Assembly: GCA_964586695.1 (NCBI GenBank) | Contig: CAZPGQ010000003.1 | Location: forward strand, 888 to 64,887 | DNA length: 64,000 bases | Origin: an uncultured Candidatus Saccharibacteria bacterium | Lineage (GTDB): Bacteria > Patescibacteriota > Minisyncoccia > Phycocordibacterales > DATDWN01 | Direction: 5' to 3' | Shown here: positions 1-64,000 of the stretch, one piece after another | Position numbering within the stretch: the first letter of the stretch is position 1 | Layout: the number at the start of each line of letters is the position of its first letter | The notes under the pieces: generated by a model | Database searches by the model: none | The model's input: the letters and a program-made list of their open reading frames with translations, nothing else | Told to the model about the DNA's origin: nothing | Position numbers and translations under genes: made by a program

Positions 1-488
1 TGCATATTGTATGGCAAAAGTGAAAAAAGTATCTTTGAACCGTCCAGAGGAGGTATTGGCACAAGGTTAAATGTAGCCAAAACAAGATTGACTAGCACTA
101 TCATAGACGACATATATAGAAAGGCGTGCCCGAACTGGCTGGCAATACCAAAACGGATAAGTAGACCGAAAAATACGGCTATACATATATTAGATAGAGG
201 TCCAGCAACCGCCACTATGGCTTCCCCCCATTTCTGGTTACGTAGGTTATATGGGTTAAAAGGTACTGGTTTTGCCCAACCGATAATAAAACCTCCTGTT
301 AGATATGAGACTGTCGGCAATATAATAGAGCCAAAAAGCTCAAGGTGTTTTATGGGGTTAAGGGTCAGTCTTCCTTGATATTTGGCTGTATTATCCCCCA
401 AAAGATAGGCAGAATAGCCGTGGGACACTTCGTGGACCACAACAGAGAAAATGAGCACTAATATAGAGAAGATAAAATCTATTTGCAT
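1..488 (-). CDS. Site-2 protease (peptidase M50, RseP-like), N-terminal part; the gene runs off the window start
   Basis: Hand translation of the minus strand from the ATG at 486-488 gives MQIDFIFSILVLIFSVVVHEVSHGY, with the HExxH zinc motif in a hydrophobic context typical of M50 intramembrane proteases. It is absent from the ORF track because it is open-ended. Confidence 0.55.
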   Translation of the reverse strand, partial: MQIDFIFSILVLIFSVVVHEVSHGYSAYLLGDNTAKYQGRLTLNPIKHLELFGSIILPTVSYLTGGFIIGWAKPVPFNPYNLRNQKWGEAIVAVAGPLSNICIAVFFGLLIRFGIASQFGHAFLYMSSMIVLVNLVLATFNLVPIPPLDGSKILFSLLPYNM

Positions 489-529
489 ATTTAGAATATT
501 ATGTTAGCATATCCAAACAAATAAAACAT

Positions 530-772
530 ATGGCAAAAGTCTGCGCAATCACAAATAAATCATCACAGATGGGAGGAGGATACTCTAACAGAACTCGTGC
601 TACACAGTTCAACCCTACTGGAATGAAGAGACGATATGCAAACCTTCAGAAAAAGAAGATCTATATTCCTGAACTTAAAAAGTCAGTAACTCTTACACTA
701 TCTACAAGAGGAATCAAAACTATTCAGAAAAACGGAGCATATGCTACACTACACAAAGCAGGAGTAATATAA
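530..772 (+). CDS. rpmB: 50S ribosomal protein L28
   Basis: 80 aa protein with MAKVCAITNK...ANLQKKKIYIPELKKSVTLTLSTRGIKTIQKNG, matching the bacterial L28 pattern (M-x-K-V-C, PNLQ, VS-TKG-RTI). Confidence 0.8.
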   Translation: MAKVCAITNKSSQMGGGYSNRTRATQFNPTGMKRRYANLQKKKIYIPELKKSVTLTLSTRGIKTIQKNGAYATLHKAGVI

Positions 773-777
773 AACTA

Positions 778-806
778 AAAACCGCAATCCAGCGGTTTTT
801 AGTTTG
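778..806 (+). terminator. Rho-independent terminator after rpmB
   Basis: aaaaccgcaatccagcggtttttag: a GC stem (aaccgc/gcggtt) followed by a T-run. Confidence 0.5.
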
Positions 807-1710
807 TCCGACACCCGACTATCGCCCCCCTCGCATTCTTATTTTTCAAAACAAACTTTTCTCCATCAGATTCAAAAACTAACCTTCCATTGTTACAGGT
901 GTCATACGTTGGGATTTTTAATTTCTGCATAGTCTCCAAAGTTTCCTTGTGTGGGTGACCGTAGTCATTGTTTACTCCAGAAGATATAACTGTCATTTCT
1001 GGTTTTACAAAAGAAACATATTCTTCGGAACTACTCGTCTTACTACCATGATGCCCTGCTTTGAGAATTGTGCTTTTTAAATTATTCTTATCTAGCCCGA
1101 CTAAATAGTGTTCTATATTTGAAGTTGAATCCCCTTGCAACATAACTGACGTTTCTCCATACACCAGTTTCATCACAAGCGATCCATCGTTCGAAGAAAG
1201 TCCTGATATGTCTCTGTCTGGGAAAAGGATTTGCAGATACGCTCCCCCACCAAGATCAACCACCTGTCCACGACGTGCTAAAACTTTTGGAATTTTCTTG
1301 TCACTTATTTCTTTTTCCAAAAGCGCATAGGTTTCTGTTTTGGAAACTGTCCCCGGTTCCAGAACCACATCAACTGAGTATTTTTTCAAGAGAGATATAA
1401 AACCCTCATAGTGGTCTTTGTCTGGGTTGGTCACAACAAGCATGTCTATGTGTCTGTCATACCAAGGTATTACTTTTGGAATTTCTTTCAAGAGTACGTT
1501 GTTCGGTCCACCATCCACTAGCACCTGAATACCTGTCGGTGACTCTATCCAAAGCGCGTCCCCCTGACCAACATCTAACACTTGAAATTTTAATATCCCC
1601 CTTCTATCTTCATGCAAAATGGCCAGAAAAATAGTTAGACTAAGCAATACTAAAACAAGCAAAACGTACCATCGTAGATATTGTTTAACATGAGAGAAAA
1701 CAGTCTTCAT
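799..1710 (-). CDS. Stand-alone metallo-beta-lactamase fold protein resembling the ComEC C-terminal domain, with a membrane anchor
   Basis: LDVGQGDALWIESP...DGG and KAGHHGSKTSS...DYGHPH motifs of the ComEC-type MBL domain, plus an N-terminal TM helix. The likely true start is the ATG at 1708-1710 (MKTVFSHV); the track ORF extends to 1761. Confidence 0.6.
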   Translation of the reverse strand: MKTVFSHVKQYLRWYVLLVLVLLSLTIFLAILHEDRRGILKFQVLDVGQGDALWIESPTGIQVLVDGGPNNVLLKEIPKVIPWYDRHIDMLVVTNPDKDHYEGFISLLKKYSVDVVLEPGTVSKTETYALLEKEISDKKIPKVLARRGQVVDLGGGAYLQILFPDRDISGLSSNDGSLVMKLVYGETSVMLQGDSTSNIEHYLVGLDKNNLKSTILKAGHHGSKTSSSEEYVSFVKPEMTVISSGVNNDYGHPHKETLETMQKLKIPTYDTCNNGRLVFESDGEKFVLKNKNARGAIVGCRTN

Positions 1711-1752
1711 GTGATATATTATACACACAATTATTAGGCTAATATTTATCAA

Positions 1753-2349
1753 ATGGCACAATTCGAAGAAAAGAAATTTAACATTGGTGAGCTAAAAGGT
1801 ATAAGCGCAAAGACAATCGAAGAACACTTGAAGCTTTATTCTGGTTATGTAAAGAACGCAAATGTAGTGGGACAAAAACTCTATGAAATGTTTCAAGAAG
1901 ATGCAGAGAAAAATTCATATGCCATAGCAGAAACCAATCGCCGATTTGGTTTTGAATACAATGGTATTAGAAATCATGAGGTATATTTCGATTCACTTTC
2001 TGATGGACCAGTAACTCTTAGCGACAACAGCGAACTCAAAAAAGAACTTGAATCTTCATGGGGAAATTTTGATACATTTATGCAATTTTTCAAAATGATG
2101 GCGATGACTCGCGGTGTTGGATGGGCAATGCTTTATTGGGACAGAAAAGACAAAAGACTCCTAACTGCTTGGGTGGATGAACAACATTTAGGACAGCTCC
2201 AGGACTGTGCTCTTATACTCGCTCTCGACATGTGGGAACACTCTTTTGTTGCTGATTATCAACCAAGTGGAAAGAAACAATACGTTGAAGACTTTTTCGC
2301 AAACCTAAACTGGGAGAAGATTGAGCAGAATTTTGTAAACGCTAAATAA
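1753..2349 (+). CDS. Fe/Mn superoxide dismutase family protein (divergent)
   Basis: C-terminal DMWEHSFVADY matches the SOD signature D-x-W-E-H; NHEVYF and an N-terminal His are present. The N-terminal region diverges from canonical HHxKHH. Confidence 0.55.
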   Translation: MAQFEEKKFNIGELKGISAKTIEEHLKLYSGYVKNANVVGQKLYEMFQEDAEKNSYAIAETNRRFGFEYNGIRNHEVYFDSLSDGPVTLSDNSELKKELESSWGNFDTFMQFFKMMAMTRGVGWAMLYWDRKDKRLLTAWVDEQHLGQLQDCALILALDMWEHSFVADYQPSGKKQYVEDFFANLNWEKIEQNFVNAK

Positions 2350-2369
2350 TTAAAGTTTAAAATAGTATT

Positions 2370-2398
2370 TGACAAAATACATTATATAGTATATAATG
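2370..2398 (+). promoter_or_regulatory. Sigma70-like promoter (TTGACA, 17 nt, TATAAT) upstream of the GC-rich small ORF
   Basis: ttgacaaaatacattatatagtatataat gives perfect -35 and -10 hexamers with 17 nt spacing. Confidence 0.45.
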
Positions 2399-2431
2399 TA
2401 TTTTGTATTTAGGTGGGATTCCCCACTCAAA

Positions 2432-2686
2432 ATGGAGACAAAGTTGGACATTCAGACGATGAGAAAATACGCACTCAAGGGAGTGGAGCTGGAAATCGCA
2501 GAGTTGGAAGTGAGGCTCGAACTTCTGCGAAAGCACAAGGTCGAGCTGACTGGTGAGAAGAAGCAGGTCAAACAGCCGGCCCCCAAGAAAATCGTCCGTT
2601 CGCCGGCCTACCGCAAGGCGCACAGCGAGCGGATGAAGAACTACTGGGCGAAGAGGAAGGCCTCAGCCAAGAAGGCGACCAAGTAA
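2432..2686 (+). CDS. Small basic, predicted coiled-coil protein encoded in a GC-rich islet
   Basis: METKLDIQTMRKYALKGVELEIAELEVRLELLRKH... followed by a Lys/Arg-rich tail. Local GC is roughly 50-60% against ~35% background, with GC3-rich codons unlike neighbouring genes. The track ORF starts at 2396; the ATG at 2432 is more plausible. Confidence 0.45.
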   Translation: METKLDIQTMRKYALKGVELEIAELEVRLELLRKHKVELTGEKKQVKQPAPKKIVRSPAYRKAHSERMKNYWAKRKASAKKATK

Positions 2687-2707
2687 CAGAAGGTCGCCGA
2701 AGAGACT

Positions 2708-2745
2708 AGCCCGACGTTGGGAAACCAACGTCGGGCCTTTTTATT
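2708..2745 (+). terminator. Rho-independent terminator
   Basis: cccgacgttgggaaaccaacgtcgggcctttttattt: an 11-bp GC-rich stem plus a T-run. Confidence 0.55.
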
Positions 2746-4204
2746 TATTAAACTTTTTACTAAAAAATAGTGTAGAGAAAATTACCAAATAAATAGCAAT
2801 CAACACTATCGGCGAAAATGCAGAAAGATTTATATAACCATAAGGTACACTTGCTCCGATATGTACGACAGTTAACTGGTACCACAAAAGACAATATGCA
2901 AAGACTCCTGGAACAAAAGAAAGATAAAGTGAAACAAGTCCGAACATTCCAGTCAAAAAACCGAGAAGCATTGTAAGCGGTATTGTACTCAGTATCAAAA
3001 CATTTACCGGAAGCGAAACAATAGAGACTATTCCTGTTGAATAAATCAGATAGGGCAAAACTGTTATTTGTGTAGAAATAGTTGCAGATATGATTTCACG
3101 CAGACCAAACTTTTCTGGAACTCTTTTTAAATTTGGTTCGATAAATGGTGAAACAAATACAAGGCCGATAGTTGCCAAAATTGAAAGTTGAAACGATGGA
3201 TCAAAAACCAAAAGTGCTGGGTTGAGTGCAAGCATAAGTACAACAGCAAAACCAAGAGCCCGAGAAACTTTGTAGTCGCGGTTTGTTTTCTTTGCAAACA
3301 GTGCAACCAAAACCATTATTGCTGCACGCCATGCAGACGCTCCCCCACCAGAAAGAATAGTAAACAAAATAATTCCAAACATACCACCAGCAAAAGAAAT
3401 ATTTTTTGGTAAAAATTTTAAAGCATCCATTATGCTTTCTGCAACGATAGCAATGTTGTAGCCAGACAGTACAACAATGTGTGATGTGCCAGTTTTCTGA
3501 AATTCAGAAAGTAAATCTTTGCCGAGACTTTGTTTCCCACCAAGCAAAAGTCCGGAAAGTAAACTAGATTCTGGTTCTGGCAGTGCGTTGTTGATCGAAT
3601 CAGTAAAAGCATGTTTGACTTTGAATAACGTTGTTTTTACTATGCTACCGTGATTCGAGGAGATAAGTCTTATCGTCGTGAACTGACTTGTGTACCAGAT
3701 ACCACGAACACGGAGATAACCTTTGTAGTCAAAAACTCTGCCATCCTCACCCTCAATAAGTTGTGGCTCTCTCAAAACCAAACTAAGTGAAACTTTGTCA
3801 CCATATTTATATTCTGGATGGATGGGCACAGTAACAAGCACTCTCTCACTAACACTTTCACCCTCTACATTTGTCAGTTTCACAGTGAGTTTTGTATTCT
3901 TCTCCCTAACGTCTGGCTCTTCTACCACAATACCACCTGCTTTTATTTGTTTGTTTATATACCTATCTAAATGAGAATCGGCATATAAATCAGAAATGAT
4001 CATTCGACCCATTCCAAGTGTTACACCGATCAAAACAATAGTAGAGATCACTATTATTTCTCGACTATTTTCATCGACAAAATATTTATAAAAATAAATA
4101 TGTATTGTCAGAAAAATGCAGGCAATAAAAAATCCGAAACTAATCGGAATAAAAGATGCTATTGCTATGCCTGCTATGAAACCAATTGAGAGTTGAAGTA
4201 GCAT
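2741..4204 (-). CDS. comEC: DNA internalization competence protein ComEC/Rec2 (DUF4131 plus the competence channel domain); lacks the MBL domain
   Basis: Polytopic membrane protein with an N-terminal OB-like region and the competence motif region (GLLLGGKQSLGKDLLSEFQKTGTSHIVVLSGYNIAIV). It ends without the beta-lactamase domain, which is encoded separately at 799-1710. Confidence 0.7.
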   Translation of the reverse strand: MLLQLSIGFIAGIAIASFIPISFGFFIACIFLTIHIYFYKYFVDENSREIIVISTIVLIGVTLGMGRMIISDLYADSHLDRYINKQIKAGGIVVEEPDVREKNTKLTVKLTNVEGESVSERVLVTVPIHPEYKYGDKVSLSLVLREPQLIEGEDGRVFDYKGYLRVRGIWYTSQFTTIRLISSNHGSIVKTTLFKVKHAFTDSINNALPEPESSLLSGLLLGGKQSLGKDLLSEFQKTGTSHIVVLSGYNIAIVAESIMDALKFLPKNISFAGGMFGIILFTILSGGGASAWRAAIMVLVALFAKKTNRDYKVSRALGFAVVLMLALNPALLVFDPSFQLSILATIGLVFVSPFIEPNLKRVPEKFGLREIISATISTQITVLPYLIYSTGIVSIVSLPVNVLILSTIPLTMLLGFLTGMFGLVSLYLSFVPGVFAYCLLWYQLTVVHIGASVPYGYINLSAFSPIVLIAIYLVIFSTLFFSKKFNK

Positions 4205-4205
4205 G

Positions 4206-4667
4206 TTAGTATCCAGATGGTGGAATTACTTTTTCACCCAGCATTCCGAGTTTTAAATTTTTTATTTCTTTATCAGCTTCACTCACAAATTCTGCCAACT
4301 TTTTCCTTTCACCATCTGTCTTTGAAGACAAAACAAAATCCAAAGCTTTTTCAAAATTATTTTTAAATTTCTGATTTATATCTTTCCAAAGTACCCCCTT
4401 TAAAATGCCTCCTATTTCTTCAGAATAACTCAAAACCTTAATCTTCATTAAAAAAGCTATTGCCGGATATCCTAAAGTATCTGTCCAATAAGAACTGTTA
4501 TCGTTGGACATTATTTCATTACTTTCTGGTGCATAATTTATTTCATAGAACTTATTTCGAGAAGATGAAAAAACTTTTCCAGTATTCCCAGAAATCTCAA
4601 CTCTTTTATCCGCAACCGCACCAAGCGCTTCATATATCTTTACGGGTTTTGGATTTTTCCATTTCAT
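4206..4667 (-). CDS. Hypothetical protein
   Basis: 153 aa ORF tightly packed between comEC and rnhA on the same strand; no recognisable motif. Confidence 0.4.
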   Translation of the reverse strand: MKWKNPKPVKIYEALGAVADKRVEISGNTGKVFSSSRNKFYEINYAPESNEIMSNDNSSYWTDTLGYPAIAFLMKIKVLSYSEEIGGILKGVLWKDINQKFKNNFEKALDFVLSSKTDGERKKLAEFVSEADKEIKNLKLGMLGEKVIPPSGY

Positions 4668-4669
4668 AG

Positions 4670-5344
4670 CTATTCAACAAATTCTTTTATAATTTCTTCT
4701 TCGTCAGATGGAGATACAGATTTTTTAAAACGTGCACCAGAAACCCCATTCACCCGAGCTTTGCATTCATCCCAAGTTTTGTGAGTTTGAACAACCCCAT
4801 CCACCATACTCACATACGAATACGCCTTACTTTTTGATTTAGATTTTTTATCTGAAACAGTTTCACTAATTTTTATATCAACACCATATCTTTCTCGTGA
4901 TCCGTTATATAAAATAACCGGATCATTATCCGCAAAAGATGTAGCAATAACATCACATCTTTCGTTCCCTGCTGTACCACTGTGACCTTTTATTAACTGC
5001 CAGTTTATATTTTTGTGAACAGTAGCCTCTACCATTTCTTGCCACAAGTCTTTGTTCAAAACATCATCCTTTGTGGATGTCTTCCAATTATTTTTCTCCC
5101 AACCTTTCACCCATCGAGTGGCGCCATTTAGTACGTACGCAGAGTCAGTATACAAAGTTATTTCTTCATCCTTTCCAACAGCATTGAGTGCAGAAATAAC
5201 AGCAGTCATTTCCATTCTGTTGTTTGTGGTTTCATCTTCTCTACCTCCGATTTCAAAAGCTTTTTCATCGGATAAAATTATTGCACCCCACCCACCTGGT
5301 CCCGGGTTACCCCGAGAAGATCCGTCAGTAAAAATAGTTATCAT
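4670..5344 (-). CDS. rnhA: Ribonuclease HI with a C-terminal hybrid-binding (Cauli_VI-like) domain
   Basis: FTDGSSRGNPGPGGWG...TNNRMEMTAV...YTDSAYV...GHSGTAGNERCD is classic RNase HI. The C-terminal KAYSYVSMVDGVVQTHKTWDECKARVNGVSGARFKK resembles the RNase H1 hybrid-binding domain. The track's upstream start is TTG inside a hairpin; the ATG at 5342-5344 is preferred. Confidence 0.75.
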   Translation of the reverse strand: MITIFTDGSSRGNPGPGGWGAIILSDEKAFEIGGREDETTNNRMEMTAVISALNAVGKDEEITLYTDSAYVLNGATRWVKGWEKNNWKTSTKDDVLNKDLWQEMVEATVHKNINWQLIKGHSGTAGNERCDVIATSFADNDPVILYNGSRERYGVDIKISETVSDKKSKSKSKAYSYVSMVDGVVQTHKTWDECKARVNGVSGARFKKSVSPSDEEEIIKEFVE

Positions 5345-5362
5345 AATATTTATTATAGCAAA

Positions 5363-5385
5363 AGGGCGCCTCAATTTCAGGCGCC
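5363..5385 (-). terminator. GC hairpin with a T-run on the minus strand
   Basis: gggcgcctgaaattgaggcgccc followed on the minus strand by ttttgc. Confidence 0.4.
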
Positions 5386-5542
5386 CGTTATCATGCGTAC
5401 CTTTCTACTCCCTGTGACGGGAATGGATACAATACCAACCGAAAGGGTTCAGAAGCCCGTAGCTTTCTCGATAGATTTCCTTTCTGTTAAGAACTACTTA
5501 TATTATATCACCTCCTATTTTTTTGTCAAGTAGTTTTTAGGA

Positions 5543-7273
5543 TTAAAAAATATCCACTATTCTTAGTCGTAATTCTGGGAAATTGCGAAAAACAGACTTT
5601 TCGAGAGTTGCGACAAGGTTTATAGAACTCCCCTCTTTTATTGAAACAGGAAACTTATCACCAGTCTGAAAAAAAGCTATTGCTGTTACATCCTTGCCGT
5701 TTGAATTTTTAAATTTAATCTCTAAATGATTTCTCTCTTTACCAAAAAGTTTCATTGCAGATACTGTTATATTTTCAAAAAGGAAAAGCGGCTTTGGGTT
5801 ATCCAAACCAAAAGGAGCAAACTTTTCTACCGAACTGTATGTGTTCCAATTCACATCATCAAGGGAAAGTTTTTTATCTAGTAGTGTATCTTCTATTATT
5901 CTGTTTTCATTCAAAAGCTCAACGAAAGCCTCATTCAACCTTTCCTCTAGTGTATGAACATTTTCTTGGAGTATTGAAAAACCACCGGCGCCTTTATGTC
6001 CGCCATAGTCAACAAAAACATCTTTGACTTTTTCCATTAGCTTTACAATATCAGTATCACCTCCCGCCCTGCACGAACCTTTTATCAACCCATCGCCTTC
6101 TGTCTCACCATTTCTTCCCCAAAAGAAAACTGGTCTGTTATGTTCGTCACCAAAACTATTTGCAACAAGACCGAGTAGCGATGGCTTCCATTCTGGATTT
6201 CCAAAAACCAAAACGTGTTTCATTTCTGTATCACTTCCTTCTATCCTTTTCTTTACTTCCTTTATCATGCTTCCCACAACACCCTTTCTTTCATCATTTT
6301 TATTATTCAAATGTTCTGCAAGCATACCTGCTTCAACTTCGTCTGTAGTAGATAGTAATTTAAATGCATCAAGTGGAATTCCCATACGGCTTGCTGCATT
6401 TATACGAGGAGTAACCATAAAACCAATGTCATCCTCTGTCAGAGTACTTTGGTTGATTTTAAGTAGCGAAAGAAGTTTCAAAAGTCCAACACGAGGACTC
6501 CTCTGCAAAACTTTCATTCCAAAATAGGAAATAATTCTATTCTCACCCAAGAGCGGCACCATGTCAGAAAGCGTAGCCAGTCCCACCATATCGAGAAACC
6601 ATTTTTCGTGACCGTCTTTTATATCTATTTGCCCTGTTTCTTTTCCTCTTATTACGAGAGCCTGAATAACTTTGAAAATAACCCCGGACCCACACAGCAT
6701 TTTCTCTGGGTACTCACAGCCTTTTTGCTTTGGATTAATTATGGCAAAAGCTTTTGGGAGTTTCTTTCCTGGGATATGGTGGTCAGTGATAATCACATCC
6801 ATGTCATGCTTGTTGGCAGTCTCAACCTGCTCAACATCTGTGATACCACAGTCTATTGTAATAACTAGTTTTACATCTTGAGATGCAATGTTATCTATAG
6901 CTGTGTGGTTTAGTCCAAAACCCTCTTCATTACGAAGTGGTATGTAGTTTATGAAATTGTTGTAACCAATCTTTTTGAAAAAGTCGTGGAGTGTCACTCC
7001 CCCAGGAATACCATCTGCATCATAGTCACTAAAGATAGCTATTTTCTCGTTTTCCTTTATTGCTTTTAAAATCCTCTTTGTTGCCTTGTCCATATCCTTT
7101 AGTAGAAATGGATCATGAAGACTCTCATACTTTGGATTGAGAAAACTCTCTGCATTTACCAAATCCTCTATCCCCCTAGAATATAAAAGTGAACGAACAA
7201 GTGGAGAGTATACCTCAAACAATTTATCTATACTTTCTGGAATCGGCTCACGTAAGGCATACTTTTTGGACAT
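5543..7273 (-). CDS. recJ: Single-stranded-DNA-specific exonuclease RecJ
   Basis: DHH motifs (FSDYDADGIPG, ITDHH) and a DHHA1 region; 576 aa. Confidence 0.85.
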   Translation of the reverse strand: MSKKYALREPIPESIDKLFEVYSPLVRSLLYSRGIEDLVNAESFLNPKYESLHDPFLLKDMDKATKRILKAIKENEKIAIFSDYDADGIPGGVTLHDFFKKIGYNNFINYIPLRNEEGFGLNHTAIDNIASQDVKLVITIDCGITDVEQVETANKHDMDVIITDHHIPGKKLPKAFAIINPKQKGCEYPEKMLCGSGVIFKVIQALVIRGKETGQIDIKDGHEKWFLDMVGLATLSDMVPLLGENRIISYFGMKVLQRSPRVGLLKLLSLLKINQSTLTEDDIGFMVTPRINAASRMGIPLDAFKLLSTTDEVEAGMLAEHLNNKNDERKGVVGSMIKEVKKRIEGSDTEMKHVLVFGNPEWKPSLLGLVANSFGDEHNRPVFFWGRNGETEGDGLIKGSCRAGGDTDIVKLMEKVKDVFVDYGGHKGAGGFSILQENVHTLEERLNEAFVELLNENRIIEDTLLDKKLSLDDVNWNTYSSVEKFAPFGLDNPKPLFLFENITVSAMKLFGKERNHLEIKFKNSNGKDVTAIAFFQTGDKFPVSIKEGSSINLVATLEKSVFRNFPELRLRIVDIF

Positions 7274-7481
7274 AAAGACATTTTAGCACACAGACAGAAT
7301 TAGCGTTGAGCCAACACCTTTTCAGAGCATCCGCAGGCTAGAAGCATGGTCTTGTCAAAGTCCGAGTGGAGCGAGGTTCATTGACAAGTTCTAGCTGAGG
7401 ACTAGAACGAACTTTTCGCCGGAAAAGTGAGTGTATCTGAAAAGGTTTTGGTGAGAAAGATTATTCTGTTATAATTCCAAA

Positions 7482-7841
7482 ATGAACGATTGTATATTTT
7501 GCAAAATAGTTAGAGGAGAAATACCTAGTTACAAAGTCTATGAGGACAATAAATTCCTGGCCTTTTTAGACATTAACCCTCAATCCCCTGGTCATGTGCA
7601 GGTAATACCGAAAGACCATCATAGATGGGTATGGGATGTGCCAAATGCAGGTGAATATTTTGAAGTAGCAAAAAAAGTGGCCTTAGCGCAAAGAAAAGCT
7701 TTTGATACAGAATGGATTTTGGAAAAAATAGTCGGCGAAGATGTAGAGCATGCTCACATCTGGGTTTTTCCAAACAAAGAAGTAAAAGGTGAACTAAAAG
7801 ATTTTGAAGGAAACCTAAAGGTAATAAAAGAAAATATGTAA
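7482..7841 (+). CDS. HIT family hydrolase
   Basis: Histidine triad [10 protein letters not shown] and an N-terminal CIFCKI motif. Confidence 0.8.
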
Positions 7842-7844
7842 ACA

Positions 7845-7873
7845 AAAAACCACCATATGGTGGTTTTTTGTTT
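7845..7873. terminator. Bidirectional terminator between the HIT gene and pgk
   Basis: aaaaaaccaccatatggtggttttttgttt: a perfect stem flanked by A/T runs on both sides. Confidence 0.55.
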
Positions 7874-7878
7874 ATTCT

Positions 7879-9018
7879 TTATTTATTCAGAGCCTCAATT
7901 CCAGGCAAAGTTTCGTTGACTAAATAGTCGAGCATTGCCCCTCCACCAGTCGAAACAAAACTGAAACCATGTTCGAACTCAGCAACATCTATCGAAGCCA
8001 GCGTATCTCCCCCGCCAACTATACTTTCTGCTCCATTTTCACTAGTTGCGCCAGCAATTATTCTAGCTAGCTCTTCTGTTTTATCTTTAAAACCTTTTTT
8101 ATATTTGCCCAACGGTCCATTCCACACAATAGTTTTTGACCCCCCCACTAACTCCTTTAGTTTTTCTATTGTCTTTGGACCAACATCAGAAATATATTCG
8201 TCAACAGAAACACTATCAGGTGATTTGAATTCTGTTGTACCGTCTGGTTTTAAAACCATAACATCAATAGGTGTAACAAGTTTTGGATTGTTTATAATAT
8301 TCTCCAAATCAAAATCTCCTTCTGTTAGAAGTGAAGTTCCGACTTCATAACCTTTTTGTTTAAAAAGATCATTAGCCAAAGCACCTGCAACAAAAACGGT
8401 ATCTGCCTTTTCTAGATATTTATGTATTAAAGGTAGTTTTGTATCAAACTTTGCTCCACCAAGGATAAAAAGAAATGGTTTGTTGGGATTAAAAGCTTTT
8501 GAAATATTTTTGATTTCCTCTTTGACAAGAAGCCCTGCATAGTGAGGAAGAAACTCTGGCACACCAACAATGGAAGCATGTTTTCTATGCATAGCACCAA
8601 ATGCATCATCTACATATATTTCTGCCATCTGTGAAAGCTTTTTTGCAAAGTCTTTATCATTTCCTTTTTCCTCAGGGTTCATTCTCAGGTTTTCAAAAAG
8701 AAGAACTCCTTTGTCTTCCAGTTTAGCTATCATATCTATAGCAATGGCATTGAAATATGTCTGGCAAAAATCTACCTTGTAAAAACCATTCAAATATTGA
8801 GCGACCGGAAGAAGCGACATATTACCTTCACTTTCTGTATGAGCAATAATAATGACTTTAGCTTCGTGCTCTCGCAAATAGTCTATTGTAGGTATAGCCC
8901 TCTCTATTCTATATGCATTCCCCACCTGACCATCAACTATTGGAACATTTAGGTCCAACCGCAGTAACACGTATTTTCCTTTCAAATCGTCTCCCTTTAG
9001 TTCATCTATATATTTCAT
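7879..9018 (-). CDS. pgk: Phosphoglycerate kinase
   Basis: VLLRLDLNVPI, IIAHTES and related PGK motifs. The start is probably the internal ATG (MKYIDEL) at 9018; the track extends to 9042. Confidence 0.9.
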   Translation of the reverse strand: MKYIDELKGDDLKGKYVLLRLDLNVPIVDGQVGNAYRIERAIPTIDYLREHEAKVIIIAHTESEGNMSLLPVAQYLNGFYKVDFCQTYFNAIAIDMIAKLEDKGVLLFENLRMNPEEKGNDKDFAKKLSQMAEIYVDDAFGAMHRKHASIVGVPEFLPHYAGLLVKEEIKNISKAFNPNKPFLFILGGAKFDTKLPLIHKYLEKADTVFVAGALANDLFKQKGYEVGTSLLTEGDFDLENIINNPKLVTPIDVMVLKPDGTTEFKSPDSVSVDEYISDVGPKTIEKLKELVGGSKTIVWNGPLGKYKKGFKDKTEELARIIAGATSENGAESIVGGGDTLASIDVAEFEHGFSFVSTGGGAMLDYLVNETLPGIEALNK

Positions 9019-9028
9019 ATCTACAAAA

Positions 9029-9796
9029 TTACTGTTTATCAACTGACTTAATAATTTCTACAAAATCTTTTGGTTCCAGACTTTGTCGTCCGATCAAAAA
9101 GCCAGAAACGTTTCCATCTTTTATCAAACTTTCTGCATTAACTTTATCTACCGCACCGCCATAAATAACGCGAACATCTTCACCAACAATACTGTAAGTA
9201 TCCTTTAGAACTTTTTTTATATAAATAGACATCTCATGCAGGTCTCTAGGTTCCATTGCTGACTTTGCACCAATAGCCCAAAGTGGCTCATATGCAATAA
9301 CAATATTTCCAAAAGATTTCTTTGGAACATCCTTTAAGGCTTTTTGAATCTGCTGTTTTATAAAATCAAAATAGTCACCACTTGAATCACGCAGAGACTC
9401 CCCCACACAAATAATAGCTGTCATACCCAGAGAAACAACAGACTGAACTTTTTTATTTACAACTTCATCTGTCTCTCCCATTTTTCTTCTTTCAGAATGA
9501 CCGACGATAACAAATTTTACTTTGAACTGTGGTAACTGGAGATGTCCAACCTCGCCAGTAAAAGGTCCAGCAGTTTCACTATTTGCATTTTGAGCACCAA
9601 GATAGAAACTTCCCTTTGGTGAAGTTGAAAGCGGTGAAAGATAAACAAAAGAAGGACAAACCACAATGTCTGTTCGTCTTATACTCTTCATTGCACGTTT
9701 AATAACACTTACTATCTTTCTACCTTCTTCAAGAGAAGTTGGATTCATTTTCCAATTCCCCACCACAAGTTTCTTTACTTTTTTCATACCCATCAT
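9029..9796 (-). CDS. tpiA: Triosephosphate isomerase
   Basis: VVGNWKMN, AYEPLWAIG and YGGAV motifs. Confidence 0.9.
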   Translation of the reverse strand: MMGMKKVKKLVVGNWKMNPTSLEEGRKIVSVIKRAMKSIRRTDIVVCPSFVYLSPLSTSPKGSFYLGAQNANSETAGPFTGEVGHLQLPQFKVKFVIVGHSERRKMGETDEVVNKKVQSVVSLGMTAIICVGESLRDSSGDYFDFIKQQIQKALKDVPKKSFGNIVIAYEPLWAIGAKSAMEPRDLHEMSIYIKKVLKDTYSIVGEDVRVIYGGAVDKVNAESLIKDGNVSGFLIGRQSLEPKDFVEIIKSVDKQ

Positions 9797-9826
9797 TGTA
9801 CCATAACAATATTGGCATTATAAAAT

Positions 9827-9945
9827 TTCATAATCTGGATGAAATTCAAGGCGGAATGAAAAAATGCGAGGAGCCTTACTATAACGTAAGGTGACGAGAA
9901 TTTTTGATATTCCAACGCAGAAGTTCGCCAGATTTGGAATTTTAC
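9827..9945 (+). repeat. Copy A of a ~110 nt structured repeat element (conserved ~75 nt core within a covarying closing stem, U-tracts on both sides)
   Basis: Core ttcaaggcggaatgaaaaaatgcgaggagccttact...gtaaggtgacgagaatttttga.attccaacg is near-identical to 32700-32772. It is flanked by ttcataatctgg / ccagatttggaa, which pair with each other. Confidence 0.5.
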
Positions 9946-11411
9946 TTCGTTTCGTCCCAGGAGATGGTTTGATATTGATCTGAAGTCAGCGGAAAGCTCG
10001 GTGGAGGTCCATACAGCAAGTTTGCATCATATATAATGTCTCGTTCGTCGTAACCAGTACCGTCTGTATAGGCAAAACCATATCTACCGTTTGATCCTAT
10101 CATTCCATAAAGAGTGAGTTTTGTTCTCTGGTAAGCAGTTCCACAGCTAGAATTATAGTAGTATCTTCCAGCACGACCGTTTTGAGCCACAAGAGCTGCA
10201 TCAATTCTCAATGTGTCCAAACTAGAAAGACCGACATTTATGTTTCCTTGTGAGATTAGTGACAACACATCCTGACCACTGTAGTTTGTATACAAAAGAT
10301 TGTTGTTTACAGTGATGTTTGGTCTTGTTGCTGCATTGTCTGGGAATCTACCGTTTGCAACCGTTATACGTGCACTGTTTATCTGACCCTCTACCCACAA
10401 ATGATCCTCTACAAAGATTAGGCCGTTAACAGGATTTGCATAGTTGCCAATAAGAGTTTGATTTCCATTTCCAGAAGTTCTTATACTCCATGTACCCCAA
10501 CCGGTTTGGTTTTGAACATTACTACAGCCATTTGGTGCAGAAAGTAGGTTATTAACTCTATACAAGTCATAAGTATCGTTTGTTTTAAATACAATTCGAT
10601 AACCTTGAGCACCTGAACTTGGGATGTATTTTCCAGCTGACTGCGCATTGGTTTTTATTTGTGACAAATCTGTCGTCATACCAACAAAATCGACTGCAGG
10701 CACAGGAAATTGTCTGCCAGATTCAAAAACATCTATTCTATTTTGGAGAGTAGAAGGTGGAGCCTCTAACGCACGAAAAGTGTCGCTTATATTACCCCCA
10801 GGCAAAACAACGTGAGTATGAACACCAAACTCATCGTTACCTGTGTGGTCTGGATCATTGTATTTATCCTTTGCGCTGGTAATTATATTGTGAGCTAAAC
10901 CATCAAAACGAATTCCTCCATTAGAATGAATAGGCCCGAAAACTTCTGTTCCCTGTCCAAAACGCATATCTGTGTTCGCAACCACTGCAAATTTTGCTAA
11001 AGAGGGCTTTGCCAACTGAACAGATATGACTCTTGATATTGTAGGATCAGAATCCACCTTTCCTGTTGATTTGATTTTTACCAAAGTAAAACCAAGAGCT
11101 GGAGGGGTTATCTCAAGAGAAAATGTACCTATCTTGATTCCATCTTTGTCATAAAAATCGTGAACATAAGGTCCAGGTGTTGTAGTTGCGTCAGTAAAAT
11201 CAGTTGGACTATGTGCTAAATGCCATCTATAGTAGTCTATCCCTGCTTCTGCTATCTGTAGTGCTTGTTCTCTTTTTAGACCAACCTTTGATGCTTTTAT
11301 ATTTATACCTGCCCAGGCAACAAGTGAACCAATCATCACAACAGAAATGGTTGCAAAAACCAAAGCTTGCACCAATATTGTCCCTGACTGTTTTTTGTTT
11401 TTTTTATTCAT
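9942..11411 (-). CDS. PilX-like type IV pilus minor component (N-terminal PilX_N-like TM segment)
   Basis: N-terminus QSGTILVQALVFATISVVMIGSLVAWAGI resembles the PilX N-terminal domain; large Gly/Asn-rich extracellular part; lies in the pilus operon. Confidence 0.45.
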   Translation of the reverse strand: MNKKNKKQSGTILVQALVFATISVVMIGSLVAWAGINIKASKVGLKREQALQIAEAGIDYYRWHLAHSPTDFTDATTTPGPYVHDFYDKDGIKIGTFSLEITPPALGFTLVKIKSTGKVDSDPTISRVISVQLAKPSLAKFAVVANTDMRFGQGTEVFGPIHSNGGIRFDGLAHNIITSAKDKYNDPDHTGNDEFGVHTHVVLPGGNISDTFRALEAPPSTLQNRIDVFESGRQFPVPAVDFVGMTTDLSQIKTNAQSAGKYIPSSGAQGYRIVFKTNDTYDLYRVNNLLSAPNGCSNVQNQTGWGTWSIRTSGNGNQTLIGNYANPVNGLIFVEDHLWVEGQINSARITVANGRFPDNAATRPNITVNNNLLYTNYSGQDVLSLISQGNINVGLSSLDTLRIDAALVAQNGRAGRYYYNSSCGTAYQRTKLTLYGMIGSNGRYGFAYTDGTGYDERDIIYDANLLYGPPPSFPLTSDQYQTISWDETK

Positions 11412-12031
11412 TAAAGATTATCCTTAAGATTACGAACACTAACTTGAGATGTTGTGATTATACTTATAGGAGATCTGTTTGGATCTTTATCAATTATAAC
11501 AGCAACTTTAACCAAACGTATAGATGAGATATCGACAGGAACAGTAAGCGGTGATGATGTTCCAGCATAACTTGATGGATAGTATTGGAAAAGTGGCAAA
11601 GTAGAACTCGAAACAAAGCCGGAAATAATTGTAGAAAGTTTTTCTTGTGTATCGTCGTAGACTAAGGGACTTCCAGTTGGAGTCACAACTCCTCTTTTTA
11701 GGTTAGTTCCACTTATAAAATATCTAACCTTCTCTCTTATTCCGTTATTATCAACATCAGAATAAAAAATAAGATTTGATGGTGTCGCAGATGCAATAGC
11801 GTACGCTCCCAAAGCACTTGGACCTGCCTCTCGTAATTCTGTAACAATAATTTTAACAACATGTCTTGAATCTATTTCTGCATTTAAGTTTCCCTGCAAA
11901 ACATAGTTGAGAGAGAAGATGTCTCTTGCAAAAGAGCTTATCAATAATGATATAAGCAAAAATATTGAAACTCCTATAATAGTCTCTACAAAAGTAAAAC
12001 CTCCCTTTCTGTTGTTCTTTATATTTTTCAT
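11411..12031 (-). CDS. Type IV pseudopilin with a prepilin-type N-terminal cleavage/methylation domain
   Basis: KGGFTFVETIIGVSIFLL: class III signal with the G/FTxxE motif. Confidence 0.6.
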   Translation of the reverse strand: MKNIKNNRKGGFTFVETIIGVSIFLLISLLISSFARDIFSLNYVLQGNLNAEIDSRHVVKIIVTELREAGPSALGAYAIASATPSNLIFYSDVDNNGIREKVRYFISGTNLKRGVVTPTGSPLVYDDTQEKLSTIISGFVSSSTLPLFQYYPSSYAGTSSPLTVPVDISSIRLVKVAVIIDKDPNRSPISIITTSQVSVRNLKDNL

Positions 12032-12032
12032 A

Positions 12033-13841
12033 TTAACTAGCTACTAAAGTAACTTCTATTGACTGCCACGATGTATTCAATGGAACATTTATATCCTGAC
12101 TTTGATAACCAGCTTTAGAAAGGTGTAGCATATAGTCACCTGAAGGTAAGCCCTGGTACGAAACTTGTCCTGGAGGAGTACAGAGAGTTGTAAATGTAAA
12201 AGAAATATCTGAAATATTTGGGGTAAAAGCATCTATCGCTGTATCAAAGAATATTTTATACCGTAGGTAACGATTCCCGTTATTAATAGAATTTATATTT
12301 TGATTTGCAACAGTGTAGTAAGTGCCTGCAGTTCCATCTGGTCCTGCAAAATTCCAAGTTGCACCGTCATTGTTTGTAGCTATTTGAACACGTATATCTG
12401 GAGTTCCTGTCTGTATTGGTTGTGCTGTTGGGTTCCAAAATAGTTGTTGGAAGTTAGAAGCTGAACCAGTATCAAATGATGACGATGTTATAACCCCAGA
12501 TAAAACGTAACTTCCTAAAATATTTTTCAACTGAATATCACCAACAGGATCAGAATTTTCTATGTTACCGTCAGAAGAAAGGTACATTGTTGGATCAGTC
12601 GAAGTTGCCTGACCTCCCCCACCAGACCAGTCAGTCTGGCCCATAAAACCTTGTCCTGTTATTTTTGTAACATCAACAGCTCCCCCATTTTCAAGTCTTG
12701 CGGTTACTCCTGATAATGGCAGGCCAGTAAGACCGTCTTTTACTGTAACGAGTAGTGTTCGAGGATTTTTTGGTGAAACTACAAGCTGAACACTTTGATT
12801 ACTGTTTGGTGCTATAGTCACAGGTGATATTGGATTTATCCCTATTAAGTCATACAAAGCATCTATATTTGCAAAAGAATAAATATCCCATTCTATATTG
12901 GCCAAAGTAAGCAAACCACTACCATTTGTTGATTGGTTCTGACTATATTTTAATAAACTAGGTGTACCTATAAGTTTTGAGCCTGATAGTGAAAAGTCCA
13001 TCGAGCCAACAGGAGAACACACATCATCTACTGAACTAATATTAAATGTACTAAGCCTATCGATAACAAAACTTATCTGTGTTACTTGTTGTAAAACTAC
13101 AGTGGCATGAGGTTTTACTGGGTTCGGATTTCCAACACTCACAACAAGCGTTTGATCTGTAGAATAACCAGACTTTGTAACCGTTATTTCATAAGCATTC
13201 ACTCCTGGAGGAGCATCAACCACCTGGAGAAGTCCGCTTGCATTTGTAACATCATCAATAACTATGTTAGGAATAACTTGATTATTTTCTATATGAACAT
13301 TTGCATCAGGAACAGGATTTCCATTTGCATCAAACACTTTTACGAACAATGCTCCGTTTGTAGAAGCCGTCTCAAGATTCTTTGGGGCTACTCTTGTAGT
13401 AACAATCATTTCTGGGAAATTCACCCTGCAGTCAGTACAGGTTATATCTATCTCAACTAATTTAAAATCCGCAGGAGAAAGATCGTTTGGCGAACCTCCC
13501 AAAGTTCCATCGAACGGATCATCAACATTTCTAACCGTTGTAGTTACAGTATATGTGTATTTATCTCTATTTATTGTCTGAATATGATCAAGTTTACCTC
13601 TAGGAATACCACTCAGAATACCCACGTCAGAATAAGGAAGGTTTCTAACAATTTCTAGTTGCTCATTTATAATACTTATTGCTTCTATCTTTGCGCGACT
13701 AGCATACACAACGTCAAAAATACCGCGATATGCGTTGTAAACAGAAATGATTATAAAAGCAAAAACTGCTACACCAACAATCAGCTCAACAAATGTAAAA
13801 CCTTTATTTGTTTTTATTTTGCTTTTATTATTTTTAAACAT
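12033..13841 (-). CDS. Large type IV pseudopilin / pilus-associated protein with a prepilin-type N-terminus
   Basis: NKGFTFVELIVGVAVFAFII: G/FTFVE prepilin motif, followed by a ~570 aa beta-rich extracellular region. Confidence 0.55.
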   Translation of the reverse strand: MFKNNKSKIKTNKGFTFVELIVGVAVFAFIIISVYNAYRGIFDVVYASRAKIEAISIINEQLEIVRNLPYSDVGILSGIPRGKLDHIQTINRDKYTYTVTTTVRNVDDPFDGTLGGSPNDLSPADFKLVEIDITCTDCRVNFPEMIVTTRVAPKNLETASTNGALFVKVFDANGNPVPDANVHIENNQVIPNIVIDDVTNASGLLQVVDAPPGVNAYEITVTKSGYSTDQTLVVSVGNPNPVKPHATVVLQQVTQISFVIDRLSTFNISSVDDVCSPVGSMDFSLSGSKLIGTPSLLKYSQNQSTNGSGLLTLANIEWDIYSFANIDALYDLIGINPISPVTIAPNSNQSVQLVVSPKNPRTLLVTVKDGLTGLPLSGVTARLENGGAVDVTKITGQGFMGQTDWSGGGGQATSTDPTMYLSSDGNIENSDPVGDIQLKNILGSYVLSGVITSSSFDTGSASNFQQLFWNPTAQPIQTGTPDIRVQIATNNDGATWNFAGPDGTAGTYYTVANQNINSINNGNRYLRYKIFFDTAIDAFTPNISDISFTFTTLCTPPGQVSYQGLPSGDYMLHLSKAGYQSQDINVPLNTSWQSIEVTLVAS

Positions 13842-13847
13842 TTTATT

Positions 13848-15068
13848 TTAGAGAGCATCCGCAAGACTGTATGTAGGACCCAACATAGAGATAGCAAAGA
13901 ATCCTACAGCAACACCGATAAAAATCATAAGTATAGGTTCTATTATCGATGACATATCCTTTGTCTTTTGATCCACTTCGTCTTCATAAAAAACAGCTAC
14001 AGAAAGAAGCATCTCCCCTATCTTTCCCGTTTCTTCTCCCACAGAAACCATCTCTCCCACGAATATCGGGTATAGATCATTGTATCTAGAAAACACTCCG
14101 GATATTTGATCTCCTCTTTGAATTGTTGACTGGATCTCATCCAAAACTTCTTTATAGTAATGGTTTTGAATAACATCTTTTGTTACCCCAATAGCCACAA
14201 CAATATCTACTCCAGAAGAAAGAAGAGAGGAAAGTGTTCTTGCTGTTCTGGCTGAATTAACCTGCTTTACGATTTCACCTATAACTGGCACTTTTATTGC
14301 AACAGTGTCTACAACTTTCTTTCCTGATGCAGTTCTTATCCACCAAACAAAACCAGTTACAAACAGAGCTGTGCCAACAATAATATATGGGAAATAATTT
14401 TTTAGCGCGTCACTAACAGCAATTATCATTCTAGTAGAAAGTGGTAGTTTTACACCTAGACCAACAAAAGTAGATGTCAGAGTTGGCACCATGTAGACCA
14501 TCATCAGAACTCCAATAACAGCCATCAATGAAAAAATAACAGCTGGGTACATCAGAGCACCTCTTATCTTTCTCGTTAATTGATACGACTTCTCCATCTG
14601 AATACCAACATTGTTTAATGCCATTGATAGATTTCCAGACTCTTCACCAGCTCTAACCATAGAAACAAACAGTGTAGAAAAGACATCTGGATAAGCTTTC
14701 ATTGAGTCACTAAATGTATTTCCTTTTGAGATTGAGTCACCCAATTCACCTATAATTTTTTTGAATTTGCCTTTAGACTGTCTCTCTATAATAGAAAGGC
14801 CTCTGGTTACAGGAAGTCCTGCATCAATCATCTTTGAAAGATTTTTTGCAAAAGTGATTTTGTCGTGAGCTTTTACTCTACTTAAAAAAGGTAGGTCTAT
14901 GTTACTGCTAAAACTGATTCCCTTTTCTGCACCAACTTCTTCGACAGATACAACAGTGCTACCGTCCTGTTTTATAGAATGATACAAAGCAAACTTGTCC
15001 TTTGCCTCCATCTCTCCCTCTTTCACCTTTCCTTCAGGATCTAAAATTTTATATTTAAATATAGCCAT
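13848..15068 (-). CDS. pilC: Type IV pilus assembly platform protein PilC (GspF family)
   Basis: Two GspF-type repeats and three TM segments; sits directly downstream of pilB. Confidence 0.85.
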   Translation of the reverse strand: MAIFKYKILDPEGKVKEGEMEAKDKFALYHSIKQDGSTVVSVEEVGAEKGISFSSNIDLPFLSRVKAHDKITFAKNLSKMIDAGLPVTRGLSIIERQSKGKFKKIIGELGDSISKGNTFSDSMKAYPDVFSTLFVSMVRAGEESGNLSMALNNVGIQMEKSYQLTRKIRGALMYPAVIFSLMAVIGVLMMVYMVPTLTSTFVGLGVKLPLSTRMIIAVSDALKNYFPYIIVGTALFVTGFVWWIRTASGKKVVDTVAIKVPVIGEIVKQVNSARTARTLSSLLSSGVDIVVAIGVTKDVIQNHYYKEVLDEIQSTIQRGDQISGVFSRYNDLYPIFVGEMVSVGEETGKIGEMLLSVAVFYEDEVDQKTKDMSSIIEPILMIFIGVAVGFFAISMLGPTYSLADAL

Positions 15069-15069
15069 A

Positions 15070-16821
15070 TTATTCAGAAATAACTCTTAATACTTCTTCT
15101 ATTGTTGTGTAACCTTGAACTGCTTGGAAAATACCATCTTCTATCATAGTTAACATTCCCTCTTGTTCAGCTATCTTTTGGATTTCGTCAGCATTTCCAG
15201 ATTTCAAAATTGCTTCCTTGATTGCAGGAGAAACTTTTAATATCTCATGAATACCAGATCTCCCAGAAAAACCTTCTTCTACTGAAACATCTTTCTTCAC
15301 TCTCCAAAATGGAACTTTTTCCCAATCATCAGACTTACCAACTACTTTTTCTTCCTTTAATGCTTCTAGAACTTTATCTAGATTTATAGATTTACCCAGA
15401 GTGTTTATTTCTGCTTTTGTTAAAAAGTACTTTTCCTTTTGATCAGTTAGTTTTCTAACCAATCTCTGACCAATGATAATATTTACAGTAGAAACAATAA
15501 GGAAAGGCTCGACTTTCATATCTATAAGTCTTGGTATAGCACCTGCAGATGAGTTTGTGTGGAGTGTTGAAAGTACAACGTGACCTGTAAGCGACGCGTT
15601 AACAGCAAGAGACGCTGTTTCGTTATCTCGAATTTCTCCCACCATAATAATATCTGGGTCTTGTCGCACCAAAGTTCGGAGTCCAGAAACGAAAGAGAAT
15701 CCTATTTCTGGTCTAACCTGTGTCTGATTAACTCTTTTCATCTGGTACTCAATAGGGTCTTCAATAGTAGAAATGTTCACGTCTGGTGTATTCAATATAT
15801 CCAAAATTGTATAAAGAGTTGTAGTCTTTCCTGAGCCTGTTGGACCTGTAGCAAGTATCATTCCTGTTGTAGACTTCAAGGCCGTGTGGATTCTTTCAAG
15901 ACCTGTTCCATGAAATGACAGACCCTCTAGAGTAAAACCAGATACACTATCTCGCAAAAGTCGCATCACAATTTTCTCTCCGTAGTATGTTGGCAGTGTA
16001 GAAACACGAAAAGAAACTTTCTCTCCATCAGAATCTATTTTGAAACGACCGTCTTGAGGCAGTCTTTTTTCATCCAACTTTAGAGATGAAAGAACTTTTA
16101 TACGCGCAGCAATACTTGGTGCCATATTCTTTGGCAGAATCATGGCGTCATGCAAAAGTCCGTCGATTCTGTATCGAACAAGCAACTGCAACTCCTGAGG
16201 TTCTATATGAATATCGGATGCGTTTTGCAAAATTGCGTGTTTCAAAAGCGTATCAACGATACGAATCATAGGAACATCATCAGCTAATTTCTTCAAATCA
16301 GCTTCGTTCATTTCATCCAACTTGTCGTCAGGAATACTTTTTATCTGACCAACATCTTCTGCAATAAGATCGCCGAATTCTGCTTTCAAACTTTTCTGGT
16401 ATTGCAAAATAGCACTCTTCATTGAATCAGCATCAGTAAGTCGAGGAAGGATTTTCAAACCAACTTTCTTTTTTACGAAATCAATAGCTGTTAAGTCCTC
16501 TGTATCAAGCATGGCAACCTCCAAAGTGTCGTTTGTCTTTTTAAAAGCTACGATGTTGTGGTTTCTTGCAATAGGTTCTGGAATAAGAGAAAGAACTTCA
16601 AAAGGGAGTTTCTCCCCTTTCAAATCAACAAAAGGAATCCCAAGAATGTATGCTTGCATTCGTCGCAAGTCGTCTTCTGTAAGCTTTCCTTTATTAACCA
16701 AAATTTTACCCAAGTTCCCCGCTGTTTCTTTGGCTTCTTTTTCAGCGGATTCCAAATCTGCGCGAGAAACTAGACCAGAGTCTAAAATAAAATTCTTTAA
16801 TTGTGATTCTTCAATGTGCAT
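15070..16821 (-). CDS. pilB: Type IV pilus assembly ATPase PilB (GspE family)
   Basis: N-terminal GSPII_E_N-like region; Walker A GPTGSGKTTTLY; Asp box and His box of GspE ATPases. Confidence 0.9.
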   Translation of the reverse strand: MHIEESQLKNFILDSGLVSRADLESAEKEAKETAGNLGKILVNKGKLTEDDLRRMQAYILGIPFVDLKGEKLPFEVLSLIPEPIARNHNIVAFKKTNDTLEVAMLDTEDLTAIDFVKKKVGLKILPRLTDADSMKSAILQYQKSLKAEFGDLIAEDVGQIKSIPDDKLDEMNEADLKKLADDVPMIRIVDTLLKHAILQNASDIHIEPQELQLLVRYRIDGLLHDAMILPKNMAPSIAARIKVLSSLKLDEKRLPQDGRFKIDSDGEKVSFRVSTLPTYYGEKIVMRLLRDSVSGFTLEGLSFHGTGLERIHTALKSTTGMILATGPTGSGKTTTLYTILDILNTPDVNISTIEDPIEYQMKRVNQTQVRPEIGFSFVSGLRTLVRQDPDIIMVGEIRDNETASLAVNASLTGHVVLSTLHTNSSAGAIPRLIDMKVEPFLIVSTVNIIIGQRLVRKLTDQKEKYFLTKAEINTLGKSINLDKVLEALKEEKVVGKSDDWEKVPFWRVKKDVSVEEGFSGRSGIHEILKVSPAIKEAILKSGNADEIQKIAEQEGMLTMIEDGIFQAVQGYTTIEEVLRVISE

Positions 16822-17078
16822 AAGAGTAATTTGTTTTTAAATTATATCACGTGCTCACAAATAATTTCTATTTAAATATGTTAATAAGAATTTCAGTTAT
16901 CTTTTTTACAAAAGAAATTGCATCTTAGAATGTTAAAAATGGACTATTTGACAAATAAATTGGTTACTGCTATTATTATTGTATTGAAGTTCGCCTCACG
17001 GCGGGCCATTTTTTTACCAGATTTTCAAGAGATAGGGTAAAATAATAAATAGATTAAAAATTTGTAACAATAAACAAT

Positions 17079-18218
17079 ATGATGGACTTAAAAGTGATAA
17101 ACAGTGTTCTAGCCCAGCTAGAAGAAGAGCGTGGCATACCTCAAGCAAAAATAATTGAGGCTATTGAACTTGCACTAGCTACTGCATATAAGAAAGAGTA
17201 CGGAAAGAAAGGACAAATCGTACGTGCAAAATTTGACTTGAATTCAGGCAAAACTGAAATGTTTCAGGTTAAAATTGTCGTAGATGAGTCAACTATAGTA
17301 ATGAATGAGGATGAAATTCCTCTAGAACTAAAGGAAGGTGAAGTGGAAATCGAGCTTTATAACCCAGAGAAGCACATAATGATAAGTGACGCTCGAAGAA
17401 TCAAAAAAGACGTAAAACTTGGCGATGAAATGGTTTTCCCTCTAGAAGGACAGGATGACTATAGTAGAATCGCTGCTCAGACTGCAAAGCAGGTTATTAT
17501 GCAGAAAATCCGAGAAGCAGAGAAAACTCATATTATTAGTGAATTTGGAAAGAAAGAAGGTGAAATCGTCTCTGGAACAGTCCAAAGAATGGAAAGAGGT
17601 AACATATTTATAGATATGGGCAGAGCTCCAGGCATACTTCCTTATGAGGAACAAATCCCAGGAGAGAGATTTGGCCAAGGAGAAAGAATTCGAGCATACC
17701 TATATAAAGTAGAAGAGTCTGGAAAGGGTGTGTTCCTACGACTTTCTCGAAGTCATCCAAAATTCCTTGAAAAATTGTTTGAAACAGAGGCTCCAGAGAT
17801 AGCAAACGGCTCAGTTATAGTAAAATCTATTGCTCGAGAAGCTGGTTCTAGAACAAAAATAGCTGTTTCTTCAAAGGATTCACATATTGACCCTGTTGGA
17901 TCAATGGTTGGACAGCGAGGAGTGCGTGTTTCTACAGTTATGTCAGAGCTAGGAGGTGAAAAAATCGATATTATAGAGTGGTCAGAGGATCCAAAGAAGT
18001 TCATCGAAGATGCTCTATCCCCTGCAAAAACTATTGATGTGAAGATTAATGAGGCAGAAAAACAAGCAACTGTTACTGTTTCTGAAGACCAGCAGTCACT
18101 GGCTATTGGAAAAGGAGGACAAAACGTTCGACTAGCCGCAAAACTAACAGGCTGGAAAATAGATATTCAGTCAGCAGGTGGAAATACTGAAGCAGTTGAA
18201 AGTGAGAAGGTAGAATAA
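17079..18218 (+). CDS. nusA: Transcription termination/antitermination factor NusA
   Basis: N-terminal NusA domain, an S1 domain, and two KH domains (GxxG motifs). Confidence 0.9.
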   Translation: MMDLKVINSVLAQLEEERGIPQAKIIEAIELALATAYKKEYGKKGQIVRAKFDLNSGKTEMFQVKIVVDESTIVMNEDEIPLELKEGEVEIELYNPEKHIMISDARRIKKDVKLGDEMVFPLEGQDDYSRIAAQTAKQVIMQKIREAEKTHIISEFGKKEGEIVSGTVQRMERGNIFIDMGRAPGILPYEEQIPGERFGQGERIRAYLYKVEESGKGVFLRLSRSHPKFLEKLFETEAPEIANGSVIVKSIAREAGSRTKIAVSSKDSHIDPVGSMVGQRGVRVSTVMSELGGEKIDIIEWSEDPKKFIEDALSPAKTIDVKINEAEKQATVTVSEDQQSLAIGKGGQNVRLAAKLTGWKIDIQSAGGNTEAVESEKVE

Positions 18219-18227
18219 ATAATAATT

Positions 18228-18256
18228 AAATAAAAACCCGAGATTATCTCGGGTTT
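18228..18256. terminator. Bidirectional terminator between nusA and the pyrophosphatase gene
   Basis: aaaaacccgagattatctcgggtttttattt. Confidence 0.55.
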
Positions 18257-18260
18257 TTAT

Positions 18261-19193
18261 TTATGGAAGTTTTAGCGCTGGGGCAATCTGCTTCTTTCTA
18301 GATAGAATTCCTGGAAGGACCTTTGTATCACCATCAATTGAGACACCGAAAGATGTTTCTACTAATTTTTTAGTAAAATCGTTATACGTGAGAACAATTG
18401 CCTCTTCCTTAAAAATATCAATAACAAAAACTAGAACATCATCTGTATCTGGTTCTTGAGACAGTATCTCAGCTATAGCAGATACAAGACCTGACTTTCT
18501 TTCCAATATTGGTGCTGTATCAGTAGTTTCCACCACAGAAATTCTCACTGTTTTATCTCCAACATCAAATTTCTTACTATCGAGATGAAGTAGTCCGATG
18601 TCTGTAAAGTCTGAAACATCTGATTTTGCCTTAAACATCTCATTTGCATATGACTGAATGTCTACATCAAGCTGTTTTGCCAACTTTTCTGCAATATATT
18701 TGTCGTGAGCTGTTGTTGTTGGTGATCTGAAAGCTAAAGTGTCAGATAAAATACATGAAAGCATTATTCCAGCAATATTGTTAGGTAAACTATTGGCAAC
18801 ATCACCGATCAAATCATGGATAACAGAAGCAGTTGATGCCAAAGGTCTCAATGTAACTTCAATTGGGCCTTTTGTCTCCAACCCTCCAAATAACTTGTGA
18901 TGGTCTATTATTTTTAAAATATTTGCGTCCAAAATGTTTGGAAATAGTTCCTGAGGGTTATTTGTGTCCACAATAACAACATCATCGCCAGCATCTATAG
19001 AAGACAAAAGATCTGGTTCAGAAAAACCCCATCTATTTAACACAAAAGATGTTTCTTTATTCAACGCACCAAGCACATACGGTCTAGATTCTACTCCCCC
19101 GTGTGTATTCATATACCAAGACCACAGGATCGCACACCCTGTTGCATCTGTATCTGGAGACATGTGTGAAAATACTTTTATCATGATTAGCAT
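18261..19193 (-). CDS. ppaC: Manganese-dependent inorganic pyrophosphatase (family II, DHH-DHHA2)
   Basis: HxxPDxDAxG N-terminal motif, DHH (IIDHHKL), and the C-terminal SRKKQ signature of family II PPases. Confidence 0.8.
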   Translation of the reverse strand: MLIMIKVFSHMSPDTDATGCAILWSWYMNTHGGVESRPYVLGALNKETSFVLNRWGFSEPDLLSSIDAGDDVVIVDTNNPQELFPNILDANILKIIDHHKLFGGLETKGPIEVTLRPLASTASVIHDLIGDVANSLPNNIAGIMLSCILSDTLAFRSPTTTAHDKYIAEKLAKQLDVDIQSYANEMFKAKSDVSDFTDIGLLHLDSKKFDVGDKTVRISVVETTDTAPILERKSGLVSAIAEILSQEPDTDDVLVFVIDIFKEEAIVLTYNDFTKKLVETSFGVSIDGDTKVLPGILSRKKQIAPALKLP

Positions 19194-19277
19194 AATACAG
19201 TATTGTATTTCAAAATCAAATTGCTAGAGTGCAGTGCTATTGATATAATATTCTCATTAACAAAAATTATTTTAAGT

Positions 19278-20030
19278 ATGAAAAAAATTATTTTAAATTT
19301 GATTATGGCAGTACTTGTGTTTGGAGGTGCCAATTTTGTATACGCTGAAGACGGAATGGCGGGCATGGATATGCCAGCAAGTAGTAGTATGAAAATGAAC
19401 AAACCTCCAGTAAGACCTCAACCAGTAAAAGAGGCTGTGCAAGCTAAAAGAGAGGCTGGACAGGAGAAAATTCAAGATATAAAGCAGAAAATGGCTAGTA
19501 CAACTGAAGTCAAAAGAGATTTGCGACAAAAGATGGCAAGTACTACAGAGGACAAGAGAGAACTAAGACAAAAACTGGCTAGTACAACAGCAGAGAAACG
19601 AGATGAAAGAAAAGAGTTGATTAAAACTAGAATCGAAAATAAGTTCGGCAAAATGTTTGCTCGATATCAAGCAACAATAGAGAGAGAAAGAGAAATAGCA
19701 ACAAAAATCACAGCTAGAATAGAAAAAATCAAAGCTAACGGCGGAACAACTACAGAAGCTGAAAAGTTTGTAGCAGAAGCAAAAACATATCTAGACGAAG
19801 CTCAAAAACAACTTGATGCACTAAAGTCTACAGCAATGAACGACTCACAGGTAGCATCGTCTACAACAGCTTCAATTGCAAAAGAAACTTTGTCAGCAAT
19901 GAAAAAAGCTAACCAAGATCTAGAAAAGAACTTGAGATCAGCACACCAGTCACTACAAAAGTCAGTCGGTAGTCTAAAGGGAATGTCTCAGCTTAAAAAC
20001 GCTTCATCGACTAGAGAGCAAAATAGCTAA
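19278..20030 (+). CDS. Secreted coiled-coil protein with tandem KQKMASTTExKRxLRQ repeats
   Basis: Signal peptide MKKIILNLIMAVLVFGGANFVYA (start moved to the ATG at 19278). Three consecutive ~15 aa repeats, then an Ala/Lys/Glu-rich helical region. Confidence 0.45.
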   Translation: MKKIILNLIMAVLVFGGANFVYAEDGMAGMDMPASSSMKMNKPPVRPQPVKEAVQAKREAGQEKIQDIKQKMASTTEVKRDLRQKMASTTEDKRELRQKLASTTAEKRDERKELIKTRIENKFGKMFARYQATIEREREIATKITARIEKIKANGGTTTEAEKFVAEAKTYLDEAQKQLDALKSTAMNDSQVASSTTASIAKETLSAMKKANQDLEKNLRSAHQSLQKSVGSLKGMSQLKNASSTREQNS

Positions 20031-20048
20031 TAATTAACAAATAAAAAT

Positions 20049-20399
20049 ATGGAACCAACAATACAACCAACAGCGCCTATACAGCCACCTATACAGCAAC
20101 CTATTGCACCACAAGATACAAACAAGTCTTCTATTGGATCAATAATAGGAATAATAGTTATTATTGCAGTAATAATACTAGGTGGACTATATTTCTGGGG
20201 CAAAAGAGTTGAAGAAGCAAAACTTAGACAGAGTATAGTAGAAGAAAATGCAGTAGCCACACAAGAGACTGTACCTGTAGACGAATCAACAAAAATAAAA
20301 GCAACAAGTCAGTCAGACGACTTAAATTCAATTGAAGCGGATTTGAACGCTACGAACCTTGATGATCTTGATGCAGAGCTAGATCCTCAAGCGATGTAA
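20049..20399 (+). CDS. Small single-pass membrane protein, Pro/Gln-rich N-terminus
   Basis: TM segment SIIGIIVIIAVIILGGLYFW; followed by the terminator at 20421-20447. Confidence 0.4.
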   Translation: MEPTIQPTAPIQPPIQQPIAPQDTNKSSIGSIIGIIVIIAVIILGGLYFWGKRVEEAKLRQSIVEENAVATQETVPVDESTKIKATSQSDDLNSIEADLNATNLDDLDAELDPQAM

Positions 20400-20483
20400 A
20401 TATAAAATCTCTGTAAAGTAAAAAGCCACTAAATGTGGCTTTTTACTTTACAAAATACGGCCTACAATATAGACTTGGAAACT

Positions 20484-21554
20484 ATGACAACAAAGCACTA
20501 TAAAGATATAAAAATCAATATTCTTCCAGAAAGAGAGGTTGAAATAATCGGCTCTATTACTGCAGAAAAAATGAGTCTAATGAGAGAAAAGGCTCTAAAA
20601 AAGCTGAAGGGGTCTGTTGAAATTCAAGGTTTTAGAAAGGGTCATGTTCCAGAAAACCTTATTGCCCAAAAGGTTGGAGAGGGATCGCTTCTAGAAGAAG
20701 CTGCTGAAATTGCCTTAAATGAAGAGTACCCAAACATTCTAGAGGAACACAAACTTGATGCTATTGGACGACCAGAAATAACAATAACTAAAATTGGTGT
20801 TGGAAGTGATATGGAGTTCAAAGTCAAAACTGCACTTATGCCAGAAGTAAAGCTTGCTGATTATAAAAAAATAGCAAAGAAAACAATATCGAAAGATACT
20901 AGTGCAGTAACTGTAGCAGAAAAAGAAATTGACGATGTCATAAAAACAATCAGAGAAAACATTGCGCACGAAAAAGTTCACGCTGAAGCTGGTGGAGGCA
21001 AAGAACACAATCACAGAGAGATAACTGATGCTGATTTGCCAGAAGTTAATGATGACTTTATTAAAATGCTTGGTGATTTCAAAGATCTAGAGGATTTTAA
21101 ATCAAAAATCAAGGAAAATATAACAAAAGAGAAAGAAATCAAAGAGAAGGACAAGAGAAGAACTGCAACTTTGGAAAAAATAATAGAAGAATCAACAATA
21201 GACCTACCTAAAATAATAATTGACGGTGAGTTAGACAAAATGACTGCACAGTTTAAAGATGATATCGCTCAGTCTGGTTTTTCTTTTGAGGACTACCTAA
21301 AGCATATAAAGAAAACTGAAGAAGACCTTAGAGCAGAATGGAAAGATACAGCAGTAAAGAGAGCGAAGTCACAAGTAATCCTAAATAACATCGCAAAGGA
21401 TGAAAATATAGCTCCAAAGGAAGAAGATATAAAAAAGGAAATGGAAAATATCCTATCTCACTACAAAGATGCTGACCGTTTCCGAGTAAGAATGTATGTT
21501 GAGACATTTATGACAAACGAGCTTGTATTCCAGTTCCTAGAGAATCTTAGCTAA
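20484..21554 (+). CDS. tig: Trigger factor
   Basis: QGFRKGHVP hallmark motif. The start is the ATG at 20484 (MTTKHYK); the track starts earlier. Confidence 0.85.
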   Translation: MTTKHYKDIKINILPEREVEIIGSITAEKMSLMREKALKKLKGSVEIQGFRKGHVPENLIAQKVGEGSLLEEAAEIALNEEYPNILEEHKLDAIGRPEITITKIGVGSDMEFKVKTALMPEVKLADYKKIAKKTISKDTSAVTVAEKEIDDVIKTIRENIAHEKVHAEAGGGKEHNHREITDADLPEVNDDFIKMLGDFKDLEDFKSKIKENITKEKEIKEKDKRRTATLEKIIEESTIDLPKIIIDGELDKMTAQFKDDIAQSGFSFEDYLKHIKKTEEDLRAEWKDTAVKRAKSQVILNNIAKDENIAPKEEDIKKEMENILSHYKDADRFRVRMYVETFMTNELVFQFLENLS

Positions 21555-21573
21555 TTTTTGGCTTAATAAAATT

Positions 21574-22272
21574 CTAAAGTAAAAGCAAACTTGTTGCAGA
21601 TATTGCGGCTGTTTCTGCACGCAAAACTTGAGAGCCAAGCGAAACGGCTGGGATGTTAAAGGTTTCGAATACTTTTAGCTCATTTTCGCTCCAACCACCC
21701 TCTGGACCGATAAAAATAGAAACTTCTTCATCATTTTCATCTACAGCATCTCTAATATACTTTCCGTCTAAATGTAGTAAGAGCTTTTTCTCTGGCAAAT
21801 TACCCTCTTGCAGTAACTCTTGCAGATCTACAATGTCACTGATAGCAGGAACACTTCCCCGTCCAGACTGCTCAGATGCTTCGACTACAATTTTCTGAAG
21901 TCTCTCCATATTTAAATTTTTCTTTTCACTTCTTTCACACAAAATAGGAATTATTCTTGAGACTCCAAGCTCTGTAACTTTTTCTGCAACTAATTCAAAA
22001 TTATCTTTCTTTATTAGAGCCATACACAGTGTAAGAGCGACTTTTGGTTTTTCACCACCATCTAGCTCCTCGACGACCTCGACCGTTGCGCTTGCGTTAG
22101 TCAAAAGTGTAATCATACATAGATAATCTGTCCCACTACCGTCAAAAAGAATAACCTGACTACCAACATTGTATCGAAAAACAGATCTCCACTGATGAAC
22201 CAGATCCCTATCGGGAACATCGAACTTTGAACCACTGACTGGTGTATTCAAATAAAATCTATGAATTCTCAT
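21574..22272 (-). CDS. rsmE: 16S rRNA (uracil1498-N3)-methyltransferase RsmE
   Basis: MRIHRFYL N-terminus, PUA-like and SPOUT regions (IFIGPEGGWSENE). The track ORF runs to 22506 only because no stop occurs in the GC-rich islet upstream. Confidence 0.8.
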   Translation of the reverse strand: MRIHRFYLNTPVSGSKFDVPDRDLVHQWRSVFRYNVGSQVILFDGSGTDYLCMITLLTNASATVEVVEELDGGEKPKVALTLCMALIKKDNFELVAEKVTELGVSRIIPILCERSEKKNLNMERLQKIVVEASEQSGRGSVPAISDIVDLQELLQEGNLPEKKLLLHLDGKYIRDAVDENDEEVSIFIGPEGGWSENELKVFETFNIPAVSLGSQVLRAETAAISATSLLLL

Positions 22273-22306
22273 AATAAAATGATAGCATATTTTCTGGAGG
22301 GCGCCG

Positions 22307-22399
22307 ATGACACAGAGGAACCGTGGATACATCTGTCCGAATTGTGGGCAGAAGTTCAAGAGATTGGATGGGCACGATAATTGCCCCAAGAGACTTTGA
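22307..22399 (+). CDS. Possible 30-aa zinc-ribbon micro-protein inside a GC-rich islet
   Basis: ggaggg RBS 5 nt upstream of the ATG; MTQRNRGYICPNCGQKFKRLDGHDNCPKRL with CxxC...HxxC; followed by a GC hairpin at 22468-22497. Too short for the ORF track. Confidence 0.3.
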   Translation: MTQRNRGYICPNCGQKFKRLDGHDNCPKRL

Positions 22400-22561
22400 A
22401 ACCAGGAGAACCCGCCGCGACCAGCGAGTCCGTTCTGCATATCGATGATGCATTCGGCCGAAAGTTCCCGTTCTGAACCCACGAGCCCCGATGAAGCGAT
22501 CTTCATCGGGGCTCTAACGATATGTTTTGCCTATTTTTGACTTTCTGATATACTCATTGTC

Positions 22562-23134
22562 ATGTTAATACCAACAGTAATAGAAAAATCACAGTTCGGA
22601 GAGAGAGCCTACGACATATTCTCTCGACTTTTACGAGACAATATTATATTCCTAGATGGTCCTATCGATGACCATGTAGCCAACCTTATCATAGCTCAAA
22701 TGCTATTTTTACAGTCAGAAGACCCTAAAAAGGATATTTCTTTCTACATAAACTCACCTGGAGGAAGTGTTACAGCTGGTTTGGCCATAATCGACACAAT
22801 GAACCACATAAAAAACGATATTTCCACAGTAGCTGTAGGAATAGCCGCTTCTATGGGGGCTCACATCCTAGCAGCAGGAGCAAAAGGCAAAAGATTTGCC
22901 CTGCCTAACGCAGAAGTTATGATTCACCAGCCTTGGGGAGGAGGAATTGAAGGAAAAGTCTCAGATATTGAGATTACAGCTAAGCAAATGCTCAAAAATA
23001 AGGATAGTTTGAACAAAATCTTCTCAAAAAACACAGGAAAACCCCTATCACAGGTAGAAAAGGATATGGATCGAGACTTCTTTATGTCAGCAGACGAGGC
23101 AAAGAAGTATGGAATAGTAGACAAAGTTCTATAA
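22562..23134 (+). CDS. clpP: ATP-dependent Clp protease proteolytic subunit
   Basis: [14 protein letters not shown], the Ser in AASMGA, and the His in MIHQP: classic ClpP. Confidence 0.9.
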
Positions 23135-23136
23135 TA

Positions 23137-23901
23137 CTAAGCTTTTATATCACTCGATAAATTCCAAATTTCATCAAAAACGGCACGCATCATCTTGGCG
23201 TGCTGTTTTGATTGAATTAAAACAGCACTATTCTCCTTTTTAGGAGCGATGTATAACGTCTTATCATCATAAATAAAAACAGTTGTTTCAAAGCTATTAT
23301 GCATAGATACAGGTAGTTGCCTTAAATCGGACTCGGAATAATATTTCCTCAAAACCTCTTTATTTGGAATGTCTTCCCATAAAGCCTTAGTCTTAAGACC
23401 TCTTTTCAGTTTTTCTCCTACATATTCATTTATAAAGTCCTCTCCAAGTTCGTGAAAAAAATTGTTTCCAGGGACAATTGACCGAATAATTTTCTCCTTT
23501 CCATAAAGAGTAAAAAATATCGCTGATTTTATCGATATAAGATTATCAAAATTAGAAACAATAGTCGCATTTTCTCTCTTTTTTAAAGGGTAGTACTTCT
23601 TAATTTTCTCCGCTCTATCTAATAATTGGTTTTGCTTCCTAATATTGATATTTATTAGCTCTAAAAGCTTATCCAATGGTTCCAGCTGGAATTTATTACC
23701 ATAATCTTTACCTGTTTTACTAACCAACCCTCTTTTTTCCAATGATGCCAATGAATAATACACTGTGGGTCTTTTTTCATTAGTAATCTTCATTATTTCT
23801 TTAACAGAAATTACACCATCAAGTAGTGCGGAATATACGGATATTTCCGCCTTTGGAAGACCTATTTCTTCCAAAATTATTTTTAGCTCTTTTTTGTCCA
23901 T
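23137..23901 (-). CDS. TrmB-family (winged helix) transcriptional regulator
   Basis: N-terminal HTH LPKAEISVYSALLDGVISVKEIMKITNEKRPTVYYSLASLEKRGLV, typical of TrmB-like regulators. Confidence 0.55.
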   Translation of the reverse strand: MDKKELKIILEEIGLPKAEISVYSALLDGVISVKEIMKITNEKRPTVYYSLASLEKRGLVSKTGKDYGNKFQLEPLDKLLELININIRKQNQLLDRAEKIKKYYPLKKRENATIVSNFDNLISIKSAIFFTLYGKEKIIRSIVPGNNFFHELGEDFINEYVGEKLKRGLKTKALWEDIPNKEVLRKYYSESDLRQLPVSMHNSFETTVFIYDDKTLYIAPKKENSAVLIQSKQHAKMMRAVFDEIWNLSSDIKA

Positions 23902-23995
23902 AATTTATAGTTGTATAGTTATTATTATACATTATTAAACAATTCTTTCAATTAACCTACTATAAACATAGATAGTTCTTTGAAAGGAGAAACCA

Positions 23996-24400
23996 ATGAG
24001 TGCAGAAGATTTTGTTTTCACCCTGATAAACATCTGGTTTGGACACTTTCTTGCCGACTTTTTCCTTCAGACAACGGAAATGGCGGACAACAAGTTTGTG
24101 CAGACAAGAAATGGAACCTACTGGTGCACGATTCATGTAATCGTATACACCTTAACCATAATGCTATTCCTTGAACAGAAAGATGTTGTTGCCTTCTTAG
24201 GAATCTTCATTCCCCACTGGATTATCGACAGATACTCCTTGGCATACAAGTGGATGAAGATTACAGGCGGTTCAGCAATGCTTTCTGGAAATAAGGAGGT
24301 AGCAAGTCACCCGTTTGGTCCAGTTGTTTACGTTGTAATGGACCAGATGCTTCACCTTTTCTCTCTGTATCTTTTGTTGAGATACATATCGGTCTTCTAG
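23996..24400 (+). CDS. DUF3307-like small polytopic membrane protein
   Basis: aaaggag RBS; three TM helices. The resemblance to the DUF3307 family is from memory only. Confidence 0.45.
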   Translation: MSAEDFVFTLINIWFGHFLADFFLQTTEMADNKFVQTRNGTYWCTIHVIVYTLTIMLFLEQKDVVAFLGIFIPHWIIDRYSLAYKWMKITGGSAMLSGNKEVASHPFGPVVYVVMDQMLHLFSLYLLLRYISVF

Positions 24401-24410
24401 GAGGTATGAG

Positions 24411-24791
24411 ATGGGACTTGGATTATTTCGTGGCTCATTTTGTTCGAATGAAAGCGATTTCCAACAAATTAAGCCTCAACGACGTGCAAAGGAACAGACA
24501 CCAATTTCACAAGAACTGGTACTTGGGAACCCAAATCCCAACAACTTTGAGATCACCCGACTTGAAAAAGTACTCCGTTTTGTTGTGGTGATGATCAAAT
24601 ACCCAGATTGTAAGAACTACGAAGGAAACAAGATCCTCGTTTTTGAGGGGGTACCAACAAAGACCATTCTAAACCAGAAATCAATTGATCCACACTTCTG
24701 CAATTCCAAAACTCATCCTTCTCCTGTCGCAAGGTTTGAACCAACAGAAAAAGGTTGGGGTTATGCTGTTAAATTCTGCCAAACAGCATAA
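24411..24791 (+). CDS. Hypothetical protein (moderately GC-elevated), translationally coupled to the upstream gene
   Basis: aggagg RBS 6 nt upstream; 126 aa, cysteine-containing, no known motif; followed by the terminator agaggcgtcgattgttcggcgcctct. Confidence 0.4.
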   Translation: MGLGLFRGSFCSNESDFQQIKPQRRAKEQTPISQELVLGNPNPNNFEITRLEKVLRFVVVMIKYPDCKNYEGNKILVFEGVPTKTILNQKSIDPHFCNSKTHPSPVARFEPTEKGWGYAVKFCQTA

Positions 24792-25036
24792 AACGAAGAG
24801 GCGTCGATTGTTCGGCGCCTCTATTCTTATTTTTGACTTATTATCGAGTTTCTTATATAGTGAGGTTATTATTGATTAAATAATAACGGTTGTTTTTTGT
24901 TTTTCCCGTCATTTCCTGTTTATATCCAGACAATCAGAAATCCAAATTACCTTAAATATCTTAGAAAATTTAGAATTCATTCCCTACAAATACTAGAAAT
25001 TTCAAAAAGAGAGACGAAGGACGGCCAGCATAAAAT

Positions 25037-26569
25037 ATGATTCCATTACAAATAGTAGCGTACCTGCTTATAGCAGCATCGCTGATTTCACTAGGACTTG
25101 GTTACGGTTTGCGAATTTTGGTTTCTCGAGGAAAAAGAGGCTCAATGGAACTCGACATCAAACAAATGATGCTTGAGGCAAAGGACAAAGAGCAAAGGAT
25201 CCTGACAGAAGCAGAAGGTAAAGCAGAAGAAATACTTAAAGTTGCTAGATTCGAAATAAGACAAAAGGAGGATGCAAACAAGAAAAATGAAGAAAGACTT
25301 ATCAAAAAAGATGAGCTTCTTGATCATAGACAAACAGAAATAGACAAAGAAGTCGAAGAAGTAAAGAAAAAAATAGAAGAAATAAAAAATATAAGACAAA
25401 GTGCAGAGCAAATAGAAAGCCAAAAGAAAGAAGAGTTACAGAAAATTGCGAGACTAACAACAGAGGAAGCTCGTGAAGAAATTTTGAAAACTGTTGAAAA
25501 AGAATCTGAAGAGGATATCTTGGTAAAGATGCGAAAGATGGAACAGACTGGCCAAGAAAAACTAGAAGACAAAGCAAAAGAGATTCTAGCTACATCTATC
25601 CAACGACTAGCAAACTCTGTTTCATCAGACATGCTCACAACTCAAGTCACAATCCCAAGTGATGAACTTAAAGGAAAGATCATTGGTAAGGAAGGTAGAA
25701 ACATCAAAGCTTTTGAAAGAGCGACAGGTGTGGAAGTTATTGTTGACGATACTCCAGGTTCTATCACCATCTCCTCTTTTGACCCAGTAAGACGACAAAT
25801 CGCAAGAAACGCTCTCGAGAAACTTATTGCTGATGGAAGAATACAACCAGCAAAAATAGAAGAAATGGTACAGAAAGCAGAGAGTGAAATTGCAAAAACA
25901 ATAAAAGAAAAAGGTGAAGAAGCCGTCTATGAAACTGGTGTATTAGGACTAGACCCGCGAGTAGTTTCCATACTTGGACGACTCCACTTTAGAACAAGTT
26001 ATGGACAAAATGTTCTTGCTCACTCTATAGAGATGGCACACATTGCAGGAATGATAGCAGAAGAGATCGGTGCAAACGTACAAGTGGCAAAGGCAGGCGC
26101 GCTCGTTCATGACATAGGAAAAGCTCTTGATCACGAAGTTGTGGGAACACATGTAGAAATCGGAAGAAGAATTCTTCAGAAGTTTGGTACAGATGAAAAT
26201 ATCATCAAAGCAATGCAGGCTCATCATAATGAGTATCCGTACGAAACTCTTGAATCAATGATAGTTCAGTCTGCTGACGCAATATCTGGCGGAAGACCTG
26301 GAGCAAGACGAGACAGTATAGAAAATTATTTGAAGAGACTAAAGGATCTAGAAGCTGTTGCCTCTTCATTTACTGGCGTAGAGAAATCTTATGCCTTACA
26401 AGCAGGACGAGAAATTAGAATTTTTGTTACACCAACAGAAGTTACAGACCTTGAAGCAAAGAAAATGGCTAGAGATATAGCACTACGAATTGAATCTGAA
26501 CTGAAATATCCGGGAGAGATAAAAGTTACGGTAATAAGAGAGTCTAGGAACATCGAGTTCGCAAGATAA
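25037..26569 (+). CDS. rny: Ribonuclease Y
   Basis: N-terminal TM, coiled coil, KH domain (GKIIGKEGRNI), and HD domain (HSIEMAHIAGMIA...LVHDIGK). Confidence 0.9.
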   Translation: MIPLQIVAYLLIAASLISLGLGYGLRILVSRGKRGSMELDIKQMMLEAKDKEQRILTEAEGKAEEILKVARFEIRQKEDANKKNEERLIKKDELLDHRQTEIDKEVEEVKKKIEEIKNIRQSAEQIESQKKEELQKIARLTTEEAREEILKTVEKESEEDILVKMRKMEQTGQEKLEDKAKEILATSIQRLANSVSSDMLTTQVTIPSDELKGKIIGKEGRNIKAFERATGVEVIVDDTPGSITISSFDPVRRQIARNALEKLIADGRIQPAKIEEMVQKAESEIAKTIKEKGEEAVYETGVLGLDPRVVSILGRLHFRTSYGQNVLAHSIEMAHIAGMIAEEIGANVQVAKAGALVHDIGKALDHEVVGTHVEIGRRILQKFGTDENIIKAMQAHHNEYPYETLESMIVQSADAISGGRPGARRDSIENYLKRLKDLEAVASSFTGVEKSYALQAGREIRIFVTPTEVTDLEAKKMARDIALRIESELKYPGEIKVTVIRESRNIEFAR

Positions 26570-26710
26570 AATTAGACTCGCTCGATTTTAATGCAACTTA
26601 TTACAGACTCTGTCAATCTATTGCGCTAAAAAAGCCTTAATATATAATACTCTTATAGTAGATAAGGTTGGTCATAAGGTTTAGAATTATCATTAGTTAA
26701 TTTTATCATT

Positions 26711-26983
26711 ATGAATAAAGCATCAATAGTAGACGCAGTTCACGCGAAACTAGGTGGTACAAAAGTTCAAGCAGAGGAAGTTGTAGATACAGTTATTGAT
26801 TCTATCGTTTCTACTCTTAAAAAGGGTGGCGAAGTTTCAATCGCGGGTCTAGGAATCTTCTCTACAAAGACTAGAGCTGCAAGACAAGCTCGAAATCCTC
26901 GAACAGGAGCTACTATCTCAGTACCTTCAATGAAGGTTCCAAAGTTCAGAGCAGCTAAGGCTTTGAAGGAAGCAGTGAAATAG
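26711..26983 (+). CDS. hup: DNA-binding protein HU
   Basis: Typical HU length and arm motif RNPRTGATISVPSMKVPKFRAAKALK. Confidence 0.85.
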   Translation: MNKASIVDAVHAKLGGTKVQAEEVVDTVIDSIVSTLKKGGEVSIAGLGIFSTKTRAARQARNPRTGATISVPSMKVPKFRAAKALKEAVK

Positions 26984-27157
26984 TCGCTTGGTCTTTTTTG
27001 CGAATTTCTTTGTTGTTCGTTACGTTTGCTCCACGCGCAGTATACTTATACAGCTTGGTCACAAGCCTCACTCACAACTTCGAACTTCATCAAAAAATCC
27101 TCAAGCTTGCGTTCTCTCGAGAGAATATCAAAAAAGAGCCTCATGGCTCTTTTTTGA

Positions 27158-27649
27158 TTATTTATACTTTTCTAACATTTCTAATGCTCTTTTCATTAGA
27201 TGATCTCCTATTTCTCCCCATTTAACATATTCTTTGTAATCTTGAGGGTCTATTAGTTTTATTTCCAAAATATCTCCATCAGGGTCTGACTCAAATTCCC
27301 CATACGGTTCAACAATAGCAACCATTCTAGCTTGTCTTGATAGTGTTTTTTCTTTTTCAAACCATACATCTTGATAACCTATATATTCCATAGACAAAAC
27401 TCTCATATTCGATTCTTCTTTAATTTCTCTTTCTGCAGCCTCAGTATACGTTTCTCCTTTTTCAATAGCCCCGCCAGGTGGAGTCCACTCACCTCTCCCA
27501 TTTTTTACAACAACCAATTTACCCTCACAAAAACAAAAACAGTGTACTCCATGCAAGGTAGATTCACCTAAGTTTTGGCCAGGATCTTCATCTTCATAAG
27601 TTACATGATATGTTTCTCCTCTATTTTCAATTTGAGTTTTTATTTGCAT
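27158..27649 (-). CDS. NUDIX hydrolase
   Basis: Nudix box GGAIEKGETYTEAAEREIKEESN. Confidence 0.8.
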   Translation of the reverse strand: MQIKTQIENRGETYHVTYEDEDPGQNLGESTLHGVHCFCFCEGKLVVVKNGRGEWTPPGGAIEKGETYTEAAEREIKEESNMRVLSMEYIGYQDVWFEKEKTLSRQARMVAIVEPYGEFESDPDGDILEIKLIDPQDYKEYVKWGEIGDHLMKRALEMLEKYK

Positions 27650-27675
27650 GTAAAAATACTAACATGATTAATATA

Positions 27676-27800
27676 TGCGGGATAGCGGATGTCTCACTTC
27701 TTGGAAACCGACGGTTTTCCAACGGAAGCAAAGCTTCCTGCCTTCCTGCACGGGAAACCAGACAGGTTTCCCGACCCCTTCCTTGGTTCGACTCCGCTCC
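27676..27800 (+). ncRNA. Candidate tRNA-like structured small RNA (unknown family)
   Basis: Putative promoter TTGCAT-18-TAATAT immediately upstream. An ~10 bp closing stem (gggatagcgga / tccgctccc) encloses three perfect hairpins (ggaaacc.., ggaagc aaa gcttcc, gggaaacc agaca ggtttccc) and a T-loop-like GGTTCGACTCC. It is followed by the terminator hairpin at 27811-27835. Confidence 0.3.
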
Positions 27801-27840
27801 CACAAAACAAAAAGCCCCCTAAAGGGCCTTTTGTGTTTTG

Positions 27841-27911
27841 TGCGGGATAGCGGAGTCGAACCGCTCTCCACAGTTTGGAAAACTGTTGTTTTACCGATAA
27901 ACTAATCCCGC
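27841..27911 (-). tRNA. tRNA-Gly (anticodon UCC)
   Basis: Manual cloverleaf of the minus-strand sequence GCGGGAT TA GTTT ATCGGTA AAAC A ACAGT TTTCCAA ACTGT GGAG AGCGG TTCGACT CCGCT ATCCCGC A. Confidence 0.8.
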
Positions 27912-27982
27912 AATACAAGCTATAGTATCAGAAAATAAATACTCTATCAAATTGTATTAGTGGCAAGTGATATAATACTGTT

Positions 27983-29083
27983 ATGTTTCTAAAAACCGCC
28001 ATTTCATTCATATTTGCTCATTTGCTTCTTTTAAGTGGAACAAACACCAAAGTTTATACTGCTCCAGATGTAAAACCTACGCAAAAAGCCAGTTCTACTA
28101 TTGCGATAATAGCTACAACAACAAAACCAATAATCAAAGTTGCAAAAACGTCTACTACAACTCCAAAAACAAAAGTGATACCAGTAAAAACTGTTTCTGA
28201 AACACCAAAAGTAGAAACTAAACCAGAACCAGCCCCAGACTTTGTTGCAATAAACGAATTTGCACGAAAAGCTACAGTAAATATTCTCTGTACAGCAAAA
28301 GGTGGTGAATTGTCCCCTATTTCTGGTACAGGTGCGATAGTTGGACCGAGCGGACTTATACTGACCAATGCACACATTGGACAATATCTGCTTTTGAGAA
28401 ACTATAGAGAAAAAGATTTTATCCAGTGTGTAGCAAGAACAGGTAGCCCCGCTTATCCAAAGTACAATATCGAATTAGTTTACATCTCCCCCACTTGGGT
28501 TTCGGAGAATAAAACCCAACTAAAGGACCAGAATCCACAAGGGACAGGAGAAAATGATTTTGCCTTTCTACGAATAACAGGAATGGTTGATGGATCAAAA
28601 ACTCCAGACAGTTTTCCTTTTGTGACTATGAATATCCGCGAAGCGATAAACGTGAATGAACCAGTTTTGCTTTCATCATATCCAGCTGGGTTCCTTGGTG
28701 GACTTTCTATACTTCAAAATTTAAATGTAACTACTGCTATTACAAACATACAGGACGTTTTTACATTTAAAGACGGAACTATAGATATAATCTCTGTTGG
28801 AGGCACAGTTGTGTCACAAAAAGGCTCTTCTGGCGGACTTGTAGTTGATAAAAATTCAACTCTTATTGGTGTTATATCAACTAGCTCAAATGGTGACACT
28901 ACAAGTAGTAGAGGCCTTAATGCCATTACTTTAGGTTACATAAATAGAGCAATACAAAAGGAGCTAGGCTTTGGATTTAAAGAATTTCTATCACAGACAC
29001 CGGAAAATTTTGCGAAAACATTTGCAAGTACTACAGCTCCCCTACTAACAAAAATAATTACAGACGAACTAAACAAACAATAG
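27983..29083 (+). CDS. Secreted trypsin-like (S1 family) serine peptidase with a Thr/Lys/Pro-rich linker
   Basis: Signal/TM N-terminus; catalytic His context ILTNAHIG and Ser context GSSGGLVVD. Confidence 0.65.
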   Translation: MFLKTAISFIFAHLLLLSGTNTKVYTAPDVKPTQKASSTIAIIATTTKPIIKVAKTSTTTPKTKVIPVKTVSETPKVETKPEPAPDFVAINEFARKATVNILCTAKGGELSPISGTGAIVGPSGLILTNAHIGQYLLLRNYREKDFIQCVARTGSPAYPKYNIELVYISPTWVSENKTQLKDQNPQGTGENDFAFLRITGMVDGSKTPDSFPFVTMNIREAINVNEPVLLSSYPAGFLGGLSILQNLNVTTAITNIQDVFTFKDGTIDIISVGGTVVSQKGSSGGLVVDKNSTLIGVISTSSNGDTTSSRGLNAITLGYINRAIQKELGFGFKEFLSQTPENFAKTFASTTAPLLTKIITDELNKQ

Positions 29084-29386
29084 TTATTTATTTGCAAACT
29101 CAGCAGAAATCTGGACTATCATATCAAAATTATCTTCTTTTACTGCCTTGTTAGGCTTTTCAAAACCACACTTAACACATTTGTGTTTGATAATATATTC
29201 TTTCCCCTTTTTCTCTATGCCAATAGGCTTCATAAAGCCTCCACAAGTGTTTAATCTATCTCCAGGGTTAATGTCTACATGTTTTGAATATAAACATTGT
29301 GGGCAATGATTTGTATATCCATCCCCTTCTACAGAAAAACCACAATGTTCACAAACAAAATCTTCAGTTTTACGGATAAATGTCAT
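29084..29386 (-). CDS. RNHCP domain zinc-ribbon protein
   Basis: CEHCGF...YTNHCPQCL...KCVKCGF: RNHCP motif and four Cys pairs. Confidence 0.55.
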   Translation of the reverse strand: MTFIRKTEDFVCEHCGFSVEGDGYTNHCPQCLYSKHVDINPGDRLNTCGGFMKPIGIEKKGKEYIIKHKCVKCGFEKPNKAVKEDNFDMIVQISAEFANK

Positions 29387-29387
29387 C

Positions 29388-29981
29388 TTACTTTTTAATG
29401 GCTATAAAATTCAGATAATTCTTATTATTAGGTCTGAATTCCTGAAAAAATACTTCTTCAAATCCAAATTTCAAAAATAATTCTCTTATTTCCTCCTTGG
29501 TATAAAAACTAAACCATCTTTCCATATTTATTCCAGAACTTTCTTTATATAGTTCTTTCTCTCCCTCTATCAAGCCTAGCCCCAAAACTCCCCCAGCATT
29601 CAAGACCCGCGATATTTCTTTAAAAGCAGATTCTACTTCTGATTTTGGAATGTGTAAAAGAGATGTATACGACCACACACCGCCAAAACTTCCATTTTCA
29701 AAAGGAAGATCAAGAAAATCCCCTTCTATAGCAACTAGTCCTCTTTCCTTTGCTATTTTAACCATTTCTGTAGAGGCATCTAGGCAAACAACATCAAGTC
29801 CACTATTTTTTAAAAGTAGTCCATCCCTACCAGGCCCAGCACCTATATCTAAAATTTTCCCAGAAACTAAATTCACAAAATTATCCAAAATACTTCTGGG
29901 AAATCTATCCCAGAAATCTACAGTTTCTTCATCATATTCCTTAGCCATCTTATTGTAAGTATTTATGGTTTTTATATCCAT
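29388..29981 (-). CDS. Class I SAM-dependent methyltransferase
   Basis: Motif I ILDIGAGPGRDG and an acidic motif II (VVCLDAS). Confidence 0.75.
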   Translation of the reverse strand: MDIKTINTYNKMAKEYDEETVDFWDRFPRSILDNFVNLVSGKILDIGAGPGRDGLLLKNSGLDVVCLDASTEMVKIAKERGLVAIEGDFLDLPFENGSFGGVWSYTSLLHIPKSEVESAFKEISRVLNAGGVLGLGLIEGEKELYKESSGINMERWFSFYTKEEIRELFLKFGFEEVFFQEFRPNNKNYLNFIAIKK

Positions 29982-30008
29982 TTCTTAAATACAATAAAGA
30001 TTAATCTG

Positions 30009-30081
30009 TCGGAGTGCTGGGATTCGAACCCAGAGTCGCCTGTTCCCAAAACAGGAATGTTAGCCGTTACACTACACTCCG
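30009..30081 (-). tRNA. tRNA-Pro (anticodon UGG)
   Basis: Minus strand CGGAGTG TA GTGT AACGGCTA ACAT T CCTGT TTTGGGA ACAGG CGACT CTGGG TTCGAAT CCCAG CACTCCG A. Confidence 0.8.
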
Positions 30082-30139
30082 AATACCGACAAATACAAGT
30101 AAGAGTCTAACATAAATAACTCAAATAACAAACAATATC

Positions 30140-30586
30140 CTAAAGAACAATGTCCTCTAACAAAAAGACACGACTTATTCTTTTGGACATATCTATATGG
30201 ACGGTAGCTATATCAAACTGCCAGTCTGTTTCATCTGAAACATCCCTTTCTAGCAGATATGACTGGATCGTCCTCCCCAGTCTCTGAAGCTTCCAAGGAT
30301 GGACATTATCCTCTGCTCTATAGGAATCGTTGGATGTTACATGTGTAACATCTGACAAAACCCTTGAAACAGCCTTTACTTCAATAAAGTGTAGCTGCTT
30401 ACCTTTCCTAGCTATAACATCTATCTCTCCCCACTTCTTCAGATAGTTTCTCTCTATAACCTTATAGCCATTACTTTCTAGCCATTTACAAGCAGAATCC
30501 TCCCCTATCTGGCCGATTTTTTGTTTCTCAGTTGGTTCCCTGGAGAAGTTCTTGTTATACATAACATAATTATATACTTGGAACAC
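30140..30586 (-). CDS. YraN/UPF0102 family endonuclease
   Basis: GEDSACKWLESNGYKVIERNY...GEIDVIA...LHFIEVKA matches the UPF0102 pattern. Confidence 0.65.
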   Translation of the reverse strand: MFQVYNYVMYNKNFSREPTEKQKIGQIGEDSACKWLESNGYKVIERNYLKKWGEIDVIARKGKQLHFIEVKAVSRVLSDVTHVTSNDSYRAEDNVHPWKLQRLGRTIQSYLLERDVSDETDWQFDIATVHIDMSKRISRVFLLEDIVL

Positions 30587-30778
30587 CAGAGTTACACATG
30601 TAACATATATCTATCATTTCACGTGAAACATTTTCTATTATTCTAAAAAACAGACATAAAATGGACATTTGTCTGTAAAAATACCCTTATTTAGAGCCAC
30701 ATCTCGGATAGATTTTGTAAAATGTCTTAAAAATTGTCAGTGGTCAAAGACCTGTCTTTAATACACATGTCCCCAGAC

Positions 30779-30797
30779 TTATCCACAGTTTTCCACA
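30779..30797 (+). promoter_or_regulatory. Tandem DnaA boxes (TTATCCACA and TTTTCCACA) outside oriC
   Basis: cttatccacagttttccacaaagg: a perfect consensus box plus a one-mismatch box, the same arrangement as in the dnaA-dnaN spacer. Confidence 0.4.
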
Positions 30798-30868
30798 AAG
30801 GACAGGGGATAAATAGGGTACTTTTAATTTTAAAAACTTTAGTATATGATGATATACGTTCAGTTATT

Positions 30869-30939
30869 GCGGGCATGGTTAAGTGGTATAACAGGTCCTT
30901 GCCAAGGACCAGTCGGGGTTTCGATTACCCCTGCCCGCA
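30869..30939 (+). tRNA. tRNA-Gly (anticodon GCC)
   Basis: GCGGGCA TG GTT AAGTGGTAT AAC A GGTCC TTGCCAA GGACC AGTC GGGGT TTCGATT ACCCC TGCCCGC A. Confidence 0.8.
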
Positions 30940-30991
30940 CAAAGAACATAGACAATAGTCTATAAAACTAGTATTGTATTAAAAGATTAAT

Positions 30992-31066
30992 GCACCCGTA
31001 GCTCAACGGATAGAGTACCGGTCTTCGGAACCGTGGATGTGGGTTCGATTCCTGCCGGGTGCACCA
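30992..31066 (+). tRNA. tRNA-Arg (anticodon UCG), CCA encoded
   Basis: GCACCCG TA GCTC AACGGATA GAGT A CCGGT CTTCGGA ACCGT GGAT GTGGG TTCGATT CCTGC CGGGTGC A CCA. One C-U mismatch at 27:43 and two GU pairs in the T stem. The acceptor resembles E. coli tRNA-Arg. Confidence 0.7.
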
Positions 31067-31212
31067 TTAATATAGCTATAAAACACGAAGTGTTTTGATC
31101 GTTGGCAGGAATCGAAGCCTGATTGAGATATTTTACGAGTTTACGAAGTAAAATATCCAATTGGGGTACTGATCCTGTAAGGATCGATTCCGTTAGTATA
31201 TAATTCACTTAC

Positions 31213-32679
31213 ATGAATTTTCCTATCCCAAAAGAGGTTTCATATGTAACAAAACAGCTAGAAAATGCAGGTTTTGAGGCTTTTGTCGTGGGTGGATGTG
31301 TAAGAGACCTTATTCTAAACAAGGCACCAAAAGACTGGGATGTAACAACAAATGCAACCCCAGAGCAGATTATCGCTTTATTTCCAAAAACTTTTTATGA
31401 AAACACCTTTGGAACTGTCGGCGTTGTGAACGAGGAAACTACTGAACCAACCTTAGTAGTAATCGAAGTCACTCCATACAGAATAGAAGGGGAGTATTCT
31501 GACAATCGACATCCAGATACTGTTATTTTTAGCCAAAAAATAGAGGATGATCTAAAAAGAAGAGACTTCACAATGAATTCTCTTGCTTATTCTGTATCAA
31601 AAAAAGAAATTATTGATTTATTTGATGGTGAGAGAGATATAAAAGACAAAGTAATTCGAACTGTAGGGGATTCTGTAAGCAGATTTAAGGAAGATGGACT
31701 CAGAATACTACGGGCTGTGCGTTTTTCTGCTGAACTTGGCTTCGAAATAGAAGCAGGGACTGAAAAAGCCATATTTGAAAACTCAGAACTACTGAAAAAT
31801 ATTTCTCTAGAGAGAATACGAGACGAATTTACAAAGATGATAATGTCGGCAAGGCCCATGGATGGCTTAATTGCAATGAAAAAAATGAGTCTTTTGTCGT
31901 ACATAATTCCTGAATTGAAAAATACTATAGGTGTAGAACAAAATAGGGCACACTCATACGATGTATGGGAGCATTTACTTAGATCTCTACAGGGAGCTGC
32001 AGATAAAAATTATCCTTTGGACCTGCGTTTAGCGGCTTTGTTGCACGATATTTCAAAACCAGAGTCACGAAGATGGGGAACAGAACAAAATACTTGGACT
32101 TTCTATGGACATGAAGTACTTGGAGCTCGTGTTGCAAAGAAAATTCTTACAAATTTAAAATATCCGACGAAAATAATAGAAAAAGTTACAAAAATGATTC
32201 GTTGGCATATGTTCTTTTCTGATACAGAGCAAATAACGCTCTCAGCGGTCCGTAGAATGATTGTAAATGTTGGACGAGAGAATATATGGGATTTGATGAA
32301 TCTACGCATATGCGACCGTATAGGGACTGGTAGACCCAAAGAAGACCCGTACCGCCTCCGAAAATATCATGCAATGATAGAAGAAGCTCTGCGAGACCCG
32401 ATTTCTGTAGGAATGTTAAAGATAGATGGTAAAAAAATAATGGATGTTACAGAAATTACTCCTGGACCACGCATTGGTTACACTCTACACGCACTCTTAG
32501 AGGAAGTTTTGGAAGATCCAAAGAAAAATACTGCAGAATATCTAGAAGAAAGAGCGAAAACTCTTGTAAATTTACCTATAGAGGAGCTGGAATCACTAGG
32601 AGAAAAGGGAAAACAGTCAAAAGAAGAAGCTGATGAGGAGCAAATAAAGAAAATCCGCTCTAGCCATCACGTTAAGTAA
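31213..32679 (+). CDS. cca: CCA-adding enzyme / tRNA nucleotidyltransferase with a C-terminal HD domain
   Basis: GGCVRDLIL...DWDV polymerase-beta head motif; HD domain (LLHDISK). Confidence 0.85.
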   Translation: MNFPIPKEVSYVTKQLENAGFEAFVVGGCVRDLILNKAPKDWDVTTNATPEQIIALFPKTFYENTFGTVGVVNEETTEPTLVVIEVTPYRIEGEYSDNRHPDTVIFSQKIEDDLKRRDFTMNSLAYSVSKKEIIDLFDGERDIKDKVIRTVGDSVSRFKEDGLRILRAVRFSAELGFEIEAGTEKAIFENSELLKNISLERIRDEFTKMIMSARPMDGLIAMKKMSLLSYIIPELKNTIGVEQNRAHSYDVWEHLLRSLQGAADKNYPLDLRLAALLHDISKPESRRWGTEQNTWTFYGHEVLGARVAKKILTNLKYPTKIIEKVTKMIRWHMFFSDTEQITLSAVRRMIVNVGRENIWDLMNLRICDRIGTGRPKEDPYRLRKYHAMIEEALRDPISVGMLKIDGKKIMDVTEITPGPRIGYTLHALLEEVLEDPKKNTAEYLEERAKTLVNLPIEELESLGEKGKQSKEEADEEQIKKIRSSHHVK

Positions 32680-32681
32680 AA

Positions 32682-32798
32682 CCTCAGATTTGAGTATAGT
32701 TCAAGGCGGAATGAAAAAATACGAGGAGCCTTACTTAGAGGTAAGGTGACGAGAATTTTTGAAATTCCAACGAAGAAATATGCCAAATCTGAGGTTTT
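32682..32798 (+). repeat. Copy B of the ~110 nt structured repeat element
   Basis: Same core as 9845-9917. It is flanked by cctcagatttg / caaatctgagg (a perfect 11-bp pair), with a U-tract on both strands. It lies immediately after the cca stop codon. Confidence 0.5.
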
Positions 32799-33304
32799 AC
32801 ATTTAAAAAACCGCCCAATGAGGATGATTCGTACGTTATCTTTGTACAAATACTCATCATTGAGCGGTTCGAGGGAAGAAGAGCTCTACAGTTAATGACG
32901 CAGTTAGTAAACAGCATCACGAATTTAAAATAAAATAGTAGATAAAGTGGGGATGTGTTGATTGTCCAACCACACATAACCAGAGAGTCTTCTTAAGAGA
33001 GGAGGTGCGCACCTCCTAAAGCACATATATTTAAAGAACAACTGAGAAGTTCCATCAAACGCAGGGTTTATTGCATTAAATTTCAAATCTCGATCTGCCA
33101 TTCATTGTATGTTTTTTAAAAAGACAAGTAAAGGACAGTAAAAGACAAATGTGTGGATAACTTTGTAAAACAACTAAAATTACCCCATCTACGTTGTTAG
33201 ACTTCAGTAAAATAATCCTCACTTTATATTTATAAAGCTCGAATTATTTTCCTTGTCTGCCTAGTATCTGAGGCAATTTAATTTGTTTTACTAACAAGTG
33301 TCTT

Positions 33305-34102
33305 TTATAAATCAATATCTATCTGAACAGGGCAGTGGTCAGATCCCAAAACATCCTTATGGATTAAAGCTTTTTTGACTTTTCCTTCTAGTCTTTTGCT
33401 TACAAAAACATAGTCAATTCTCCAACCAACATTTCTCTCCCTCGCGTTTGCAAAATGACTCCACCAAGTATAGTGACCATTTCCTTTTGTAAAAATTCTA
33501 AATGTATCTACAAAATTTTCATCTATCATATTCTGTATTCCTTCTCTTTCTTCTTTTGTAAATCCTTTTTTACCAATATTATCTTTGGGTCTAGCGAGGT
33601 CATCTTCTGTATGTGCAACATTTAAATCACCACAAAATACAACTGGCTTCTTTTTGTCTAACTCTTTTACATATGACAGAAAAGCAGGGTCCCACTGTTT
33701 GTGACGGAGTCCTACTCTTGAAAGGTCGTCTTTTGCGTTTGGTGTATAGACTGTAACTATATAAAAATCATCATATTCTAGTGTGGTAACCCTACCTTCT
33801 GTGTTTGGATCACCGTAACCGTTCTCATCCCAGTCATATTTCTTCGTAATATTCTCTGGCAAACCCAATAATATAGAGAGGGGACTTTTCTTTGCGAATA
33901 TCGCAGTGCCACTATAGCCTTTTCTTTCTGCAGAGTTCCAATATTCACTATATTCTGGCAAATCTACTTCACTTTGGTCTTCCTGAGCTTTTGTCTCTTG
34001 CAGACAAAGCAAGTCTGGCTTGTATTTTTCTACAAACGGCACAAACAAACCTTTTTTATGAACTGCACGTATTCCGTTTACATTCCAAGATATTATTTTC
34101 AT
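33305..34102 (-). CDS. xth: Exodeoxyribonuclease III
   Basis: MKIISWNVNGIRA...LCLQETK...GDLNVAH...SDHCPV: the ExoIII/APE1 fold. Confidence 0.85.
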   Translation of the reverse strand: MKIISWNVNGIRAVHKKGLFVPFVEKYKPDLLCLQETKAQEDQSEVDLPEYSEYWNSAERKGYSGTAIFAKKSPLSILLGLPENITKKYDWDENGYGDPNTEGRVTTLEYDDFYIVTVYTPNAKDDLSRVGLRHKQWDPAFLSYVKELDKKKPVVFCGDLNVAHTEDDLARPKDNIGKKGFTKEEREGIQNMIDENFVDTFRIFTKGNGHYTWWSHFANARERNVGWRIDYVFVSKRLEGKVKKALIHKDVLGSDHCPVQIDIDL

Positions 34103-34167
34103 AAACAAAGTTTAACATAAAACGAATCGCCCGCACCTACAGCGTTGTAAGTGCGAGCGAATTAGAG

Positions 34168-34569
34168 CTAGTGTCGTTCGGTGAGTCGATTGAAAAACTC
34201 ACCGAGTGCGCGCTCGTACTCGGGTGAACCTCGACGGACGACTCTGAAGTGACGGCGAGCGAGTTCGATGACAGAAATCCGAATAGCCTCACCGGAGGTG
34301 TAAGCATTCGGGGAATACATGTTGACTCTGTCATTCTGGGTCTCCGGCTCCGGACCAACAACTACATAGACTTGTTCCCCAGAACTGACCAAGTCGCCCA
34401 GATGAACCGTCATCAGCTCCCTTTCGAACCCGGTGTGAAGTGAACCATGACCCATGTGAGCCTTGGCTTCTTCAGTATTGATTGAATCCACTCGTCTTAT
34501 TCCCGCAAGTAGCAGTGCAATAAGAATTACACCTGTACTCAATGCGAGGATTTTCTCTTTCCAATTCAT
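34168..34569 (-). CDS. GC-rich islet gene: membrane-anchored hypothetical protein
   Basis: aggagg RBS 7 nt upstream of the ATG; N-terminal TM LALSTGVILIALLLAGI. GC is visibly higher than the ~35% background, and a GC hairpin (34137-34167) follows the stop. Confidence 0.45.
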   Translation of the reverse strand: MNWKEKILALSTGVILIALLLAGIRRVDSINTEEAKAHMGHGSLHTGFERELMTVHLGDLVSSGEQVYVVVGPEPETQNDRVNMYSPNAYTSGEAIRISVIELARRHFRVVRRGSPEYERALGEFFNRLTERH

Positions 34570-34607
34570 GCTTGGCCTCCTGCCCTAGTTTGAAGTATGA
34601 AATATTT

Positions 34608-34628
34608 AATATATTTGTCAAATATATT
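34608..34628. other. Perfect 10-1-10 bp palindrome (AATATATTTG t CAAATATATT) abutting the recombinase stop codon; candidate recombination or operator site
   Basis: Read directly: both arms are exact reverse complements. It sits between the xerC-like stop (34629-34631) and the GC-rich gene. Confidence 0.4.
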
Positions 34629-35552
34629 TTATCCCTTCTTATGGAATTTCTTATGGACGTCGCGGAGATGTTTGTCCGTCACATGAGTATAAATCTGTGT
34701 AGTTATAATACTAGAGTGGCCTAACATAGCCTGAACTGAACGAATATCTGCTCCATTTGAAAGCAAATCTGTTGCAAATAGGTGACGCATTGTGTGGGGA
34801 GTAACTTTTTTTGAGATTCCCGCCTTTATTGCGTGCTTTTTTACAATTCTCTCTATGGACCGGTTATTTAGAAAACCATACTCTCTTGTAGTGTTTTTCT
34901 TAAAACTTTTTTCATCAGCTGGAGAAAAAAGTGCATTACTTATATCTTTTCTTACAGCTAAGTATTCTTTTACGGCCTTTCTTGCTCCGTCAGATATAAA
35001 AACCAGGCGAACCTTGCCACCTTTTCCTCTGACAGAAAGCTCGTCTGAGTTTAGATTTATATCGCGAGTTAGCGATCTTAACTCTGAAAGACGCAGTCCT
35101 GTAGAGAAAAACAACTCCAAAATAGCCTTGTCGCGCAAATCTCTTTCATCTTTACCACCTGGAGAAGCAATAAGCCGAGCCAGTTCTTCTTCTGTTATAA
35201 GATCAAGAGACCTTTCAGAAACTTTTGCTAGTTCTATCCTGTCTGCAGGCAAAGTCTTTATCTCTTGTCTTGCCATGTATTTGAGAAATGCTCTCAGGGC
35301 TATTAGATAATAGTTCTGTGTTTTTCGAGACAAAGTCTCACTATTATTCTTGTGTCCTGTGGGTTGTCTGTTGAGCCAAAGGCGAAATTGACGGACCAAA
35401 TCATCTTTTATATCCGCTGGGTTATCAGTTTTGATAAAATCGAGGAATCGGTTGAGGTATCGGTCGTAATTTTCGACGGTTTTGACAGAACGACCCTTTT
35501 CTATCTCTACATATTCCAAAAATTGTTGTTTTAAGCGCTTTAAAGATGCCAT
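34629..35552 (-). CDS. xerC: Tyrosine site-specific recombinase (XerC/XerD family)
   Basis: N-terminal SAM-like core-binding domain. Catalytic region GLRLSELRSL (the Arg), HTMRHLFAT (His-x-x-Arg), and GHSSIITTQIYTHV (His and the Tyr nucleophile). Confidence 0.8.
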   Translation of the reverse strand: MASLKRLKQQFLEYVEIEKGRSVKTVENYDRYLNRFLDFIKTDNPADIKDDLVRQFRLWLNRQPTGHKNNSETLSRKTQNYYLIALRAFLKYMARQEIKTLPADRIELAKVSERSLDLITEEELARLIASPGGKDERDLRDKAILELFFSTGLRLSELRSLTRDINLNSDELSVRGKGGKVRLVFISDGARKAVKEYLAVRKDISNALFSPADEKSFKKNTTREYGFLNNRSIERIVKKHAIKAGISKKVTPHTMRHLFATDLLSNGADIRSVQAMLGHSSIITTQIYTHVTDKHLRDVHKKFHKKG

Positions 35553-35664
35553 ATTTAAGTTAATTATAGCATTAAGTCATAATATTGTGCGACATGGGTC
35601 GCTCGGGAAGGGGGTACTCTTTGGGCTTGCAAATGCCTATCTTTTGTGATATCTTATAGGAACA

Positions 35665-35931
35665 ATGCTTACAAAGACAAAGAAATCAAAAGTTATAAAG
35701 GATGTCCAAGTACACGACAAAGATACTGGTTCTCCTGAAGTACAGATAGCTATTTTGAGCCGTCGAATAGACGAGCTTGCATCTCACTTGAAGAAAAATG
35801 CAAAAGATAATCACTCAAGACGAGGATTGCTACAAATGGTAGCAAGTCGAAAGACTCACATGAAGTATCTAGAAAAGAAAAATCCAAAAAGATACGCTGC
35901 ATTAAACAAGAAGTTAGGTTTGAAGAAATAA
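35665..35931 (+). CDS. rpsO: 30S ribosomal protein S15
   Basis: GSPEVQIAILSRRIDELASHLKKNAKDNHSRRGLLQMVASRK is the S15 signature; a terminator lies at 35941-35968. Confidence 0.85.
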   Translation: MLTKTKKSKVIKDVQVHDKDTGSPEVQIAILSRRIDELASHLKKNAKDNHSRRGLLQMVASRKTHMKYLEKKNPKRYAALNKKLGLKK

Positions 35932-36056
35932 TCTCCTCAAAAACAAACTGAAAAGTTTGTTTTTGATTTTGGACAGAGTAAGCATTTACATTTGAAATAG
36001 TATACAATTAGATTGTTAGCTTTTTTGAAATTTTAGAATTAATTTTTTTTATATAT

Positions 36057-36611
36057 ATGAGTGTAATTAAACACAAAAACCAAAGGGTTGGTATCTTCAT
36101 AGATACCCAAAACCTATATCACTGTGCCAAAAATATTTATGGCGCAAAAGTAAACTTCGACCAAGTTGTAAAAGATGGTCTATCAGGCAGGTCTCTAACA
36201 AGAGCTGTTGCATATGTTATTACCACAGAAGCAGGGGATGAGAAAAACTTTTTCGAAGCTCTTGAAAAAATGGGGATAGAAACAAAAACAAAAAACCTCC
36301 AGATATTTGCTGGTGGATCAAAAAAAGCCGACTGGGATGTGGGTCTTGCTGTTGATGCAATAAAACTTGCGCCAAAACTTGATGCCATAATTCTTGTTAC
36401 AGGAGATGGGGACTTTGTTCCGCTTGTCATGCATCTTCAGAACGAAGGATGCCAAGTTGAAGTTATGTCTTTTGGAAAGGCAACTTCTGCAAAACTTATA
36501 GAAGCAAGTGACGACTTTATCGATCTCGATCTAAACCCAAGAAAATATTTATTAGGATTCCGAGATAGAAATACTCGACGATCCCCAAGAATAAAAATTG
36601 AGGAAGAATAG
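36057..36611 (+). CDS. NYN domain (LabA-like) protein
   Basis: VGIFIDTQNLYH...AVDAIKLAPKLDAIILVTGDGDFVPLV: the NYN/PIN-like acidic residues. Confidence 0.6.
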   Translation: MSVIKHKNQRVGIFIDTQNLYHCAKNIYGAKVNFDQVVKDGLSGRSLTRAVAYVITTEAGDEKNFFEALEKMGIETKTKNLQIFAGGSKKADWDVGLAVDAIKLAPKLDAIILVTGDGDFVPLVMHLQNEGCQVEVMSFGKATSAKLIEASDDFIDLDLNPRKYLLGFRDRNTRRSPRIKIEEE

Positions 36612-36647
36612 CTTTCCTCTTTGAGTTTTTTTGCTAAAATAATATAA

Positions 36648-37502
36648 ATGCCTCCAGAAGAAAAAAAAGACAGAGTTCCAATAAAATCATTGCGAACATA
36701 TCAAGGTGATGTCGAAGAAGCTATTGGAAGAAACAAAGAATCCAGTACAACTATTTTTGTAGCAGAAGAAAAGAGGAAAGTAGAGAATCCAGAAAAAGTT
36801 GTTGAGGTGAAATACAACCCGACAAAAAATAAAGTTTTTGTTTATATGGGTGCTGCTTTTTTTATCCTTGGTATTTTTGCAATAGGGGGTGTTTACTATT
36901 TTAGATATAGCGAAAAAACTGTAATTGAACAGCAAGCCAAAACCCTCCTAAAATTCTCAAAAGAAAAAACTTTATCTCCATATGGTCTAAGCAAAGACAG
37001 CTTTATACAAAAACTTGTTGACGAAAGAGAGGCCTTCCAACTACCAATAAACTCTGTGCTGTACGTAAACACAACAATAGAAGGCAGTGACTCTCTTGGT
37101 CAAGTACTTGCTCATGTTGGACCAAATATGCCAGGTTCTTTAGTGAGGTCTTTTGACCAAAATTATATGATTGGAGTTTACTCATACGACACAAACGAAA
37201 TCTTCTTTATCCTAAAAGTTAAAGACTTTGCTTCAAGCTATTCTGGAATGCTTAAATGGGAAAAAGATATGGCCAATGATATGCAAGAAATATATTCTAT
37301 TGATCCTTTTCTGGTTTCCTCATCAACTCCTTTTATAGATGAAGCAATAAAAAACAAGGATTTGCGCGTAATAAAAGACCAGAGTGGCAAAACCCAACTA
37401 CTTTATACTTTCCTGGACAAAGAAACCTTACTTATAACAAAGAACGAGAGCATATTCGGAGCCATACTGGGCAGATACACTGTTAGCAAACAAGCGAAGT
37501 AA
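36648..37502 (+). CDS. Hypothetical single-pass membrane protein
   Basis: TM VFVYMGAAFFILGIFAIGGVYYF; no recognisable domain. Confidence 0.4.
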   Translation: MPPEEKKDRVPIKSLRTYQGDVEEAIGRNKESSTTIFVAEEKRKVENPEKVVEVKYNPTKNKVFVYMGAAFFILGIFAIGGVYYFRYSEKTVIEQQAKTLLKFSKEKTLSPYGLSKDSFIQKLVDEREAFQLPINSVLYVNTTIEGSDSLGQVLAHVGPNMPGSLVRSFDQNYMIGVYSYDTNEIFFILKVKDFASSYSGMLKWEKDMANDMQEIYSIDPFLVSSSTPFIDEAIKNKDLRVIKDQSGKTQLLYTFLDKETLLITKNESIFGAILGRYTVSKQAK

Positions 37503-37541
37503 GCCCCTCGCTTGTGCTTTTGTTTTTGGTATAATACATAT

Positions 37542-37901
37542 ATGACTATAGACACACAACAATTTAAGGATGCGCTATTAAAAGAACAAGAAGTTCTAGA
37601 AAAGGAACTGTCTTCAATGGGTCAGAAAAACCCAAATGACTCCACAGACTGGGATGCGAAAACAGAAGCTGACACAACAGATGACGCAGATGAAGGTGAT
37701 GTGGCAGATTCAATGCAGGAATTCGAAAACAAAAATAGCGAAGTAGACCAACTAGAAGTTCAGTTAAGGGAAGTAAAAGGAGCACTAGAAAAAATCGAAG
37801 GTGGGACTTACGGAAAGTGCGAAGTTTGTGGTGAAGACATAGAAGTAGACCGACTTTCAGCAAACCCTTCCGCAAAGACTTGCACTGTGCACATGAATTA
37901 A
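37542..37901 (+). CDS. DksA/TraR-like acidic zinc-finger protein (tentative)
   Basis: Acidic coiled-coil N-terminus and a C-terminal CEVCGEDIEVDRLSANPSAKTC, a C4/C3-type finger. Confidence 0.4.
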   Translation: MTIDTQQFKDALLKEQEVLEKELSSMGQKNPNDSTDWDAKTEADTTDDADEGDVADSMQEFENKNSEVDQLEVQLREVKGALEKIEGGTYGKCEVCGEDIEVDRLSANPSAKTCTVHMN

Positions 37902-37909
37902 ATTTCATT

Positions 37910-39469
37910 ATGGCTGTCTCAAAAATTTATTCAGCTCAAGCAACACTACTCTCTGCACAACAAATAGATATAGAAGTGGACCTTTCAAAAGGGCTCCACT
38001 CTTTTTCTATTGTTGGGTTAGCGGACAAGTCAGTTGATGAGTCAAAGGATAGAGTAGGAGCAGCAATAAAAAACTCTGGTTGGAAGTCGCCGAAAAACAA
38101 AAATCAAAAAGTTGTAGTTTCACTGGCACCTGCTGATATCAAAAAAGAAGGTCCTTTGTTCGATTTACCTATCGCATTGGCTTACCTTATATCCTCCGGA
38201 GACATAGATGCCGAGGTAGAACACAAGTTATTCATTGGGGAACTATCTCTGGACGGAAAATTGAGACCAATCAAAGGAGCTTTGCCTATAACACAGATGG
38301 CGAAGAAAAAAGGTTTCACCGAAATATTTTTACCTTTAGAAAATGCGGAGGAAGCGTCCAGCATAGATGGTATAAAAGTTTTTGGGGCAGAGTCATTACT
38401 CGATGTAGTAAAGCATATAAACACAAAAGAAAGTGAGGATGAGGATGCTCTACCAAAAGTAAAACTGAAAGAATATAAAAGTAAAAAGAAAAAGAAAACA
38501 AAAAGAGAGATAGAGGTGGATTTTTCCGATGTCAAAGGTCAAGAGTCAGCAAAAAGGGGATTGGAAATTGCAGCGGCAGGTGGACACAACATAATAATGT
38601 ATGGGCCACCAGGAACAGGGAAAACGATGCTGGCCAAAGCATTTTCTCATTTACTACCAGAACTTTCTTTTGATGAAATGCTAGAAGTTACTTCTATCTA
38701 CTCTATTGGAGGAATGCTTCAGGAAGGACTTATCGAGAACCCACCATTCAGATCACCGCACCACACGGCTTCATACGTTTCACTCGTCGGTGGTGGAACA
38801 AATTTAAAGCCTGGGGAAGTTACACTTGCTCACAAAGGAGTATTATTCCTAGATGAATTTCCAGAGTTTGATAGAAAAGTTCTAGAGACACTCCGACAGC
38901 CTTTGGAAGATAGGGAGGTGACAGTTTCTCGTGCAAAAGGTTCTGTAAAATACCCTGCACATTTTATACTGGTTGCCACCATGAACCCCTGTCCGTGTGG
39001 AAACTATGGAGTAAAAGGTAAAGACTGTGTTTGTTCTGCTGTGGCTATAGAAAGATACAAAAGGAAACTGTCTGGACCGATAGTAGATAGAATAGACTTG
39101 TGGGTGGAAGTTTCAAAAATAGAACACGGAAAACTTACAGACTCACGCGACCTGCACGAGAAAACAGAAAATATTATTCCGCGTGTAGAAAAAGCCAGAA
39201 AACTCCAAACAGATAGGTACAAAGATATAAAAATAAAAACTAATGCAGAGCTCTCCGCAAAGGACCTTATAACAAATATAAAACTGAGCGAGAAAGTTAA
39301 AGAACTACTGAATGCTTCGGCAAAACAACTGGACCTCTCTGCTCGTTCATATCACCGAATAATAAAGCTAGCCAGAACAATAGCAGACCTTGACGGGGTA
39401 GAGGATATCGGAGAAAACCACATACTCGAAGCATTACAGTACAGACCCAAGAAATATCAGACATTATAG
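37910..39469 (+). CDS. comM: YifB/ComM family Mg-chelatase-like AAA+ ATPase
   Basis: N-terminal Lon-like domain; Walker A GPPGTGKTML; the zinc-finger insert CPCGNYG; the C-terminal YifB domain. Confidence 0.8.
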   Translation: MAVSKIYSAQATLLSAQQIDIEVDLSKGLHSFSIVGLADKSVDESKDRVGAAIKNSGWKSPKNKNQKVVVSLAPADIKKEGPLFDLPIALAYLISSGDIDAEVEHKLFIGELSLDGKLRPIKGALPITQMAKKKGFTEIFLPLENAEEASSIDGIKVFGAESLLDVVKHINTKESEDEDALPKVKLKEYKSKKKKKTKREIEVDFSDVKGQESAKRGLEIAAAGGHNIIMYGPPGTGKTMLAKAFSHLLPELSFDEMLEVTSIYSIGGMLQEGLIENPPFRSPHHTASYVSLVGGGTNLKPGEVTLAHKGVLFLDEFPEFDRKVLETLRQPLEDREVTVSRAKGSVKYPAHFILVATMNPCPCGNYGVKGKDCVCSAVAIERYKRKLSGPIVDRIDLWVEVSKIEHGKLTDSRDLHEKTENIIPRVEKARKLQTDRYKDIKIKTNAELSAKDLITNIKLSEKVKELLNASAKQLDLSARSYHRIIKLARTIADLDGVEDIGENHILEALQYRPKKYQTL

Positions 39470-39471
39470 AT

Positions 39472-39503
39472 TCTAAAAAATCTCCTCGCTGGAGATTTTT
39501 TAG
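39472..39503. terminator. Bidirectional terminator (13-bp stem) between comM and the M23 peptidase gene
   Basis: ctaaaaaatctcctcgctggagattttttag. Confidence 0.55.
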
Positions 39504-40540
39504 AATGGGTTTCGAGCGCCTCTAATTTCAAAGTGTAGATGTATTCCAGTATGTCCAGTTACCTGACCAGAATTACCCATATATCCTATAACTTGACCCT
39601 GCTTAACGTCATCTCCAGCTGAAACTGCTGTACCACTTAGATGACCATACAATGTCTGAGTTCCATTTCCATGCTTAAGTACAATGTATGAACCGTATCC
39701 TCCATTCCAACCAGAACTCTTTGAAATTAGAACTTCTCCATCTGCTGAAGCATAAATCTTTGCTCCATAAGAAGATGCTAGATCAACTCCGTTGTGGCCA
39801 TGAACTCCTTGTGTTTTGATACCTCCAATAATAGGTCGCATATAGTATCCATTGTATGAAGGAACAGAACTATTAGATTTTGTAGTTTTTGAGCCATTAT
39901 TTGTGGCAGGAACTGAAACAGCCTCACCATCTGGCACAAAAATCACATCGCCAACTGCAATTTTAGAATTTTTTGCTAGGTTGTTATACTGCAGAACCTC
40001 ATCAAGATCTCCTTTATGTTGTTTTGCGATGCTTTGAAGTGTGTCTCCAGATTTAACAGTGTGTTGTATTCCAGAAATAGGCAAAATAACCAGAGTCTGA
40101 CCAACTGAAATTGAGTTTCCCTTTATATCATTTCCCCAGCGAATAGTATTTACAGAAACACCGAACATTTTAGCTATTGCTGGTAAAGTATCACCCTGAT
40201 GGACTACATAAAGACTAATTTGATCGTTATCTACAACTTTTGAGTCCGGTGAGACTTGAGTTTCTGTTGCAAGGGAATTACCGGCAACAATAACAGAAGA
40301 ATCCTTTGTGGTTGAAGCTTTTGGATCTGGAGTTATTACAGCCTGAAGTAGCGCCATGTTTTGAGAATTTGTCTCAATCTCCTCAGCCATAGCAGAATCC
40401 GCACAAAACAGCCTGAACACTGAACACGCAACATCACCCACACTTGCGTTTGTGTGAATTGGGGCTAAAAATAACGTCGAAATCAAAATTGAAGGGATAA
40501 CTGACGTTCGTATGTTCACCGAGGTGATGACTGATCCCAC
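39500..40540 (-). CDS. M23 family metallopeptidase with two LysM domains
   Basis: Two LysM repeats (GDTLPAIAKMFGVSVNTI, GDTLQSIAKQHKGDLDEV); M23 motifs HNGVDLAS and GNSGQVTGHTGIHLHFEIR. Confidence 0.8.
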   Translation of the reverse strand: MGSVITSVNIRTSVIPSILISTLFLAPIHTNASVGDVACSVFRLFCADSAMAEEIETNSQNMALLQAVITPDPKASTTKDSSVIVAGNSLATETQVSPDSKVVDNDQISLYVVHQGDTLPAIAKMFGVSVNTIRWGNDIKGNSISVGQTLVILPISGIQHTVKSGDTLQSIAKQHKGDLDEVLQYNNLAKNSKIAVGDVIFVPDGEAVSVPATNNGSKTTKSNSSVPSYNGYYMRPIIGGIKTQGVHGHNGVDLASSYGAKIYASADGEVLISKSSGWNGGYGSYIVLKHGNGTQTLYGHLSGTAVSAGDDVKQGQVIGYMGNSGQVTGHTGIHLHFEIRGARNPF

Positions 40541-40821
40541 TTTAATTAGTTTTCTCTTGAAAACAGCAAAAGTGATTTTAAGACCAGACCATGACTTTGG
40601 ATCCTGTAGTGGACCTAAAATAGGCTAAATTTAAACGTATATTCTGAATTTCAGAGTATAATATGGCTCTGTTAAGCCGTATTATTTACAACATTTTCCG
40701 TACCTAACCATTATATAGTCTAGGACCCTGGGGTCAATAGCAATTACACACAGGCTAATTTTTAAAAATAAGTCAAAGAATAAGTTTTTTTGATATTTAT
40801 TTGTATAATATCTAATACAAA

Positions 40822-41478
40822 ATGAAAAAAACCTTTAAAAACCCTTTTATATATTTACCTCTTTTTACTATTTTATCTTTTTTGAGCTCTACTCCAGCCT
40901 TCTGGTTAGTTAGAAATGGATCAATAGAAGGGAACAGTGTTTTATTTTTCTTTCTTGTGACTATTGGTGCATTTTTTACGATGCTAATATTACCCTCTTT
41001 TCTAATTAAATACATATGGGGTGAGAATACTTCTAGTTACGGACTTCGTATGCCGGAAAAAATAGAATATGCAGTAAAACTGACATTTTTAGCCTTTGTC
41101 CCTATTATTTCACTAATAATACTACTTTCAAGAACCGAAGCGTTTAGAAGTTTTTATATAACGGACCCCAAATTATCTTTTGTATTTTTTATAGAAATAA
41201 TCCTAAGTTTCATATATTTTTTTTCTGAGGAATTCCTTTTTAGGGGTTTTTTACTCTTTAGCTTATGGGAGAAACTGGGACAAAAAGGTTTTTGGGTAAT
41301 AAATATTATATTTTCATTACTTCATGTTGGAAAAGCATCTGGAGAAGTATTTATATCATTTTTTATTGGTATAGTGTTCAGTTACCTATCCATAAAAACT
41401 CAATCTATCTGGCCAGCAGTTATCTTACATTTCTGTATGGCAATATTACTAAACTTTCTTATTTTTTTCTCAAATTAA
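40822..41478 (+). CDS. CPBP (CAAX protease/Abi) family intramembrane metalloprotease
   Basis: EEFLFRGF motif, SLLHV, and a second His in a TM helix; 6-7 TM segments. Confidence 0.65.
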   Translation: MKKTFKNPFIYLPLFTILSFLSSTPAFWLVRNGSIEGNSVLFFFLVTIGAFFTMLILPSFLIKYIWGENTSSYGLRMPEKIEYAVKLTFLAFVPIISLIILLSRTEAFRSFYITDPKLSFVFFIEIILSFIYFFSEEFLFRGFLLFSLWEKLGQKGFWVINIIFSLLHVGKASGEVFISFFIGIVFSYLSIKTQSIWPAVILHFCMAILLNFLIFFSN

Positions 41479-41510
41479 GATAAGATTTTTAAAAATGCTA
41501 TAATCTCGCA

Positions 41511-43460
41511 ATGACTGTTAGTAAAAATTATCTAGATTCATTAAATACGGAACAAAAAAAGGCTGTTCTTGCCACAGATGGCCCAGTTCTCATTGTCGCA
41601 GGTGCAGGAGCCGGAAAGACAAAAACTCTTACACACAGAATACTACATTTAATAGCCAGTGGTGTTTCTCCAGATAGGATATTGGCTATTACGTTTACCA
41701 ACAAAGCAGCAAAAGAAATGAGGGAGAGAGTGATGGGGCTTTTAAGTAATGATCCGGAACTTTCACATCTACGAAGAAACCCTCCGTTCATAAGCACATT
41801 TCACTCGCTTGGAGTTCAACTAATAAAAGAGAATGCGGAGTTACTTAAACTACCTCGTCACTTTAGCATTTTTGATACTTCTGATACAAAAAAAATATTA
41901 AAAGACGCAATAACCAAAATTGGTCTTGATCCCAAAGAACATTTGGATAAAATCCGTCACATAATATCCGGAGAGAAGGGAAGAGGAGTCACAATGACAG
42001 AGTACCTTGAAAAGGGTAGTTATGATTTTAATTCTGAAATGACAAAGAAAGTTTGGGCAATCTATGAAGAATCCCTTCGAAAAGAGCACGCTTTGGACTT
42101 TGATGACCTGCTATTAAAAACTTTAAAACTATTAGAGAAAAATCCTGAAGTATTGAAACACTATCAAGAAAGGTTTCTGTACATTCATATTGATGAATAC
42201 CAAGACACAAACAGAGTTCAAAACGCTATAGTTGAAATGCTTGCAAGAAAGCACAGAAATCTTTGTGTGGTTGGAGATACAGACCAGAACATCTACAGTT
42301 GGAGAGGTGCAGAAATAAAAAACATGCTTCATTTTGAAAAAACATATCCTGACGTACAAACTTTTTTCCTTGAACAGAATTATAGATCAACAAAGAATAT
42401 TCTTGCGGTTGCCAATGAAATAATAGAGAAAAATAATTTTCGAATTCCTAAAAAACTTTTTACAGAAAATACAGTGGGGGAGAAAATTGGAATCTTTGAA
42501 GGCCGAAATGAAATAGACGAAGCTCATTTTATTGCACTAAAAGCAAAGGGGTTGATCGAAGAAGGAACAAAAGCAGAGAACATTGCTGTTCTTTATAGAG
42601 CCAACTTTCAGTCTCGAGTTTTGGAAGATGCATTTATAGCATATGGTGTTCCTTACCAGATGCTTGGAACAAAATTTTTTGAACGAAAGGAAATCAAAGA
42701 TATGATTAGTTTTATTAGAGCAAGTTTGAATACAGAAAATGTTAGTGACTTTGCCAGAATAATAAACATCCCAGCTAGAGGCATCGGAAAAACTACTCTC
42801 CAGAAAATAATTGATGGTAAAGAAAACGACTTACCGGAGTCAATGAAAATTAAAATAAATAATTTTAGGAGAATGCTTGTAGATTTTGAGAATGTTTTGA
42901 ATACAGAAAAACCGAGTGAAGCTTTAAAATATATTATTCAAAAATCTGGAGTTGAAGATTCATTGAAAACAGGATTAGAAGAGGATACAGACAGGTTAGA
43001 AAACATAATGGAACTTGTAACGCTAGCAAAAAAATATGACGAATATATTGGAGAAGAGGGAATAGAAAAATTCCTGACTGACACATCTCTAGCTTCCGAC
43101 CAAGACTCATTAGATGGTGAAAAAACAGGAGTAAGGTTGATGACTGTGCATGCCTCAAAGGGTCTAGAATTTGATTACGTTTTTATTTGCGGACTTGAGA
43201 ATGACTTGTTCCCACACAAAGGAATGGGTAACTCAAAAAAGAGTGGGGAGGATGCGGAAGAAGAAAGAAGGCTATTTTATGTTGCTGTTACAAGGGCAGG
43301 GAAGAAGCTGTTTTTAAGCTACGCCTCAACCCGTACTATATTTGGTACAATGGAGGTCAACTCCTCCTCAGAGTTTTTGGATGATATTCCAGATCAATAT
43401 ACAGAGAGGGAGGGTTTTGGTGGTAAGCCGAAATCTCCGTTATTCAGCATAGATTTTTAA
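41511..43460 (+). CDS. pcrA: ATP-dependent DNA helicase (UvrD/PcrA family)
   Basis: Walker A AGAGAGKTKTLTHRI; helicase motifs II (DEYQDTN) and onwards. Confidence 0.85.
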   Translation: MTVSKNYLDSLNTEQKKAVLATDGPVLIVAGAGAGKTKTLTHRILHLIASGVSPDRILAITFTNKAAKEMRERVMGLLSNDPELSHLRRNPPFISTFHSLGVQLIKENAELLKLPRHFSIFDTSDTKKILKDAITKIGLDPKEHLDKIRHIISGEKGRGVTMTEYLEKGSYDFNSEMTKKVWAIYEESLRKEHALDFDDLLLKTLKLLEKNPEVLKHYQERFLYIHIDEYQDTNRVQNAIVEMLARKHRNLCVVGDTDQNIYSWRGAEIKNMLHFEKTYPDVQTFFLEQNYRSTKNILAVANEIIEKNNFRIPKKLFTENTVGEKIGIFEGRNEIDEAHFIALKAKGLIEEGTKAENIAVLYRANFQSRVLEDAFIAYGVPYQMLGTKFFERKEIKDMISFIRASLNTENVSDFARIINIPARGIGKTTLQKIIDGKENDLPESMKIKINNFRRMLVDFENVLNTEKPSEALKYIIQKSGVEDSLKTGLEEDTDRLENIMELVTLAKKYDEYIGEEGIEKFLTDTSLASDQDSLDGEKTGVRLMTVHASKGLEFDYVFICGLENDLFPHKGMGNSKKSGEDAEEERRLFYVAVTRAGKKLFLSYASTRTIFGTMEVNSSSEFLDDIPDQYTEREGFGGKPKSPLFSIDF

Positions 43461-43463
43461 ATA

Positions 43464-44249
43464 ATGTTAAAAAAGAAATCACTAGGTCAAAACTTTTTGA
43501 ACTCTCCGAAAATCGTGAGCGATATTGTTGATGCTGGAGAGGTTAACTCTAGTGAAACAGTTCTAGAAATAGGACCAGGGGAGGGCGTGATGACAGAAAA
43601 ATTACTTGAAACTGGAGCTCATGTTATTTGTATTGAAAAAGATGATCGCTTAATACCAGAACTACACAAAAGATTTTTAAAAGAAATTTCTGGAAAACAG
43701 TTGGAACTAATTCACGCTGATGTTTTGGATACTGGTATAACACACATAATAAAAGTTAAGTACAAAGTAGTTGCAAACATACCATACTATATAACAGGTC
43801 AGATAATAAGAATGTTTCTAGAAAGTGACAACCAACCTGAAAGAATGACACTACTAGTTCAAAAAGAAGTTGCTGAAAGAGTTGTGGCAAGAGATGGAAA
43901 AGAAAGTTTACTTTCATTGTCTGTAAAAGTTTTTGGTAATCCAAGACTGGTTCGTGTTGTTGGTAGGGGAGCATTCACACCGCAACCAAACGTGGACTCT
44001 GCTGTGTTAAATATTGAAAACATATCCAAAGAAAGATTGGATGGTGTAGATGAAAAATTATTTTTCAAAATTATTCACGCTGGCTTTGCACACAAAAGAA
44101 AACAGCTTCTACCAAACCTAGCAAGTATTTACAAAAAAGAGGATTTGATTTCAGCTTTTGAAAAATGTGGAATAGATCTAAAAGCTAGGGCAGAAGATAT
44201 TGAATTAAATGGCTGGGTTAAACTTTGCAAAAGCTTTTACGGCAGTTAA
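43464..44249 (+). CDS. rsmA: 16S rRNA (adenine1518/1519-N6)-dimethyltransferase
   Basis: LGQNFL, VLEIGPGEG, NIPY motifs. Confidence 0.85.
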   Translation: MLKKKSLGQNFLNSPKIVSDIVDAGEVNSSETVLEIGPGEGVMTEKLLETGAHVICIEKDDRLIPELHKRFLKEISGKQLELIHADVLDTGITHIIKVKYKVVANIPYYITGQIIRMFLESDNQPERMTLLVQKEVAERVVARDGKESLLSLSVKVFGNPRLVRVVGRGAFTPQPNVDSAVLNIENISKERLDGVDEKLFFKIIHAGFAHKRKQLLPNLASIYKKEDLISAFEKCGIDLKARAEDIELNGWVKLCKSFYGS

Positions 44250-44273
44250 ACTTGTATGATACAATAATAAATA

Positions 44274-45104
44274 ATGTTGAGCTTAAAAATTCACAATAAA
44301 ACTTATGTTGTTCTTGTTATCTGTATAGCGTTTATTGTATCTGTCTGGCTGGTACAAAGGAGTATTCCAACGAAGAAATCGCCAGATAATATCCTAGAAA
44401 CATACTCCACAGAAAATACAACAGATGAATCTTGGAAAAGCACTCTATCAAGCATAAATTTTAGTGATCCAGACATATCCAGCACACTATCACCAGATGA
44501 TCCGAATACATTTGACGAAACATCACTGACAGGCCAGATGGCTCGAGATCTGTTTTCCAGATACTTACTAACAATAAAAGATAACCCTACTCAAGAAAAC
44601 CTTGACAAGATATCAGACTCGATATTATCTTCAGAAAATTATTCAAAAATATCTAGTGTTACATATAATCTAAACAATATAAATATTAGCCCATCAAACA
44701 CACCACCAAGCACAAAACAGTATGGGGATAGTTTGAACAAAATAATAGTGGGGGAAATGATGGCCACTCAAAAAGCAGATCCTCTCCCAACAATACTTAT
44801 AGAATCAATACAAAGCGAAAATAAGAAAAGGCTTGGTGACTTAGAAACATATGTTAAGGCTTTTAAAAATATAACGAATGGCCTATTGAATATGTCTGTA
44901 CCAAGTGATTTCTCTCAATTACATCTAGAACTCCTAAATTCTTCTAGTGCTGTTTACACTGATTTGAAAGCAATGTCAGAGTTTCTAGATGACCCAATAA
45001 AAGGTATTATCTCTGTAAAACAATACTCTGATGACCTTGTGCTTATGGAAACTATTCAGGAAAAAATAAATGTCTTATATAAACAAAAAATGGGGATAAA
45101 ATAG
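44274..45104 (+). CDS. Hypothetical membrane-anchored protein (first gene of the T4SS-like island)
   Basis: N-terminal TM YVVLVICIAFIVSVWLV; a Ser/Thr/Asn-rich extracellular region. Confidence 0.35.
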   Translation: MLSLKIHNKTYVVLVICIAFIVSVWLVQRSIPTKKSPDNILETYSTENTTDESWKSTLSSINFSDPDISSTLSPDDPNTFDETSLTGQMARDLFSRYLLTIKDNPTQENLDKISDSILSSENYSKISSVTYNLNNINISPSNTPPSTKQYGDSLNKIIVGEMMATQKADPLPTILIESIQSENKKRLGDLETYVKAFKNITNGLLNMSVPSDFSQLHLELLNSSSAVYTDLKAMSEFLDDPIKGIISVKQYSDDLVLMETIQEKINVLYKQKMGIK

Positions 45105-45183
45105 TTACTTTTCAACACAAAATGCTAGTGCGAGAAAAATAACTGGTATATAATAATAGATGTTGATTTAGGTCTAAATTCAA

Positions 45184-47187
45184 ATGAAAAAAATAAAAAA
45201 AATATTTGGATCTTTACTTTTTGTTTTTGTACTATCCACAACTTTGTTTGCAGTTCCACAAAGAAGTTATGCTTTCTGGGGTATCGCTGATATTAGTTTT
45301 GACCCATGGAACTTTGTTCAAAATAACGTAACTGCTGTATCAACAAGCATAACTGCTGGCTCAGGAACAGTAACCGCAGTAATGACAACGGGAAGTAAAA
45401 TAAAGGAATTTATACTAGACCCAGCTGCTAGAGTTGCCATGAGAACCATAATACAGAGGGTTACCGCTCAGACAGTAAACTGGGCGAATTCTGGTTTCAA
45501 AGGTAATCCAGCCTTTATAACAAACCCAAAACAATTTTTCTTAAATGTAGGTGACAATGTAGCCTCAAACTTCCTTTCGAGCTCTGGGGTAAACCAACTA
45601 TGTACACCATTTAGGTCAAAAGTTAGACTTGCTTTGGTTAAAAACTACATATCAGAAGAACAAAATTTCTCTTGTACACTGAGTATACTAAAGAACAACT
45701 ACACTCAATTTGCAAAAGATTTCACTGGTGGTTGGGATGCTTGGTTTGAAGTTACTCAAAATACTCAAAATAACCCTTACGGTGCGTACATGGCAGCAGA
45801 GGATGAGCTAAATGCCAAAATTGCTGAGGAAAAAAACAAATATCAACAACAGATAGACCAAGGTAGGGGATTCCTATCGTGGGAAAGATGTCCTGATAAC
45901 GCAGTTGTTACGGCAGCAAACCAAGCCCAACTCTCCACTGACTCTGGTAAGAAATTTGAAATTGGTGACTGTGCGGGACCACTAGAGGCAGCTACACCGG
46001 GTAGTGTTATAGAATCTCAATTACAAAAATCTCTTGGGGCTGGTATAGATCAATACATATCAGCTAAAAATTTTGATGAGGTTCTTGGTGCTGTTGTTGT
46101 CGGCTTATACAAAAGAGTCGTCGGTGGTGGTCCTGGCTTGTTAGACAAAACTCCTGGCGGACAAAATCTTCCTCCTCCACCAACTTCTGGAGCTCCAACT
46201 ATAGCCTTACAGGGTCAAAACCCTCTAAACGTTCTTACTGGTACGAGACTGAATGACCCTGGTGCTGTAGCTTATGATGCGAGTGGAGTAGATCTCAATG
46301 TTCTCGCAGTAAGCAACGTAGATACATCATATGCTGGAAGCTACAATATAACCTACTATGCCACAAGCACTAATGGGCTTCTAGTTTCATCAAAAACAAG
46401 AACTGTTATTGTTGGAATATTCAACAATAACCCAAACTCTTGTCTAACACAGACATACGCAACTTACGCCTCAACTTGGCCAGCACTTTTGGATCTATTA
46501 ACCATAAAACTAGGAAATATAGACGAGGGTCAAATAAAAAGAGCACTTACCACAATGATCTCTGTAACAAATGCAGAGAGAGTCTATCTGATTTCCCAAA
46601 AACAAAAGGATGTTATTGTTGACCTAGAAGATATACTAACAAAAATGGACGACTTGTATGAATACGCTGATAGAGCAGATGAAAACTCAATCAGAGATGT
46701 CCTGCAACTAGAAAGGGATAGGTCTGATTTAAAAGAAGCCCTGAAAAACTTAACTACAGTCTATTCTTGTCCTATTCCACCACCAACTTATGCACTTACT
46801 CCAATAGACACATCACCAACTGCAGGAGGTGGAGGAGGAAGTTGTATAGCTCCTTCAGACGCTTCGACCAGATGGCCAAATCATCAGGCAGAAGTTGATG
46901 CAGCAAAAGCACAGCTAGCAGCTAGTGGCATGACATGGCAAACTTCAGATCCAAACTTTGAGTGTAACAGATTTGAAATAACCAGATTGGCAGCAAAAAT
47001 GATTGGTGGAGCGGCAGGAATATACTCAAAACCTGTAGGAGCAAACTGTAACGGTTATGCGATAGATATAGTTGCATTTAACGATGGTTATCTATATGAC
47101 GTAACCGTTGGAGTAGACGGTGCACCAACACAATGGGGTGCGGCAACATGTAATCCACCAGATCCTAGTAGGTGGGTAGCACCGTAA
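45184..47187 (+). CDS. Large secreted protein with an Ig-like (DUF5011-type) domain
   Basis: Signal peptide; segment PTIALQGQNPLNVLTGTRLNDPGAVAYDASGVDLNVLAVSNVDTSYAGSYNITYYATSTNGLLVSSKTRTVIV is typical of Ig-like surface-protein domains. Confidence 0.4.
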   Translation: MKKIKKIFGSLLFVFVLSTTLFAVPQRSYAFWGIADISFDPWNFVQNNVTAVSTSITAGSGTVTAVMTTGSKIKEFILDPAARVAMRTIIQRVTAQTVNWANSGFKGNPAFITNPKQFFLNVGDNVASNFLSSSGVNQLCTPFRSKVRLALVKNYISEEQNFSCTLSILKNNYTQFAKDFTGGWDAWFEVTQNTQNNPYGAYMAAEDELNAKIAEEKNKYQQQIDQGRGFLSWERCPDNAVVTAANQAQLSTDSGKKFEIGDCAGPLEAATPGSVIESQLQKSLGAGIDQYISAKNFDEVLGAVVVGLYKRVVGGGPGLLDKTPGGQNLPPPPTSGAPTIALQGQNPLNVLTGTRLNDPGAVAYDASGVDLNVLAVSNVDTSYAGSYNITYYATSTNGLLVSSKTRTVIVGIFNNNPNSCLTQTYATYASTWPALLDLLTIKLGNIDEGQIKRALTTMISVTNAERVYLISQKQKDVIVDLEDILTKMDDLYEYADRADENSIRDVLQLERDRSDLKEALKNLTTVYSCPIPPPTYALTPIDTSPTAGGGGGSCIAPSDASTRWPNHQAEVDAAKAQLAASGMTWQTSDPNFECNRFEITRLAAKMIGGAAGIYSKPVGANCNGYAIDIVAFNDGYLYDVTVGVDGAPTQWGAATCNPPDPSRWVAP

Positions 47188-47205
47188 GAGTTGTTGGTCT
47201 AAAAA

Positions 47206-49698
47206 ATGAAAAAAATATTTACCAATATAACAATAGTAATACTTTTTATAGGGATTTTTGTTCCTAGTTCAAACGTTAATGCCCAAAACCCAATAAATCC
47301 TGGTCCAGGTGATATAGGAACTTGTACGTATCCTGGTCCAAATCAACAACCAACACCAAACCTGCCATACAAAATATGTATAGATGGCGGAGGAACTTGG
47401 ACAGCCAACCCGCCTTCATCCCAAACACAACCAACTCCAGAACAAAAAGCTGATGATGGTGGTTGGTCATTAAGTAACGCTTTTTTTGGTGGAATTAACG
47501 ACTTTGTAAGTGGAATTTTCTACGGAATACTGATGATGATGTCTTGGATAGTTTGGTTTGCAGGAACACTACTAAACTACGTTCTAGACTTTACTATAGT
47601 TAATATGCAAAAAAATATATCGGGCTTAACTGGTATAAATATTGCTTGGAAAATTATTCGAGACCTTATGAATATAGTTTTTATATTCCTATTAGTGTAT
47701 GAGGGTATAAAGCTAATCATAGACCAAGGCGATCTAAAAAGTTTGAAAAATTTTATATTTGGGGTAGTTCTGGCCTCACTACTCATAAACTTTAGTCTAT
47801 TTTTCACAAAAGTTCTAATAGATGCTTCAAATGTAGTAACTTTGGGAATTTATACCTCCATAACTGGACCTAGTAACTCACTTATTAACTCTGGACTATC
47901 CGACCCAATAACAAACGCTCTGGGTGTAAGCTCAATTTATGGAGATAAAGCTCCACCAGACATATTTACTGGTAGAAACATGGGGAAAAAATTAGTTATG
48001 TTATTTGGTTCTGGAATAGTCATACTTGTTACTGCTTTTGCCTTTTTTGCTATAGCAATAATGTTTATTATTAGATTTATAGCCCTAGTTATACTGATGA
48101 TGACTTCTCCAATAGCCTATATGGGAATGGCCATACCAGCAATGAAATCTTACTCGAAAGAATGGTGGGAATCCCTCAAAGGCCAGCTCCTCTTTGCTCC
48201 AATTTTTATGGTTATGATACTTATCTCGATAACTTTCATGTCGAGTCCCGGATTTATAGTAGAAAAAGATTTTGCTTCTCTTATGGACACATCAGCAAAA
48301 CCAGACTTTTCAACAATGGGCCTGATGCTTAATTTTACAGTTATAATAGGTTTGATATTTGGATCAATAATTGTTTCTAAAAAAACAGCTGCATCTGGAT
48401 CAAAATACATAGGAAATGCCACAAAAAACCTAACTTCATTTGCCGGTGGAGCAGTATTTGGTGGAGCAGCAAGGTTTAGCAGAAATACTTTGGGCAGGTT
48501 TGGAAACTCTTATGCAAACAACCAAGAGCTACTAGACCGAGCAGCAAGAGGGGATAAATTTGCTAGAGCACAACTTGCTGTTGCAAACAAAGCAGCAACC
48601 AGCACGTTTGACGCTAGAGGTTCTTCTGCCTTTGGTAAAATAGCCTCCGGAGCGGGTATGGAAAAGGACTTTGGAAAAGCGGATGACTCAAAGAAGCAGA
48701 ACTTTAGAAAGATCAGAGAAGAACAGATAAAGAAAGATGTTGATGATGCAAAGAAATACAAACCAAATGATGCTGCTGTAGATGAAGCAAAAGCAAGACT
48801 TAATAGTCAAGAGTTCAAGGATGCAGAAGAAAAAAGAGCTAGGGAACGAAAAGAATATTTGGAATCAGAAGCTTATCTAAAATCAGACGAGAAAAAGAAG
48901 GAGACTGGAATGGAAGAATCTAATAGAAAAGACGCTATCGCGTTAAGAGATAATGACATTAAAATTAAATCATCAGAAGACTCCATCAAGAAACTCAAGG
49001 AAGATGAAAGAAATCAGGCTGAGTATATTAAAAAACAAATGGAAATGGGACTACTTAATGGAGATGAGCTAAAAATACAAGAGAAAAAGAGTAGCGAGAT
49101 AAAAGAAAAAATAAGGAGAAAAGAACAGGAGCTTGAGTTACAAGAGATGCAGAAGAAAAATCTTGCTGAGTTTATTGCAAAAAGAGAGATAGAACTAAAA
49201 AATATAGCTCATGAAAAAGAGAACTATATGTCGGAAGAAAAAAAGAAGCTAATTGCACTGGCAGGTGGACAGAAAACAAAGGATGATAATGGCAAAGTTA
49301 GAAAAAACAGCGAAGGTAAAATTGTAGACCAATTTGGAAATGTGGTGAATGAAAGTAAAGTAATTGAAAATTCCTATTCTCAGAGACTTGAGGCTCGCGC
49401 AAAAAGAGAAGAGGCTGGACCTGCGTGGCGTTGGTCAGCAAACATAATCGGAACGCCGTTATCAGCCGTTATTCCAATGAAGCCAAAAACAAAAGCAGAC
49501 AGAAGTGAAACTGCTAGGCAAATAAGAAAACTAAAGTCTGGAAAAACTCCTGAACAGGAAGCTGCGGAAGCTTTTAGCAAGTTAAAGAAAGCTGCGGAAG
49601 CAAAAGGGGATAGAACATACACCACAGAAGAAGAGTCTGCTCCTGGACCAGTAGCTCCAGAGGCTAAACCAGCCGAGGAGACACCACCAACAGCATAA
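47206..49698 (+). CDS. VirB6/TrbL-like polytopic membrane protein with a ~350 aa Lys/Glu-rich coiled-coil tail
   Basis: Signal peptide, about six TM helices in the first 400 aa, then a long charged low-complexity C-terminus (KKQ.., EEKRARERKEY..). Confidence 0.45.
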   Translation: MKKIFTNITIVILFIGIFVPSSNVNAQNPINPGPGDIGTCTYPGPNQQPTPNLPYKICIDGGGTWTANPPSSQTQPTPEQKADDGGWSLSNAFFGGINDFVSGIFYGILMMMSWIVWFAGTLLNYVLDFTIVNMQKNISGLTGINIAWKIIRDLMNIVFIFLLVYEGIKLIIDQGDLKSLKNFIFGVVLASLLINFSLFFTKVLIDASNVVTLGIYTSITGPSNSLINSGLSDPITNALGVSSIYGDKAPPDIFTGRNMGKKLVMLFGSGIVILVTAFAFFAIAIMFIIRFIALVILMMTSPIAYMGMAIPAMKSYSKEWWESLKGQLLFAPIFMVMILISITFMSSPGFIVEKDFASLMDTSAKPDFSTMGLMLNFTVIIGLIFGSIIVSKKTAASGSKYIGNATKNLTSFAGGAVFGGAARFSRNTLGRFGNSYANNQELLDRAARGDKFARAQLAVANKAATSTFDARGSSAFGKIASGAGMEKDFGKADDSKKQNFRKIREEQIKKDVDDAKKYKPNDAAVDEAKARLNSQEFKDAEEKRARERKEYLESEAYLKSDEKKKETGMEESNRKDAIALRDNDIKIKSSEDSIKKLKEDERNQAEYIKKQMEMGLLNGDELKIQEKKSSEIKEKIRRKEQELELQEMQKKNLAEFIAKREIELKNIAHEKENYMSEEKKKLIALAGGQKTKDDNGKVRKNSEGKIVDQFGNVVNESKVIENSYSQRLEARAKREEAGPAWRWSANIIGTPLSAVIPMKPKTKADRSETARQIRKLKSGKTPEQEAAEAFSKLKKAAEAKGDRTYTTEEESAPGPVAPEAKPAEETPPTA

Positions 49699-49702
49699 AA
49701 AT

Positions 49703-50389
49703 ATGGAGCCAACAAATATAACAACAAAATACCTCGAATCTTTACCTGATAACATTAAAAATGTTATTTCTAATCCAAATATAGAAAGTCGTATCAAAGA
49801 AATATCTAGAAAATATTCTTTAAATGCCGAACAAGGAGAGAGTTTGGTTGATATAGTAATGCTAGTTTTAGTGGGGATTGATAGCCCAGACACACTGATC
49901 GAAAACATAATGTCAGATTTGTCCGTTTCTGAAATTGTAGCAGAACAGATAATGAATGATCTGGAAGGTCGGGTATTTGAATATGCACTTAAAGAATCTG
50001 GTAGCACTGATGAGGTACCAAGGGTTAGTAGAGCAACGGCAGTTGATGTCAATTTGCCAGAAATACGACCTGATAATCTACCCTCAACAGAAGTTACAGA
50101 TCAAATACCAGTAAAAAATAATGTGCCTGTTTACACACCAAAACCAAAAGTTTTAGTGGGGGAACCTGTGCAGACTCCAGTATCTGTACCACGCTTTAGA
50201 GCTGTGCCACTTACCGATAACGAAATCGGAGCTGACTTTATTCCAAAATTAGCACCAAAACCTTCTGCCGGTGGAATAATGGAGTCAAAACTAAACAATG
50301 TAACGCCTGGAATTACAGAAACAAAAAAAGACAATTCTCCTATAATAAAGAACTATTCGGTAGACCCTTATAGAGAACCATTAAACTAA
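49703..50389 (+). CDS. Hypothetical acidic protein with a Pro-rich C-terminus
   Basis: No TM segment; no known motif. Confidence 0.35.
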   Translation: MEPTNITTKYLESLPDNIKNVISNPNIESRIKEISRKYSLNAEQGESLVDIVMLVLVGIDSPDTLIENIMSDLSVSEIVAEQIMNDLEGRVFEYALKESGSTDEVPRVSRATAVDVNLPEIRPDNLPSTEVTDQIPVKNNVPVYTPKPKVLVGEPVQTPVSVPRFRAVPLTDNEIGADFIPKLAPKPSAGGIMESKLNNVTPGITETKKDNSPIIKNYSVDPYREPLN

Positions 50390-50393
50390 AGCT

Positions 50394-50834
50394 ATGAGAT
50401 ACCAAGTACCACAATTTATAGAAGTAGAAGATAAAATAATCGGGCCATTTACGATAAAACAGTTCGTCTACATGGCAGGGGGAGCGTTTATGTGTTACAT
50501 AATATACACTTATGTGCCATTTTTTATAGCAATTTTTCTTCTGGCGATAGTTGCTCCTCTGGGTCCGATGCTTGCTTTCTATAAAATAAATAACAAACCA
50601 TTTATAGACTTTCTTGAGTCTGCATTTCTATTTTACACCAAAAACAATCTCTACCTTTGGAAGAAAGAGGATCGGAGTATAAAAAAAGAAACCACTGACT
50701 ATGCAGAAGAATCTGCAAACCAAGTTTTTGTTCCAAGGCTTTCTGAAAGTAAACTGAAAGAACTTTCTTGGTCACTAGACATAAACGAAAACCTTAATCC
50801 ACTAACAGGGGAGGATGGCAAAACAACAAAATAA
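50394..50834 (+). CDS. PrgI-like (VirB3-like) small membrane protein
   Basis: MRYQVPQFIEVEDKIIGPFTIKQFVYMAGGAFMCYIIYTYVP followed by a second TM; this pattern matches PrgI-family proteins that precede VirB4 in Gram-positive type IV systems. Confidence 0.55.
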   Translation: MRYQVPQFIEVEDKIIGPFTIKQFVYMAGGAFMCYIIYTYVPFFIAIFLLAIVAPLGPMLAFYKINNKPFIDFLESAFLFYTKNNLYLWKKEDRSIKKETTDYAEESANQVFVPRLSESKLKELSWSLDINENLNPLTGEDGKTTK

Positions 50835-50903
50835 AATGATTTTTTTAATAAATAGTGGATTGAAAAACTAGATGATGATTACTAGATACTGTATACTATT
50901 GTT

Positions 50904-51542
50904 ATGGTAGTTTCTTCAAAAGCAACACAAGAATTTGTTCCAATACAAGAGGTTCGTGATGGCATAGTTATGCTAAAGGATGGCACTATGCGGGCTGTAG
51001 TTTTGGTATCTTCTCTAAACTTTAGTCTCAAGTCTGATGATGAGAGAAATGCGATAATACTCCAATTTCAAGATTTTTTAAACTCGCTAGATTTTTATGT
51101 ACAGATATCTGTTCAATCAAGAAGACTCGATATAAGGCCCTACATTGCTCTACTCGAGGAAAGGTACAAAGAACAGATGAATGATCTTATGAAAATCCAA
51201 ACCAGAGAATACATAGAGTTTATCAAGAAATTTACTGAGACGACGAATATAATGACAAAGAGTTTCTTTGTTGTTGTTCCTTACGATCCAGCAATGCTGA
51301 GCATAAAAGGTGGGTCAGGTATAAACCCTTTTAGAAAAACTTCTAGCTCCGAGGAAAAGAGAAGTAAATTGGCCTCTTTTGAAGAAAACAGGACTCAACT
51401 TGAACAAAGGGTGTCAGTGGTGGAGCAGGGTCTTTCTAGATGTGGAATACGTGTTGTTAGACTTGGAACAGAAGAAGTTATAGAACTATTTTATAAGATA
51501 TTTAATCCAGGAGACACAGAGAAACCTATTAAAACTAGCTAA
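50904..51542 (+). CDS. VirB4-family N-terminal-region-like protein (possible detached N-terminus of the following ATPase)
   Basis: FVPIQEVRDGIVMLKDGTMRAVVLVSSLNFSLKSDDE resembles, from memory, the N-terminus of Gram-positive VirB4/TrsE-like ATPases. It ends 5 nt before the next ORF in a different frame. Confidence 0.4.
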   Translation: MVVSSKATQEFVPIQEVRDGIVMLKDGTMRAVVLVSSLNFSLKSDDERNAIILQFQDFLNSLDFYVQISVQSRRLDIRPYIALLEERYKEQMNDLMKIQTREYIEFIKKFTETTNIMTKSFFVVVPYDPAMLSIKGGSGINPFRKTSSSEEKRSKLASFEENRTQLEQRVSVVEQGLSRCGIRVVRLGTEEVIELFYKIFNPGDTEKPIKTS

Positions 51543-51547
51543 AACAT

Positions 51548-53362
51548 ATGGGAATATTTGATTTTTTAAAAAAAGAAAAAAAAGAGGAGGTTGTATCGAC
51601 AATTCTACCTCAACAAATCTATGACTCAGGAGCTCTAGAATTAAAAGACATTATTGCACCCAGCGCACTAGAGGTTACACCCAAACAAGTAAACCTTGGT
51701 GAGAAAGTCTTGAGAAGTTACTTTGTTATTTCTTACCCTAGATATCTTACAGAAAACTGGTTCGCGCCAATAATAAACCTTGATAAGATATTTGATATAG
51801 CTATATTTATAAAACCAATAGATACTGCGGGTGTACTTAGAAGTTTCCAGAAAAAAGTGGCAGAGGTTCAAAGTCAGATAAACTCTAGAGAGGCAAAAGG
51901 TTTGGTGAGAAACCCTATGTTGGATACAGCATATCAAGACCTTGAAAACCTGAGAGACCAACTACAGCAAGCTCAAGAAAGACTTTTTGATATTGGACTA
52001 TACATAACAATATACGGGAACTCAGAAACAGAACTAGATAAAATTGAGTCTGAAATAAAATCGATCTTAGAAGCGAAGCTCGTGTATGTAAAACCTGCAT
52101 TATTCCAACAAGAGCAGGCATTCAAGACAACTATTCCTATAGGAACTGATGATCTAAAAGTATATAGCAAGCTAAACTCTTCACCTCTTTCATCACTATT
52201 TCCTTTTGTGTCTTTTGACCTAACATCAGACAGGGGAATACTTTATGGAATAAACCGACACAACTCATCACTAATTCTTTTTGATAGATTTTCTTTAGAA
52301 AACTACAACTCTATCACTTTTGCGAAGTCAGGATCTGGAAAATCTTACGGGACAAAACTAGAAATACTCCGTACACTAATGTTTGATACAGATGTAATCG
52401 TTATCGACCCAGAAAAGGAATACGAATACCTAGCAGAAGCTGTTGGAGGAAGATACTTCAACATATCACTTAACTCTGAACACCACATAAACCCGTTTGA
52501 ACTTCCAACTCCATCAGAGGGGGAGTCGTTCTCTAGTGTGTTGCGATCAAACATAATAAATCTTGTTGGACTATTTAGAATCATGATGGGAGGACTTTCT
52601 CCAGAGGAAGATGCCATTATTGACAGAGCCATAACAGAAACATATGCCCTGAAAGATATTACTGCAGACTCAAACTTTGAAAACGTCGAGCCACCTCTAA
52701 TGTCAGACTTCGAGTTGGTGCTTTCAGGTATGGAAGGAGGAGACTCTTTAGCACAAAGGCTAACAAAGTATACCAGAGGAACTTGGGCTGGATTCATAAA
52801 CAAACCTTCAAACGTAGATATAAACCAAAAATTCATAGTCTTTTCTCTTCGGGACATGGAGGACGAGCTAAAGCCGATAGCCATGTATATTATAATGCAC
52901 TATATATGGAACATGATTAGAAAGAAGCTTAAAAAGCGACTTCTAGTCATTGATGAGGCTTGGTGGATGATGAAGTCTGAAGATACTGCTTCATTCCTGC
53001 TTTCTCTTGCAAAAAGAGGAAGAAAATACTACTTAGGACTCGCCACAATTACTCAGGATGTAGATGATTTTATGAAATCTCCATATGGAATGCCAATTAT
53101 TACAAACTCATCTATACAAATACTTTTAAAACAGTCACCAACATCCATAGATAAACTCCAACAAACTTTTAACCTTACGGATGAGGAGAAATACCTATTA
53201 CTAGAGTCGGATGTGGGGGAGGGTATATTCTTTGCAGGATTGAAACACGTCGCAATAAAAATCATAGCTTCATATACAGAAGACCAGATAATAACGTCTG
53301 ATCCTTCCCAGATTCTCTCAATAAAAGCTGCAAAATCTGAGTTAGAAAACTCTGTAAAATAA
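51548..53362 (+). CDS. virB4: VirB4/TrbE/CagE-family type IV secretion ATPase
   Basis: Walker A FAKSGSGKSYG; Walker B RLLVIDEAWWMM; the N-terminal pattern of VirB4 (YFVISYPRYLTENWFAPIINL). Confidence 0.75.
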   Translation: MGIFDFLKKEKKEEVVSTILPQQIYDSGALELKDIIAPSALEVTPKQVNLGEKVLRSYFVISYPRYLTENWFAPIINLDKIFDIAIFIKPIDTAGVLRSFQKKVAEVQSQINSREAKGLVRNPMLDTAYQDLENLRDQLQQAQERLFDIGLYITIYGNSETELDKIESEIKSILEAKLVYVKPALFQQEQAFKTTIPIGTDDLKVYSKLNSSPLSSLFPFVSFDLTSDRGILYGINRHNSSLILFDRFSLENYNSITFAKSGSGKSYGTKLEILRTLMFDTDVIVIDPEKEYEYLAEAVGGRYFNISLNSEHHINPFELPTPSEGESFSSVLRSNIINLVGLFRIMMGGLSPEEDAIIDRAITETYALKDITADSNFENVEPPLMSDFELVLSGMEGGDSLAQRLTKYTRGTWAGFINKPSNVDINQKFIVFSLRDMEDELKPIAMYIIMHYIWNMIRKKLKKRLLVIDEAWWMMKSEDTASFLLSLAKRGRKYYLGLATITQDVDDFMKSPYGMPIITNSSIQILLKQSPTSIDKLQQTFNLTDEEKYLLLESDVGEGIFFAGLKHVAIKIIASYTEDQIITSDPSQILSIKAAKSELENSVK

Positions 53363-53773
53363 ATGGATGGAAATAAATCAAAAATATCAAATGTTGAATG
53401 GGGTCTAGTTATAGGTGCGCTTTTTGCTATCGATATAACTCAAATAATAATCGAATGGTTGCTTGGATGGATTGGAATCGGTATATTTATCAATTGGATA
53501 ATTGATTTGATGACAGGAATGAGTCTGGCTTTATATCTACAACTCCGAGGGCAGAGCATGGTCAACCCAAAACGTTTAGCTGGTATAGTTGGAACTTTTG
53601 TGGCTGAGCTAATACCTATAGTAGATCAGTTGCCGCTTTGGGGAATGGATGGAATATTTAACATGGTAATTTCAAAGAGCGATACGCTTGTCTCTAAAAT
53701 TCCTGGTGGCTCAAACCTAACCACCGGGATTGAGCTAACAAAAACTAATCCGAACCTCCAACAAAAACCATAA
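53363..53773 (+). CDS. Small polytopic membrane protein (possible T4SS pilin/VirB2-like component)
   Basis: Two hydrophobic hairpins; 136 aa. Confidence 0.35.
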   Translation: MDGNKSKISNVEWGLVIGALFAIDITQIIIEWLLGWIGIGIFINWIIDLMTGMSLALYLQLRGQSMVNPKRLAGIVGTFVAELIPIVDQLPLWGMDGIFNMVISKSDTLVSKIPGGSNLTTGIELTKTNPNLQQKP

Positions 53774-53915
53774 GGGATCAGATTGATAATTCCACATCAC
53801 AAATAAGAAAAATGGATGCTGCCATTAAAAATAAATCACAAAAAAATTATGGATCGGAGTGATGTTGTGTACAATATGGTTTTTCATACACAATAATGTG
53901 TTAAAATATATACTA

Positions 53916-54917
53916 ATGAAAAACTGTGCTTATATACTATTGTTAATGCTCATTTTCGCACTATCTTCCACAGTTAGTGCACAGATTGAGGTGCCCAGCA
54001 CAACAGATATAAATATTGAGTTGATACCCTCTAGTCCAAAACCAAACGAACTAGTTAGCGCGTCTATAACTAGTTATTCAACAGACATTAATAGTGCAAA
54101 AATAACTTGGAGTGTAAACGGAAAAACTCAAAAAAGTGGCGTTGGAGAAAAAGGTTTTATTTTTAACTCTGGTGATGCTGGCACAACAAATATTCTTTAC
54201 ATATCAGTAAAAACAAAGGAGGGGGAGCTTATAGAAAGAAGCCTGACTGTATCACCTGTAAGTGTAGATCTTATTTGGCAAAATGATAGCTTTGTTCCAC
54301 CTTTTTATAAAGGCAAGGCCTTGTATAGCCACCAGAACAAAATAACCTTTATAGCTCTTCCACACATCTTTGATAATGGAAAAGAAGTTTCTCCAAAAAA
54401 TTTAATATACACATGGAAAAAAAATGGATCGGTAGTGGATTCCGCTTCTGGGTATGGAAAAAATACCTATACAACTGAAGGATCGGTCATATCTAGAACA
54501 CTAAATATAGAGGTTAATGTAACATCACCAACAACAAGTGCTGGTGGGTATGCACATACAATAGTCACACCAATAGAACCCTCAATTGTGTTTTACAAGA
54601 AAAACCCTTTGTACGGAATAGAATTCCAAACAGCATTATCTGGAGCCGTTAATATAAAAAACTCAAATGAAATAAACATTTTAGCAGTTCCTTTTTTCTT
54701 TGGTGTTACCGATAAAAAATCAATAGATCTTACATATATTTGGTCAATAAATGGCAGTGAAATATCAAATACAGGATCAAGCAATCAGGTGTTTCGTAAA
54801 AAAGAGGGGACAGAAGGAAACTCTTTTATATCACTCTCAATAGAAAACTCAAACAAAATACTACAGTACGCGTCTGCGGATTTCAATTTGGTTTTCAATA
54901 ATAAGTCATCACTATAA
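53916..54917 (+). CDS. Secreted protein with three internal ~90 aa repeats
   Basis: Signal peptide MKNCAYILLLMLIFALSSTVSA (start moved to the ATG at 53916). The motif repeats as ITWSVNGKTQKSG / IYTWKKNGSVVDSASG / TYIWSINGSEISNTGS. Confidence 0.4.
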   Translation: MKNCAYILLLMLIFALSSTVSAQIEVPSTTDINIELIPSSPKPNELVSASITSYSTDINSAKITWSVNGKTQKSGVGEKGFIFNSGDAGTTNILYISVKTKEGELIERSLTVSPVSVDLIWQNDSFVPPFYKGKALYSHQNKITFIALPHIFDNGKEVSPKNLIYTWKKNGSVVDSASGYGKNTYTTEGSVISRTLNIEVNVTSPTTSAGGYAHTIVTPIEPSIVFYKKNPLYGIEFQTALSGAVNIKNSNEINILAVPFFFGVTDKKSIDLTYIWSINGSEISNTGSSNQVFRKKEGTEGNSFISLSIENSNKILQYASADFNLVFNNKSSL

Positions 54918-54921
54918 AAAT

Positions 54922-55809
54922 ATGAATAAAATCATTAAAAATTCACTGCTTATTTTAACAATTTGTTTCTATCTCTTTCCTTTTGTAACAACCGTCGCCC
55001 AAACACCAACTCCATCGGATTACGTTGTTTTAACACCATTACCAGGAACAACCAACTGTGGAAACAACACAACAAACAGTGGTTGCGTAACTAACCTTGG
55101 ACTATATTTGCCACAGATGTTTAATCTTATAGTTGCAATAGCAGCTGGACTTGCTTTTGTGATGATAACACTTGGAGGTATAACTTATGCGACTACTGAC
55201 GCAATAATGGAAAAAAGCCAAGGTAAAGAGTGGGTTACTAATGCAATTTATGGACTACTTTTAGTTATTTCGGCTTATGTAATTTTGTATACAATAAACC
55301 CTCAGATACTTGAATTTAGTCTGGATATTAAACAACCCGTCATTATAAACAACGCTCCTGGTGCTGTAGCCATATCTCCGATGACGGCTCAAGAAATAGC
55401 TGATGATGCTGCTGTCAGAGCTCAATTAACAGGAATCAAGGTAAACCATACGGCTTGTATAAATGGTGGAACAAGAGGTTGCACAAACCTGAATGGGCTA
55501 CCTCAGAATGCAATCGACGGAATAAATGGCTTAGCCACAACAATAGGAGCAAACAACATCACAATAACAGGGGGGACAGAAGGCGGTCATGCAACACATG
55601 GTGTGGGAAAACCTATGGTAGATCTTTCTCCAAATGTAAGAATTACTTCCTTATTAATGGGGCCAACAGGTATACCCCATGATGGATATTCCAAGTCTGT
55701 ATCTTTTGGTCTTAATGGTAAATATCACGCAACCTTCACATACGAGAGTGCTGGTGGTAATCCAAACGGAACATCAACTGGCGATCATTGGCATGTAATA
55801 TTTAATTAA
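54922..55809 (+). CDS. Membrane protein with a TrbC/VirB2-like pilin N-terminus and a C-terminal domain carrying an HxH motif (possible LAS-type zinc peptidase / cell-wall hydrolase)
   Basis: Signal peptide, then two TM helices (LIVAIAAGLAFVMITLGG, AIYGLLLVISAYVILYTI). C-terminus GGHATHGVGKPMVD ... GDHWHV. Confidence 0.3.
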   Translation: MNKIIKNSLLILTICFYLFPFVTTVAQTPTPSDYVVLTPLPGTTNCGNNTTNSGCVTNLGLYLPQMFNLIVAIAAGLAFVMITLGGITYATTDAIMEKSQGKEWVTNAIYGLLLVISAYVILYTINPQILEFSLDIKQPVIINNAPGAVAISPMTAQEIADDAAVRAQLTGIKVNHTACINGGTRGCTNLNGLPQNAIDGINGLATTIGANNITITGGTEGGHATHGVGKPMVDLSPNVRITSLLMGPTGIPHDGYSKSVSFGLNGKYHATFTYESAGGNPNGTSTGDHWHVIFN

Positions 55810-55811
55810 CT

Positions 55812-57032
55812 ATGTCTAAAAAAAACATACTTCTAATAAGCTCTCTCGTTCTAGGATTAATCTTTGTGGGCCTTGTGGTTTATCTTTTATCAATAAACTC
55901 AAAAGCGACATCTACTGGTGGAATTTCTGTATTTAGAAAATTCCTTCCTTTTGGTGGGGACACTGTAATAGTGGATGATGAAAATAATACCGCCACCAGC
56001 ACACCGAAAGAAGAAACTCCTGGTAATTCTGAAAATTTTAAACAGTCTCTTAGAAAAATATCGTCCGAACCTGTTGCTGGCGCTGGAACTCTTGATATAA
56101 AATTAGGGACAATAGTGCGTTATGTTGAAAAAGCCACCGGACACATTTATGAAGTTGAACTATTTTCACCAAAACATGAGCGGATTTCCAATACCACAAT
56201 ACCATTAACGTACGATGCTTTGTGGGGCAACAAGAATAACTCATTGGTTGCTAGATATTTAAACAGTGATGACGCGCAAGTAGAAAGCTACTATCTAACA
56301 CTTAACAACAGTAGTTCCACAGAAAATACACTGAAGAGCATCGCCCTACCAAAAAACATAGAGGACGTATCCTCTTTTGGAGCAAACTTCTTTTACTTAG
56401 TACAGAATACAAATTCCTCTACTGGTTACGTGAGTGATTTTAATGGCAAAAACAAAATGATCTGGAGTTCTGATATCAAAGAGTTGACCACTCAATTTGT
56501 AAACTCAAAAATAGTAGCTCTGAACACAAAACCTGCACAAAAAATCTCAGGTTATCTGTACTATGTAGATACGGCGACAGGACAAAACAAGAGAATTTTA
56601 GGAGATATATCTGGACTAACCACACTTTCTGATCCACTGGGTGAAAAAATTGCTCTTTTATCACAAGATGATTCTGTTAGATTTATGTTTTATACAGTAA
56701 AAACAAAGGCTTACGTTGATATTAACCCAATAACATTCCCAGAAAAGTGTGTTTGGAGCAAAAAAGACACAAATGTTTTATACTGTGCCGTTCCCAAAGA
56801 TTACATATCTGGAAACAGTCTAATATCTTGGTACAAAGGACTTATTTCATATTCTGATGATATATGGAAATACGATCTAAAAAATAATGTATCGACTATA
56901 GTGGGAGAATTGAGCAAAGCCTCCTTGGTGGACATTGATGTTATAAAGCCCCTACTATCTGAAAACGAACAATATATAGTCTTTATAAACAAGAAAGACA
57001 ACTCTCTCTGGAGTTTGGACCTACTTCAGTAA
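55812..57032 (+). CDS. Hypothetical membrane-anchored secreted protein (last gene of the island)
   Basis: N-terminal TM ILLISSLVLGLIFVGLVVYLL; a beta-rich remainder. Confidence 0.35.
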   Translation: MSKKNILLISSLVLGLIFVGLVVYLLSINSKATSTGGISVFRKFLPFGGDTVIVDDENNTATSTPKEETPGNSENFKQSLRKISSEPVAGAGTLDIKLGTIVRYVEKATGHIYEVELFSPKHERISNTTIPLTYDALWGNKNNSLVARYLNSDDAQVESYYLTLNNSSSTENTLKSIALPKNIEDVSSFGANFFYLVQNTNSSTGYVSDFNGKNKMIWSSDIKELTTQFVNSKIVALNTKPAQKISGYLYYVDTATGQNKRILGDISGLTTLSDPLGEKIALLSQDDSVRFMFYTVKTKAYVDINPITFPEKCVWSKKDTNVLYCAVPKDYISGNSLISWYKGLISYSDDIWKYDLKNNVSTIVGELSKASLVDIDVIKPLLSENEQYIVFINKKDNSLWSLDLLQ

Positions 57033-57035
57033 AAC

Positions 57036-57764
57036 CTAAACAACAAGTGTGTGTTTGTGGTACTTTCTCCTTATATATATCTCTTGAACGATTGCAAAAA
57101 TGTTACTTGTGATTAGATATAAAGCTATAGCAGAAGATATTGTGTAGGCAATAATAGTCATCAAAACAGGGAAGAAGTACTTCATTTGCATAGTCATGGC
57201 CTTCTGTAGGTCGCTCTGTGGGGTGTTTTCTTCATTCTTTGTTGTTGGTGAGGAGGCCAAACTTATCTGGTAATAAGTGGTCAATCCAGCAATAACAGCC
57301 AAAATCATACTCTTTTCAGAAATGTTGATTAGGTGAAGAAAAACCATGTTGATATTTTCTGGGGAAGAAACAAAAGAATAAAGTATTGTAGTGTTTATAA
57401 TTGGTAATCCGGACTTCAAAAACACTCTATACAGTCCGATCAGGATAGGAAGTTGAATTATAAGTATAAATATACCAGCAAAAGGGTTTATGCCTTTCTC
57501 TTTATAATATTCGAACTGCTTCTTTGCTTGTTCTTCTTTATTGTCTTTGTATTTCTCCTTAATAAGGGCAAGGTCTTTCTCTGCACTCTTCATTTCAAGC
57601 TGAGACTTTGAAGCTTTTATTGAGAGAGGAAGAATAATTATCTTTATTACAATAGTAAATATAATAATAATGACACCTGCATCAAAAAAGGGGAGTAGAT
57701 CCATCAAAAGAATCAGCCCGTTATAAAGTGGTTGTGAAATTATAAGATTAAAAAGTGATGACAT
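57036..57764 (-). CDS. yidC: Membrane protein insertase YidC/Oxa1 (short form)
   Basis: Five TM helices and the conserved amphipathic region; position downstream of rnpA. Confidence 0.75.
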   Translation of the reverse strand: MSSLFNLIISQPLYNGLILLMDLLPFFDAGVIIIIFTIVIKIIILPLSIKASKSQLEMKSAEKDLALIKEKYKDNKEEQAKKQFEYYKEKGINPFAGIFILIIQLPILIGLYRVFLKSGLPIINTTILYSFVSSPENINMVFLHLINISEKSMILAVIAGLTTYYQISLASSPTTKNEENTPQSDLQKAMTMQMKYFFPVLMTIIAYTISSAIALYLITSNIFAIVQEIYIRRKYHKHTLVV

Positions 57765-57768
57765 TTGG

Positions 57769-58110
57769 TTATTCTAACATATAAGAACCTGAAAGTAATG
57801 CTTCTATTTCTTTCTCCAAAATACTGAATTTTACAGGAATTGATCCCTTCTTATAAACAAAAAAGAGAAAGTACCCGGATTTTATATTACTTAAAAATTT
57901 TGATACTACTGAGTACCCAATTCTTCTGTATCTATTTCTATCAACAGCTTTTGGACAAACCTTCTTTGAAACAGAAAAAGCCACTCTTGATGGGCTGTTT
58001 TCTGGCATTTTATCCAAATAAAGCAGTAGTTTTGAAGAATTAAACCTTATTCCGTGAGATAGTATATGTGTGAAATTATCTCTCGGTATTCTTCTGTTTT
58101 TTGGAAGCAT
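57769..58110 (-). CDS. rnpA: Ribonuclease P protein component
   Basis: Basic ~113 aa protein with the RNR motif region (KAVDRNRYRRI); conserved rpmH-rnpA-yidC order. Confidence 0.75.
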   Translation of the reverse strand: MLPKNRRIPRDNFTHILSHGIRFNSSKLLLYLDKMPENSPSRVAFSVSKKVCPKAVDRNRYRRIGYSVVSKFLSNIKSGYFLFFVYKKGSIPVKFSILEKEIEALLSGSYMLE

Positions 58111-58127
58111 TTTAGATTTACTTACCA

Positions 58128-58261
58128 ACAGTTGTTATAGCCTTTCGTCCTTTTCTTCGTCTCCTAAGTAATGTATTCTGGCCTGTTTTTGTTCTACTTC
58201 GAACTAGGAAGCCGTGGGCTTTTGCTCTTTTTCTTTTTTTAGGTTGATATGTTTTTGACAT
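58128..58261 (-). CDS. rpmH: 50S ribosomal protein L34
   Basis: Hand translation of the minus strand: [47 protein letters not shown], near-identical to bacterial L34. Absent from the ORF track because it is under 60 aa. Confidence 0.85.
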
Positions 58262-58374
58262 GTTTTTGGTTTATGGTGAACAAATATCAGATATGTCTCT
58301 GTACACATATTATTAACATATCTATAGCTTTTTAACAAGTACTATCTTTTTTCCTTTTCTATATAATATGTTCC

Positions 58375-59715
58375 ATGATGGATAACAAAAAACTTTGGGA
58401 TAGTGTTTTGGTAGAGATGGAGTTAACTTTATCTAAACCAAATTTCAATACTTGGTTTAAAGATACATCCATAATCAAACAAGAAGACGGTGCAGTTTAT
58501 CTTGGAGTCCCAAATACATTTGTTCAAGACTGGCTTGGTAGTAAATTTCACAACCAAATATTAAAAGCCTTAAGAAATATTTCTAGCACAATACAGTCTC
58601 TTCACTATATTATTTCAAAAGAGGAAATGAAGGATAGACCTTCCCAAGAAAAGATCCCTCAACAAACAAGAGAGCTCCCGATAGCAGATACCTTTATAAA
58701 CAAAGAAGACAACCTGAACCCTAGATATACTTTTGAGTCTTTTGTTGTTGGCCCATTTAACGAATTCGCCCACGCTGCCAGCCAAGCAATTATTAAAAAA
58801 CCTGGAATTGTATATAACCCTTTGTTTATATATGGAGGCACAGGTCACGGAAAAACACATCTTATGCAGGCGGTGGGGAACCACCTGAAAAATTCTAGTA
58901 ACAAAAAGGTGTTTTATACTACGTCAGAAAAATTCTCTCAAGAATACGTTAATGCTCTACAGTTAAACAAACCTAATTTCTTTAAAGAAAAATATAGAAA
59001 GTATGATGTTCTTATTATGGACGATATTCAGTTTTTCTCTGGCAAAATGCAACTTCAGGAACAGCTTTTTCATCTTTTTAACCATTTATATGAGAACAAC
59101 AAGCAGATTGTATTTTCATCAGATAAGCACCCTGGCTTAATCCAAGATCTAGAAGATAGACTAAAGAGTCGTTTTAGTGCTGGTATGATTGTTGATATAC
59201 CAACACCAGACAACGAGTCGAGAGCTGCCATAATACGAACAAAATCAGCTTCAAGTAAGTACCCTTTATCAAAAGAGGTTATAGATTACCTTGCTTACTC
59301 TATAACAGGGAATATTCGAGAGCTTGAGGGAATTATAAATTCTGTTACTTGTCAGTCTGATTTAAAGGAAAGGGAACTATCATTGGTAGAAGTAAAGAAT
59401 TTTGTAAAAAACAACACAAAACCGAAAAAACTAGTATCAACAAAGGAGGTTGTTAAAGCTGTTGCTGAGTTCTATAACATAGAAGAACAATTAGTATACG
59501 ATAAAACTAGAAAAAAGGAGGTTATTAAACCTAGACAGGTGATTATGTTTATTTTAAGGGAAGATTTTAATATATCTTATCCAGCCATAGGAGAAAAACT
59601 GGGTGGTAGAGACCATACAACAGTGATGCACTCTTGCGAGAAGATAAAGAATGACATGAAAGCAGATGAGAATTTGGTTCAAGAAATCACTCAATTGCGG
59701 TCTATCTTTGTGTAA
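58375..59715 (+). CDS. dnaA: Chromosomal replication initiator protein DnaA
   Basis: AAA+ Walker A GGTGHGKTHL; sensor motifs; C-terminal DNA-binding domain (HTTVMHSCEKI). Confidence 0.95.
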   Translation: MMDNKKLWDSVLVEMELTLSKPNFNTWFKDTSIIKQEDGAVYLGVPNTFVQDWLGSKFHNQILKALRNISSTIQSLHYIISKEEMKDRPSQEKIPQQTRELPIADTFINKEDNLNPRYTFESFVVGPFNEFAHAASQAIIKKPGIVYNPLFIYGGTGHGKTHLMQAVGNHLKNSSNKKVFYTTSEKFSQEYVNALQLNKPNFFKEKYRKYDVLIMDDIQFFSGKMQLQEQLFHLFNHLYENNKQIVFSSDKHPGLIQDLEDRLKSRFSAGMIVDIPTPDNESRAAIIRTKSASSKYPLSKEVIDYLAYSITGNIRELEGIINSVTCQSDLKERELSLVEVKNFVKNNTKPKKLVSTKEVVKAVAEFYNIEEQLVYDKTRKKEVIKPRQVIMFILREDFNISYPAIGEKLGGRDHTTVMHSCEKIKNDMKADENLVQEITQLRSIFV

Positions 59716-59943
59716 AAAACTGTGTATAGTGTGTAGATAAGCTATTTAAAATCCTGTGTAATCGTGTTAATTAGATTTAATAACTTTGTAAAAGTTAGAG
59801 TTTTCCACACTTTTACCACAGTTATCCACATGTATATTTGTCATAATATGGCTATATATATAGATTTTATAGAGTAATCCAGTTATATACAGGACTAGTA
59901 GTAGTAGATTTCTTAAATAAATAAAAAGACTAAAATTAATACT
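59716..59943. promoter_or_regulatory. Probable oriC: DnaA box cluster plus an AT-rich DNA-unwinding element between dnaA and dnaN
   Basis: gttttccacacttttaccacagttatccaca (consensus TTATCCACA plus variants) at 59799-59829; a reversed box tgtgtagataa at 59737-59747; and an AT-only tract atatggctatatatatagattttatagag. Confidence 0.6.
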
Positions 59944-61044
59944 ATGAATATAGAGTGTATAAAAGATAAGCTTTCATATGCGGTAGCAAAGGCAGAAAGG
60001 ATTACAGCAAAGAACATAACCTTACCAGTTCTGAGTTGTATACTACTTGAAGCAAAAGACTCTACTTTGACTATTAGATCAACAAACTTAGATCTTGGTT
60101 TAGAAATAACTGTACCTGTTAAAGTAAACAAACCTGGAAAAATAGCTGTCTCAGGTTCAATCTTGTATAGCTTTATATCAAACATAACCAATGATAAAAA
60201 CGTAACATTGGAGGCAATAGACGGAAACTTAAAAGTTTATACAAAACATTCAGAATCTATTATAAAAGCATTTCCTGTAGATGATTTTCCTAACATACCA
60301 AAGGTTATAAATGAAAAATCTTTTACTTTTAATGTCCCAAACTTAATAAAAGGTTTTAAATCTGTTATGTATAGTTCTTCAGTTTCTACTATACGGCCAG
60401 TTTTATCTAGTATTTTACTTGCATCTGAAGAGGATAGTGTTGTTTTTGTTGCTACAGACTCATTTAGATTGGCTGAAAAAAGAGTTGGAACAAAGAATCA
60501 TAAAGAATTTAATCAGATACTTATACCATTTAAGAATGTTGGAGAAATAATTAAGACATTAGAAGATATAAAAGAGGACGCTCAAGTTTATTTAAATGAA
60601 AATCAAATAGCTTTTCATTATAACGACATCTACATAACCTCTAGGGTTATAGATGGAACATTCCCCGACTATAAACAGATTATTCCAAAAGAGACAAAAA
60701 CAGAGGTTACTTTGTTAAAACAGGACTTTTTAAGTAGTCTTAGAATATCAAATATCTTTTCAGATAAATTTAGTCAGGTTACATTTTATATTTCACCAAA
60801 AGATAAAATTTTTAGAATTACTACAAAAAATATGGATGTAGGTGAAAACATAAACAACCTCGACGCTGTTATAAAAGGGGAGGAGTTAACAATTAGTTTT
60901 AACTACAAATACATTATTGATTGTTTTCAGTCTATAGAATCTGACTCTGTTACTCTGATGTTATCTGATATGAGTAGAGCAATGGTTATTAAAGGGACTA
61001 ACGATAAGTCGTTTTTGTATTTAGTAATGCCAATGAATAAATAG
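59944..61044 (+). CDS. dnaN: DNA polymerase III beta sliding clamp
   Basis: Three-domain beta-clamp, 366 aa, directly after dnaA. Confidence 0.9.
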   Translation: MNIECIKDKLSYAVAKAERITAKNITLPVLSCILLEAKDSTLTIRSTNLDLGLEITVPVKVNKPGKIAVSGSILYSFISNITNDKNVTLEAIDGNLKVYTKHSESIIKAFPVDDFPNIPKVINEKSFTFNVPNLIKGFKSVMYSSSVSTIRPVLSSILLASEEDSVVFVATDSFRLAEKRVGTKNHKEFNQILIPFKNVGEIIKTLEDIKEDAQVYLNENQIAFHYNDIYITSRVIDGTFPDYKQIIPKETKTEVTLLKQDFLSSLRISNIFSDKFSQVTFYISPKDKIFRITTKNMDVGENINNLDAVIKGEELTISFNYKYIIDCFQSIESDSVTLMLSDMSRAMVIKGTNDKSFLYLVMPMNK

Positions 61045-61298
61045 TGATGTTCAATATTGAGCAATATCTAAAAAGATTCTCCAGAAACCTATTCTCTATA
61101 GAGGAAAATAAAGTAAAAATACTAGAAATAGTTAGAAATTATACAAAGTTGAATTTAAATATTTCAGATTTAGAGTTAAAAAACTATATTGTTTTTGTAA
61201 GAACAAATGCGGTAGGTAAGAATCAAATTTTTTTAAACAAAACAAAGATTCTTGAAGAAATTAGTAAACAAAATATTAAAGTAGTTGATATAAAATAG
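61044..61298 (+). CDS. DUF721-like small protein (tentative)
   Basis: 84 aa ORF overlapping the dnaN stop; the pattern ILEIVRNYTKLNLNISDLELKNYIVFVRTNAVGKNQIFLNKTKILEEI resembles DUF721 proteins often found near dnaN/recF. Confidence 0.4.
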   Translation: MMFNIEQYLKRFSRNLFSIEENKVKILEIVRNYTKLNLNISDLELKNYIVFVRTNAVGKNQIFLNKTKILEEISKQNIKVVDIK

Positions 61299-61301
61299 TT
61301 T

Positions 61302-63449
61302 TTATTGAAAACCATTTTCCGTAGCCCATTTCCTTACAGCATATTCCCATCTCTCGAATTGAGAATCCATACTAGGGAATATTGGTTGTCCTCCTCGAGG
61401 ATCATCCTTATTAACCCAATAAAGTATAGAATGAACACCTCCAGATAGAGATTCTTGCGGTGTGTTATTTGGGTCAAAAACGGTTCCTACTGGTATATTA
61501 GAGACTCCACCTTGCCATTTTCCTCTTAATACTGGCTTTAAGTCAAAAGAAGACTCTTTTTGGGGCTTTGTAAAAGTGTTTCCAGGATCAGTTTTAAGTA
61601 CTTCATCCATGAAAGCTCTCCACATAGGAGCAACTATAAGGCCAGAAACCTTTTTTGCCATTGGTGTGTTGTCGTTATTTCCTGCCCAGGTTCCAACAAC
61701 GATGTCTGGAGTGTAACCAACAATCCAAGCATCCTTATAGTTGTTTGTTGTACCAGTTTTTACTGCAACATCACGACCAGGGAAGTAGATAGAAGAATTT
61801 GTTCCATATAGAGGCGCTCTTGCGATGTTGTCATTTAATATATCTGATATTTTTCTAGCAACTTCTGGTTCCAAAACCTGTTTTGGTCGAGGAGTTATTT
61901 CTTCTAATATTTTTCCATTCTTATCTTGAACTTTTAAGATTGCTGTATAAGGATTTCTCATTCCTTCTGTTGCAAAGACTCCGTAGGCGGAAGTCATATC
62001 AAGTAAAGAAACTTCGCCGCCCCCAAGAACAAGTGTCAGTCCATACTGGTTTTGATCTCCCAGGTTTGTGATACCCATACTTTCAGCTAGGTTTATTGAG
62101 TCTTTTATTCCAGCAAGGTAGAGTGTTTTTACAGAGGGAACGTTTATAGACTGAGCAAGTGAATCTCTAAGTGTCATTGGTCCTCTAAATTTATCATCAT
62201 AGTTTCCGGGAGAGTAACATCCATCTGTGCTTGTAAAATTATCAACAGCACACTTTGTAGAAAATTGTGTTGGAACATCAAACAAGACAGTGTCCGGTGT
62301 GTAGCCCTTTTTAAAAGCTTCTGCATAAACAAACGGCTTGAATGTTGAACCAGGCTGTCTTCTTGCTGTTGTTACGTTAAATTGGCCATCTATTTTTGTA
62401 TCAAAATAATCTCTTGATCCAACCATTGTTAAAATACCTCCAGTTTTTGGGTCTATCGCAACAAAAGCATCATTCGATCCATTGAAACTTTTCTCGTTTA
62501 TTTCTGCGTATTGTCTTGCTATTGCTTCAGCTTTTACCTGAAGTTCATAGTTTAATGTAGTAGTAACTTTTAAACCTCCTTGTTCTATAACATCAGCGCC
62601 ATATTTTTTCTCTAAATAATCTTTAATAAACATAACAAAATGGGGGGCTCGTATACTAGAATTTGATTGTGGTAGAAACTCTACCTTTTCATTGATTGCA
62701 ATATCGTGCTCCTCCTGAGTTATTTTTTTGTCTTTAAGCATTTCCTTTAGAACCAGATTCTTCCTTTTATCAAGAAGATCTCTGTTTTTTCCATAAGGAG
62801 ACAGTCTCGACGGTGCTTGTGGGAGGGAAGCTAGATAGGCTGCCTGTGCAAGTGATACAGAACTAGATGTTGTAGCAAAAAAAGTTTGACTGGCTTCCTC
62901 AACACCATATATGGTTCCCCCGTAGGGATTTTCGTTCAAATACATACTCAAAATCTGATCTTTGCTTATTACATTTTCTAGTTTTAGAGACAATGCAATT
63001 TCTTTAATTTTTCTTGTAACAGTCTTGTCTCCGACTAGAAGTGAATTTTTAACAACTTGCTGTGTTATTGTTGAGCCACCCTGTGAATACTCTCGATTAA
63101 TAAAATTCACAATTACAGCTCTAATAAAAGAGGTTGGTTTGAATCCACTATGTGTGTAAAAGTCTTTATCCTCTATAGATATGGTGGCGTCTTTAATATA
63201 CTGACTAATGCTTTCAAGTGAAACGACCGTTCTTTTTGCTTTATTATGAACATCGTACAGAAGTATTTTTCCTGTATTATCATAAATTTTTGTTGATTGG
63301 CTAACTTTTCTTTGTTCGATTGTGTCCAAAGAAGGGATTTGGAAAGTTGAAACCCAGATAAGGAGTATTCCACAAACAATAACTCCACATGAAAAGGCAA
63401 AAACGAGCAAATTTCTCAGTTTATGTTTTGTAAAAAGACTTTTTTTCAT
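61302..63449 (-). CDS. mrcA: Class A penicillin-binding protein (PBP1A, glycosyltransferase plus transpeptidase)
   Basis: GT51 motifs (SIEDKDFYTHSGF, GGSTITQQVVKN); the transpeptidase SxxK (STFKPF), SxN and KTG(T) motifs. The start is probably the ATG at 63449 (MKKSLF); the track extends to 63608. Confidence 0.85.
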   Translation of the reverse strand: MKKSLFTKHKLRNLLVFAFSCGVIVCGILLIWVSTFQIPSLDTIEQRKVSQSTKIYDNTGKILLYDVHNKAKRTVVSLESISQYIKDATISIEDKDFYTHSGFKPTSFIRAVIVNFINREYSQGGSTITQQVVKNSLLVGDKTVTRKIKEIALSLKLENVISKDQILSMYLNENPYGGTIYGVEEASQTFFATTSSSVSLAQAAYLASLPQAPSRLSPYGKNRDLLDKRKNLVLKEMLKDKKITQEEHDIAINEKVEFLPQSNSSIRAPHFVMFIKDYLEKKYGADVIEQGGLKVTTTLNYELQVKAEAIARQYAEINEKSFNGSNDAFVAIDPKTGGILTMVGSRDYFDTKIDGQFNVTTARRQPGSTFKPFVYAEAFKKGYTPDTVLFDVPTQFSTKCAVDNFTSTDGCYSPGNYDDKFRGPMTLRDSLAQSINVPSVKTLYLAGIKDSINLAESMGITNLGDQNQYGLTLVLGGGEVSLLDMTSAYGVFATEGMRNPYTAILKVQDKNGKILEEITPRPKQVLEPEVARKISDILNDNIARAPLYGTNSSIYFPGRDVAVKTGTTNNYKDAWIVGYTPDIVVGTWAGNNDNTPMAKKVSGLIVAPMWRAFMDEVLKTDPGNTFTKPQKESSFDLKPVLRGKWQGGVSNIPVGTVFDPNNTPQESLSGGVHSILYWVNKDDPRGGQPIFPSMDSQFERWEYAVRKWATENGFQ

Positions 63450-63486
63450 ATCTCGTATTTTATCATATTTATGGTAAAGTAATAAT

Positions 63487-64000
63487 ATGTTTAGCTTCAA
63501 AAACGAAAAAATAAATACTGACTTGGAAAAAATAGAAGATATTCTTACTAGGGGGGTAGAGGATGTTTTTGTTGTAGAGAGTTTAAAAAAAAGACTTTTG
63601 TCTGGCAAACAACAAAGGGTGAAGCTTGGTTTTGATCCAACAGGATCAAAAATTCACATAGGTAGAGCAGTTATTCTAAGAAAGCTAAAAGCCTTTCAAG
63701 ACCTGGGGCATAAAGTTGTTTTTATTGTGGGGGATTTTACTGCCGAGATTGGAGACCCATCTGATAAGTTAGAAAAAAGACCAATGCTAGACAGAAGTAA
63801 AATTCTGGAAAATCTAAAGGATTATAAAAATCAGGTTGGAAAAATAATTGATATTTCAAAAGCTGAATTTTGTTTTAACAGTAAATGGTTGTCAAAACTA
63901 GGTTTTCACGAGATTGGGCAATTAGCCGAAAGCTTTTCTGTTCAGCAGATGTCTAATAGAAGGAATTTTAAAGACAGGTTAGAAAAAGGGGAGGAAGTTT
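63487..64000 (+). CDS. tyrS: Tyrosine--tRNA ligase, N-terminal part; the gene runs off the window end
   Basis: MFSFKNEKINTDLEKIEDILTRGVEDVFVVESLKKRLLSGKQQRVKLGFDPTGSKIHIGRAVILRKLKAFQDLGHKVVFIVGDFTAEIGDPSDKLEKRPML is a class I HIGH-region TyrRS pattern. It is absent from the ORF track because it is open-ended. Confidence 0.75.
   Translation, partial: MFSFKNEKINTDLEKIEDILTRGVEDVFVVESLKKRLLSGKQQRVKLGFDPTGSKIHIGRAVILRKLKAFQDLGHKVVFIVGDFTAEIGDPSDKLEKRPMLDRSKILENLKDYKNQVGKIIDISKAEFCFNSKWLSKLGFHEIGQLAESFSVQQMSNRRNFKDRLEKGEEV

Follow-up and report, generated by a model that had tools for sequence, protein, structure and literature searches.

A type IV secretion gene cluster beside dnaA in a Parcubacteria/Paceibacteria genome, probably derived from monoderm conjugation machinery

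A type IV secretion system (T4SS) cluster beside the replication-initiation genes is carried by nearly all ultra-small, host-dependent Patescibacteria (CPR). The systems of this clade have their ancestry in monoderm conjugation, include TrsD and pilins and are missing a relaxase (Quinonero-Coronel et al. 2025, PMC12102498). In Paceibacteria they have dnaA, dnaN, rnpA, rpmH and ksgA as neighbours, ksgA being a frequent neighbour of virB4, and in most Patescibacteria genomes VirD4-like genes sit far from virB4 (PMC12102498). In Saccharibacteria, epibiotic growth requires the homologous T4SS together with its pilins, and no coupling protein or relaxase is recognisable there (Wang et al. 2023, PMC10633639). 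Patescibacteria T4SSs, like extended VirB6 proteins, are treated as a recognised type (PMC12857230), and the role of the T4SS is described as 'completely unknown' even in Saccharibacteria (PMC11665869).

We read the eleven-gene cluster at 44274-57032 of the 64-kb stretch of DNA analysed here (the window), with a probability of roughly 0.9, as a chromosomal, vertically inherited T4SS of the Patescibacteria clade, belonging to a Parcubacteria/Paceibacteria (Zambryskibacteria-like) genome and derived from monoderm conjugation machinery of the MPF_FATA class. The organism itself looks like a reduced-genome Patescibacterium. The cluster and its flanks comprise the following features.

41511-43460, plus: pcrA/uvrD-like helicase (by translation; upstream neighbour in 42/80 related loci)
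43464-44249, plus: ksgA/rsmA (by translation; upstream neighbour in 52/80 related loci)
44274-45104, plus: g01, fast-evolving membrane protein, 276 aa, one N-terminal TM segment
45184-47187, plus: g02, secreted protein, 667 aa, Cys/Trp-rich N-terminal domain and Bact_surface_Ig-like domain
47206-49698, plus: g03, putative extended VirB6/TrbL-like polytopic membrane protein, 830 aa
49703-50389, plus: g04, acidic Pro-rich soluble protein, 228 aa
50394-50834, plus: g05, PrgI/VirB3-like small membrane protein (PF12666)
50904-51542, plus: g06, TrsD-like, stand-alone homologue of the VirB4 N-terminal domain (NCBIfam)
51548-53362, plus: g07, VirB4-family ATPase, MPF_FATA / CD1110 type (conju_CD1110, P-loop_TraG)
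53363-53773, plus: g08, small membrane protein, 136 aa
53916-54917, plus: g09, secreted/anchored, three predicted tandem Ig/FnIII-like beta-sandwich domains
54922-55809, plus: g10, VirB2-like T4SS pilin with fused C-terminal domain (PF18895)
55812-57032, plus: g11, extracytoplasmic protein, 406 aa, anchored by an N-terminal TM segment
57036-57764, minus: yidC (ORF and translation; conserved downstream neighbour in related loci)
57769-58128, minus: rnpA (ORF and translation; conserved downstream neighbour in related loci)
58118-58261, minus: rpmH (ORF and translation; conserved downstream neighbour in related loci)
58375-59715, plus: dnaA (by translation; retained in 57/80 loci)
59716-59943: putative oriC spacer between dnaA and dnaN, with DnaA boxes and an AT-rich stretch
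59944-61044, plus: dnaN (by translation; retained in 56/80 loci)

An ORF check found all eleven cluster genes at these coordinates, spaced by 0-142 nt, with the stop of g11 (57030-57032) 3 nt from that of the convergent yidC (57036-57038), in agreement with the close packing described in the initial annotation; rnpA-rpmH-dnaA-dnaN follow. The same annotation had the cluster abutting the replication origin. The dnaA/dnaN neighbourhood is as described; the origin itself is putative, being placed by gene order, the AT-rich stretch and the 3-4 DnaA boxes of the dnaA-dnaN spacer (at 59732, 59801 and 59822), and GC skew gives no support for an origin here. Elsewhere the window encodes ComEC and type IV pili for DNA uptake, the pili also serving adhesion and motility.

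Synteny with T4SS loci of related genomes, a check that the annotation had proposed, is extensive. In a collection of species-representative genomes, tblastn confirmed 493 relatives, and 80 loci, all from metagenome bins, were retained. Most are titled Parcubacteria, Paceibacteria/Paceibacterota, Zambryskibacteria, Taylorbacteria, Minisyncoccia or 'Candidatus Saccharibacteria', some merely 'bacterium' or 'uncultured bacterium', and no title gives another phylum. Some 80 species-level genomes of Parcubacteria/Paceibacteria share the order PcrA-KsgA-[cluster]-YidC-RnpA-DnaA-DnaN-PBP1; VirB4 identity across the 80 species genomes is 77-96%, and its median among related loci is 80%, against 61% for DnaA. 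The cluster was not horizontally acquired, and the label 'island' first given to it is a misnomer, because it is a native, vertically inherited core syntenic block.

Might the genes nevertheless be the cargo of an integrative conjugative element (ICE), or of its decayed remnant, inserted by the origin, with the split VirB4 as a mark of decay? The best VirB4 matches are indeed to the ICE-type families CD1110 and Mbov_0397, and a tyrosine recombinase gene lies at 34629-35552, 9 kb upstream; however, this recombinase looks like XerC/D, unrelated housekeeping genes stand between it and the cluster, and the window holds no element integrase. The conserved synteny with housekeeping flanks in ~80 species, the conservation of VirB4 above that of DnaA and the intact motifs of a VirB4 encoded by two genes in every locus compared (see below) all speak against mobility, as do a GC content of 0.369 (0.367 in the remainder of the window), a GC3 similar to that of neighbouring genes and the lack of direct repeats >13 nt, or of any att-like flanking repeats, at the cluster borders. 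Finally, the cluster contains no integrase, relaxase or coupling protein, as the annotation had noted, and no VirD4/T4CP or relaxase domain was found in the 43 sizeable ORFs scanned in the window (the flanking YidC, RnpA, DnaA and DnaN, left out of this domain scan, are named from sequence). An ICE origin is thus essentially refuted. A coupling protein or relaxase could lie outside the 64 kb, but since the window has neither, conjugation is probably not the machine's task. From the missing relaxase, coupling protein and integrase the annotation had concluded that the cluster looks less like a conjugative element than like an apparatus dedicated to secretion or attachment, of the kind expected in host-attached bacteria with reduced genomes, a conclusion that the HMM matches and the Patescibacteria relatives uphold.

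The HMM searches suggested at the outset for VirB4 and PrgI bear out both assignments. g07 scores 368.7 bits (5.9e-110) against NCBIfam conju_CD1110 (cutoff 325), carries a P-loop_TraG domain (1.1e-29) with Walker A (AKSGSGKS, residue 259, 52322-52345) and Walker B (LLVIDE, residue 465, 52940-52957) motifs, and also matches the Mbov_0397 family of mycoplasma ICEs and, weakly (3e-8), the Ced importer ATPase CedB. It probably belongs to the Patescibacteria clade, given how closely it matches Patescibacteria sequences. g05 matches PrgI PF12666 at 36.9 bits (5.6e-9; gathering score 27) and TcpE at 7e-4, and is present in 78/80 loci with a median identity of 49%. The intervening g06 (median identity 67%) matches NCBIfam VirB4_plasma (8.4e-12, model positions 101-233), CD1110 (1.7e-7, model positions 2-117) and TrsD/TraD (4.4e-6), and a protein identical to it bears a precomputed match to PF26593, TraC-like. 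Of the 'split or two-part' VirB4 proposed earlier, the second description is the right one: in 79/79 loci the homologues of g06 and g07 each have their own ORF, with varying gaps and frames, and form a known TrsD-like plus VirB4 pair. The idea of a broken gene was rejected, and the division into two genes is ancient and genuine.

The remaining membrane and soluble components are more divergent. g03, called VirB6/TrbL-like from the start, has ~7 hydrophobic segments and a 360-aa C-terminal tail with 16% Lys and 14% Glu, as described; its family match is weak, spanning TrbL profile positions 26-209 of 215 at E=3.6. TrbL is matched by 5/41 of its orthologues (best 1.6e-4) and TrbL_4 by one, and an 830-aa product at the same position in near-identical contigs bears a precomputed weak match to PF19590, TrbL_3. 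These scores, below Pfam thresholds, tentatively suggest a VirB6/TrbL-like protein, found in 62/80 loci. g01 has a single N-terminal hydrophobic segment (pI 4.9), consistent with the membrane anchoring assigned to it and to g11; it is detectable in 30/80 related loci at ~24% identity and has no significant Pfam or NCBIfam match and no PDB profile match. g04 is acidic, as predicted (pI 4.6), and without a significant family or PDB match; an ORF occupies its position in 60/60 loci, and its sequence diverges fast, apart from a C-terminal DPYREP motif (50363-50380) that is invariant in 18 sequences. g08, first described as two hairpins, shows two segments in a simple hydropathy scan (residues 15-33 and 37-55) that do not clearly amount to two hairpins; it has no family match and is shortened by 30 aa through a 1-nt deletion relative to near-identical strains. 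A small TM ORF stands at its position in ~60/72 loci and is missing in 11, so that g08 is variable and dispensable in some relatives. The initial remark that several parts have no recognisable family holds for g01, g04, g08 and g11, to which the g02 N-terminal and g10 C-terminal domains can be added, and the cluster yielded no component recognisable as VirB8-like or VirB1-like.

The pilin-like protein of the initial annotation, g10, matches T4SS_pilin PF18895 at 35.9 bits (8.1e-9; gathering score 26.6), as do 71/72 of its homologues; three homologues match TrbC/VirB2. A signal peptide precedes a helical hairpin (residues ~59-125; H59-91/H95-125 in the AF2 model). The conserved, His/Asp/Glu-rich C-terminal domain of ~145 aa, modelled with pLDDT above 90, has an invariant E/H/H/D/E/H/H set (55570-55623, 55783-55794). 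It may be an M15/LAS-type peptidase, given that one aligned homologue matches Peptidase_M15_4 (4.8e-4, profile positions 3-67 of 70); a structure search with g10 yielded no match.

Three further proteins appear to face outwards. The large secreted Ig-like protein noted earlier, g02, has a signal peptide-like N-terminus and a PF16403 domain (residues 340-410, 1.1e-11), gives no PDB profile match and is found in 60/80 loci, conservation being limited to the N-terminal ~300 aa. For g09, the three repeats first seen are three beta-sandwich domains in the AlphaFold2 model (mean pLDDT 87.2, pTM 0.71; an N-terminal helix, then all-beta). Its start, corrected from the annotation, is most likely the ATG at 53916 (333 aa). 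Foldseek retrieved 310 PDB matches to the model at E<=1e-3, the best being multi-Ig/FnIII proteins (Hoc, Sidekick, titin, SiiE); g09 is found in 78/80 loci, and none of its 376 homologues is named. g11, found in 64/80 loci and without a Pfam match, may be a TolB-like beta-propeller, as hinted by weak matches of a 41-orthologue profile to four TolB entries (E 0.03-0.27).

How might these parts work together? In the assembly that we infer, g07 would pair with the detached N-terminal-domain homologue g06, dock at the membrane via g05 and the channel protein g03, and energise assembly and transport. g10 would build an extracellular tube or stalk, and g02, g09 and the anchored g11 would form or decorate the extracellular part touching the host cell. 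Such a machine more likely shuttles proteins or other macromolecules between epibiont and host. That the VirB4 module merely builds a VirB2-type pilus and displays Ig-like adhesins, with no translocation, is decidedly improbable: the pilin and the Ig- or propeller-like g02, g09 and g11 do make up much of the cluster, and VirB4 drives pilus biogenesis (PMC12102498), but the window encodes type IV pili as a distinct system serving adhesion and motility, and the extreme VirB4 conservation, the kept VirB6-like channel protein and the essentiality in Saccharibacteria (PMC10633639) suggest more than attachment.

Somewhat less doubtful, though still unlikely, is a machine working inwards, a T4SS-derived importer of host DNA, RNA or nucleotides for a cell unable to make its own. 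Such import has been proposed for Saccharibacteria (PMC11665869), a 2026 preprint on a cultivated Minisyncoccota parasite describes feeding on host RNA and tubular structures that are maybe T4SS pili, and the apparently reduced genome would fit. Helicobacter pylori ComB and archaeal Ced are likewise VirB4-type ATPase machines with neither relaxase nor coupling protein, and their absence here is compatible with import. However, ComB is built with diderm VirB7-10 components and Ced with CedA/CedB, and the match of g07 to CedB (3e-8) falls far short of that to conjugative VirB4 (6e-110 for CD1110); ComEC and type IV pili already provide for DNA uptake, and none of the cluster's components was recognised as binding nucleic acids. 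For the present system, import is speculative.

Returning to the Patescibacteria-clade T4SS that we favour, how does it compare with its described relatives? The monoderm MPF_FATA systems (pCF10 Prg/Pcf, pGO1 Trs, C. difficile CTn2, mycoplasma ICEs) share with it a CD1110/Mbov_0397-type VirB4, PrgI, TrsD-like and VirB6-like proteins and the lack of an outer-membrane core complex. They lie on plasmids or ICEs that also supply surface adhesins, a relaxase, a T4CP and VirB8-like and VirB1-like proteins, and they lack a VirB2 pilin, whereas the present cluster is fixed on the chromosome and has a VirB2-like pilin, and the window contains neither relaxase nor T4CP. The T4SS of Candidatus Southlakia epibionticum ML1 (SEML1_0006-0019; PMC10633639) likewise combines Gram-positive-like subunits with pilins and has no recognisable coupling protein or relaxase, and its gene numbers suggest a similar site, close to the chromosome start. 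ML1 belongs, however, to a different class (Saccharimonadia), has six divergent pilins in contrast to the single pilin with an extra fused domain found here, and carries genes for peptidase and lysozyme downstream of virB4; it is for ML1 that essentiality was demonstrated. Closest of all is the Paceibacteria arrangement (PMC12102498), with an MPF_FATA-type VirB4, an adjacent TrsD homologue, PrgI/VirB3, VirB6, a VirB2-like pilin (PF18895) close to virB4, neither relaxase nor T4CP in the vicinity and a chromosomal site beside dnaA, dnaN, rnpA, rpmH and ksgA, from which we see no essential difference. Since the system has been described in papers of 2023-2025, this copy is another example and not a discovery; the g09 three-Ig protein, the g11 family, the g04 DPYREP protein and the pilin C-terminal domain are not described in PMC12102498, and the three Ig-like domains predicted for g09, the C-terminal domain of g10 and the candidate propeller of g11 are its small additions.

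[quoted passage not shown] Pfam scans identify ComEC, RecJ, PGK and TIM among the larger ORFs of the window, together with NusA, trigger factor, ClpP, RNase Y, a CCA-adding enzyme and a XerC/D-like recombinase. The features that frame the cluster are as follows.

Features of the window bearing on the T4SS cluster
2741-4204, minus strand: ComEC (Pfam scan)
9942-16821, minus strand: type IV pilus operon (Pfam scan)
39500-40540, minus strand: M23/LysM peptidase (Pfam scan)
44274-57032, plus strand: g01-g11, eleven ORFs with gaps of 0-142 nt
58118-58261: rpmH, after yidC and rnpA and before dnaA

The cluster is preceded by genes for a PcrA/UvrD-like helicase and then KsgA (both named from their sequences) and is followed by a convergent yidC, whose stop lies 3 nt from the last stop codon of the cluster; beyond it, the order is yidC, rnpA, rpmH, dnaA, a 228-nt spacer and dnaN. 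The initial annotation had described this layout correctly in its ORFs, gaps, 3-nt distance to yidC and block of origin genes. The 20 nt before each of the eleven start codons (window 44254-57032) are A/T-rich and without an obvious GGAGG-type Shine-Dalgarno sequence. As a scan of the cluster for sigma-70 promoters and terminators returned fewer sites than shuffled sequence did, operon boundaries could not be drawn. On the opposite strand, the M23/LysM peptidase gene lies 3.7 kb upstream of the cluster; M23 and LysM are listed as extra domains on some VirB1 homologues (PMC12102498). The type IV pilus operon comprises PilB, PilC, a pseudopilin with a CarboxypepD_reg domain and two ORFs without a Pfam match.

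Is this cluster an acquired element or part of the resident chromosome? With one genome searched per species, the VirB4 ATPase g07 has 493 relatives. The best 80 of these loci, all from metagenome bins, have VirB4 identities of 77-96%. Their titles mostly name Parcubacteria, Paceibacteria/Paceibacterota, Zambryskibacteria, Taylorbacteria, Minisyncoccia or 'Candidatus Saccharibacteria'; the remainder are given just as 'bacterium' or 'uncultured bacterium', and no other phylum appears among the titles. By these relatives, g07 very likely falls inside the Patescibacteria VirB4 clade, described as monophyletic and nested in MPF_FATA (PMC12102498). By tblastn of all window genes, the order PcrA-KsgA-g01...g11-YidC-RnpA-DnaA-DnaN-PBP1 is the same throughout the 80 loci, and the block is kept in every one of them long enough to show it. 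The rapidly evolving g01, g04 and g08 escape tblastn, with ORFs present at their positions in most loci.

Loci among the best 80 with a homologue detectable by tblastn
g07 (VirB4 ATPase): 80/80
g06 (TrsD-like): 79/80
g05 (PrgI/VirB3): 78/80
g09 (three-Ig-domain protein): 78/80
g11 (anchored, extracytoplasmic): 64/80
g03 (extended VirB6/TrbL-like): 62/80
g02 (secreted Ig-like): 60/80
g10 (pilin): 60/80

Median identities, computed without the eight closest genomes
VirB4 (g07): 80%
g06: 67%
DnaA: 61%
PBP1: 57%
PcrA: 54%
DnaN: 49%

In the same genomes, VirB4 (51548-53362) is conserved above DnaA (58375-59715; 80% versus 61%), PBP1, PcrA, DnaN and YidC, a lead that is somewhat inflated by the ranking of the loci on VirB4 similarity; the conservation of this ATPase is strong. 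The composition of the cluster is likewise native (GC 0.369, compared with 0.367 for the rest of the window), no repeat longer than 13 nt is found at its borders, and the window scans contain no genes of an integrative conjugative element, i.e. a relaxase plus T4CP or an element integrase. The scans covered 43 sizeable ORFs of the 64-kb window and detected no relaxase or coupling protein; YidC, RnpA, DnaA and DnaN were named from their sequences. The absence of relaxase, coupling protein and integrase that had been read from the sequence therefore holds in the window scans and extends to att-type flanking repeats. An integrative conjugative element or genomic island is ruled out by the native composition, the lack of flanking repeats and the conserved synteny. 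Of the 'island' originally proposed, the gene cluster itself stands and the word 'island' does not: in this class the cluster forms a fixed component of the chromosome under strong constraint, and its place beside dnaA, dnaN, rnpA, rpmH and ksgA is a fixed chromosomal site, the Paceibacteria arrangement.

In the dnaA-dnaN spacer (59716-59943) there are three to four DnaA boxes as well as an AT-rich stretch, and this local cluster is suggestive, being the sole hint of an origin among the boxes of the window, whose overall number (25 observed versus 19.6 expected) is not above chance. GC skew marks no origin at dnaA; its cumulative minimum lies away from dnaA, near 30-31 kb within the region ~27000-33200. 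Perfect DnaA boxes occur at 30779, 33152 and 59822, and a near-perfect one at 30789 adjoins the 30779 box beside tRNA genes. Because skew in the window mostly tracks gene orientation, sequence alone does not settle where the true origin lies.

The g07 product matches NCBIfam conju_CD1110 at 368.7 bits (cutoff 325) and the TraG P-loop at 1e-29, with a Walker A motif AKSGSGKS at residue 259 and a Walker B motif LLVIDE at residue 465; it belongs to the VirB4-family ATPases of the monoderm (MPF_FATA) conjugation type, and its P-loop is intact. Near it, g05 is a PrgI/VirB3 homologue (PF12666, 36.9 bits; gathering score 27). The adjoining g06 matches VirB4 N-terminal models and TrsD/TraD with E values from 8e-12 to 4e-6, and a protein identical to it on public contigs carries a precomputed Pfam TraC-like match. 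In all 79 of 79 loci the TrsD-like gene is separate from virB4, with gaps and frames that vary, so that the two-gene VirB4 is an old arrangement and not a product of decay, and a frameshifted or pseudogenised VirB4 is ruled out. The 'split or two-part VirB4' of the initial annotation accordingly survives as two-part but not as a broken gene.

The third membrane partner is less clear-cut. The g03 product combines about seven hydrophobic segments with a tail of 360 residues in which Lys makes up 16% and Glu 14%, and it aligns with nearly the whole TrbL profile at a sub-threshold E of 3.6. TrbL matches, reaching 1.6e-4, occur in 5 of 41 g03 orthologues, none passing the gathering score; a precomputed TrbL_3 match is weak as well, and a profile search against the PDB returned only coiled-coil noise from the K/E-rich tail. 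Its link to VirB6/TrbL is weak but consistent, topology and position near virB4 both fitting, and g03 fits the 'extended VirB6' type (PMC12857230). Among the families initially assigned, PrgI and VirB4 hence score above curated cutoffs, and the VirB6/TrbL part stays weak, below gathering score. By Pfam and NCBIfam scans the cluster is not a diderm VirB/D4-type T4SS: none of its proteins matches the VirB7/9/10 outer-membrane core or the VirB11 ATPase.

Several remaining components are extracytoplasmic. An AlphaFold2 model of g09 (58-sequence alignment; pLDDT 87) begins with a helix and continues with three beta-sandwich domains, and its Foldseek matches are multi-Ig/FnIII proteins, among them phage Hoc, Sidekick, titin and SiiE. 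In the secreted g02 product, a bacterial surface Ig-like domain is matched at 1e-11, counted as passing the curated threshold; PDB profile searches of g02, the membrane protein g01 and the acidic, Pro-rich g04 gave nothing significant. No family assignment resulted for g01, g04, g08 or the N-terminal domain of g02. The g11 ortholog profile repeatedly matches TolB, always below threshold and non-significantly, making a propeller possible. The fast-diverging g04 is represented by an ORF between the VirB6-like and PrgI genes in 60 of 60 loci and ends in an invariant DPYREP motif (50363-50380) that could be a docking peptide. As for g08, a poorly conserved small membrane protein, 11 of 72 related loci lack its ORF altogether. 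Both the window and one public contig differ from three near-identical contigs by a 1-nt deletion near 53765 (window 53700-53930). This strain-level frameshift polymorphism shortens the product from 166 to 136 aa and opens the 142-nt gap before g09.

The pilin g10 combines two distinct parts. It matches PF18895 (T4SS_pilin) at 35.9 bits (gathering score 26.6), as do 71 of 72 homologues, and its AlphaFold2 model (pLDDT 84.5) runs from a signal peptide through a two-helix hairpin and a disordered linker to an alpha/beta C-terminal domain that is modelled with confidence; the N-terminal part is a VirB2-like pilin near virB4, the hairpin being typical of such pilins. In the C-terminal domain (window 55366-55809, residues ~150-295), E220, H223, H226, D234, E275, H289, H291 and two cysteines are invariant across 72 full-length homologues; the motifs THGVGKPMVD and HWH are invariant too. 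LAS/M15 enzymes are recognised by two zinc-binding motifs, H-x(6-7)-D and H-x-H, in a Hedgehog/DD-peptidase fold. SVHNSGIAVD stands at the canonical SxHxxGxAxD in one aligned homologue, which matches the whole Peptidase_M15_4 profile at 4.8e-4 (21.1 bits, gathering score 25); M15_4 is matched by two positional orthologues, and in other genomes pilins at this position are fused to M15_4, SLT or other domains. A PDB profile search of the domain gave no LAS/M15 match (best Sonic hedgehog, E about 1.7), and Foldseek of the full-length model against PDB and BFVD gave no LAS enzyme, the helical hairpin dominating the matches. As a hypothesis only, the domain might be a divergent M15/LAS zinc peptidase acting on peptidoglycan. 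It is conceivable, and improbable, that this lone pilin, with its conserved and putatively metal-binding C-terminal domain, would then turn the filament into a tube tipped or coated with enzyme that pierces and feeds instead of serving as a secretion pilus; such a tube could cut the cell wall of the host or of the epibiont itself and conduct host macromolecules, and with the SLT and other fusions elsewhere, 'pilin-hydrolase fusions' would be a general and so far undescribed design.

A large part of bacterial diversity belongs to the Patescibacteria, which live attached to other microbes. In the mechanism that we favour, the membrane translocon would arise by docking of VirB4 and the TrsD-like g06 on PrgI and the extended VirB6, the g10 pilin would form an external tube, and g02, g09 and g11 would build or decorate the host-contacting part; proteins or nucleic acids, instead of conjugative DNA, would be moved between epibiont and host. 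Reviews have proposed both effector export and nucleic-acid import for these systems (PMC11665869, PMC12857230); transport directed into the epibiont is rated here as less likely than not. A purely adhesive role, to which the Ig-like proteins might lend themselves, is improbable. Translocation remains our preferred reading; the cluster originally observed is confirmed, and its interpretation as a dedicated, non-conjugative apparatus is supported.

How does this cluster relate to known systems? Every element of the finding, including the position beside the origin genes, is already in print. In a saccharibacterium, Tn-seq showed the homologous SEML1_0006-0019 and pilins to be essential for epibiotic growth, and the missing coupling protein and relaxase were noted (Wang et al. 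2023; PMC10633639); a 2026 preprint describes possible T4SS pili at the Minisyncoccota-host interface. Patescibacteria T4SSs are near-universal, and essential in the one species tested. The window leaves the published picture unchanged and adds one more Paceibacteria-type cluster that is clean and complete, with leads in the three-Ig-domain g09, the pilin with an enzyme-like domain and the possible propeller g11. A survey of 3,035 Patescibacteria genomes (Quinonero-Coronel et al. 2025; PMC12102498) found TrsD to be the most abundant protein accompanying VirB4, described PrgI/VirB3, VirB6 and PF18895/VirB2-like pilins near virB4, and reported that relaxases are nearly absent and T4CP genes seldom linked to virB4; in Paceibacteria and Microgenomatia the T4SS adjoins dnaA, dnaN, rnpA, rpmH and ksgA, for which a gene-dosage rationale was proposed. 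With these systems the present cluster shares VirB4, the TrsD-like protein, PrgI, the pilin, the lack of relaxase and T4CP, and its position among the origin genes.
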